From assembly GCA_942493105.1 (NCBI GenBank), contig OW818668.1:390001-422000 (forward strand): DNA of 32,000 nucleotides, given 5' to 3'. Positions within the stretch are counted from its first letter, which is position 1. Each line of letters starts with the position of its first letter. The notes under the pieces are model-generated. The model ran no database searches and was not told the DNA's origin. It saw only the letters and a list, made by a program, of their open reading frames with translations. Origin of the DNA: an uncultured Erysipelotrichaceae bacterium. GTDB taxonomy: Bacteria; Bacillota_I; Bacilli_A; Erysipelotrichales; Erysipelotrichaceae. Both the position numbers and the translations under genes were made by a program. Positions 1 through 32,000 of this stretch are shown here, piece by piece.

Positions 1-33
1 GTTTGTTGCGTATAAAGAACTTGGAGGTTCAAT

Positions 34-282
34 GTGGGTCAACTTAATATTGAAGTGACATTTATTGAAGGACCAAAGAAAGGTCAAGTTTGGATTCATA
101 AGAATCTTTCACTTCCCGATATCTTCGAGTTCTATGAAAGCTGTACACTTAGATTTATTCGAGAGACAAACTCATTTGTATTCGACGACAGTCACCGGAT
201 AGAACTGAGCGAGTTTATGTATACCGTAATCAAGAAGATCGATCCATCAATTAGGATACCAAAACCTCAATTCAAGAACTAG
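34..282 (+). CDS. hypothetical small protein (82 aa)
   Basis: ORF with a GTG start at 34, preceded by GGAGG (23-27) at 6-nt spacing. No recognisable motif. Confidence 0.4.
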   Translation: MGQLNIEVTFIEGPKKGQVWIHKNLSLPDIFEFYESCTLRFIRETNSFVFDDSHRIELSEFMYTVIKKIDPSIRIPKPQFKN

Positions 283-372
283 AATTATAGTATATTTCTA
301 ACGCAACTCCCAACTTCTGGATTACCATCCTGAGTTGATGCTTAATTGCAGTCTAAAAGATCAAAAAACACC

Positions 373-400
373 AAAAGTCCTGGTTCTATAAGGACTTTTT
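373..400 (+). terminator. rho-independent terminator candidate
   Basis: Perfect 9-bp stem aaaagtcct/aggactttt with a 9-nt loop, followed by a T-run. Confidence 0.45.
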
Positions 401-534
401 GTATGTCTGTTTTTCTTGTACCCAATGTTTCTAGTATTTAAATTTCATTGGGGACGTGATTGATGTAAAAGACAACGTGAAAAAAGTCTTATTCTAAAAG
501 GTATTTTACGCTTTTCGGCTTGCCGAAAATGTTC

Positions 535-557
535 AAAAAGTGGGGTACGTCCCCCAC
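535..557 (-). terminator. GC-rich hairpin terminator candidate (minus strand)
   Basis: Stem gtgggg/ccccac with a 6-nt loop. On the minus strand it is followed by TTTTT. Confidence 0.4.
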
Positions 558-663
558 GCCTTATCCTGCTTACTTTACTAGAGACAAAAACAGGCATTTT
601 TGCACTCATTTTTTTAGTATTTTAAGACGTATTTTTTCGCTTATAACAAAAATCATATCAAAT

Positions 664-691
664 AAAAACTGTAATTGTATTACAGTTTTTT
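664..691. terminator. bidirectional terminator hairpin
   Basis: Perfect 12-bp stem aaaaactgtaat/attacagttttt with a 3-nt loop, flanked by A/T runs. Lies about 60 nt downstream of the ACR3-like remnant stop. Confidence 0.55.
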
Positions 692-746
692 CGGACTGAT
701 TATTAAAGTGATCTACCCAATTTTTACAGGAGTGTTGAGACCACTT

Positions 747-902
747 CTAAACTTCTTGAAGTTCAACGACGAGGTCGGGTTTGACTTTAGGTTCTTCAAA
801 CCAATGAGTTGTGTTGTTGGCAATCTTGACAAGAATCAACATGACAGGAACTTCAGTCAGTACACCAACGACAGTCGCTATCCGCCTAAAGACTATGCTT
901 GA
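747..902 (-). pseudogene. C-terminal remnant of an ACR3/BASS-type (arsenite efflux-like) permease
   Basis: The minus-strand frame reads SSIVFRRIATVVGVLTEVPVMLILVKIANNTTHWFEEPKVKPDLVVELQEV*. The VxGxLxEVPVMxxLV segment resembles the conserved ACR3 C-terminal helix (VIGPLVEVPVM/LIGLV). The frame is closed by a stop immediately upstream, so only about 51 codons survive. The provided + ORF 675-902 is its antisense. Confidence 0.4.
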
Positions 903-984
903 TTAGAAGATGTTTAAGATTCTCAAACCCCTTCAAACCCCGCTAATACTATACCAAACCTTACCAGGATTAACGGGTTCATAC

Positions 985-1010
985 CAATTGTATAGTCAAT
1001 TGTATAGTCA
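985..1010. repeat. 12-bp tandem duplication caattgtatagt x2 (+ca)
   Basis: Exact tandem copies at 985-996 and 997-1008. Confidence 0.9.
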
Positions 1011-1087
1011 CAGACAGATGAGAATCTAAACTTTATCACACAACAATCAATGTCTTTTCTACTGATTGCACGTTCATGCATTACAAA

Positions 1088-2275
1088 CTAGAATTTCAAC
1101 ATCAACCATTCAGGTTTCAACACCATCAATATAGCTAAGGAAATCATGACGATGCCTCCGATCAAATGTGCCCATCGGGAGTACTTGGTCGAGATGCCGG
1201 TCAACTGTGTAGTTTTCATCGCAATGACGAAAATGATAACGTCATCAGCTATAAAGAACGCAAGATAAAGAAGTAAATACAAGATTCTTTCAATACCGGT
1301 CATATTTTGAATTGATAGAACCTGAGTGTATAGAACCGGTAACCCGGCAGAGCATATCAACTCAACTAAATTTACCGATATCGCCAAAGCCATGACACCT
1401 AAAGATGCTAATACAAAGACACGCTGGCTGAAAATTTCTTTAATACGTTTTGAGATTTTTTTGCGCTTTCGATCATCGATGACTTCACAGCCAGGAGGAG
1501 TAACGATATACTCTCTAATGTTGAAGGCTCCTCCGGCCAGTGCAATTGCCGCAATGAACCAGCGTAAATACGTGATCGTCCCGAAAAGTACTGTTATATT
1601 GAGCCATGTTAGCATAAAACTGAAATACATAACTCCAGTAGTGGCTAGGAATAGTCCTCCTAAGAACCATCGCTTCCATGATTGTTCAAGATGAAACAGC
1701 ATACTAATCAATAGTAAAAGCACCCACATCGCACAAGGATTAAATCCGTCAAGTGTTCCCAATAAGATACCCAGCAGTGGCAGGGATATGCTTTTCGCAT
1801 TTACCTCCCCGAAAAACGGTAAGGTAATTATGGCATTATCCGGATCTATATCTACGCCAGTTCCCGGCTTGACAAATCCTAAAAGCTCTCCAATAACATC
1901 CTTGCCGTTGTTGTCTCGGAAATATTTCAAAGATGCTTTTATATTAGCTTCCGTCGATCCCTTATTAAATCCAACGATAAGTTTCCGTCCGATAACCAAT
2001 GTGGGAGCAGATTTTATTTCTATACCGAGGATTTCATCGAGTTGCTTTATAAGTTGCTGATTGTCTTTATCAAATGCAATCTCATAACGATGAATGACCA
2101 GATTTGGATCAGATGCTTCTAATTGATCAAGGTAAACTGCTTCTGCCGCACAAAAGCTACAGCCTTCTGCGTGAAAGAAGTAAATGTGGGTTTTATCATC
2201 ATATGCCTTAACCGATATTCCGCTGGTAAACATTACAGTCATTATGGCTAAGATCAATAGTATTTTTTTAGTCAT
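1088..2275 (-). CDS. membrane thiol-disulfide oxidoreductase-like protein: signal peptide, Trx/Grx-fold domain (CSFC) and a polytopic membrane domain with a conserved Cys (GFNPCAMW)
   Basis: 395-aa ORF. It has an N-terminal signal/TM segment, a CxxC motif in an HAEGCSFCAAE context and at least 6 hydrophobic helices. A DsbD/CcdA-like electron-transfer role is inferred, not shown. Confidence 0.55.
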   Translation of the reverse strand: MTKKILLILAIMTVMFTSGISVKAYDDKTHIYFFHAEGCSFCAAEAVYLDQLEASDPNLVIHRYEIAFDKDNQQLIKQLDEILGIEIKSAPTLVIGRKLIVGFNKGSTEANIKASLKYFRDNNGKDVIGELLGFVKPGTGVDIDPDNAIITLPFFGEVNAKSISLPLLGILLGTLDGFNPCAMWVLLLLISMLFHLEQSWKRWFLGGLFLATTGVMYFSFMLTWLNITVLFGTITYLRWFIAAIALAGGAFNIREYIVTPPGCEVIDDRKRKKISKRIKEIFSQRVFVLASLGVMALAISVNLVELICSAGLPVLYTQVLSIQNMTGIERILYLLLYLAFFIADDVIIFVIAMKTTQLTGISTKYSRWAHLIGGIVMISLAILMVLKPEWLMLKF

Positions 2276-2419
2276 GATGGGATTCGCTTTCTAACGCGTT
2301 TTGGCCATTCTTGCCAGCGTCCGGTCTATTCTCAAACTCGCTTATCAGTGTTGTTGAACATTGATTGGCTCGCTAAAATTCTAAACCAATGTTCTATTGA
2401 GGGTGATCTATGTATAATC

Positions 2420-2447
2420 AAGCAATTGACAAATTGTCCAATTGCTT
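2420..2447. repeat. 28-nt near-perfect palindrome (aagcaattg-acaaattgtc-caattgctt)
   Basis: 9-bp perfect outer arms plus inner gaca/tgtc pairing. Lies between the cadA stop (2545) and the start of the 1088-2275 gene (2275). Confidence 0.8.
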
Positions 2448-2544
2448 TTGTGAGTTCCTGTAATTCTAAACGATTTAAATACATGCTGAAGGGGGAGTCG
2501 ATACAGAGCTGGAGAATACCATATTCGTCTTATTCGTACAATTT

Positions 2545-4917
2545 CTATAAGTTTTTTACATTCATTACTCGCATTGCATTAAATACGGCCAGCAACGCAA
2601 CTCCGGTATCGGCGAATACGGCTTCCCACATCGTAGAGATCCCATATGCCCCTAACACCAAGAAAACCAATTTTACCGCCATTGCAAAGAATATATTCTG
2701 AAGGACGATTTTTCGAGTCTTTCGAGCAACGCGAATCGCTGTTGCCACTTTAGAAGGTTCATCCGTCATAATAACAATATCTGCTGCTTCGATAGCAGCA
2801 TCAGAACCTAATCCCCCCATTGCAATTCCGATATCAGCTCTCGCTAAAACTGGGGCATCATTAATCCCATCACCAACAAATATAACCTTTCCCTTCTTCG
2901 ATTTTGTTTCACTCAGTTTTTCAAGTTGATCCACTTTATCGGCAGGCAACAATTCAGAGTAAACTTCGTCAATTCCAAGAAGCTTTCCAATCTTTTCGCC
3001 AACTACTTTGGTATCGCCAGTTAACATAGCAATTTTGTGAATACCAAGTGATTTTAATGCCTTAATCGCTTCTGCTGCATCCGTTTTCACTTCATCCGAA
3101 ACGACGATGTAACCCGCATATTTGTGGTCTATGCCCACATGGACGATCGTCCCTAACGTATCGGGATTATTGACTTCTATGTTCTGCAATGCCATCAGCT
3201 TTGTATTTCCAACTAGAATCTCTTTCCCTTTAACCGATACCTTCATCCCGTGTCCTGGGATTTCTTCATAATCACTCACTAGATCACCATCAATACTTTT
3301 TCCATACGCGACCATGATTGATTGTGCAATCGGGTGATTGGACAAACTTTCAGCATAAGCAACAGTTTCAACCAGTTCGTCACTGGAATAGCCACCCTGC
3401 GAGTTTACCTCAGTCACTTTGAAAACACCTTTGGTTAATGTACCCGTTTTATCAAAAACGACTGTTTCAACATTGTTTAGAGCATCTAGATAATTACTGC
3501 CTTTAACTAAAATCCCTCGCTTCGACGCGCCACCAATGCCTCCAAAGAATCCTAAAGGTATTGAAATCACCAAGGCACAAGGACAAGAAATTACCAAGAA
3601 AACAAGCGCTCTATAAACCCAAGTTTCAAATGTAGCACCTGGGATCGTCAGAGGAGGAATAATGGCCAATGCTAACGCAGCAAATACCACAACAGGTGTA
3701 TAGTATTCTGCAAACCTGGTAATAAACTTCTCGGTAGGTGCTTTTTTGCTGCTGGCATTTTGGATCAAATCAAGGATCTTAGTCACGGTTGACTCAGCAA
3801 AACTTTTGGTTACTTCAATTGTCAGAACACCATTTTTATTGATAAATCCACTAAGCGCAACACTTCCAACTTCAAGTTCTCTTGGAACCGATTCACCCGT
3901 AAGTGAGGCTGTGTCAACCATGGAGCGCCCTTCAATGACTTGACCGTCAAGTGGAATTCGTTCACCTGGTTTGACTACAATGATGTCGCCAACATTGACT
4001 TCTTCCGGCGAGACCTTCTTAAGATCGTTATCAGTTTTAAGGTTTGCATAATCAGGTCTAATATCCATTAATGAAGTTATTGACTTTCTGGAATGGCCAA
4101 CTGCTAAATCTTGAAATAGTTCACCCACCATATAAAAGAGCATAACGGCAACCCCTTCAGGGTATTGCCCAATAGCAAAGGCACCAATTGTTGCAACACT
4201 CATCAGGAAAAACTCGCTAAACACTTGTCCTCGCACGATACCCTTAACTGCCCGTATGACGACATCACCACCGACAATCAAGTAACTCAGCATAAAAACC
4301 AGGAACTCAAAGGGTTCCGGGAACGCAAAAATCAACCCAATCGCATAGATCAAACCGCCTATTACGAACTTGATAACTTTCTTTTTGATATCCTCATTTT
4401 CATCTTCTATCTCTTCAGCTTTCACTTTGACGTTTTCAAGTGACGAATTTTTTGTAGCTTTAGTCTGAAGAATCTTTATATCTGGTTCAATTTTTTTCGC
4501 AATTTCAGAAACCTTCGAGTTCAGGGAGACAAGATCAACACCGTCATGAGTTCTCATGGTTAATTTCTGAGTAACAAAATCTACGTTGACTGATCTAACC
4601 CCTTCTAATCTACTAACTTCATTTTCAATTCTTGTTGCACAACTGGCGCAAGAGAGTCCCTCAAAATCAACAATCTGATTCACAGCTTTACGATTTTCTT
4701 GTTCAACCATGACAACATCCGGTTCATATTTACTGATAATTTTTTTAGCAGCCGAGATTGTAGACTCAACTTTAGTTAGTTCCATGTTAAGCGTCATAGT
4801 TTTCGTCGCTACATTTACTGACGCATCAACACCGTCTAGTTTATTAATGTCATTCTCGATCTTTGCTGCACAATTGGCACAATCAAGCTCTTTAAGTAAA
4901 AACGTTCTTGTTTCCAT
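2545..4917 (-). CDS. cadA: P1B-type heavy-metal ATPase, Cd/Zn/Pb (CadA-like), with two N-terminal HMA domains
   Basis: HMA motifs DCANCAAKIE and LSCASCATRIE, TM CPC motif (SCPCALVISIP), DKTGTLT phosphorylation site and the GDGINDAP hinge. Sits directly downstream of a CadC-like ArsR/SmtB regulator. Confidence 0.9.
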   Translation of the reverse strand: METRTFLLKELDCANCAAKIENDINKLDGVDASVNVATKTMTLNMELTKVESTISAAKKIISKYEPDVVMVEQENRKAVNQIVDFEGLSCASCATRIENEVSRLEGVRSVNVDFVTQKLTMRTHDGVDLVSLNSKVSEIAKKIEPDIKILQTKATKNSSLENVKVKAEEIEDENEDIKKKVIKFVIGGLIYAIGLIFAFPEPFEFLVFMLSYLIVGGDVVIRAVKGIVRGQVFSEFFLMSVATIGAFAIGQYPEGVAVMLFYMVGELFQDLAVGHSRKSITSLMDIRPDYANLKTDNDLKKVSPEEVNVGDIIVVKPGERIPLDGQVIEGRSMVDTASLTGESVPRELEVGSVALSGFINKNGVLTIEVTKSFAESTVTKILDLIQNASSKKAPTEKFITRFAEYYTPVVVFAALALAIIPPLTIPGATFETWVYRALVFLVISCPCALVISIPLGFFGGIGGASKRGILVKGSNYLDALNNVETVVFDKTGTLTKGVFKVTEVNSQGGYSSDELVETVAYAESLSNHPIAQSIMVAYGKSIDGDLVSDYEEIPGHGMKVSVKGKEILVGNTKLMALQNIEVNNPDTLGTIVHVGIDHKYAGYIVVSDEVKTDAAEAIKALKSLGIHKIAMLTGDTKVVGEKIGKLLGIDEVYSELLPADKVDQLEKLSETKSKKGKVIFVGDGINDAPVLARADIGIAMGGLGSDAAIEAADIVIMTDEPSKVATAIRVARKTRKIVLQNIFFAMAVKLVFLVLGAYGISTMWEAVFADTGVALLAVFNAMRVMNVKNL

Positions 4918-4919
4918 TT

Positions 4920-5294
4920 TTATTCGTCTCCTTCCGAGATGTGGATCATTCCCTGGTTAAATATATTTTTGACATGATCATCACTTAAGGAATAATAAAC
5001 GATCTTGCCCTCTCTTCTAGACTTCACCAAATTAACTTGTTTTAAAACTTTTAATTGATGAGAAATCGCAGATTGAGTCATGTTGAGCAGAACTGAAATA
5101 TCGCAAACACAAAGCTCTGATTCGTCTAGCGCCCAGAGTATTTTGACCCGGGTTGAATCACTAAAGATCTTGAATAACTCTGCAAGATTAAACAAAACCT
5201 CTTCATTCGGCATCTTAGTTCTCACATGATTCACGATTTCATCATGAATCACGACACAATCACACTGTTCTACTATTTGATTTCTTTCTGCCAC
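4920..5294 (-). CDS. cadC: ArsR/SmtB-family metalloregulator (CadC-like)
   Basis: Has ELCVCDISVLL...SAISHQLKVL (an HTH with a CVC metal site) and N-terminal Cys residues (EQCDCVV). I place the start at GTG 5294, which has GGAGG at 5304-5308. The ORF-track ATG at 5330 has no SD and would sit about 13 nt from the predicted TSS. Confidence 0.85.
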   Translation of the reverse strand: MAERNQIVEQCDCVVIHDEIVNHVRTKMPNEEVLFNLAELFKIFSDSTRVKILWALDESELCVCDISVLLNMTQSAISHQLKVLKQVNLVKSRREGKIVYYSLSDDHVKNIFNQGMIHISEGDE

Positions 5295-5325
5295 TGTCTG
5301 TTTCCTCCAGAATCTTGAACACTTG

Positions 5326-5379
5326 AACATATATTCATATGTTGTCTAGATTATAATACATGATTAAAGCTATTGTCAA
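5326..5379 (-). promoter_or_regulatory. cad promoter with an overlapping inverted-repeat operator
   Basis: Minus strand: TTGACA (5379-5374), 18-nt spacer, TATAAT (5355-5350). A 7-4-7 inverted repeat AACATAT-gaat-ATATGTT (5343-5326) follows at about +1 to +18, the usual position for an ArsR/SmtB operator. Confidence 0.65.
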
Positions 5380-5491
5380 ATCATTCGCCAATTAATCACT
5401 TATATTTAGAAATACCATTATCATCCGTGAGACTAGTCACTTTATTTCGAATTACTTAAATTTGTTAAATTATGTTTATTGCCGATATCCC

Positions 5492-5520
5492 TTGAAAGTG
5501 GTTACATATTCTGATATATT
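5492..5520 (+). promoter_or_regulatory. sigma-A-type promoter for the M23 peptidase gene
   Basis: TTGAAA (5492-5497), 17-nt spacer, TATATT (5515-5520). About 100 nt upstream of the ATG at 5624, which has an AAGGAGG SD. Confidence 0.55.
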
Positions 5521-5623
5521 TTAGCGCATGAGTTGTGGGGATCATTTGTATCGTTGATCAATGTGTAGAAAAGATAGCTTATTGTGAAATGTATCCAATT
5601 GGTTTTGGATCATCTAAGGAGGA

Positions 5624-6763
5624 ATGGCATTGTCACGTAAACTAAAATATGGTTTCTTTTTTATTTTTGCCTTTACTGCCGTCATAGTCATCGGTAACTT
5701 AAGCGTTAGTGCTTATAAAGAAAGTTTAAAGGTTGATGCTTTTGAATTGAGTGTTGATGGCAATGTTTGGTTTGTCGTTGAAGATAAAGTTGGTTTAGAA
5801 AACATAATAGAAACATACAAATCAAGTTATCTCAAAGGCATTAATGAAAATGCAGAAAAAGTTGTTACAACGTTTGAACAGGATGTTCAAATTAAAGAGG
5901 TAAGAGTCGATAAAATCGAATTGACAACTCTTGAGTATGCCCAAGAAATGATCACAGCCATCGACAAAGAAGCGACAATTTATACAGTCGTGCGCGGAGA
6001 TAGTCTTTGGGCTATTGCTGACAAACAGGATATTCCACTTTCCACCATTAAGAGTCTTAATCCGAATCTAGATATGATTTACGCCGGGAACAAAATTATA
6101 TTAGAACCTAAGGATCCTGTTTTGGATGTGATTGTCAGCTTTCAAAGCGTAGTAACTGAAACTGTCCCTTATCCCATCGAGTACATAAAGGATGCCAGTC
6201 TTTACTCGGGTGCTCGGGTCGTGATAAAGAAAGGTATTGATGGATCCAAAGTCGTTACATATTCTGTTCGCGTCCGTAATGGATATACAAGCGAATCAAG
6301 CGTGTTACATGAAACAGAAATTTCCACACCTGTTGGCGGTGTGGTCAAAGTTGGGACCCTGAAAACGCTAGCCAAAGTTAGCAATTCAAACTTTGGAGTT
6401 ACTACTGGTCAACTCTCGAGTGATTTTGGATGGAGAACAGATCCGATATCTGGGGTTAAACGATACCATAATGGCCTTGACATTGCCTCGAATTATGGAA
6501 ATCCAATTTACGCTTATACCAACGGCACCATAACCGAAGCAGGATGGAATGATAATAAAGGCTACTATATAACGATTCAGCATAGTGGAGGGCTAAAAAC
6601 CAGTTATCTTCACATGTCGAAAATCCTTGTTAGAAAGGGCCAAAGTGTCACAGTGGGTCAGAAAATTGGTCAAGTAGGCTCCACTGGTTACAGTACTGGG
6701 AACCATTTACACTTCAGTGTCATTAAAAACGGTACATACTTTAGACCATGGAATTATTTGTAA
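5624..6763 (+). CDS. secreted LysM + M23 (LytM-type) peptidoglycan endopeptidase
   Basis: N-terminal TM/signal segment, LysM motif (YTVVRGDSLWAIADKQDIPLSTIKSLNPNL), a G5-like segment (KKGIDGSKVVTYSVRVRNG) and M23 catalytic motifs (HNGLDIA ... GNHLHFSV). Confidence 0.9.
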   Translation: MALSRKLKYGFFFIFAFTAVIVIGNLSVSAYKESLKVDAFELSVDGNVWFVVEDKVGLENIIETYKSSYLKGINENAEKVVTTFEQDVQIKEVRVDKIELTTLEYAQEMITAIDKEATIYTVVRGDSLWAIADKQDIPLSTIKSLNPNLDMIYAGNKIILEPKDPVLDVIVSFQSVVTETVPYPIEYIKDASLYSGARVVIKKGIDGSKVVTYSVRVRNGYTSESSVLHETEISTPVGGVVKVGTLKTLAKVSNSNFGVTTGQLSSDFGWRTDPISGVKRYHNGLDIASNYGNPIYAYTNGTITEAGWNDNKGYYITIQHSGGLKTSYLHMSKILVRKGQSVTVGQKIGQVGSTGYSTGNHLHFSVIKNGTYFRPWNYL

Positions 6764-6820
6764 GTGAAAGATTAACCCTTCCAAAAGCCAATTTTGATTA
6801 ATCGAAATCTATATTAATGC

Positions 6821-6851
6821 AAAAAGTGCTCTTGTTTGAGAGCACTTTTTT
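6821..6851. terminator. bidirectional terminator between convergent genes
   Basis: Perfect 12-bp stem aaaaagtgctct/agagcacttttt with a 6-nt loop and A/T runs on both sides. Confidence 0.75.
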
Positions 6852-6984
6852 ATTTGTGATGATGGTTTGATTTCAAATGTCATCGCCCAACAAATGCTAT
6901 GAATTTGCTGCTTGAGTAGGTCACTTTGCATAAAACAAAGAATTTGAGCAACTTCCGAGCTACAGACAACGAATATTGGGTATC

Positions 6985-7470
6985 TCAGTTATCGATCAAG
7001 CCTTTTGCTTTAAGTACATCAATCAGTTTAGCCGTATATAAGTTGATGTGTTCTTCCAAGAACCCAGTATCATCTCCCACTAGGACTTCCGGCGTAAACG
7101 ATTCTTTGACTACGCCGTCAATAACCACGACATAAGTTGGTGTTGCCTGCGGTTGAGCCATTATTTTATAAATTTTCGCAAGCTGTTCTTTCGAGGTCTT
7201 ATCCATTTCGATATAATAGATTGGTTGTTCAGTGCGGCGCACGACCTCACTGTTGATCGGCTTCATAAACTGACAGGCTGAACACCATGAATTCGCGAAA
7301 TAGAATAAGAAGCTTTCTTTGTTTTCGATCAGCTCGATTATGTAAGTTGGTTTTACTTGAGTGACTTCCGTCGTAGATCCTGGTTTGTCAGATAATTTGG
7401 AGGGAATGCCACCTGAACATCCCGTCAGAAGTAAGCCTAAAATTGCACTAAGTATGATAAATTTTTTCAT
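6985..7470 (-). CDS. thioredoxin-fold lipoprotein (WCSAC active site)
   Basis: Lipobox LLTGCSG after a signal peptide, and a CxxC motif in a NSWCSACQ context typical of extracytoplasmic TlpA/ResA-like thioredoxins. Confidence 0.8.
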   Translation of the reverse strand: MKKFIILSAILGLLLTGCSGGIPSKLSDKPGSTTEVTQVKPTYIIELIENKESFLFYFANSWCSACQFMKPINSEVVRRTEQPIYYIEMDKTSKEQLAKIYKIMAQPQATPTYVVVIDGVVKESFTPEVLVGDDTGFLEEHINLYTAKLIDVLKAKGLIDN

Positions 7471-8382
7471 TTCTTTCCTTGCTTTCCGTGAAGTGTGGAG
7501 TTAGTGCCGCCTGTGGCAGTAGTGAACTCGACGATTCTGCACTTAATAAACCGACTCGATTACCCTGGTTGACCATCATTGGTCATTTGACATTTGCATC
7601 AGTCGATTAAAACAAACTCGATCAAAGTAACTGAGGCATAGAGTTTTAAAACATTTAGTCACTTGGGTTTTGTTTAGAGTAATAACCTCCCGTGAATAAA
7701 CATTTGAACAACGGTTCATATGTAGTTCATCATAAAGAAACACACTCATAAAGTCAATAGGTTATTTACCTTAATCCAGTCTATACTTCTTTAACAATTC
7801 TCCGATTAGCTACAACCACCAATCAACTCTGCGTGATATCCAAACAATCTAGGAAACGTACACATCCAAAATCTAAGTTGATCCATATTTGCGACTCCAA
7901 TTCTCATGTTCTCCGCTATAGTTAACAAACCCGCTAAATCAGTGGGTTTGTTGATGGTCAGAGAGCATTTTAACCATACAATGACCATAAAAACTATTCT
8001 CACTTTAAACGAGCCTAAGGGGAGCAGATTATGAGATTTGAATTTCTCCCTATCACCGCTTTACCAGGTCTTCAAACCCAATAAATCCTCAAAAATCATA
8101 TACTCTTTTACTGGCTCTTACATTTTATATAGTCAGAAGAATGTTATTATCGTAACGTTATACCACTATGATATTAAGCAAAAGGACTTTGCTTTTCTCA
8201 ACACATCCCAATCCAAGAGATCATCAGAAACAAGGACTCACAATTTGATAGTGATCTCGTCAATGTTTTCGTTAAACTATTCAAAGTTGCACGGATTTGA
8301 GCATAAAAATTTAGGAACTAGTCATTTGATCAGATCCCCGACAAATAATGATTAGTTACACCCTAACTACTGAGTAAATAGT

Positions 8383-8414
8383 AAAAAGTTGATCTACAAT
8401 AGATCAACTTTTTT
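8383..8414. terminator. terminator downstream of the FTR1 gene
   Basis: 13-bp perfect stem aaaaagttgatct/agatcaacttttt with a 5-nt loop. Confidence 0.75.
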
Positions 8415-8464
8415 GCGTTTGGTCAAATGCCTAAAGCCCTGCTTCAACTAATCTAGCTTTACAT

Positions 8465-9292
8465 TTATTTCTCTCGCAAATTTTTCCAAACCAATGCCAT
8501 GACCACTATATATCCGTAATGAAGTATCAGCTGAATCCATTCTGGCTTTGAGTACCAACCTAATGTAACATATAACGGAATACCCAGTACCCCGTCTTTG
8601 TGATTCAGAATCGTTCCTGACAGATCAAAAGCCTTCGTTAAGAGGATATTGTTGGCGCTGATGACCGCCAATGCTTTTAATGCCGATAAACCTTCATGAA
8701 CCGCATATCCAAGCAAGAATCCGGCTTGAAGAATCAAATAGACCAACGTGATATTAAATAACACTCTCAAGTTTACTTTGACAAGCGATTTGTAAATCAA
8801 GACTGACAGGATCAAAGCCAATAAGATCCCAACGCCTATTGAAGCTAAAGTATATTGCCCGGCAAAGGTAAAGATGGCAATCTCTGCGCCTTCTCTAGTG
8901 ACCATGATGAACGCCACGCTGAATAGTCCGGCTTTTGATAAACTCTGTTTAACCTGGCTTTGAACTTCGTTGACCATGTTGCTTCCATGTTTGATCATCC
9001 AATAAATGAATGTTGTCACGAAGATCAGGGCTACGATACTGGCTCCGCTTTCCCAAATCTTTGTAATCTCAGCAGTTTTTTGAATGGCGGAAGAGACCAC
9101 AAATAGAAATCCTCCGATAACTAAGGAAGCTAAGATTCCGGTGAATGCGCCATTGAAGATAATCCGCTTGTATTCATTTTTCTTAATTTGAGTAAGGTAC
9201 TGCAAAATAATCGTAACAATCAAAAATGCCTCAAGCCCTTCTCTAAATCCCATAATAAATCCTGGTATAAATGTGCTCATTTCAATCTCCAT
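8465..9292 (-). CDS. FTR1/EfeU-family (iron/lead transporter family) permease; orphan, with no efeO/efeB partners in the window
   Basis: Two REGxE motifs (REGLEAFLIV and REGAEIAIF) in a 7-TM protein. An alternative start at 9280 (MSTF...) has a better-placed GGAG. Confidence 0.85.
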   Translation of the reverse strand: MEIEMSTFIPGFIMGFREGLEAFLIVTIILQYLTQIKKNEYKRIIFNGAFTGILASLVIGGFLFVVSSAIQKTAEITKIWESGASIVALIFVTTFIYWMIKHGSNMVNEVQSQVKQSLSKAGLFSVAFIMVTREGAEIAIFTFAGQYTLASIGVGILLALILSVLIYKSLVKVNLRVLFNITLVYLILQAGFLLGYAVHEGLSALKALAVISANNILLTKAFDLSGTILNHKDGVLGIPLYVTLGWYSKPEWIQLILHYGYIVVMALVWKNLREK

Positions 9293-9628
9293 TTCTTTCT
9301 AAATAACACAAATCAATATGCAACTTCTCAATTCCCTTAAGGAACTGATATTTTTCAAATGCTATGCTATTATAAAGCATCCATTTATATAAGTGTGTTT
9401 TACTATCTCTCACATCCTTTCAGTCTGTACAACAAGACCAATAAACAAGTAATCATCTGCGAGAATCGCTATTTGCTCTTAAAGACTTTCATTTAGTTAT
9501 AGCGCGTAGATATTATATATTCCGACTAGATACACCCAGTCTTAAAACTTACTCCAAATAGCCCTATAACGACTTATATTTAAGACACAATTAATCGATA
9601 CTCTTGCACCTTTTTCGAAGAAATTTGA

Positions 9629-9663
9629 ATCTCCATATATTCTACATAACTATTCGCTATAGT
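9629..9663 (+). promoter_or_regulatory. direct-repeat (7-4-7) activator box plus -10, promoter P5
   Basis: ATCTCCA (9629-9635), TATA, TTCTACA (9640-9646), 11 nt, TATAGT (9658-9663). Same geometry as four other sites in the window (see findings). Confidence 0.6.
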
Positions 9664-9692
9664 GATGATGTCGAAAGACATGGAGGTTATCA

Positions 9693-9788
9693 ATGCTTGG
9701 TCAAGCACTAGCAAATTGCATTCATACCTGTGGGCTTCACGGGCAAGAATTAGCAGCTTGTATTCAGATGATGCTTAAAGGATTCTAA
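9693..9788 (+). CDS. unannotated 31-aa Cys/His/Met-rich small protein MLGQALANCIHTCGLHGQELAACIQMMLKGF
   Basis: ATG at 9693 with GGAGG (9682-9686) at 6-nt spacing. Promoter P5 lies about 30 nt upstream and a perfect 12-bp terminator hairpin about 100 nt downstream. It is below the ORF-track length cutoff. Confidence 0.5.
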   Translation: MLGQALANCIHTCGLHGQELAACIQMMLKGF

Positions 9789-9891
9789 CAAACTTACTGC
9801 TTCGAATCTTGGTGTAATCTAATTTCTTCATCCCTTCTCCCCCCCTAAATGGTCCTTGAATTAACACAACCAAGATTATTGACTAACTACG

Positions 9892-9922
9892 AAAAAGAGT
9901 TTATGCAGGATAAACTCTTTTT
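9892..9922. terminator. bidirectional terminator hairpin
   Basis: Perfect 12-bp stem aaaaagagttta/taaactcttttt with a 7-nt loop. Confidence 0.7.
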
Positions 9923-9960
9923 CATATTTGAAAGGAATCACTAACATTCTTAATCAATAA

Positions 9961-9987
9961 AAAAGCTAGGATTTGATCCTAGCTTTT
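9961..9987 (-). terminator. terminator of the cueP-copZ-SHOCT operon
   Basis: Perfect 12-bp stem aaaagctaggat/atcctagctttt with a 3-nt loop. On the minus strand it is followed by TTTTTTATT, 8 nt after the stop at 9995. Confidence 0.75.
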
Positions 9988-9994
9988 AGCTTAT

Positions 9995-10642
9995 CTATTT
10001 CAGCACTTCCAACATTCTCGAATATTCTTCTCGTGTGATCTCACCACGTGCATATCTTTGTTTTAGAATATTAAGTGCGTTGTTGTCAGTAGAGATTGTT
10101 TGTTGTTTCGAATTTCGAGTGAGTAGATATACAACCACGCCGACCAGGGCAATTAACCCAAGCAGACCGACGATCATCCAAACCCAACCGAAACCACCCA
10201 TCATGCCTCCATACCCAGGTAAGGTACCAATCTGGTTACTATAATATCCGTAGCCACCCATCATACCTCCATACGCCATCATGCCTCCGGCTCCCATGAA
10301 AGTCATCATCGTGATGGGGATACCAGCCAAATAGTCATATCCAACTCTGATATGAACTGCTGTTAAAGATGCTGAACCATCACCACCTAAGGCAATGTCC
10401 ATTCTGTCGTGAACCGCGGTATTTCCGATAACTTTTTCCATAACTGAATCACCAAGCTCTTCAAGTCGAGCTGAGGTCACTTTCGAGATATCAATTTGAT
10501 CAGTACTGGAAATACTCTGTTCTTGTCTTATTTCTGCAATAATCGTATCAACACTCTTTAGTTGCATGCTATCAGCCTTGACACTGACAATGGTAAACAT
10601 CATTAATCCTAAGACAAACGTAAACGAGACTAATTTCTTCAT
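9995..10642 (-). CDS. secreted/membrane-anchored Gly/Met-rich protein with a C-terminal SHOCT domain
   Basis: Signal peptide; His/Met-containing ectodomain (GNTAVHDRMDIALGGDGS...VHIRVG); GGMM-type repeats (GAGGMMAYGGMMGGYGYY...GYGGMMGGFGW); one TM helix; C-terminal ILKQRYARGEITREEYSRMLEVLK (SHOCT signature). Confidence 0.75.
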   Translation of the reverse strand: MKKLVSFTFVLGLMMFTIVSVKADSMQLKSVDTIIAEIRQEQSISSTDQIDISKVTSARLEELGDSVMEKVIGNTAVHDRMDIALGGDGSASLTAVHIRVGYDYLAGIPITMMTFMGAGGMMAYGGMMGGYGYYSNQIGTLPGYGGMMGGFGWVWMIVGLLGLIALVGVVVYLLTRNSKQQTISTDNNALNILKQRYARGEITREEYSRMLEVLK

Positions 10643-10689
10643 GTTACGCTCCTTTCGAGCTTATCTATCACATGCACAACATACACCTA

Positions 10690-10899
10690 TTAATTAATTG
10701 ATACCACTTTATAGCCCGCTTTTTCAACAGCCAAAGCTAAGACTTTGTTTGCGACATCACTTTTCAAAACAACAATCGCTGTTTTATCACCGATATCTAC
10801 CTTTACATCCATGACCTCTTTAATTCCATAAAGTTGAATATTGACTAGGCCAGCACAATGACTGCAATGCATTCCTTCAATAAAAATCGTCTTTCTCAT
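10690..10899 (-). CDS. copZ: CopZ-like copper chaperone (single HMA domain)
   Basis: 69 aa with a GMHCSHCAG (MxCxxC) motif in a ferredoxin-like HMA pattern. Confidence 0.85.
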   Translation of the reverse strand: MRKTIFIEGMHCSHCAGLVNIQLYGIKEVMDVKVDIGDKTAIVVLKSDVANKVLALAVEKAGYKVVSIN

Positions 10900-10931
10900 T
10901 TTGAATCTCCTTTTGATTCATATCAGCTAAG

Positions 10932-11513
10932 CTATGAAAGCTTTAGTGGGGTTGTTAAGCAGGTATCACTTTTTGCATAAGTTGTAATGGTTTTGGTAAC
11001 AGATAACCCATTATAACTTATGGTCAATGTCGCTTCGATATCCCTAGGCAACCAAATCCCTATGAAACCAGAATTCATGCTCTTTACTTTCTGATCTGTT
11101 ATTACCGTTCCGTCCTTTTTAACAATAGAAACATTGAATTCTTTGTTGAATAGTTCTCCTCGGCAGGACACTAAGTTATGTGTTTGGCAAGGATGAACTT
11201 CATTAATATAAGGCGCGAATGATAGATAAAATTCATTGGTGGGAAGCTTGAAATCGTATTGTTTATCGTTGTCATAAAGAATAAGAGTTGTTCCAGTAAT
11301 GGAAGCATTGAGTCCATCTTTCTCATTGGTTATACTATCGAGCTTATTAACCATATCCTTAACGCTGAGATCAGCAAGACCGTATTTCTTAAGCATTTCT
11401 GCTCTTGCTTCATTTGGAGCAAAAAGTTTTGGCACCAATATGAATGAGGATATCACTATGGCTCCTACTACTGCGACAAATGTAATGGTTTTTTTGAGTG
11501 ATGATTTTATCAT
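10932..11513 (-). CDS. membrane-anchored CueP-family metal-binding protein
   Basis: Start reassigned to MIKSSLKK... at 11513, which has an AAGGAG SD; the ORF-track extension to 11597 runs over the promoter. N-terminal TM helix. Three Cys residues are spaced 8 and 68 residues apart (HPCQTHNLVSC ... SDTCL). As I recall, this matches the C96/C104/C172 spacing of Salmonella CueP. Confidence 0.6.
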   Translation of the reverse strand: MIKSSLKKTITFVAVVGAIVISSFILVPKLFAPNEARAEMLKKYGLADLSVKDMVNKLDSITNEKDGLNASITGTTLILYDNDKQYDFKLPTNEFYLSFAPYINEVHPCQTHNLVSCRGELFNKEFNVSIVKKDGTVITDQKVKSMNSGFIGIWLPRDIEATLTISYNGLSVTKTITTYAKSDTCLTTPLKLS

Positions 11514-11582
11514 TGTTCTCCTTAGATTAAAATCCAGTCGATCATAGTATGATCGTTCAATCCGATCTCTTTCTATATCTCG

Positions 11583-11617
11583 ATTATAGGATCGCAATTT
11601 GTAGAAGTTATGTAGAA
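11583..11617 (-). promoter_or_regulatory. direct-repeat activator box plus -10, promoter P1 (cueP-copZ-SHOCT operon)
   Basis: Minus strand: TTCTACA (11617-11611), TAAC, TTCTACA (11606-11600), 11 nt, TATAAT (11588-11583). No -35 hexamer. Confidence 0.7.
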
Positions 11618-11642
11618 AAAAAGAATCTCAACGCTGAGACTC
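11618..11642 (-). terminator. terminator after the histidine kinase gene
   Basis: Minus strand: GAGTCTCA-gcgt-TGAGATTC followed by a T7 run that merges into the distal TTCTACA repeat of P1. Confidence 0.6.
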
Positions 11643-11647
11643 TTCAA

Positions 11648-13036
11648 TCATTTAGGAAGTATTACGGTAAAAGTACTGCCCGTGCCCACTTCACTTTGAA
11701 CTTCGACATGTCCGCCATGGGCCATCACAATGGATTTGACGATCGTCAATCCGATGCCGGAACCTCCTGTTGCTCTGTTTCTCGATTTATCAGCACGATA
11801 GAAACGCTCGAAGATATAGGGTAATTCATCTTGAGGGATTCCACTTCCATTATCAACAACATCCATAATCACTTCATGGTCCGTTTCCGAGAATTCGATG
11901 TTTATTAAGCCTTTAGGTTGAGTATATTTAATCGAATTGGTCAGCAAGTTGATGATGACTTGGGTCATTCTTGCAGGATCAACATGAACCCTTGAACATG
12001 ACCCATTGATCGACACTTTCATTTCTTTTTCTTTGATTTGATATTCGAGTTTCTCAACTCCTTGTTTTGTTAACTCAACCAAATCGGCATCTGTCTTTTC
12101 CAACTTAAGATTTCCATCTTCAACGATGGCTAAACTTTCTAAATCTTTTACGATATTTGTAATGCGAAGCACCTCATCATAACTGCTTTTAAGCCGTTCA
12201 GGAGAGGGTTCTAGCAGTCCGTCCATCATTGCTTCAATAGTTATTCTGAGCGTTGTGAGGGGGGTACGCAGCTCATGGGCCACATCTGAAGTCAACTGCT
12301 TCTTCAAACTTTCTTGTTTATCCAACGAACCGGCCAGCTGATTCACTGACTCGATCAAATTATCTACTTCAGTGAGCTTTGATTTCTCTTGGATCCTGAT
12401 TTTATAATCGCCTTGAGAGATTTTTTCGGTTGCCAAAATGGTTGTCAAAATGGGCATACTGATTCGTCGAGAGATCAAATAACCCAGGATAAGAGATATC
12501 AATAGCGATACTGCACCAACCAGAAGTAAAATTGAACTTAATTGACTCAAGAAGTCAAAATCGTTATCGGAATAAAAATAGGGTCCAAAATAGGTCACAT
12601 TGACTCTTCCAATTTGTTGCGAAGACAATTCGATGGAATAATCCGTAGCACTGAATTTACCATTACTTCCTGGAAATTTGGATAACATGTTGTGTGTAAT
12701 GTCTTCTTTGATTTGCACGCAGGTCGACATATCCCACACTTCAGCATCCCAGACAGATTTGTTGCTATCATCAAAAACCTTGATGATGTATCCGTCATAA
12801 AGTGCATACATACCAATGGTATGCACATATTCTACATTCCAAGTTTTCGTCTCAGGATTGTACTGTTGTCCCAAACTATAAACGATCTCATTGATGGAGG
12901 CCTGTTGCTGCTTGGTAATGTACTCTTTGAATTGCTGATTGATAAAATAACTGGACAATGAACTGATGATCGCAATCAAAACAAGCGCAACAGCAGCGAT
13001 TGATAATGTAAGTCTTGATCTTAAACTGCCTTTCAT
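11648..13036 (-). CDS. sensor histidine kinase (2 TM, about 130-aa extracytoplasmic loop, HAMP, HisKA, HATPase_c)
   Basis: H-box VAHELRTPLT, N/G boxes (LLTNSIKYT, DNGSGIP, GGSGIGLTIVKSIV), and two hydrophobic helices flanking a large loop. Confidence 0.9.
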   Translation of the reverse strand: MKGSLRSRLTLSIAAVALVLIAIISSLSSYFINQQFKEYITKQQQASINEIVYSLGQQYNPETKTWNVEYVHTIGMYALYDGYIIKVFDDSNKSVWDAEVWDMSTCVQIKEDITHNMLSKFPGSNGKFSATDYSIELSSQQIGRVNVTYFGPYFYSDNDFDFLSQLSSILLLVGAVSLLISLILGYLISRRISMPILTTILATEKISQGDYKIRIQEKSKLTEVDNLIESVNQLAGSLDKQESLKKQLTSDVAHELRTPLTTLRITIEAMMDGLLEPSPERLKSSYDEVLRITNIVKDLESLAIVEDGNLKLEKTDADLVELTKQGVEKLEYQIKEKEMKVSINGSCSRVHVDPARMTQVIINLLTNSIKYTQPKGLINIEFSETDHEVIMDVVDNGSGIPQDELPYIFERFYRADKSRNRATGGSGIGLTIVKSIVMAHGGHVEVQSEVGTGSTFTVILPK

Positions 13037-13735
13037 TTACTGACCTCCAAACTTATATCCGATGCCATGTACGGTGATGATGTAAACTGGATTTCTCGGA
13101 TCTGTTTCGATTTTCTGTCGGATATTTTTGATGTGACTATCAACGGCACGATCATAACCTTCAAAATCTTCGCCTAAAGCAATCTCTATGAGTTCTTCTC
13201 GAGTGAAAGTTTTGTTGGGGAACTTGATGAGCGAGGCGAAAATTCTAAATTCATTAGGTGTAAAGTTTACGGTGTTGAGTTTCTTGGTGACAATTCGGTT
13301 CTCGAAATCAACGACCAAATCTGAATTACCAAAAATACTCTTTTGATAAAGCGGTGTTAAATCATCTTTGGACCGACGCAATACTGCTTCCATTCTTGCG
13401 TTAAGCTCTTTTAAACCAAAAGGTTTGGTGATGTAATCATCTGCTCCATAATCAAGCCCATTAACCAAATCAGCTTCTGTGACTTTTGCTGTCAGCATAA
13501 TAATCGGAATTCTTGATAGTTGCCGGATTTTCATGCAAACTTCTTCCCCTGAAATACCTGGCAACATTAAATCGAGCAAAACCAACGAGATCTGATTCTT
13601 TTTAAACAACTCAAAACCATGTTCACCATTTTCGGCAGTGATTACTTTATATCCCTTAGATTCAAGGAAAGTTTTCACGATCTCAATGATCTTAACCTCA
13701 TCATCAATAATCAAAATGGTTGGCTTTTCGTTCAT
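13037..13735 (-). CDS. OmpR/PhoB-family response regulator
   Basis: Receiver domain (ILIIDDE...DLMLPG...TAK) plus a winged-helix C-terminus (LTPNEFRIF...VHGIGYKF). Its stop abuts the kinase start. Confidence 0.92.
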   Translation of the reverse strand: MNEKPTILIIDDEVKIIEIVKTFLESKGYKVITAENGEHGFELFKKNQISLVLLDLMLPGISGEEVCMKIRQLSRIPIIMLTAKVTEADLVNGLDYGADDYITKPFGLKELNARMEAVLRRSKDDLTPLYQKSIFGNSDLVVDFENRIVTKKLNTVNFTPNEFRIFASLIKFPNKTFTREELIEIALGEDFEGYDRAVDSHIKNIRQKIETDPRNPVYIITVHGIGYKFGGQ

Positions 13736-13793
13736 AAATCAAATGCCTCCTAAAGGGCAAAACCCAAGTCCTTGCGGAATTGGGCTGTAATCT

Positions 13794-14000
13794 TTATGCG
13801 ATGTCGTATCCGGCATCAACAATAGCCAGTTTGATTGAATCTAGTGACAATTTTTCCGCGTCGTATTCAATTTTAACTGTTTTAGCGGATAAATCAACTT
13901 CAACGTCTTTTGACCCTTTAAGAGCCAAGACTGACGTTTTGATGGCATGGACACAATGTGAACAGGACATCCCATTTACACTTAGTATTTCAGTTTTCAT
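13794..14000 (-). CDS. copZ: CopZ-like copper chaperone (single HMA domain)
   Basis: 68 aa with a GMSCSHCVHAIK motif. Confidence 0.85.
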   Translation of the reverse strand: MKTEILSVNGMSCSHCVHAIKTSVLALKGSKDVEVDLSAKTVKIEYDAEKLSLDSIKLAIVDAGYDIA

Positions 14001-14040
14001 TTTATACCTTTCGAGGTCAACTCATGACCTATATTTTTGA

Positions 14041-15427
14041 TTACTCAATGACGTTTACTGAGCTTCTAATCATGCCCATCCAACAGTTGTACGAGAGTTT
14101 TCCAGTTTTGGTTGGAGTAAATTCCAGAACATTATCCCCTTCTTCAAGTTGGTACTGAATTCCCAATGACTTGATTTCAAATCGATAATTACAGCCTGTT
14201 AATTGATCTGTTCCAACATGAATGGTCCATTTTACCGGGACACCTACTTTGACCGTGATGGGTTCATAGCTTCCGTTATATACCTCACTGGTCACTGTTT
14301 GAACACCATTTTCAACAACAGCCGCATTTCCAGAACTACTACCACTCCCAAAGTTGAACAAGTTGCTTACAGAAAAGGACGGTAATTGAATGCCTGAAAC
14401 GGCCATTCCGGTTTGAAACATTGCGAAACCTAAAACGATAACCAACACTGCACTAACTTGCATCATTTTAGCTGTGAACTGTTTACTTAGAAATGAACTT
14501 AATGCACCGAGTCCAAACATCAGCGGAACGGTTCCTAAGCTAAATACCAACATCGACAAGGCGCCTTTAACTGGATCCCCGGTTGATAAGGCATATAGTT
14601 GCATTGCTTGTAAAGGACCACAAGGCATTAAACCGTTCAATAGACCAACATAGAACGGGCGATTCTTACTGACACCTTTCTCTTTACCGATCAATCTGGC
14701 AAAGATCTTAGGCATCCGAGGATTGAATTTTCTTAAGCCTGGAAAAATATTGAGCATGTTGATTCCCATGATAACCATGAAGATACTTGCGCCGATCGCA
14801 ACGATGCCTTTAGCTGGACCAGAGAAACTAACGACTGATCCTAAAGCACCAACTACACCACCAATGATGGTATAAGAAACCACTCTTCCAAGCATTGTAT
14901 AAAATGCTTGGCATGAAGTTGTTTATTCCGCCTTTATCAGTATTTTCAGCTTTTTGTGGGATACACTGCGATAAGTTAATACCACCGCACATGGCGACAC
15001 AATGGACAGAGGTCAAGATTCCAATCACAAACAAAACACCATAACTCATCCCGGCTTTCGCTTCAGGGAATACATTGAAAACATTCAGTAGGCCAAACTT
15101 GTTGGCAATCATGTACAAAATATACAAGATAACAAAGATGGTCAAGATGTCGATCAGTTTCTCTTTTGTGCTGACTGTTTTCGCGCCAGTTAAAGTAGGA
15201 GTATTCGAATTACCTTTCACTTTATAATCTAGGGACTCAATCGCTCTTTTTATTTCACGAAGACTAATGACATCATCATGATAGTTTACTCGAACTGTAT
15301 TGGTTGAATAACTGGCTTTTACGCTGATGATTCCGCCGGTTTTACGAAGTTTGCTTTCTATGCGGTTTTCACAGCCGACACAGGTCATTCCTTCGATTTG
15401 AAGTGTTTTTCTTTCGAACTTTTCCAT
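14041..15427 (-). pseudogene. frameshifted HMA domain + TauE/SafE (DsbD_2-like) membrane domain + C-terminal cupredoxin-like domain protein
   Basis: ORFs 14828-15427 and 14041-14895 are the two halves of one gene. The N-part has GMTCVGCENRIE and TM helices. Its reading ...PSILYN then shifts frame to LGRVVSYTIIGG.... Removing one nt near 14893 (TAC AAT g CTT GGA) restores the family motif YNLGRxxSY. The C-terminus carries a C...YNCWMGM motif. Confidence 0.75.
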
Positions 15428-15507
15428 TTCTTGCCTCCTTACGACACTCGCAAGTTAGCACTTTGAGTGTGATCATTTTACCTAAACAACTAATTTATTT
15501 GCATCTA

Positions 15508-15768
15508 CTAATGGCAACTTGGTTTATCTTGAGATTTGTTTTCAGATACTTGTTCTTCACTATGATGATGGTCCGTTGATCGGTGCATGAGTGGCATCAT
15601 TAGAAAGTGAGAGAGCGGGCATAATAGAAACAACGCATAAGGTAGAAATCTGGTAAGAGAAGCACCTGAGCTTGGAACTATCGCCCACGCCACAAGACCC
15701 AATATCGGAGCTGCAATACATAAAATCATCAACCATTTAGGCATCTTATGCCCACTCTGTTCATTCAT
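15508..15768 (-). CDS. DUF2933-like small membrane protein with a His-rich tail
   Basis: Two TM helices and LLCPLSHFLMMPLMHRSTDHHH, which is CPLxHxxMM-type and typical of small proteins next to cop genes. Confidence 0.65.
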   Translation of the reverse strand: MNEQSGHKMPKWLMILCIAAPILGLVAWAIVPSSGASLTRFLPYALFLLCPLSHFLMMPLMHRSTDHHHSEEQVSENKSQDKPSCH

Positions 15769-15793
15769 AATGTTTCTTTCTTAGTTTACTCAA

Positions 15794-16123
15794 CTAGTTA
15801 CCAATTTGGTGCAATCGTTTTATCGAAACAAACAACTCATCGATGGTTTGATCGTCGATCTCACCTGGTTTATCTTTCAGACAAGTCTGAACATGATTCT
15901 CAAGGATCATTCTTCCTACAGAATACAAGGCAGATTGTACTGCGTTGACTTGAATCAGAATATCATCACAGTACTCTCCTTGGTTTACCATTTTGTTTAT
16001 TCCTCTGATTTGACCTTCGATCTTGCGAAGTCTAAGATCCAGGTCTTCACTTTTACACCGGGAACGACTTACAGCAACTTGTATATTTCTAAGTATCGGT
16101 TCGTCAACTTCGTGCGATTTCAT
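15794..16123 (-). CDS. csoR: CsoR-family copper-sensing repressor
   Basis: RLRKIEGQIRGINKMV...YCDDILIQ...ENHVQTC. This gives the C-H-C ligand pattern of Cu(I)-sensing CsoR/RcnR (DUF156) proteins. Confidence 0.85.
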   Translation of the reverse strand: MKSHEVDEPILRNIQVAVSRSRCKSEDLDLRLRKIEGQIRGINKMVNQGEYCDDILIQVNAVQSALYSVGRMILENHVQTCLKDKPGEIDDQTIDELFVSIKRLHQIGN

Positions 16124-16126
16124 TTT

Positions 16127-16795
16127 CTATTTTAAGTTGAAGGGTTTTAATAGCTTTTCAACTTCTACTTTTTTTCCAGAAGCATCCATGACTTCAACCT
16201 TTGCGAAAATCCATCCTTCGACATTGGCTACATCAACACCTGCATCCGAGAAGACCTTAGGATCAAGAACGAATACAATATCTTTATCATTAGCTGCTAA
16301 ATCTTTAGCCCATTCGAACTTATTGCCATCGCCCAAATCAATACCGTAATGGGCAAGTGCCTCATGATAACCCAAGGTATCTCTGCTCAGTTTTACAAGT
16401 TCCTTGAAAGAGGCTTCCGGTGTAGCTTGGGCGGTTGCTGAGAAATCTTGTTCACCCAATGTTTGACCCACCATAATCATGCCATCGGCAAACATACCTG
16501 CCGGGAGTTTTGTAACATCCAAACCTGCATCAATAAAGGGTTGAGCATCAGTTTCAAGCATGACATCATGAGGTGCTGTTGTCTTAAAATTAGTACTAAA
16601 CAGGAATCGAGATGATCCATCCGGAGCACTTAGTGACCATGCATTCAGTTCTGAATCAGATGTGACATCCGACAATGCTACAACTTCATTGAAGGATGAA
16701 ATCCCATATTTAGCGATAACATCAGTTTGCGTACAAGCCGACAGTGCGGCTAAGACTAAAGCAGAAACTCCAGAAACGATTATAAATTTTTTCAT
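16127..16795 (-). CDS. lipoprotein of unknown function with an internal two-fold duplication
   Basis: Lipobox LSACTQ. The two roughly 95-aa halves align (SSFNEVVALSDVT/ASFKELVKLSRDT; PFIDAGLDVTKLP/VFSDAGVDVANVE). It is tightly packed between copA and csoR. Confidence 0.7.
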   Translation of the reverse strand: MKKFIIVSGVSALVLAALSACTQTDVIAKYGISSFNEVVALSDVTSDSELNAWSLSAPDGSSRFLFSTNFKTTAPHDVMLETDAQPFIDAGLDVTKLPAGMFADGMIMVGQTLGEQDFSATAQATPEASFKELVKLSRDTLGYHEALAHYGIDLGDGNKFEWAKDLAANDKDIVFVLDPKVFSDAGVDVANVEGWIFAKVEVMDASGKKVEVEKLLKPFNLK

Positions 16796-16833
16796 TTTTT
16801 TCCTTTTCTTCCTAGTTATAAGGTTTGAACGAT

Positions 16834-19278
16834 TTAAGTCTTAAAGCGTTGGTTAACACAGAGACTGAAGATAAAGACATGGCTGCTGCTTGCGAAGACC
16901 GGGTTCAATACCGGACCTCCAAATATATAGAGGGCTCCAGCCGCTAATGGAATCCCTAAGACGTTGTAGGCAAAGGCCCAAAACAGATTCTGTTTGATGT
17001 TTCGAATCGTACTCTTGCTCAATTGAATGGCAGTAGGTACTTCCATCAAATCGCTTCTCATAAGTACGATGTCTGCAGATTCCATTGCTACATCAGTTCC
17101 AGAGCCTATGGCTATACCTACGTTGGCTTGAACAAGTGCCGGAGCATCATTGATACCATCACCAACCATCGCTACGATTCGACCTTCACTTTGAATTTTC
17201 TTAACTTCAAATGCTTTGTCTTGAGGTAATACTTCCGACAAGACGCGATCAATGCCAACCTGTTTAGCGATTGCCGCAGCAGTCTTTTTGTTGTCACCCG
17301 TGATCATGACAGTTTGAATGCCCATTTTATTGAGTTTCTGAATGGCTCGGGCACTGCTTGGTTTCACAACATCTGCAACCGCAATAATTCCGGCAAATCT
17401 ACCTTCAACCGCAATGAACATCGGAGTTTTTCCCTGATCCGCTAAATCGTCAGAGATTTTCTCAAATTCGTTAAGTTCAATGTTGTTTTCTCGGATCAGC
17501 TTCTGATTACCAAGTAATACAGAGAGTTGATTGATTTTCACTTTGATCCCATGTCCTGGAATCGCTTCAAAGGAATCAATATTTTGAAATTCCAGTATGT
17601 CTTGTTCAGCTCTTCTAACGATTGCTTGACCAAGAGGGTGTTCAGACCCCTTCTCGGCAGATGCTGCGATCTGAAGGATTAGCTCTTCAGCCAGAAATCC
17701 CGGAACAGTCACGATGTCTGTGACTGCAGGTTTACCTTCTGTAAGTGTGCCCGTTTTATCAAAGACAATCGTATTGATTTTGTGTGCTGTTTCAAGGGCT
17801 TCACCGCCTTTAATCAGGATTCCATTTTCTGCGCCTTTTCCTGTTCCAACCATGATTGCGGTCGGTGTTGCCAACCCAAGAGCACAAGGGCAAGCGATAA
17901 CCAGAATGGCAATAAAAATTGATAATGAGAAGGTCACTGTTTGGCCACTGATGAACCATGCAAGAGCAACTACGGTAGCAATAATGAAGACGATAGGAAC
18001 AAAGTATCCTGAGACGATATCAGCCAGCTGGGCAATCGGTGCTTTTGAACCTTGAGCATCTTCTACCAGTTTTATAATCTGTGCCAGCGCAGTATCTGCG
18101 CCAACTTTGGTAGCTTTGAAATGAATCATTCCGTTTGTATTGAGGCTGGCTGCATAGACAGCATCTCCGATTTTCTTTTCAACCGGCATGCTTTCACCTG
18201 TCAGCATCGATTCATCAATCGCGGTATATCCAACTGTGATTTGACCATCGACTGGGATCTTCTCACCCGGCTTGACAATAAGTACATCACCTACTTCTAC
18301 TTCTTCCACCGGGATTACAACTTCTTCTCCGTTATGGATCACAAGGGCTGTTTTGGGAGCCAAACCCATTAATTTCTTTATGGCTTCTGATGTTTTCCCT
18401 TTGGAAACTGATTCAAGATATTTACCCAACAGGATCAATGAAATAATGACCCCTGCTGTTTCGAAATACATGTTGTTTACAGCTGCAAAATCACCGATTG
18501 AGATGAGATATGTTGCGTATAAACTATAAAGGACAGCCGCTGTTGTTCCCATTGCGATCAAAGAATCCATATTGGGTGATCTATGCCAAATCGCTTTGAA
18601 TCCAACCACGTAGAATCGGTTACCGGCAATCAGCACCGGAATAACAAGCAAGATCTGTGTATAGGCAAAGACCAAAGGATATTTCATAGGATCAAGGAAT
18701 CCCGGAACAGGCAAAGATAACCATTTGATCATCGGGGCCATAGCCAAGTAAAGCAATGGAATACTGAATACTGTCGAAACAACGAACTTAATCCATAATA
18801 CTTTGATTGCTTTTTGTTTTCTTGCCTTATCTTCATCTACCTTATCCACACCAATACTTTCGAGTGGTTTGTAACCGATCTTTATAATCTCAGATTTGAT
18901 CTGAGAAAGCCGGATGATGGATGGGTCATAATGGATAGTTGCTTTTTCTGTTGCGAGATTGACGTTGGCAGATATTACCCCATCCAATTTGGAAACTGTC
19001 TTTTCTATTCTTTGAGCACACGAAGCACAAGTCATTCCTTCGATGGGCATCGTGATTTGTTTTTCAGTTTGATCAGCGTGAAGTTCATATCCCGCTTTAC
19101 TGACTGAACTTTGGATATCGACCAACTTGATTATTGAATCATCGTAACTCAATGTTAATTTTTCCGTCGCGAAGTTAACGCTCGATTCCGTAACACCAGT
19201 TAATTTTCTGGTAACTTTTTCTATCCTCTGTGCGCAAGCTGCACAAGTCATCCCTGTTATGCTAAGAGTTTGTTGCAT
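16834..19278 (-). CDS. copA: Cu(I) P1B-1 ATPase CopA with two HMA domains; its C-terminal roughly 25 codons are out of frame (possible pseudogene or sequencing error)
   Basis: MTCAACAQ and [11 protein letters not shown] motifs, [17 protein letters not shown] and GDGINDAP. The annotated tail ...[23 protein letters not shown] is non-canonical. The adjacent frame reads [25 protein letters not shown] and ends at 16812, which is the canonical CopA terminus. Confidence 0.85.
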
Positions 19279-19372
19279 TTCAATCCCTCCTTAGTTGAAT
19301 TTGATACCTGACAGTCGTATGGTATCGGCACTTTGTGTTTTTCGCCCTAGATATAAAGGTTCTGAGCCTTTC

Positions 19373-19384
19373 TACCCTCGGGTG
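19373..19384 (-). promoter_or_regulatory. candidate CsoR operator (TACCC-tc-GGGTG)
   Basis: A GC-rich pseudo-palindrome in AT-rich DNA. It lies about 12-23 bp downstream of the P2 -10 hexamer and resembles Firmicute CsoR sites of the TACCC-N-GGGTA type. Confidence 0.45.
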
Positions 19385-19395
19385 AAGACAGTGTT

Positions 19396-19430
19396 AGTTT
19401 ACAAATTAGATATGTAGAACTTATGTAGAA
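19396..19430 (-). promoter_or_regulatory. direct-repeat activator box plus -10, promoter P2 (copA operon)
   Basis: Minus strand: TTCTACA (19430-19424), TAAG, TTCTACA (19419-19413), 11 nt, TAAACT (19401-19396). Confidence 0.7.
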
Positions 19431-19481
19431 TTATGATATGGTCGTCATTTAAAACTTCACTTTAAGTTGATTTAATCAAGT

Positions 19482-19514
19482 AAAAAGGAACCCCGTGATT
19501 ACGGAGTTCCTTTT
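19482..19514 (-). terminator. terminator of copB
   Basis: Stem aaaaggaaccccgt/acggagttcctttt (13 of 14 bp) with a 4-nt loop. A T-run follows on the minus strand, 19 nt after the stop. Confidence 0.75.
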
Positions 19515-19532
19515 AGTGTTTAGCGAGGCTTT

Positions 19533-21806
19533 TTAGTCAATCTTCAATAATCTGGCATTGATCGAGACGATGATTGTGCTGAGTGACATAAAGACGGCAC
19601 CCATTGCTGGACTAATGACGATTCCTTGGTTGATCAATATACCAGCTGCTAATGGCAGAGCAATGATATTGTATCCGGTCGCCCAAAGCAGATTCTGAAT
19701 CATCTTACGATAAGTTGCCTTGGATAGTTTCAGTATATTGACTACGTCCAACGGGTTACTCTTGACCAGGATTACATCTGCTGTTTCAATCGCAACATCA
19801 GTTCCTGCCCCGATCGCAATACCCAAATCTGCCAAAGCCAGCGATGGAGCATCATTGATGCCATCTCCGGTCATGGCAACCTTCTTGCCCGACTTGATCA
19901 AGTCTTTAATCTTGTTCGCTTTATCTTGAGGTAGAACTTCGGCGATGATTTGATCAATACCAATCTTTTTACCTACATAATTGGCAACCTTTGTGTTGTC
20001 TCCTGTCAGCATGATGGATTCAATATGCATTAACTTTAGCGTGGCTACAGCTTCAATTGCAGAGTCTCTAATGATATCCGACAACGCGATATATCCCTTT
20101 AAAGATCCATTATCAAGTACGAAGATCACCGTTTTTCCTTCAGCAGCCAATTTTTCATAATTTGTTTTATCAAAATCGATATTCTCAGAAATCATATACC
20201 CTGGACTCACAATCCTGATTTCACGTTCAGAAACTTTTGCGATAAGCCCTTTTCCAGGTAAAGCTTGGTAGTCTTTAACTTCTAGTAATTCAAGATACCT
20301 TTTCTTACCAGCTTTTACTAATCCTTTGGCAATGGGGTGTTCAGAGTTAGATTCTACTGAATAAACGAGAGTCAGCAATTCATTTTCTGAATAACCTATA
20401 GAAACAATGTCAGTGATTCCAAATTCGCCTTCAGTCAATGTTCCTGTTTTATCGAAGACCACGGCATTCAGTTTACGCGCTTCTTCAAAGGCAGCTCTGT
20501 TTCTGATTAATAAACCTTTCTTTGCTCCAATGCTGGTTGAAACAGCCGTTACTAAGGGTGTAGCCAATCCTAAAGCATGGGGGCAAGAAATGATAATAAC
20601 AGTAACAGCACGTTCGATCGCGAAACTCAGATCTTTGCCTAACATAATCCATACTGTGAATGTGGTGATACCACTGACAACAGCAATATAAAATAGCCAC
20701 TTCGCTGCCACATCGGCTAAACGTTGCGTGTTGGATTTTGATGCCTGCGCTTCTCTAACGAGCTTAATGACTTGAGATAGGAAAGTGGCTTCTCCGACAC
20801 GTGAGACAGTAAACTTTAGGACACCCTCTCCATTGATTGAACCGCCAATGATTTCGTCACCAACTGCCTTTTCTACAGGAACTGATTCCCCGGTCATCAT
20901 GGATTCATTCACTGAAGAGATACCTTCGTAAATGATGCCATCGAGTGGAATCTTTTCACCTGGTTTTACAAGCACTTTGAATCCTACCTTAAAGTGTCCA
21001 ACTGGATGATCCATGACATCACCGTTATCATGAATCATGTGGGCCACATCGGGCATGAGCTTGACTAATTCCTCTAAGGCTTTAGATGCACCCATAACAG
21101 ATTTCATTTCGATCCAATGACCGAGCAACATGATTGTGATCAGGGTTGCCAATTCCCAGAAGAAATCACCACCAGTCAGAACAAAGACAGTCAAAGCACT
21201 ATATATGTATGCAACCGAAATCGCGAGTGCAATCAACATCATCATAGCAGGCGCCTTCTTTTTCAATTCATCTAAGGCACCTATCAAGAATGGTTTTCCT
21301 CCATAGACAAATAGGATGGTGGACAGAGTAAACAGAATATAGGTATCACCAGTAAAGCGCCAGTTAACATTCATAAACATTTGAATCATTGGCGATAACA
21401 GTAAAACAGGTACGGTAATAAAAAGTGATACAAAGAAACGTCGTTTAAAATCATTAACCATCATCAAGTGATGATCATGATGATCTTCGTGGCCGACATG
21501 GTCATCATGTCCTTCATGATCTTTTGAACCATGATCCATTTTACTGTGATCCATGGAGTTGTGAGCCATCTTGTTGTGATCCATCATGTCGTGATCTGTT
21601 TTACTATGGTCCATGGAGTCGTGAGCCATCTTGTTGTGATCCAGCATGTCGTGATCCGTTTTACTGTGGGTCATAACATGATGTTCTCCCACACCAGTTT
21701 CAGGTTTGGTTCCATGTTCATGGTTATTCATTTTACTATGATCTTTTTCGCGATTTTTAAAATTTTCTTTGTAATGATTATCAACATCTATTTTCTTATC
21801 ATTCAT
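19533..21806 (-). CDS. copB: CopB-type (P1B-3, CPH motif) copper ATPase with a His/Asp/Met-rich repetitive N-terminus
   Basis: [26 protein letters not shown] and a C-terminal [15 protein letters not shown]. About 110 N-terminal residues are rich in H, D and M. Confidence 0.9.
21516..21668 (-). repeat. in-frame 60-bp tandem repeat (2 full copies plus a partial) inside the copB 5' region
   Basis: Encodes [20 protein letters not shown] / [20 protein letters not shown] / [11 protein letters not shown]. The DNA copies at about 21609-21668 and 21549-21608 differ at only a few positions. Confidence 0.85.
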
Positions 21807-21851
21807 TTTGTGTCCTTCTTTCTTGACGATGACTTTTGCTTCATTAACTTA

Positions 21852-21886
21852 ATCATAACACCATTCTGTGTATGAGATATGTAGAG
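21852..21886 (-). promoter_or_regulatory. direct-repeat activator box plus -10, promoter P3 (copB)
   Basis: Minus strand: CTCTACA (21886-21880), TATC, TCATACA (21875-21869), 11 nt, TATGAT (21857-21852). Confidence 0.6.
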
Positions 21887-21960
21887 TGTTAGCCTTATCA
21901 ATTAGGAAAAGATGTCAAAGTATGCGTTTTTGCCATTTTCTCGTCTAAAGTACTATGCTC

Positions 21961-21998
21961 AAAAAAAGCAATGAGACTGCATTTTCAGCCTCATTGCT
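21961..21998 (-). terminator. terminator of the second SHOCT gene
   Basis: 9-bp stem agcaatgag/ctcattgct plus inner ctg/cag pairing. On the minus strand it is followed by T7. Confidence 0.75.
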
Positions 21999-22014
21999 TC
22001 ATTACGATTATGTA

Positions 22015-22275
22015 TTAAACTAAGTCTTTCATATACTGTTCATATTGCTCTTTTGTAATCTCGCCTTTGGCATAACGACTCTTTATGATATCAATTGCTG
22101 ATCTACTGGAGTTCACTTCATAAACTCTTTCATGGTCATGTGCAGTTCCATGAGACATTCTTACAACTCCAAGAACAATCAACACAATAACGATGATGCA
22201 AATAAATCCGCCAAACCACATAAAGCCACCCATCATTCCATATCCCCATCCAAAATTTCCAAATCCGCCCATCAT
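22015..22275 (-). CDS. small Gly/Met/Trp-rich membrane protein with a SHOCT domain (86 aa)
   Basis: Start reassigned to MMGGFGNFGWGYGMMGG... at 22275, with a GAGGAAAG SD 8 nt upstream. The ORF-track extension to 22371 overlaps the P4 -10. One TM helix and a C-terminal IIKSRYAKGEITKEQYEQYMKDL (SHOCT). Confidence 0.7.
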   Translation of the reverse strand: MMGGFGNFGWGYGMMGGFMWFGGFICIIVIVLIVLGVVRMSHGTAHDHERVYEVNSSRSAIDIIKSRYAKGEITKEQYEQYMKDLV

Positions 22276-22366
22276 GATGCTTTCCTCTGACGATGTGATT
22301 CGTATAAACGAAATCTCTTCATCGCCGTTACTTTCTTTTTGAACACAAGAACGTGTTTCTAAAAAC

Positions 22367-22401
22367 ATCATATCAACAATATGTTACGAAAGTGTGTAGA
22401 A
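22367..22401 (-). promoter_or_regulatory. direct-repeat activator box plus -10, promoter P4 (SHOCT-2)
   Basis: Minus strand: TTCTACA (22401-22395), CACT, TTCGTAA (22390-22384), 11 nt, TATGAT (22372-22367). Confidence 0.5.
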
Positions 22402-22645
22402 GCATCCTTCTCAGTTAATTCTATTGTTATACGTTTACTACCTACGGTCTCGGTTCATGCTGCTGGAGATCTGGTGTTCCTCAAGATAGCGATAATGAGC
22501 TTTACTGCTGTACTGACAGCTGCTTTAACTGTGAAGCTTTTAACTTTCCTGGGGTTTGCGATGAGTCAAGGTGATATCTAGCGCTCTAATCGTCAGTTGA
22601 CCGTTGGGTTTCTTGCTTAAGGCATAGCTCTATGCAAAATCCATC

Positions 22646-23623
22646 TCATAAATGGGATTTAATATACTTAATAACTTTATCCATTTTGGCAAGACTCTCC
22701 TCATCAACAAGTAAATTGCAGTCAATGTCTGATCTTAACTTTTTCATCGACCTCAATGCACTTTCTCTGATCTTCAGTTGAGTTATCTTACCTGCACTGT
22801 TTAAACGCACATCAGTCGTTCTAGGTGGGTATTTTTTTCTCGGCGGTGCAACAATAGATTTGAAATTTGCCTTGGTTTTTTCATTGATATACTTCGTATT
22901 TCGATTTTTGGATGAACAATGAAAATACGTATCCTCTTCCATTTGCCTGGCGATATCGTAGAAATCCGATTTACTAAATGACAGCATTAGATTTATCATT
23001 GCCAGATTCAGATACCCAAGTCTGAATTGAGTGGTAAGATAATGATCAAAATCACGGGCAATCCTAATGAGGATATAAGCTTGTTTATCTCCGATATGCA
23101 ATGTATCAGCGAGGATCTCATTCGTCCTTCTTTGATGGACTGAAGGAATCTTCTTGTCTCGCATGACTTCGATTGCAGAAGTAATATACCGTGATTCAAC
23201 GAATTTTTGAAATATCGTTTTTTCTCTATCTTTTTCATTGTCAGAAATAATATACAAAACACTTTCCTCATAACTTAAAATCCTAAAGTAAAAACTCCTA
23301 ACCGATCTGAACTTTTCCAAACCTCTTTTTTCTACAAGGAATTTCAAAGCCTCGCATCTTCTATGCCCCTCCACAATCAAAAATCGTTTATCGTTTTTTG
23401 GATTTACTATGATCGAGATTGGGACTATGAGACCATACTCTTCGATATCATCTGCCAAAGAGCGAATTTGCCTTTGGTAGTCTTCTGAATTCAGTTCCAT
23501 GTCGTTATTTGGATGCGGATCAAAGCTATAGATATCTTCAATACCAAATAAACTTTTAGGTTCTTTAAAAATGTTATTTTGAGTATTCGAATTTGGCATC
23601 CCTTTGGCAACATGATCCTCCAT
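22646..23623 (-). CDS. ParB/Srx-fold N-terminal domain protein with a central HTH (KorB/ParB-like)
   Basis: IEDIYSFDPHPNN...LADDIEEYGLIVPISII...FLIVEGHRRCEALKFL matches the ParB N-domain pattern (GxRRxxA box). Start taken at the second ATG (23623), which has an AGGGAG SD. No parA was seen. Confidence 0.7.
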   Translation of the reverse strand: MEDHVAKGMPNSNTQNNIFKEPKSLFGIEDIYSFDPHPNNDMELNSEDYQRQIRSLADDIEEYGLIVPISIIVNPKNDKRFLIVEGHRRCEALKFLVEKRGLEKFRSVRSFYFRILSYEESVLYIISDNEKDREKTIFQKFVESRYITSAIEVMRDKKIPSVHQRRTNEILADTLHIGDKQAYILIRIARDFDHYLTTQFRLGYLNLAMINLMLSFSKSDFYDIARQMEEDTYFHCSSKNRNTKYINEKTKANFKSIVAPPRKKYPPRTTDVRLNSAGKITQLKIRESALRSMKKLRSDIDCNLLVDEESLAKMDKVIKYIKSHL

Positions 23624-23662
23624 TGGAGATTCTCCCTTCATAAAGAAAAGGAAATGACTTCC

Positions 23663-24160
23663 TTATCTTTCTATATCCAGTGATCTTGTCTTTGTAAGAT
23701 CAAGCATCAATCCAATATCTTCTGCTTTATAAATAACATCAAGACAACATGGAAGTGTTTCCATTACTTTGTCATAATCTACTAAAGCAATATCCATGGC
23801 ATACTTTGCAAGATGGCGATCCTCTTCATCGAAATCCTCTAAAACAAGATGGTAATCCATCTCCAGTAATTGTCTACTCGCAACTAAGAAAGCCTTTATT
23901 TCTTTACTGGATCCGGGGAAGAGTTTTAGGATCAGATCGTCCAATGACAACGGATTAGAGCGCAGTGAATCAAGATCACTCTCTAAAAGCACATAGGATG
24001 TTAGATATTCAGCAGCGAGAAAGAACGGATCGATCGATTCTCTTAATGATCTTTCAGTGTATTCAATTGGATGGTATATCTTCAATAGACTTGAGAAGTT
24101 TTTGATGTGTTCTTCATTCCCAAAGAAAGCATATTCGTCAAGAAATAACAGTTCGTTCAT
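23663..24160 (-). CDS. strongly acidic hypothetical protein (165 aa)
   Basis: AAGGAG SD. By my count it has 34 D/E versus 16 K/R. No recognisable motif. Confidence 0.6.
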   Translation of the reverse strand: MNELLFLDEYAFFGNEEHIKNFSSLLKIYHPIEYTERSLRESIDPFFLAAEYLTSYVLLESDLDSLRSNPLSLDDLILKLFPGSSKEIKAFLVASRQLLEMDYHLVLEDFDEEDRHLAKYAMDIALVDYDKVMETLPCCLDVIYKAEDIGLMLDLTKTRSLDIER

Positions 24161-24171
24161 TTTGTGCTCCT

Positions 24172-24408
24172 TTACAATCCGTAACGAGAAACATTGATAT
24201 TCATAAACTCAATAAAGTATTCGGTCGGTATTCGATAATGATCAAACCAACCATACTTGTCCTTACTCCGCTTGTATAGATCAGCCATTACCGGCTTTGC
24301 GCGTCTAAACCCGATTCCATGGAATTTTTCCAGTTCGTGATAACCAATGTAACGACCCAAGAGGATCTCTCTCGCTTCTGCATTACTGCAGGGTGTACAG
24401 CGGCTCAT
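24172..24408 (-). CDS. small hypothetical protein (78 aa), possibly DNA-binding
   Basis: Start placed at MSRCTPCSN..., where its ATG overlaps the upstream gene's TGA in an ATGA coupling motif (24405-24408). The ORF-track start at 24450 lacks an SD. Confidence 0.5.
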   Translation of the reverse strand: MSRCTPCSNAEAREILLGRYIGYHELEKFHGIGFRRAKPVMADLYKRSKDKYGWFDHYRIPTEYFIEFMNINVSRYGL

Positions 24409-24662
24409 AATTGGTTCTCTGACGAAAGAATATACTTCGACATCGGACATTCAGCACAGTACTGTTTTGCCAAACAAGTGCTATGGTATTCCTTGGCAAT
24501 CAACGCCGCATCGAAATTGTTTGGAATCAATTTCCCATTTTCAATATTGGATAATTTCTTGTCATTCATATGCATAACACTCGCAGCCTCCTTGTAGTCT
24601 GAGTATCTGCTATTGATTTGCGAATAGCTCTTTCGAGCTAAATAAAAGCAGTTGGTATTCAT
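24405..24662 (-). CDS. XRE/Cro-like helix-turn-helix regulator (85 aa)
   Basis: YKEAASVMHMNDKKLSNIENGKLIPNNFDAALIAKEY fits the HTH_3 pattern (...lS.iE.Gk..P...). GGAGG SD lies 7 nt upstream. Confidence 0.6.
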   Translation of the reverse strand: MNTNCFYLARKSYSQINSRYSDYKEAASVMHMNDKKLSNIENGKLIPNNFDAALIAKEYHSTCLAKQYCAECPMSKYILSSENQL

Positions 24663-24731
24663 GATTTGTCCTCCGGCGCCTCTATCATATCACAGTCCTT
24701 GATCAATATGAAGAATTATTTCAGATTTCTA

Positions 24732-24795
24732 TTGACATTACACAATATATAGTGTATTATATTAAGTTATATTTAATTACACTAAATATTGTGTA
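24732..24795. promoter_or_regulatory. two 22-bp palindromic operator-like sites plus a near-consensus promoter on the + strand
   Basis: ATTACAC-N8-GTGTATT occurs at 24737-24758 and 24776-24797 (19/22 identical). On the + strand: TTGACA (24732-24737), 17 nt, TATTAT (24755-24760). The first palindrome fills the promoter spacer. Confidence 0.6.
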
Positions 24796-24810
24796 TTGCC
24801 ATTGTTTTCA

Positions 24811-25932
24811 CTACTTCTTCCTTTTATTATTTATGAAATTGATCGCCTCCTTGTCAGCTGTAGGCATGAGATGAGTGTAGACTTTCAATGTCATATCAAT
24901 ACTAGAGTGGCCCAGACGTTTTGAAACAACTACGATATTAACTCCATTCCCAATGAGTTCACTCGCATGTGAATGCCTGAAATCATGGATTCTGATCCTT
25001 GTAATACCGGTTGACTTGATTGCCTTATTCTTGAGTCTTTCTATCGTAGTATCGGAGAACGGTAGCCCTCTGTCATCTGGTCTTCCAAAGATGAATTCCA
25101 ACTTGTCAAAATCTTCTAATTCCGTTCGATAGTCTTTAACTCTTTTAATCATCTCAAATGTTTGATCATCAAGTGGAATGGTGCGAATCGAACTTGGTGT
25201 CTTTGGAACGCGTACTTTCGGTTTCTCACCAGTATATTTACCGGATACAGTTTTGTTGAAGTTGATGGTTTTGCTTACATAGTCAATATCTGTAAAACGT
25301 AAAGCTTGCACCTCCCCTCGACGAGCCCCTGTATTGAACAAAACATTATAAAACGTCTTCCAAAGAAACTGCTCATTGTCTGATCCCTCAAAACAACTTT
25401 CGAACTTCTCAAACTCTTCTCTAGACATGATTTTGCCGACCTTGTCCACCTCCACATTTTCCTTAACCGATCTCAGGACAACACATGGGTTATCCTTTAG
25501 GTTAAAATATGTTTCGGCGTGTTTAAACAGATACTTGAAATGTGCTGTAATATCATTCTTGTACCTTGGTGCTGTTTTCGGATCCTTCTGAATTTCCTCC
25601 ATCCATTGCCTGACCTTCATCTTTGTAATCTTATCAAGAGGCATATCCCCAAAGGTTGGTAAAATGTATATCCTAAAAATTCTTTCCTTTCCGGCAGTTG
25701 TGGTTGAAGTATTGTAGACCTTATCATTGCTGATATAATCGTCCACTATTGTTTTGAGGGTCATCAATCCAACAGGGTTCTCAAGAATCTTCTTTACCAA
25801 CAACTCCCCAGCCTCGCGAGCATCTCGTTTTGATGTAAACCCAGCTTTATACTTTTCTTCTACTTTAAGTGTGTTAGGATTTTTTATCTTGATTCTATAG
25901 AAGAATCCACCCTTTGCTGACTTGCCAACCAT
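24811..25932 (-). CDS. int: tyrosine recombinase (phage/ICE integrase) with an N-terminal arm-type DNA-binding domain
   Basis: Catalytic residues in ...GARRGE..., HDFRHSHAS, GHSSIDMTLKVYTH (R-H-R-Y). N-terminal FYRIKIKNPNTLKVEEKYKAGFTSKRDAREA resembles the AP2-like arm-binding domain. Lies about 240 bp from a tRNA 3' end. Confidence 0.92.
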   Translation of the reverse strand: MVGKSAKGGFFYRIKIKNPNTLKVEEKYKAGFTSKRDAREAGELLVKKILENPVGLMTLKTIVDDYISNDKVYNTSTTTAGKERIFRIYILPTFGDMPLDKITKMKVRQWMEEIQKDPKTAPRYKNDITAHFKYLFKHAETYFNLKDNPCVVLRSVKENVEVDKVGKIMSREEFEKFESCFEGSDNEQFLWKTFYNVLFNTGARRGEVQALRFTDIDYVSKTINFNKTVSGKYTGEKPKVRVPKTPSSIRTIPLDDQTFEMIKRVKDYRTELEDFDKLEFIFGRPDDRGLPFSDTTIERLKNKAIKSTGITRIRIHDFRHSHASELIGNGVNIVVVSKRLGHSSIDMTLKVYTHLMPTADKEAINFINNKRKK

Positions 25933-26053
25933 TTTTTTACCTCTACCTTAATTTTAAGGCTCTCTTTCTGCGTTGTATTCTGCCAAAAAGCACGTCTTGT
26001 TAATTGCAGAAAAGGGTTAATCCATTGCCGTAAATTGCCATCAATTATTTTAA

Positions 26054-26074
26054 TTGGGGGAATTTTGGGGGAAT
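26054..26074. repeat. direct repeat TTGGGGGAAT x2 with 11-bp period
   Basis: Exact copies at 26054-26063 and 26065-26074, between int and the tRNA. Candidate integrase arm-type sites. Confidence 0.5.
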
Positions 26075-26115
26075 CGGATATTTTTTAATGGTTTTTTTAT
26101 GAATACAAAACCACT

Positions 26116-26143
26116 AAAAAACCGCCTTTTTAAGCGGTTTTTT
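26116..26143. terminator. terminator downstream of tRNA-Leu
   Basis: Stem aaaaaaccgc/gcggtttttt with an 8-nt loop and A/T runs on both sides. Confidence 0.65.
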
Positions 26144-26173
26144 AGCATTTTATGACAATCGTAATTTCCAAGT

Positions 26174-26256
26174 TGGTGCGCGTGAAGGGACTCGAACCCA
26201 TATGGTTGCCCGCTAGATCCTAAGTCTAGTGCGTCTGCCAATTTCGCCACACGCGC
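26174..26256 (-). tRNA. tRNA-Leu (anticodon UAG), class II with a long variable arm, encoded CCA
   Basis: Hand-folded: acceptor GCGCGTG/CACGCGC; 3-bp D stem with GG in the loop; anticodon stem CTAGA/TCTAG with loop CTTAGGA; long variable arm; T-loop TTCGAGT (one U-U mismatch in the T stem); 3' ACCA. Confidence 0.9.
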
Positions 26257-26263
26257 ATTGCTT

Positions 26264-26791
26264 TTAGATTATATCAAAATCTACGAGATCCTTCAATGTT
26301 TGTTTAAGTTTATCCCAGTGTGCGATCATACGCTCTTTCATTGGATAAGGAAAGGTGTTTTCATTCACAAGATTCATAAATGTCTTCGCATCGATCCAGC
26401 GATGATCAACTGTTTCTTTTTCTTGGTACCTGATTTCAGCTTCATTGACCACTGTTTTAACCATGTAGGTATACCAAATACTATCGTTTTCTAACATCGT
26501 GTAAATGAGCTGTAAATCGTTTTGAGAGACTACGATTCCAGTTTCTTCATACAATTCTCTGACTGCACCTTGGGTTTCACTTTCACCTTTGATGACACTA
26601 CCGGCAGTGACTTCCCACTGAGATCCAAAAATTTTATCGGGATGACGTAAGGTAATCAACAATTGATTATCTTGATTAAAAGTAAAGATCTGAACGACTT
26701 TATGAAAAACTCCCTTAGGAAATTTCTGACCTCGTTCGATCTCAAAACCCAAAGGGTTCCCATATCGATCAACCGCATCAAACAGTTCCAT
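26264..26791 (-). CDS. Nudix hydrolase
   Basis: Nudix box GSVIKGESETQGAVRELYEETGI. Start taken at MELFDAV... (26791); the ORF-track start at 26848 overlaps the upstream gene by 70 nt. Confidence 0.8.
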   Translation of the reverse strand: MELFDAVDRYGNPLGFEIERGQKFPKGVFHKVVQIFTFNQDNQLLITLRHPDKIFGSQWEVTAGSVIKGESETQGAVRELYEETGIVVSQNDLQLIYTMLENDSIWYTYMVKTVVNEAEIRYQEKETVDHRWIDAKTFMNLVNENTFPYPMKERMIAHWDKLKQTLKDLVDFDII

Positions 26792-27662
26792 GTTGTTTAC
26801 CTTTACTTCTGACATAAGCAATCGCTTGAAGTCCTGCAACACAGCCATCCCCTACTGCTTTAGAGATCTGCATGACACCAGGTGTACAATCTCCTGCAGC
26901 AAATAAACCTGGTACATTGGTTTCCATATTTGATGAGACAACGATTTTATTTTTCTCGACTGCTACACCTAACGTAACCGCTAAATCGACTGAAGAAGCA
27001 CTACCCATCGCAACAAACACACCAGATACTTGATTAAGAGTCCCGTCTTCCAATTCAATGGCTTCAACATGATCAAGGCCTTGGATGGATTTTATTTTAG
27101 ATGTATTTATGACAACTCTAGAGTCAAAATGCCCTTGAGGTTCTAAACCATTGGTATATACCGTGACTTGTGAAACCACATCGATCAGTTCAGAAGCTTC
27201 ATGAGCTGCATATTCACCATGCCCAATGACCGCCACTTTTTTATTACGATAGAAAAACGCATCGCAAATGGCACAATAAGAAACGCCTTTACCTTCAAGT
27301 TCTTTGATACCTTTTATTTTTGATGACATTCTAGGGGAGCCTGTCGCTAAGATCACCGTTTTACTTTGGTAAGAATTTTTATCTGTAATGACACTAAAAC
27401 CATCTAGTTCCATATGAAGTCCTGTGATTTCTTCTTGAATCAAAGGTATATCTAAATCAGAGAGTTGTTTAAGACCCACATCTAAAAGCTCTGGACCACT
27501 CATAACAGGAGCTCCAAAGTAATTGGCAACTTTTTCAGTCTTGCTTAATGAGCCACCATCTTTACCGATCACCAATACACTAAGATTGGCTCTTTTAACA
27601 TAAAGCGCGGCTTGTATACCTGCAGGTCCACTACCACAGATCAACACATCAACTTTATTCAT
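26778..27662 (-). CDS. thioredoxin-reductase-like flavoprotein (CAIC redox centre)
   Basis: FAD GxGxxG motif (ICGSGPAG), CAICDAFFY (TrxB has CATCDGFFY) and a C-terminal GDCT motif. The HRRxxxR NADPH motif is not evident. Confidence 0.8.
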   Translation of the reverse strand: MNKVDVLICGSGPAGIQAALYVKRANLSVLVIGKDGGSLSKTEKVANYFGAPVMSGPELLDVGLKQLSDLDIPLIQEEITGLHMELDGFSVITDKNSYQSKTVILATGSPRMSSKIKGIKELEGKGVSYCAICDAFFYRNKKVAVIGHGEYAAHEASELIDVVSQVTVYTNGLEPQGHFDSRVVINTSKIKSIQGLDHVEAIELEDGTLNQVSGVFVAMGSASSVDLAVTLGVAVEKNKIVVSSNMETNVPGLFAAGDCTPGVMQISKAVGDGCVAGLQAIAYVRSKGKQHGTV

Positions 27663-28079
27663 TTACTCAACAACCACTGAATCAATCGAATTAAATTTTA
27701 GTGACAACTCATCTTCAATCAATGGTGCTGCTTCTTTATAGTCTCGATCAGTTGCCCGATGTGTTAATATCACATCGATTTTAGGCAAGTAACCTTTATG
27801 GGTCAGCAAGTAAGTTCTCACTGGTGCACAGATCTTACCGGCATGGATCGCAGCAAATAACGTCATGCGATCATAGTGTTTAAGATTGACATGATCTTCT
27901 TTCAATCTTACTTTTCTTTTTAGTGAAGCTTTATATCCAAACCAAACATACGTTAAAAACCCTTTGGGTTCAAACTTAGGCTCGATACGATGAAGATCCG
28001 CATTGTGTTCTTTGGCATAAGCTTGCGCTAAAGTTAAAGCATGTCCATAATGAGAGTATACGACCACGATATTTTTCAT
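27663..28079 (-). CDS. flavodoxin-like fold protein
   Basis: MKNIVVVYSHYGHALTLA... has a flavodoxin/WrbA-like N-terminal pattern. 138 aa. Its stop abuts the downstream TrxR-like start. Confidence 0.45.
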   Translation of the reverse strand: MKNIVVVYSHYGHALTLAQAYAKEHNADLHRIEPKFEPKGFLTYVWFGYKASLKRKVRLKEDHVNLKHYDRMTLFAAIHAGKICAPVRTYLLTHKGYLPKIDVILTHRATDRDYKEAAPLIEDELSLKFNSIDSVVVE

Positions 28080-28135
28080 AAAGGTCCCCTTTTACACTCC
28101 CCATTTTAACATAAAAAAACAGAGCTTAACTCTGT

Positions 28136-28768
28136 TTATGAGATGGATACGACTTTGAATCCATGGCTTTCTAATAGCTTCTCAACTTTCTTTTTGTCAG
28201 TTTCATCACAACGCAGTATGAACTCATTGGTTGCGATAGAACTGGTCAAGAAATGTGAGATGTTGATGTTGGCATCGGTAAAGACCTGAGCCAAAGCACT
28301 GATGATGCCGACTTTATTTTCTCTGACATCCAGTACGATGCGTGTCCCTTGTTCATGATAGCCAAAGAACTCCACAAAGGCTTTTAAAATATCCCCAGTG
28401 GTGATGATACCTAATAATGTATTGTCTTTATCAACCACAGGTAAGCATCCAATGTCTTTGACTTCCATGATGTCGGCAGCTTCTTCAATCAGCGAATCTG
28501 GAGAAATCGTCACGACTTTCTTGATCATGATGTCTTTGACTTTGGTTTTTGATAATAGATAATTCATCTCATGGATGCTTAAAGTCGTTAAATGCGAAGG
28601 TGAATTGGAAGCCACGACTCCTTGTGTTACAAGTCCTACTAATTTTCCATTCTCTACAACTGGAAGTCGATGAAAATCATGATTCTCCATAAGATCTAAA
28701 ACTTCAGAGATGGTTTGATCAGGTCTGATGGTGATGAGGTTGGTCGTCATTTTGTTTTTTACAAGCAT
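28136..28768 (-). CDS. CBS-pair + ACT domain protein (AcuB-like)
   Basis: Two CBS repeats (HRLPVVENGKLVGLVT; GCLPVVDKDNTLLGIIT) and an ACT-like C-terminus. Start at MLVKNKM..., with a GGGAGG SD. Confidence 0.8.
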   Translation of the reverse strand: MLVKNKMTTNLITIRPDQTISEVLDLMENHDFHRLPVVENGKLVGLVTQGVVASNSPSHLTTLSIHEMNYLLSKTKVKDIMIKKVVTISPDSLIEEAADIMEVKDIGCLPVVDKDNTLLGIITTGDILKAFVEFFGYHEQGTRIVLDVRENKVGIISALAQVFTDANINISHFLTSSIATNEFILRCDETDKKKVEKLLESHGFKVVSIS

Positions 28769-28772
28769 GGTT

Positions 28773-29477
28773 TTATCCTCCCAGGTATACTTTTTGGACT
28801 TCGGCACTGTTGAGTAACTCTTGGCCAGTTCCGCTTAAGACAATCGATCCTGTTTCTAAAACATAGGCTTTATCTGCAATCTTTAATGCTTGGAATGCAT
28901 TTTGTTCAACCAGTAAGATGGTTGTGCCTTGCTGATTGATTTCTTTGATGATGTTGAAAATTTCTTTAACTAAGATTGGTGCTAGCCCCATGGAAGGCTC
29001 ATCCAGCAAGAGCAGTTTTGGTTTAGCCATTAAAGCTCTAGAAATCGCCAGCATTTGTTGTTCACCGCCAGATAATGTCGCTGCATCTTGATTCTTTCTG
29101 GCACCTAAGATTGGAAAGCGCTCATAGATTTTAGCCACATCTAAAGCAATGTTGGCTTTATCATTCCTAAGATAAGCTCCCATCAATAAATTTTCATAGA
29201 CAGTCAATCCCGCAAAGATCTTGCGACCTTCTGGGACTTGAACTAAACCTGCTTTAGGCAACTTCTGTGGGTTCTCATTGATAATATCTTTTCCTAGATA
29301 CATAATAGAGCCACTTTTGGCCGGGAGAAGTCGACTAATAGTTCTTAATAAGGTCGTTTTCCCTGCACCATTGGATCCGATTAAGGATACAATCTCACCT
29401 TCTTCTACATCCAATGAGACACTTTTTAAAGCATGAATCACCCCATAATAAACATTAAGGTTTTTAATTTTTAACAT
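28773..29477 (-). CDS. livF: branched-chain amino acid ABC transporter ATP-binding protein LivF
   Basis: Walker A GSNGAGKTT, signature LSGGEQQML, Walker B LLLLDEPS. Start at MLKIKNL..., 1 nt after the livG stop. Confidence 0.88.
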   Translation of the reverse strand: MLKIKNLNVYYGVIHALKSVSLDVEEGEIVSLIGSNGAGKTTLLRTISRLLPAKSGSIMYLGKDIINENPQKLPKAGLVQVPEGRKIFAGLTVYENLLMGAYLRNDKANIALDVAKIYERFPILGARKNQDAATLSGGEQQMLAISRALMAKPKLLLLDEPSMGLAPILVKEIFNIIKEINQQGTTILLVEQNAFQALKIADKAYVLETGSIVLSGTGQELLNSAEVQKVYLGG

Positions 29478-29478
29478 A

Positions 29479-30255
29479 CTAGTTCTCTTCCCCCAAATAA
29501 GCATCAATAACTTTTCGATTTTGTTTGATTTGATCTGGGGTTCCTTCAGCAATCAATTTACCATAATCAAGTACGAATATTTTTTCACAGATTTCCATAA
29601 CCAGCGACATGTCGTGTTCAATCAAGATGACAGTTAAGTCCATCTTAACCTTAATGTCTTTAATAAACTTCGTGAGTGCCTGAGTTTCTTGAGGGTTCAT
29701 TCCAGCAGCAGGTTCGTCTAAAAACAACACTTTGGCACCTGTAGCTAAAGCTCGAGCAATCTCGAGTTGCCTTTGCTTGCCATAGGGCAAATTCCTTGCT
29801 TTAGTTTCAGCTAATTCTTCCAGACTTACTTCTTTTAGAAAAGCTCTTGCTCTTGTATCGATGTCAATTTCTGATTTATAAAAGACTGGCAATCTAAAAA
29901 GAGCCCCCAGCACTCCATACTGAGCATCCTTATTCATGGCGATTTTAACATTATCCAGAGCACTTAAGTCTTTGAACAATCGGATGTTTTGAAATGTTCT
30001 AGCAACCCCATTCTGAGTAATCTTGTAGGGCGGTAATTTCTGCAGTTCGATGTTTTTTCCAGACTGATTCAGAATTATTTTGCCTTTCGAAGGTTTATAG
30101 ACACCTGTCATCAGGTTAAATAATGTTGTTTTACCAGCGCCATTTGGTCCGATTAGACCTACCAATTCCTTCTCAATGATAGACATAGAAACATTAGAAA
30201 TAGCCATAATCCCACCAAAATTTTTACTCACCTTTTCAATAGATAGGATAGTCAT
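29479..30255 (-). CDS. livG: branched-chain amino acid ABC transporter ATP-binding protein LivG
   Basis: Walker A GPNGAGKTT, LPYGKQRQLEIARAL, VLFLDEPAAGMNP. Confidence 0.88.
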   Translation of the reverse strand: MTILSIEKVSKNFGGIMAISNVSMSIIEKELVGLIGPNGAGKTTLFNLMTGVYKPSKGKIILNQSGKNIELQKLPPYKITQNGVARTFQNIRLFKDLSALDNVKIAMNKDAQYGVLGALFRLPVFYKSEIDIDTRARAFLKEVSLEELAETKARNLPYGKQRQLEIARALATGAKVLFLDEPAAGMNPQETQALTKFIKDIKVKMDLTVILIEHDMSLVMEICEKIFVLDYGKLIAEGTPDQIKQNRKVIDAYLGEEN

Positions 30256-31217
30256 GATTTTGCCTCCAATTGATTCTTTTTCTGTTTTGCTTTTCTGATG
30301 AACGAAAACTCAAAATTACCAAGCAAACCCTGAGGTCTAAAGATCATCATAATAATCAAAGCAGAGGCATATATAATTGTACGATACTGAGCCAGTGACT
30401 GAAGTCCAATATTAACAACACCTAATACTATCGCAGCAACGATACTGCCAGAAAGGCTTCCCATACCTCCTAAAACAACAATGATCAAAATGTCAACTGT
30501 TCGATCAATACTAAATGCTGTTGGTAACACAACATAAAAACTTGAGGCATACAAACTCCCGGCGATGGAAGCTAGCATAGCTCCCAATAGGAAAGCGATC
30601 GTTTTATATTTAGTGGTATTGATACCCATGGTTTCAGAAGCGATCTCATCTTGACTGATGCTAATGCAGGCTCTTCCGACTGCACTGCGTTTAAAATTAA
30701 CAACCAAGATAACGGCCAAAACCGCAAATGCAAACAGAAGAGAGATACTGCTTAATTTTTCAATGTTACTGATACCAGCAGCTCGGTTTGTAATATCCAG
30801 ATTTTGTATCACAATTCGAATGATCTCGCTTGCCCCTAAGGTGGCAATGGCTAAATAATCACCTTTTAACTTTAAGACTGGAAAAGCTACAATCAGCGCA
30901 ATTGTAACAACAAGGATTAAGCCAACGACCATACCCAATCCTAGTCCTAAAAGGTTTGGTATCATTTTAATAAAAATAGCAGCACTATATGCCCCGATGG
31001 ACATAAAACCAGCATGACCAAGCGAAAATTGTCCAGTGATCCCAATGACAAGATTGAGACTGACAGCCAAAATGATGTTGATCAGAATCGATTGAACTGT
31101 GATCTGTTGATATGGTTTAATAATGCCAGTTAGAATAAAAAACTGCAACAAGATAAAAACAACACTTGTTAAGACAAACCATCGGTATGTTAGTTTATTG
31201 AAGATTGAACGAACCAT
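30252..31217 (-). CDS. livM: branched-chain amino acid ABC transporter permease LivM
   Basis: Polytopic permease in a livH-M-G-F arrangement, with GQFSLGHAGFMSIGAY. Confidence 0.85.
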   Translation of the reverse strand: MVRSIFNKLTYRWFVLTSVVFILLQFFILTGIIKPYQQITVQSILINIILAVSLNLVIGITGQFSLGHAGFMSIGAYSAAIFIKMIPNLLGLGLGMVVGLILVVTIALIVAFPVLKLKGDYLAIATLGASEIIRIVIQNLDITNRAAGISNIEKLSSISLLFAFAVLAVILVVNFKRSAVGRACISISQDEIASETMGINTTKYKTIAFLLGAMLASIAGSLYASSFYVVLPTAFSIDRTVDILIIVVLGGMGSLSGSIVAAIVLGVVNIGLQSLAQYRTIIYASALIIMMIFRPQGLLGNFEFSFIRKAKQKKNQLEAKS

Positions 31218-31218
31218 A

Positions 31219-32000
31219 TTACACCTTTTCCTTCACATTTTTACCAAACAACCCGCTAGGCTTTATAACAAGGATAACAATTAGTAATAAATAAACAACC
31301 GCATCTTTAAAGGTTGTACTAAAGTAAGCACTGACCAACACTTCAATTAGTCCTATAAATACTCCACCAACCATTGCACCTGGTATAATCCCTATGCCAC
31401 CAAAAACTGCCGAAACGAAAGCTTTTAGACCCGGTGCTATCCCCATATAGGGTGAAATGACATTATAGTAAACAGCAATCAGAACCCCACCTGCTGCAGC
31501 TAATGAACTCCCAATCGCAAAGGTAAAACTGATCGTATTATCGATATTGACACCCATTAGTTTAGCTGTATCCACATCAACTGAACAGGCACGCATAGCT
31601 CTCCCAATTTTCGTCTTCTTGACTATGATAGTTAGTGCGAGCATTAAGGCGATCGAAGTGATAAAAATAACAATTTCAATGAACTTGATTTTGATACCAG
31701 AAAATTCATATACAATATTGGGTATGACAGCGGGGAAGTTGCGCGATTGCGGTCCCATCAACAGCATGACAATGTTTTGAAGAAAAAGGGAAACACCAAT
31801 AGCAGTAATCAATGCCGCTACTCGAGATGATTTCCTAAGCGGCTTATAAGCAATCCTTTCTACCAGGATACTTATTAATGCTGCTGAAACCATAGCTACT
31901 GGCAAAGCCAAAAGGAAGGGCAGTTTAAAAACAGTTGTTGCCACAAAACCCAGGTAGGCACCAATCATATACATTTCACCATGAGCAAAATTAATGAGTT
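31219..32000 (-). CDS. livH: branched-chain amino acid ABC transporter permease LivH (5' end outside the window)
   Basis: The reading frame stays open to the window edge (..NFAHGEMYMIGAY), so the ATG at 31974 is internal. Confidence 0.85.
   Translation of the reverse strand, partial: LINFAHGEMYMIGAYLGFVATTVFKLPFLLALPVAMVSAALISILVERIAYKPLRKSSRVAALITAIGVSLFLQNIVMLLMGPQSRNFPAVIPNIVYEFSGIKIKFIEIVIFITSIALMLALTIIVKKTKIGRAMRACSVDVDTAKLMGVNIDNTISFTFAIGSSLAAAGGVLIAVYYNVISPYMGIAPGLKAFVSAVFGGIGIIPGAMVGGVFIGLIEVLVSAYFSTTFKDAVVYLLLIVILVIKPSGLFGKNVKEKV

Follow-up and report, generated by a model that had tools for sequence, protein, structure and literature searches.

Five promoters of a copper-resistance island share a BaeR-like direct repeat and are probably controlled as one regulon by the two-component system encoded there

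Five promoters in the window (the whole 32,000-nucleotide stretch of DNA analysed) are built on a single plan, in which two 7-bp direct repeats separated by 4 bp are followed, after a further 11 bp, by a -10 hexamer (Table 1). We consider it probable, at roughly 0.7, that these promoters, P1 to P5, are activator-dependent and constitute one copper-responsive regulon under the two-component system that the island itself encodes. This reading is supported by the enrichment of the geometry, by its placement before copper genes or the regulator's own operon, by an invariant recognition helix and by the co-variation of the regulator's residue 197 with the box. A preliminary description had already proposed such a candidate regulon, with pho-box-like repeats replacing the -35 element, and the comparative data point the same way.

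Table 1. Positions of the promoters, regulatory genes and neighboring elements in the window
Feature	Position	Strand	Character	Target
P1 box	11600..11617	-	TTCTACA-TAAC-TTCTACA; -10 TATAAT at 11588-11583; whole site 11617-11583; matrix rank 2	cueP-copZ-SHOCT_A (-)
P2 box	19413..19430	-	TTCTACA-TAAG-TTCTACA; -10 TAAACT at 19401-19396; whole site 19430-19396; matrix rank 3	copA-lipoprotein-csoR-DUF2933-HMA/DsbD_2-copZ-RR-HK (-)
P3 box, degenerate	21869..21886	-	CTCTACA-TATC-TCATACA; -10 TATGAT at 21857-21852; whole site 21886-21852; matrix rank 5	copB (-)
P4 box, degenerate proximal half	22384..22401	-	TTCTACA-CACT-TTCGTAA; -10 TATGAT at 22372-22367; whole site 22401-22367; matrix rank 4	SHOCT_B, small Gly/Met-rich gene, start 22278 (-)
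P5 box	9629..9646	+	ATCTCCA-TATA-TTCTACA; -10 TATAGT at 9658-9663; whole site 9629-9663; matrix rank 1	31-aa ORF (orf31), 9693-9788 (+)
Response regulator (RR), OmpR family	13037..13735	-	BaeR-like recognition helix DRAVDSHIKNIRQKIE, residues 195-210; proposed box binder	
Sensor histidine kinase (HK)	11648..13036	-	2 transmembrane segments, ~130-aa extracellular domain, then HAMP-HisKA-HATPase	
csoR, CsoR-family Cu(I) repressor	15794..16123	-	within P2 operon; PF02583, 8.5e-26	
Intrinsic terminator	11620..11645	-	3' of kinase gene, abuts P1 box; -12.6 kcal/mol, z = -3.6	
Intrinsic terminator	19483..19514	-	3' of copB, upstream of P2; -20.4 kcal/mol, z = -6.2	
Intrinsic terminator	21965..22000	-	3' of SHOCT_B, upstream of P3; -22.5 kcal/mol, z = -6.0	
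Inverted repeat GATACC-N12-GGTATC	19303..19326	-	copA 5' leader; kept in L001	

The gene calls in the window are backed by Pfam and NCBIfam. When coordinates and strands were checked, all five sites were found exactly as previously described; each is intergenic and directed at a downstream gene, and the asserted lack of a -35 element is borne out by the absence of all five from the sigma-70 -35/-10 matches in the window. The shorter gene starts that had been favored for cueP and SHOCT_B agree with Shine-Dalgarno sequences and with the syntenic locus L001. A search of the window for the strict pattern, with up to three mismatches allowed, returned 14 matches against 4.99 +/- 2.48 expected; P1 and P2 have no mismatch, P5 has two, and P3 and P4 have three each, so that on mismatch count alone the latter pair lie within the noise. 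An independent weight matrix, trained on 58 sites from distant orthologous loci only (the window, L001 and the locus L002 being excluded), placed P1-P5 at ranks 1-5 among ~64,000 window positions, with full 35-bp scores of 31.9 (P5), 28.5 (P1), 26.3 (P2), 15.9 (P4) and 15.8 (P3) and a next match of 11.3, although its -10 columns are partly circular because the training sites were chosen for TAnnnT. No random match in 30 Markov-simulated windows reached the score of P1, P2 or P5. These three sites far exceed chance expectation, the box of P4 is weak, and P3 is the weakest of the five.

The comparative set consisted of 80 loci that encode relatives of the response regulator, 1.31 Mb in total. 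The box with TANNNT at offset 11 occurs 81 times in these loci, compared with 6-17 sites for each of the control spacers (2, 3, 5, 6 or 7) and 6-26 for other offsets, a 5- to 13-fold enrichment of the exact geometry; the conservation of motif and spacing in orthologous islands, put forward earlier as a check, is thereby upheld. Most (69/81) of the matches are intergenic, and they usually precede copper genes or the operon of the regulator itself: their downstream units comprise HMA-DsbD_2 operons, CopA, csoR-copA, CueP, DUF2933, SHOCT and Gly/Met-rich proteins, together with FtrD-like proteins, DUF6803 and the RR-HK operon itself, which is consistent with the autoregulation suggested beforehand. 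In most of the loci where the strict rule found nothing, the matrix detects a site. The repeat unit has the consensus wTCTnCAtAa, with C at position 3 of the half-site in 68/69, and the architecture accompanies the regulator's orthologues in the Erysipelotrichaceae, the Clostridia, the Synergistales, Paenibacillus and one actinomycete. By this sequence comparison the box is real and is conserved across many Clostridia.

The expectation that the motif would precede the orthologous genes was realized in L001 for cueP, the copA operon, SHOCT_B and orf31, but not for copB. The cueP site is also found in L002, and P5 with its 31-aa ORF is kept in both L001 and L002, the ORF lying 29 nt downstream of the -10. 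Two of the promoters are footprinted by comparison with L001: at P2 the box and the -10 are kept and the upstream flank has diverged, and at P4 (TTCATCA-CACT-TTCGTCA-N11-TATGAT in L001) the alignment ends precisely where the box starts.

The response regulator in Table 1 is, as had been stated, the only one that the gene calls and further checks revealed in the window. Eight residues of its recognition helix (R196, D199, H201, K203, N204, R206, Q207 and K208) are invariant in 81/81 regulators, and residue 197 co-varies with the fifth base of the half-site (9/9 vs 5/36 loci; Fisher p = 2e-6, phylogeny not being corrected for). Both helix and box resemble those of BaeR in Escherichia coli and Salmonella. 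The island's repeat unit coincides with the BaeR consensus given in the literature, TCTNCANAA; TTCTCCA-TDAT is the start of TTTTTCTCCATDATTGGC; and the recognition helices are nearly identical (DRTIDSHIKNLRRKLE vs DR[AT][VI]D[ST]HIKNIRQKIE). The register is also the same, since at mdtA, spy and acrD of E. coli a TTCTCCA-type half-site stands 4+7+11 bp upstream of TACACT, TACACT and TACAGT, respectively. In both systems, moreover, the regulator and kinase genes close the regulated transporter operon, and the mdtABCD-baeSR operon is autoregulated, in the way that is proposed here. The island proteins nevertheless remain below the equivalog cut-offs (RR 177.7 vs 380 bits; HK 270.6 vs 500 and 240.4 vs 603), and none of the NCBIfam cut-offs for BaeR, BaeS or the heavy-metal CusR/CusS-type families is reached by either of them. 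The whole DNA-binding domain of the regulator scores higher with MtrA, OmpR and YycF than with BaeR; in this Gram-positive host the regulon consists of P-type ATPases, CueP, CopZ and small membrane proteins, without RND pumps or Spy. Both half-sites are clean repeats here; each of the three E. coli promoters instead has a TGGC-like or degenerate proximal half.

A further parallel is the CopRS system of Corynebacterium glutamicum, likewise Gram-positive, OmpR-family and copper-responsive, whose phosphorylated CopR binds the same repeat as that of the island and activates copper genes, and whose CueP-like gene and CopB-type ATPase have counterparts on the island. The other strand of its EMSA-mapped site (TGAAGATTTgaTGAAGATTT) reads ATCTTCA-TCAA-ATCTTCA, a 7-4-7 repeat within the orthologue consensus, and one orthologous site (L029:5844) is identical to it. 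The regulators, however, are only 37% identical, the C. glutamicum box has no -10 hexamer at 11 bp in the direction of the CueP-like gene, and a single site genome-wide was reported for CopR. Since repeat unit, helix and register match BaeR, and one orthologous site has the sequence of the CopR box, the sequences identify the island's box as the Gram-positive form of a known motif, the BaeR box, and not a new one. The preliminary description knew of no Firmicute regulon with this box, and we likewise found none described in Firmicutes, but the box as such was known.

The promoter logic is that of the E. coli pho box, in which two 7-bp direct repeats with a 4-bp AT-rich spacer and an 11-bp period stand in for the -35, some 10 bp before the -10. 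The pho half-site is CTGTCAT, however, and the regulon here concerns copper, not phosphate; nor is the island's regulator orthologous to PhoB (189 vs 296 bits). With the Gram-negative CusRS, CopRS and SilRS systems the island shares copper or silver resistance genes, an OmpR-family system and an extracytoplasmic sensor, but the scores fall short of the family cut-offs (TIGR01387, 135.9 vs 279.2 bits; TIGR01386, 220.2 vs 292.55 bits). Their copper box is described as an inverted repeat, different from the motif here, as had been stated earlier; the proper Gram-negative comparator is BaeR. The AgrR site, too, is an inverted repeat (6-4-6).

From these observations we infer the following course of signaling, binding, activation and transcription start. 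The kinase would most likely sense extracellular copper, perhaps silver, through its extracellular domain and phosphorylate the regulator, two molecules of which would bind head-to-tail on the two 11-bp units at about -41 to -24. The bound regulator would substitute for the absent -35 and bring RNA polymerase to a -10 hexamer, in many cases extended, exactly 11 bp downstream. The units of P1, P2 and P5 would thus be activated, that of P4 probably and that of P3 possibly; because the regulator and kinase genes are the last of the P2 operon, positive feedback would be expected. A further layer of control, by cytoplasmic Cu(I), probably comes from CsoR, whose gene lies in that operon.

The case that all five sites belong to one regulon is strongest for P1, P2 and P5. 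It is conceivable, though less likely, that these three alone are regulator-dependent, P3 and perhaps P4 being ordinary extended -10 promoters with a fortuitous or decayed box. Both have TGnTATGAT (TGTTATGAT at P3, TGATATGAT at P4) and might fire without an activator; scored on the box only, chance would supply 0.5 matches per window as good as P3 (score 11.6) and 1.5 as good as P4. At copB of L001, moreover, no P3 counterpart was found and a canonical CsoR operator stands instead. Against this, both sites keep the exact register to the -10, the simulated windows held a mean of only 0.03 random matches at their full-architecture scores, and a degenerate half, distal or proximal, is a common feature of the orthologous sites and of E. 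coli BaeR targets; P4, in addition, is kept in L001, where conservation begins at the box.

A regulon with the same regulator and boxes could also, like BaeSR in enterobacteria, answer a signal that is not copper-specific (general envelope stress, or agents such as zinc, silver, tungstate or indole-like compounds), with CsoR conferring the copper specificity. The best NCBIfam match of the kinase is BaeS, albeit under the cut-off, E. coli BaeSR answers several stresses, csoR is encoded in the operon, and conservation of the sensor domain's putative metal ligands is only partial (the C106 column is occupied by H, M or C in 85% of 34 orthologues, and M117 is retained in 62%). We nonetheless regard such a signal as rather unlikely, as most orthologous loci have the regulator and kinase genes within or beside copper genes, CopA, CopZ, CueP, HMA domains and CsoR predominate in the regulon, and BaeS itself binds copper directly. 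It is only from the content of the regulon and the partly conserved Cys/Met of the sensor, however, that copper is inferred as the likely signal. It would be far more surprising if the boxes were bound by a regulator from outside the window, such as the host's PhoP with its TTHACA repeats similar to TCTACA, and the adjacency of the island's own were incidental. TTCTACA is, admittedly, one base off a half-site of Bacillus PhoP, but the architecture travels with the regulator's orthologues across several taxa, the half-site C3 is all but invariant, the box changes along with residue 197, and the helix matches that of BaeR, whose known site is the box motif.

The copper-resistance island is mobile. 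Strong terminator hairpins directly upstream of P1, P2 and P3 insulate the transcription units, as judged from their predicted folding. CsoR is likely a second, cytoplasmic copper regulator, and in two orthologous loci (L034 and L046) canonical CsoR operators lie downstream of box-type promoters. The inverted repeat in the copA leader is a candidate CsoR operator of a non-canonical type; alternatively, it may form an RNA hairpin.

The five predicted promoters of the copper island, P1 to P5, were read directly in the window and agree exactly with the preliminary description in sequence, coordinates and strand (see table). Each contains a repeat of the pho-box type, that is, two 7-bp direct repeats with a 4-bp AT-rich spacer and an 11-bp period, and this box, always at the same short spacing from the predicted -10, takes the place of a -35 hexamer. 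The earlier claim that a -35 is lacking holds, because a scan with the -35/-10 consensus detects none of the five. With up to three mismatches allowed, the window contains more matches to a strict pattern than expected (14 vs 4.99 +/- 2.48); P3 and P4, with three mismatches each, are individually at noise level under this pattern. A weight matrix of the 35-bp architecture was then built from 58 sites in orthologous loci other than the window and its nearest relatives, L001 and L002. It ranks P5, P1, P2, P4 and P3, in this order, as the best five among ~64,000 window positions (scores of 31.9, 28.5, 26.3, 15.9 and 15.8; runner-up 11.3), its -10 columns being partly fixed by the TAnnnT rule used to select the training sites. 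When the box alone is scored, P5, P2 and P1 are still far in front; P3 reaches 11.6 and P4 9.5, values for which 0.5 and 1.5 chance matches, respectively, are expected per window. The significance of these two sites thus derives solely from the position of a weak box in exact register to a good -10. The runner-up, at 22025 (plus), is treated as chance since it lies antisense within the SHOCT_B coding region and has a poor -10 (TGTAAT), and another box-like sequence at 9824 (plus) has no -10 at all.

Predicted promoters, genes and surroundings of the copper island in the window, together with the core BaeR promoters of E. coli
Feature	Position in window	Strand	Sequence (box, N11, -10)	Remark
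P1	11617-11583	minus	TTCTACA-TAAC-TTCTACA-N11-TATAAT	cueP-copZ-SHOCT_A
P2	19430-19396	minus	TTCTACA-TAAG-TTCTACA-N11-TAAACT	copA operon
P3	21886-21852	minus	CTCTACA-TATC-TCATACA-N11-TATGAT	copB
P4	22401-22367	minus	TTCTACA-CACT-TTCGTAA-N11-TATGAT	SHOCT_B
P5	9629-9663	plus	ATCTCCA-TATA-TTCTACA-N11-TATAGT	31-aa ORF
E. coli mdtA			TCCTCCA-TTTT-TCTCCCT-N11-TACACT	candidate -10
E. coli spy			TTCTCCA-TAAT-TGGCGCA-N11-TACACT	candidate -10
E. coli acrD			TTCTCCA-CGAT-TGGCTCG-N11-TACAGT	candidate -10
Response regulator, OmpR type	13037-13735	minus		Pfam/NCBIfam
Kinase, HAMP-HisKA-HATPase	11648-13036	minus		Pfam/NCBIfam
Other copper-cluster genes				CueP, two CopZ, two SHOCT, CsoR, DUF2933, HMA-DsbD_2 membrane protein, CopA, His-rich CopB (Pfam/NCBIfam)
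Copper-island surroundings	1088-8355 and 22646-25932
Tyrosine integrase	24811-25932			bounds island
Third P1B ATPase and ArsR-family regulator	2545-5330			in island
EfeU/FTR1-like permease	8465-9292			in island
Core genes	from 26264			NUDIX, oxidoreductase, liv-type ABC transporter

Conservation of the motif and its spacing in orthologous islands, which had been proposed as a check, is borne out by 80 loci encoding relatives of the response regulator in a collection of species-representative genomes. The nearest relatives (81% identity) come from two Erysipelotrichaceae MAGs, and one of their loci, L001, is syntenic with the window; the remainder (46-67% identity) belong mostly to MAGs of Clostridia, Synergistales and Nitrospirota/Thermodesulfovibrionales and include also a Paenibacillus and an actinomycete. 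Throughout the 1.31 Mb of these loci and the window, TTCTNCA-N4-TTCTNCA (up to two mismatches) with TANNNT 11 bp downstream occurs 81 times, as against 6-17 times when the box spacer is 2, 3, 5, 6 or 7 and 6-26 times when the -10 offset takes any other value between 4 and 21 bp. The N4/N11 geometry is therefore specific, beyond the words alone. The intergenic sites (69/81) yield the consensus wTCTnCA-TAaw-wTCTnCA-yA, in which TAaw is the spacer; further on, TG is over-represented where an extended -10 would have it, and TAnnnT comes next. The commonest downstream targets are HMA-DsbD_2 operons; further ones are CopA or csoR-copA, CueP, DUF2933-like peptides, the regulator and kinase genes themselves, small SHOCT proteins, secreted Gly/Met-rich proteins, FtrD-like CxxC proteins, DUF6803 and DUF2680. 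Most of the loci without a strict site have a good matrix match upstream of their HMA-DsbD_2 operon, the promoter-proximal half-site being better preserved, and the rest are truncated by contig ends.

A direct comparison with L001 reveals how individual sites have been kept. At P2 the box and the -10 are retained and the upstream flank has diverged; at P4, which in L001 reads TTCATCA-CACT-TTCGTCA-N11-TATGAT, the alignment breaks at the start of the box. Counterparts of P1 and P5 are also present, and for P3 none was found at the L001 copB, where a canonical CsoR operator, ATACCCTTGGGGGGTAT, lies ~230 bp upstream of the start in place of a P3-type site. Several of the orthologous loci (L030, L039, L047 and L060, at ~9500-9700 or 400-1030) display a divergent arrangement that does not occur in the window, in which two adjacent box-type promoters on opposite strands point away from each other. 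The first leads to the regulator and kinase genes, with or without a small ORF in between, and its partner to a secreted Gly/Met-rich or other protein.

Three lines of sequence evidence point to the island's own response regulator as the putative binder of these boxes. The box architecture accompanies orthologues of the regulator across phyla. Moreover, recognition helix residues R196, D199, H201, K203, N204, R206, Q207 and K208 are unchanged in 81/81 regulators, although these are otherwise 46-81% identical to that of the window; such an invariant helix agrees with the invariant TCT.CA core of the box. Finally, the variable residue 197 of the regulator co-varies with position 5 of the half-site, its one variable base, which is mostly A at 9/9 Ala197 loci vs 5/36 of those where Thr, Val, Ser or Ile stands at 197 (Fisher p = 2e-6, kinship of the loci being ignored).

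BaeR already offers precedents for promoter logic, box and helix alike, and CopR of C. glutamicum offers a further one for the box. The helix DRAVDSHIKNIRQKIE of the window regulator is almost the same as DRTIDSHIKNLRRKLE of E. coli BaeR, whereas RegX3 and MtrA, the better overall PDB matches, differ in this helix. Of the published BaeR sites TCTNCANAA and TTTTTCTCCATDATTGGC (quoted in PMC3799227), the former is matched position for position by wTCTnCAtAa, the repeat unit of the window family. When the core E. coli BaeR promoters mdtA, spy and acrD were scored with the same matrix, each displayed an 18-bp box with a TTCTCCA-type first half and a candidate -10, TAnnnT, 11 bp on, which is the same register as in the window; mdtA has in addition a third in-phase repeat unit upstream. 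The mdtABCD-baeSR operon controls its own expression through the mdtA promoter (PMC7657598), as would the P2 operon with the regulator and kinase genes at its end, and the periplasmic domain of BaeS binds copper directly (PMC4780735). The BaeS models NF012163 and NF007837 are the two best-scoring NCBIfam families for the kinase, but its scores of 270.6 and 240.4 fall below the respective cut-offs of 500 and 603, and the regulator likewise falls below that of the BaeR equivalog NF007982 (177.7 bits, cut-off 380). The likeness of its DNA-binding domain to BaeR is confined to the recognition helix, BaeR ranking sixth among the matches of that domain alone. The regulons also differ: BaeR controls RND efflux pumps (mdtABC, acrD) and spy, whereas the targets in the window and its relatives are CopA, CopB, CueP, CopZ, HMA-DsbD_2, SHOCT proteins, DUF2933 and the 31-aa ORF. 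Because the cut-offs are missed and the DNA-binding domain is not BaeR-first, we consider the system to be BaeSR-like in its working, with a BaeR-type box and a pho-box-like promoter, yet refrain from classing it among the BaeSR orthologues.

Nor do the models of other families accept it. The regulator scores 189.3 against the PhoB equivalog TIGR02154 (cut-off 296.2), and with the heavy-metal systems CusRS/CopRS/SilRS (TIGR01387/TIGR01386) the values are 135.9 vs 279.2 for the regulator and 220.2 vs 292.55 for the kinase. The CopR site of C. glutamicum, TGAAGATTTnnTGAAGATTT, with the EMSA-mapped box TGAAGATTTgaTGAAGATTT (PMC3140484), reads ATCTTCA-TCAA-ATCTTCA on its other strand and so fits the window-family consensus; the identical 18-mer occurs at L029:5844 upstream of HMA-DsbD_2. 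The C. glutamicum box, however, is reversed relative to those of the window, precedes the copR ATG by 60 bp and lacks a -10 at N11 toward the divergent CueP-like gene; with an identity of only 37% between CopR and the window regulator, orthology is not supported. The sequence and layout of CopR were recovered from ~25 high-GC metagenome contigs with a Corynebacterium-type island, obtained in a scan with the C. glutamicum 20-mer in which most of the 120 matches listed are unrelated conserved sequence on low-GC contigs. In ~65 low-GC contigs the 20-mer lies within one conserved sequence, ATCTTCATCAAATCTTCAAGAAGCATACCACCTTG, which is probably unrelated coding sequence, since no copper genes or relatives of the regulator were found near it. 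In the Corynebacterium-type islands, namely L086 6810-7790 and ~25 high-GC metagenome loci like it, copR has a divergent neighbour, at the position of cg3286, that is CueP-like and 33-35% identical to the window CueP. CueP thus accompanies such regulators in both phyla.

CsoR, a product of the P2 operon, would probably provide a second layer of control that responds to cytoplasmic Cu(I). No canonical CsoR operator (ATACC-N7-GGTAT with G-tract) is present at P1-P5; such operators were found in L001 (copB), L009, L034 and L046, in the last two downstream of a box-type promoter. The sole candidate operator in the window is an inverted repeat in the copA leader, GATACC-N12-GGTATC (19303-19326, minus), which is kept in L001 and ends ~25 bp short of the start codon; it may serve CsoR as a non-canonical operator or else form a hairpin in the RNA. 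The sequence CACCCGAGGGTAG just 3' of the P2 -10 (~19384-19372) was rejected as an operator because it is not kept in L001.

The mechanism that we propose for the box is a conventional one. The extracellular domain of the kinase, where 85% of 34 orthologues have Cys, Met or His in the C106 column and 62% retain M117, would sense copper and perhaps silver, and the kinase would then phosphorylate the regulator. A head-to-tail dimer of the latter, occupying both repeat units between about -41 and -24, would replace the -35 and recruit RNA polymerase. P1, P2 and P5 should strictly need this activator; P4 and P3 may have some basal activity, since they combine extended -10 elements with weaker boxes. 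The regulator and kinase genes are the last of the P2 operon, which would create positive feedback.

The regulon prediction is well supported, and no new kind of system has to be invoked. Our searches of the literature on the box and copper, on Firmicute copper two-component systems and on DUF2933 and copper found no Firmicute description of the box or regulon, the nearest mention being annotation-level "CusRS homologues" in C. butyricum. There is, in our estimation, about an even chance that this is a widespread and so far undescribed BaeSR-like system of the Bacillota that senses extracytoplasmic copper, and that its box-read regulon gives a number of uncharacterised proteins a role in how the cell surface deals with copper. 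These would be the HMA-DsbD_2 membrane proteins, the FtrD-like CxxC proteins, DUF6803, DUF2680, DUF2933, the Gly/Met-rich SHOCT proteins and the 31-aa Cys peptide, so that several domains of unknown function would become tied to copper. The Bacillota would also gain a defined extracytoplasmic copper-sensing regulon beside the cytoplasmic sensors CsoR and CopY. If so, BaeR, C. glutamicum CopR and the window family would constitute one ancient specificity class, with helix, box and promoter register common to Gram-negative and Gram-positive bacteria. The matrix can be applied as it stands, with predicted targets in many members of the Clostridia, Erysipelotrichaceae and Synergistales, and the clean, insulated promoters are possible copper-inducible parts.

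The gene calls of the preliminary description are confirmed by Pfam and NCBIfam. Strong terminator hairpins follow the kinase gene (abutting P1), copB (before P2) and SHOCT_B (before P3); P1, P2 and P3 therefore head insulated units. Behind P5, the best-scoring promoter, the 31-aa ORF (9693-9788, plus) has a good Shine-Dalgarno sequence and no Pfam match, and its length and position are kept in L001 and L002. Its earlier designation as a Cys/His ORF was overstated, because only C9, C23 and a Met-Met pair are invariant there. The island is mobile, bounded by an integrase and endowed with a further metal ATPase, which gives the system a bearing on how copper resistance spreads among gut and farm bacteria. 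It additionally carries an M23/LysM/G5 peptidase and a thioredoxin-like protein. A known plasmid was rejected as its source, the 13-kb region giving only a 96-bp ATPase match to cyanobacterial plasmids.

Compared with L001, the HMA-DsbD_2 gene (14041-15427) has a 1-base insertion (GCTTGG vs GCTGG, ~14885-14889) that splits it into two ORFs, and another at the 3' end of copA (~16890, GCAAGC vs GCAGC) alters the last ~20 residues; both extend a base run by one, which suggests sequencing error or recent pseudogenisation. The cueP leader behind P1 contains a perfect 7-bp hairpin, CGATCAT-ACT-ATGATCG (11539-11555, minus), between the predicted -10 and the start codon. Directly 3' of the P4 -10 there is an inverted repeat, AACAC-N6-GTGTT (22342-22357, minus), a candidate for a further operator or for a hairpin at the 5' end of the SHOCT_B transcript; L001 keeps it with one additional pair (AAACAC...GTGTTT).

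Follow-up and report, generated by a model that had tools for sequence, protein, structure and literature searches.

Copper homeostasis in Firmicutes is usually framed as the work of the repressors CopY and CsoR, the pumps CopA and CopB, and CopZ. Two-component copper sensors usually control extracytoplasmic proteins, a cytoplasmic output being atypical. Small copper-induced, copper-buffering proteins are also known: PcoE, SilE, CopM and CusF, which are exported and Met/His-rich, and the mycobacterial metallothionein MymT, which is far richer in Cys and subject to RicR/CsoR-type control. None of PcoE, SilE, CopM, CusF and MymT is known to be homologous to the protein described below. The copper storage proteins Csp1 and Csp3 are helical with core Cys residues, and Csp3 is cytosolic (PMC5171941). 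In Corynebacterium glutamicum, the site bound by CopR, TGAAGATTTgaTGAAGATTT, was experimentally defined by footprint (PMC3140484). Here, we describe a locus where, judging from its sequence, a mobile copper island appears to be controlled by a two-component system that has a clear operator box, and where the best-conserved target of that box is a 31-residue protein skipped by most annotation pipelines and without a family model.

The window (the whole 32,000-nucleotide stretch of DNA analysed here) is a copper island adjoining a tyrosine integrase (24811-25932) and a tRNA gene (26177-26256). It contains two CopZ genes, CueP, three heavy-metal P-type ATPases, two SHOCT-domain proteins (9995-10642 and 22015-22371), a DsbD-like protein with an HMA domain, and thioredoxin-like and FTR1-like proteins. 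Its regulators, and the convergent neighbour of the small gene, are as follows:

2545-5330: ArsR/SmtB-type regulator with the third heavy-metal ATPase
9995-10642, minus strand: Met/Gly-rich membrane protein with a C-terminal SHOCT domain (domain match), convergent neighbour of the small ORF
11648-13735, minus strand: histidine kinase (11648-13036) and OmpR-family response regulator (13037-13735), assigned with Pfam and NCBIfam; the latter is the presumed box binder
15794-16123: CsoR/RicR-type (CsoR-like) repressor

The small gene had been put forward in a preliminary description as a complete monocistronic unit, and sequence and comparative evidence together bear this out, with box-promoter, Shine-Dalgarno, ORF and terminator all present:

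9631-9648, plus strand: direct-repeat box CTCCATAtattCTACATA (CTCCATATATTCTACATA), two 7-mers repeating every 11 bp where a -35 element would be; zero mismatches to CTHCATANNNNCTMCAYA
9658-9663, plus strand: -10 hexamer TATAGT, read from the sequence 9 nt after the box
9670-9679, plus strand: 5'-UTR mini-hairpin GUC-GAAA-GAC, predicted in the fold of 9670-9930
9682-9686, plus strand: Shine-Dalgarno GGAGG with a 6-nt spacer to the ATG, read from the sequence
9693-9788, plus strand: small protein gene, 31 aa, MLGQALANCIHTCGLHGQELAACIQMMLKGF (ORF, homologues, selection and AlphaFold2 model)
9805-9877, plus strand: 3'-UTR stem 9805-9813/9869-9877 around a C-rich, mostly unpaired UCCCUUCUCCCCCCCU (9831-9846), from single-sequence folds
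9892-9922, plus strand: intrinsic terminator with a 13-bp A/T-rich stem (AAAAAGAGTTTAT / ATAAACTCTTTTT), a 5-nt loop and a U-run, from fold and alignment

Re-reading of the sequence found the ORF, its Shine-Dalgarno and its product at the positions originally given. The ORF begins with the ATG at 9693 and ends with a stop codon at 9786-9788; an upstream in-frame start codon was not found. By itself, a 31-aa ORF is within chance expectation, the 8 kb between 6 and 14 kb of the window holding 89 ORFs of at least 25 aa. Because a 31-codon ORF alone is not beyond chance, the case for this one rests on its conservation across genera. Homologues of 29-39 aa were present in 65 fetched loci, with a strong Shine-Dalgarno in nearly all. 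A phmmer search of 1.84 billion representative proteins returned 10 matches at E<=1e-3, all of 29-39 aa and 55-94% identical, none of which forms part of a larger protein. Pattern scans confirmed with tblastn located 28 loci in species-representative genomes and a metagenome scan a further 24, and every one of these genome and metagenome loci retains an intact frame of 29-34 codons. The genome hosts are Erysipelotrichaceae and Erysipelothrix MAGs, Mageeibacillus, Eubacteriales, Clostridium (C. vincentii, C. carboxidivorans P7, C. algoriphilum, C. polyendosporum and 'Ca. C. radicumherbarum') and Paenibacillus rhizophilus; one small-ORF contig carries the bin label Solirubrobacterales. The Shine-Dalgarno is GGAGG, GGAGA or GGTGG in 26 of the 28 genome loci and AGAGG or GGGAGG in the other two, always 5-8 nt ahead of the start codon, and most metagenome loci are alike in this. 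Neither blastn of 9300-10000 nor tblastn of the peptide against the PLSDB plasmids gave a match.

Selection was analysed on 33 distinct coding sequences. Codon-position entropies are 0.63, 0.46 and 1.19 for positions 1, 2 and 3, the third thus being the most variable; mean pN is 0.21 against a pS of 0.75 (pN/pS 0.29), and dN/dS is ~0.24 for unsaturated pairs. The codons of the invariant Cys switch between TGT and TGC across loci, and the peptide is 55-80% identical across genera whose synonymous sites are saturated. Loss of the frame in relatives had been named beforehand as grounds for dismissing the gene; the frame is instead kept there, under purifying selection. We conclude that 9693-9788 is a genuine, evolutionarily constrained protein-coding gene. 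These results also bear on the proposal that the locus encodes a peptide resembling type I toxins or bacteriocins, or that it is a chance ORF or the decayed fragment of a larger Cys-rich gene. A length of ~30 aa, a strong Shine-Dalgarno and a convergent neighbour do recall type I toxin loci, but the peptide has no transmembrane helix (maximum 19-residue Kyte-Doolittle mean 0.54-0.87, versus 2.24 for Fst) and its promoter is of the activator type. Moreover, leader and export gene are both absent, the 1.84 billion representative proteins include no larger homologue, and the frame is under purifying selection. This group of explanations is largely refuted and we regard it as highly improbable.

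That the gene was unannotated holds in one sense: no Pfam or NCBIfam model covers the peptide, and Pfam searches gave no match at E<=1 for it or at E<=10 for any of 14 members. It does not hold in another, since the exact peptide has already been called as a gene in public assemblies. It is KAF0224461.1, a 'hypothetical protein' of an Erysipelotrichaceae MAG; it belongs to a 90%-identity cluster of five sequences in a 15-billion-protein collection; and it is called on 8 independent metagenome contigs, with 4 close variants on other contigs. Searches of the literature brought up no account of the peptide, and a review of Gram-positive small proteins from 2023 makes no mention of copper. The 31-aa protein founds a family of Firmicute small proteins not described before, which has the consensus M-x-G-x-x-L-A-x-C-I-H-x-C-G-x-x-G-x-x-L-A-x-C-I-x-M-M-L and cultured hosts in Clostridium carboxidivorans P7, C. 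vincentii DSM 10228 and Paenibacillus rhizophilus 7197. The C. carboxidivorans P7 copy is at ~770279-770374 of NZ_CP011803.1.

The regulatory logic of the small gene is clear and conserved. Alignment of the 120 nt upstream of all small-ORF copies revealed a box of the pattern CTHCATA-N4-CTMCAYA, which reads CTCCATA-tatt-CTACATA in the window and CTTCATAatatCTACATAa in its Clostridium version. In relatives, a TATAAT or TATATT hexamer is equivalently placed 9 nt after the box. A promoter scan found no TTGACA-like hexamer at 16-18 nt, so that the small-ORF promoter has no -35 element; the box suggested for it is real, with CTCCATATATTCTACATA standing 9 nt before TATAGT. The same box occurs three more times in promoter context:

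11598-11615, minus strand: ahead of the CueP-CopZ-SHOCT operon, followed after 9 nt by TATAAT; same position in 8-9 related loci
19411-19428, minus strand: ahead of the CopA-type ATPase operon (16834-19278); from the box scan and relatives
21867-21884, minus strand: with 1 mismatch, ahead of the second copper P-type ATPase (19533-21806); from the box scan

At all four window promoters the gap to the -10 hexamer (TATAGT, TATAAT, TAAACT or TATGAT) is 9 nt, and each box points towards a cop gene or the small ORF. The claim that the small ORF shares its box with the cop operons is thereby borne out, the more so as relatives show the same geometry. A fifth match, at 3264, lies inside a coding region, has two mismatches and is without promoter context. 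Across relatives, a scan of 34 non-redundant loci (427 kb, <=1 mismatch) yielded 49 boxes. Twenty-six of these lie 57-68 nt ahead of the small ORF's start codon (in 26/34 loci), and one lies ahead of a SHOCT gene that directly precedes the small ORF (locus L022). A further 18 precede CueP, a CopA-type ATPase, a conserved 222-aa protein, a DsbD-like gene or the response regulator, and 4 have no assigned gene. In L050-L055 and L060-L061, the upstream sequences differ from the box type. Literature searches returned no account of this box in Firmicutes.

Tandem repeats with an 11-bp period that substitute for a -35 element are a hallmark of OmpR/PhoB-type activators. The promoters described here have tandem repeats with a period of ~11 bp and a fixed distance to the -10 hexamer, and the arrangement is shared among cop operons. 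Since box and two-component system co-occur in the island, where every Erysipelotrichaceae island locus has the kinase-regulator pair linked to the small ORF, it is likely that the phosphorylated OmpR-family regulator of this pair binds the repeat and activates all four promoters. WalR and PhoP boxes do not fit the invariant CTNCATA half-sites. Stand-alone copies of the small gene in Clostridium and Paenibacillus keep the box among unrelated housekeeping genes (HAD/NUDIX, LysE, ABC, GNAT, DEAD-box helicase, Na/H exchanger), and in one Erysipelotrichaceae genome an island copy (L018) is accompanied by a boxed stand-alone copy far from it (L037). Both observations point to control in trans. In Clostridium, CATAAT-like motifs near the Shine-Dalgarno had raised the idea of a sporulation-sigma promoter, which was dropped because all of these copies have the box and TATAAT geometry. 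For the Clostridium and Paenibacillus copies, the shared box would be the sole link to copper.

What surrounds the small ORF varies among relatives. It is found at the 3' edge of a SHOCT-CopZ-CueP-kinase-regulator block or divergent from a CopA-type ATPase. Its divergence from FTR1, noted previously, applies to the window but not to relatives, in which the left neighbour is variously type I R-M, ars/Usp or ToxN; as the gene on this side changes from locus to locus, FTR1 is not regarded as a functional partner. In L022, L038, L039, L041 and L065 a small TM+SHOCT gene on the same strand directly precedes the small ORF, which starts 11-18 nt downstream of its stop; Mageeibacillus and Eubacteriales show this arrangement. 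In L022 the box is upstream of the SHOCT gene. In L013 the small ORF stands directly beside the kinase-regulator pair, without CueP, CopZ or SHOCT. Literature searches brought up no link between SHOCT and copper.

These arrangements count in favour of the main rival to a copper-binding role, namely that the protein is a protein-protein modulator that binds the DHp bundle of the kinase (a feedback like that of Sda on KinA), SHOCT domains or the ATPases, its Cys and Met residues forming a copper- or redox-sensitive switch or simply packing the core. Among the box-controlled genes the small ORF has been kept most widely, also at sites with no cop genes close by, it directly follows TM+SHOCT genes in the loci just named and it abuts a SHOCT protein in the window. 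Moreover, Sda is likewise a free-standing helical hairpin, which docks on a DHp domain (PMC10730256), and a low Cys count suits a switch more than a store. Against this, neither Sda nor any Pfam family proved similar in sequence, and the association with SHOCT is not universal. The invariant Cys-plus-Met signature described below is, in addition, typical of Cu(I) ligands. On balance we hold a modulator to be a somewhat unlikely explanation, second to Cu(I) binding.

To examine what the peptide itself suggests, an AlphaFold2 model was run with a 10-sequence alignment. The result is a helical hairpin with antiparallel helices at residues 2-16 and 20-30 (mean pLDDT 80.9), joined at a G14-x-x-G17 turn, which agrees with the two short helices originally proposed. 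In helical wheels, L2, L6, C9, I10 and C13 lie on one face of helix 1 with H11 opposite, and L20, C23, I24, M27 and L28 on one face of helix 2; the hydrophobic faces are thus predicted to include C9 and C13 in helix 1, and C23 and M27 in helix 2. A signal peptide was not found. Because there is neither signal peptide nor TM-level hydrophobicity, the 31-aa protein is taken to be cytoplasmic.

Residue conservation was computed over 49 unique sequences. C9, I10, G17, L20 and M27 are invariant; G3, G14, C23 and I24 are conserved in 48/49, A7 and A21 in 46/49, and C13 and M26 in 44/49, C13 giving way to Ser or Met in a single sub-clade of Erysipelotrichaceae (L017, L023, L024, L030, L035) that is still within copper islands. 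One variant, L046, carries C23F. There are 2-3 Cys per chain across the family. This modifies the picture of the preliminary description, which had counted two His among the residues of interest and had likened the peptide to one hairpin of a Cys-lined bundle of the DUF326/Csp type. H16 is not conserved (18/49), and H11 is present in only 35/49 and on the polar face, while two or three Cys per peptide are too few for a Cys-lined bundle. A DUF326/Csp relationship also finds no backing in searches: the 14 members gave no Pfam match at E<=10, a profile search of all PDB sequences at E<=10 gave a single unrelated match, and Foldseek returned no Csp match, its best PDB matches being generic ribbon-helix-helix hairpins at E>4.

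With these corrections, the 31-aa protein is probably a tiny cytoplasmic copper-handling protein. This is indicated by a box common to the copper-export genes and by a gene-box unit conserved across Firmicute groups, and the context of the window is in keeping with it, the small ORF being surrounded by two CopZ, CueP, a CsoR-like repressor and copper ATPases. As to how it would handle copper, our main reading, to which we give a probability of about 45%, is that the hairpin self-associates, most simply as a dimeric four-helix bundle, and that the clustered thiolates and thioethers bind Cu(I), so that the protein acts as a buffer or as a hand-over chaperone. The hydrophobic surface of a 31-residue hairpin would drive self-association, a dimeric four-helix bundle would bury 4-6 thiolates and 2-4 thioethers, and such a set would suit Cu(I). 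Given this ligand set and the co-regulation with copper exporters, a Cu(I) buffer or chaperone is the most economical reading, and the copper-binding mechanism is plausible on the predicted model. Several points run counter to it: the Cys content is low (2-3 per chain), with C13 replaced in a sub-clade and C23 in one variant; in Clostridium and Paenibacillus the gene has unrelated housekeeping genes as neighbours; a few lineages have other upstream sequences; and a cytoplasmic output would be atypical of a two-component copper sensor.

The same residues could serve a different cofactor or thiol stress. Ag(I), Zn(II), Cd(II) or a bridging Fe-S cluster might be bound, or the peptide might be a sacrificial or redox-active thiol, and 2-3 Cys per hairpin (4-6 per dimer) could indeed ligate Zn or an Fe-S cluster. 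The hosts are anaerobes, and the island includes the ArsR/SmtB-type regulator with its heavy-metal ATPase (2545-5330) as well as DsbD-like and thioredoxin-like proteins. Nevertheless, the genes sharing the box are of the copper type (CueP, CopZ, Cu-ATPases) wherever they can be given a name, which the conserved 222-aa protein cannot, and Met27, being invariant, speaks more for a soft Cu(I)/Ag(I) site than for Zn or Fe-S. We consider this alternative unlikely.

Finally, the transcript was examined beyond the reading frame. Its 5' end is predicted at ~9670, beginning with the GUC-GAAA-GAC mini-hairpin; GTCGAAAGAC is kept across the Erysipelotrichaceae clade, and the mini-hairpin may stabilise the mRNA. 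At the 3' end, a stable hairpin lies directly before a U-run at 9892-9922, as in rho-independent terminators. Its position and perfect pairing had been correctly described, but its stem is of 13 bp and not 12. The stem has 2 G-C pairs only and folds at ~-10 kcal/mol, followed by UUUUUCAU, and owing to these few G-C pairs it was missed by a generic terminator scan. The hairpin is conserved in relatives, 4 of its pairs being maintained through compensatory double changes.

Between stop codon and terminator, the window's clade has a 3' UTR of ~100 nt, with the terminator at its end. Firmicute sRNAs use C-rich loops to pair with Shine-Dalgarno sequences, and a C-rich loop is predicted here: single-sequence folds give the enclosing stem with an unpaired C-rich UCCCUUCUCCCCCCC in 10/10 clade members, with differing stem sequences. 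One could therefore propose that the locus is mainly a regulatory RNA whose loop could pair with Shine-Dalgarno sequences, the ORF being incidental or secondary. Several results oppose this. RNAalifold on a MAFFT alignment recovered the terminator but not the stem of the C-rich loop, and Rfam covariance models gave no match at the small-ORF locus, the tRNA at 26177-26256 being the only feature above threshold in the window. The C-rich stem is confined to the window's clade, and most copies outside it have a strong terminator 0-40 nt past the stop; the Clostridium, Paenibacillus and L015 copies are of this kind, without the long 3' UTR. The peptide, at 55-80% identity, is kept across genera in which synonymous sites are saturated. 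Because other clades keep the peptide without the C-rich 3' UTR, RNA is not the main function, and a locus that is mainly RNA is very unlikely; the 3'-UTR RNA may be an added function in one clade. Two minus-strand frames in this region were also set aside: the mini-ORF MKKLDYTKIRSSKFVRIL in the 3' UTR is not conserved and stops after 3 codons in L016, and a 44-aa gene called by JGI 3' of the small ORF on some contigs is without conservation support.

Taken together, the evidence is consistent with a model in which copper sensed by the kinase would place the phosphorylated regulator on the box and turn on the four promoters. As one regulator would activate all four, the small protein would be co-made with the copper-export machinery, and it could buffer Cu(I) or hand it over while the ATPases clear the metal. 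A broader proposal is possible, if doubtful: that the family is the minimal unit of a new copper-handling class, in which a ~30-residue Cys/Met hairpin forms a thiolate-lined bundle or a copper-loaded connector on kinase or SHOCT domains. The family would then be the signature cytoplasmic output of an undescribed Firmicute copper two-component regulon marked by the CTHCATA-N4-CTMCAYA box, with the C-rich 3'-UTR RNA making a dual-function transcript in one clade. Should the peptide bind Cu(I), few genetically encoded copper-binding modules would be as small; it is also easily synthesised for biochemistry. If it modulates the kinase or SHOCT proteins, it would give the first functional handle on SHOCT-domain membrane proteins. 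The box is a ready regulon predictor for any genome.

How, then, does this system compare with those already described? Sda of B. subtilis is, like the hairpin predicted here, free-standing, helical and a few dozen residues long, and a small protein encoded within the regulon could by analogy feed back on its own kinase. However, Sda lacks the Cys/Met signature and has no sequence similarity to the small protein, and it is controlled by DnaA, not by its kinase's own regulator. Membership of the Sda family was rejected, as no Pfam family was matched and only the generic hairpin fold is in common. CopZ/Atx1 proteins, of the HMA fold, are also small, cytoplasmic and encoded in cop clusters, and CopZ binds Cu(I) via two Cys; by this analogy, Cu(I) chaperoning of the CopZ/Atx1 type is the likely functional niche of the small protein. 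The two differ in that CopZ has 68-69 aa, a ferredoxin-like fold and an MxCxxC motif whereas the small protein is all-helical, and two CopZ are already present in the island.

With Csp1 and Csp3, the small protein has in common a helical make-up, Cys directed into a helix-helix interface and a link to copper tolerance, and, as with Csp3, a cytosolic location (PMC5171941); a dimer of its hairpin would likewise make a four-helix bundle. It nevertheless has 31 aa and two helices, whereas a Csp monomer is itself a four-helix bundle and forms tetramers, and it has 2-3 Cys where a Csp3 monomer has a large number of core Cys. It is also set apart by a conserved Met partner residue and by two-component control. 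Membership of the Csp/DUF326 family (PF03860) thus fails on sequence, fold search, size and Cys number, and the analogy holds only as a design logic, that of Cys facing a helical core.

On the regulatory side, the closest parallel is CopRS of C. glutamicum, where an OmpR-family regulator governs a copper island through two 9-mers with an 11-bp period (PMC3140484). The reverse complement of our box, TGTAGAatataTGGAGAtt, resembles the CopR site TGAAGATTTgaTGAAGATTT, and the half-site TG(A/T)AGA is common to both when the window box is read on the opposite strand. The differences are nonetheless substantial. C. glutamicum belongs to another phylum and has a single site, while the Firmicute box, to which binding of the regulator is inferred, lies 9 nt from the -10 at a minimum of four promoters (at least 4) and also precedes unlinked small-ORF genes. 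The 31-aa protein and its relatives are a new family inside a known theme, in which two-component systems control small proteins of the metal-stress response.

Two RNA elements are predicted within the transcript of the small ORF (the 31-aa Cys/Met protein gene at 9693-9788, plus strand), one in each UTR:

9670-9679, GUC-GAAA-GAC tetraloop hairpin, where the mRNA is predicted to start (5' end)
9805-9877, 3' UTR stem, in which 9805-9813 pairs with 9869-9877

The hairpin is kept throughout the Erysipelotrichaceae clade and may act as a 5' stabiliser of the mRNA. The predicted fold of the 3' UTR stem encloses an unpaired C-rich stretch, UCCCUUCUCCCCCCCU (9831-9846), and a similar fold is predicted in all ten of the ten clade members, with stem sequences that differ; it is absent from the L015 and Clostridium copies of the small ORF. 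This C-rich element may be an sRNA-like module pairing with SD sequences.

Among related loci, those of Mageeibacillus and Eubacteriales carry a gene for a small protein with a TM segment and a SHOCT domain, followed 11-18 nt downstream by the small ORF on the same strand:

L022, 7731-8105
L038, 2164-2567
L039, 3626-4119
L041, 1918-2369
L065, 4600-5093

This arrangement is consistent with co-transcription of the two genes, and in L022 the box, i.e. the direct repeat shared with small-ORF promoters, stands before the SHOCT gene.

Single genomes can hold two paralogous copies of the small ORF. L018 and L037 lie 1.4 Mb apart on one contig (CAZGLV010000001.1), where one copy sits in an island and the other, also boxed, stands alone. 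L015 and L016 belong to one MAG (WSYG01), in which each of two distinct cop islands carries a copy. The L044 and L045 copies, with a mutated box, GGAGA as SD and the substitution M26I, look like decaying ones. The metagenome contigs L050-L055 and L060-L061 have weaker SDs and differ in the sequence upstream, where the palindrome GATAGTAACTATC is one example; this suggests that different regulators control the small ORF in these lineages.

Elsewhere in the window, the 222-aa protein encoded at 16127-16795 matches no family; it is conserved among cop islands and is often under direct box control (L013, L019, L024, L035). The 118-aa ORF at 22015-22371 encodes a second SHOCT-domain protein and is preceded by a box-like variant, CTACACACTTTCGTAACATA, also found upstream of the C23F peptide variant of the small ORF in L046. 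The 221-aa "CueP" ORF (10932-11615 region) opens at a TTG at 11597, within its own promoter (box at 11615-11598, then TATAAT after 9 nt), and in relatives CueP is called as 193 aa with a GGAG SD; thus, the real start lies further downstream. The HMA-DsbD-like gene (14041-15427), a single ORF of 450-501 aa in relatives, is here broken up into a 199-aa and a 284-aa ORF that overlap; the interruption lies in the DsbD_2 domain, at the junction of profile positions 39 and 40. This is a frameshift, which either marks a pseudogene or stems from a sequencing error.

Beyond these genes lie three further features:

22646-23641, RepB-like partition protein (weak match)
24811-25932, minus strand, tyrosine integrase, adjoining the tRNA gene
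26177-26256, minus strand, tRNA gene, adjoining the integrase

The copper cluster of the window resembles an integrative genomic island that has entered the chromosome at a tRNA.
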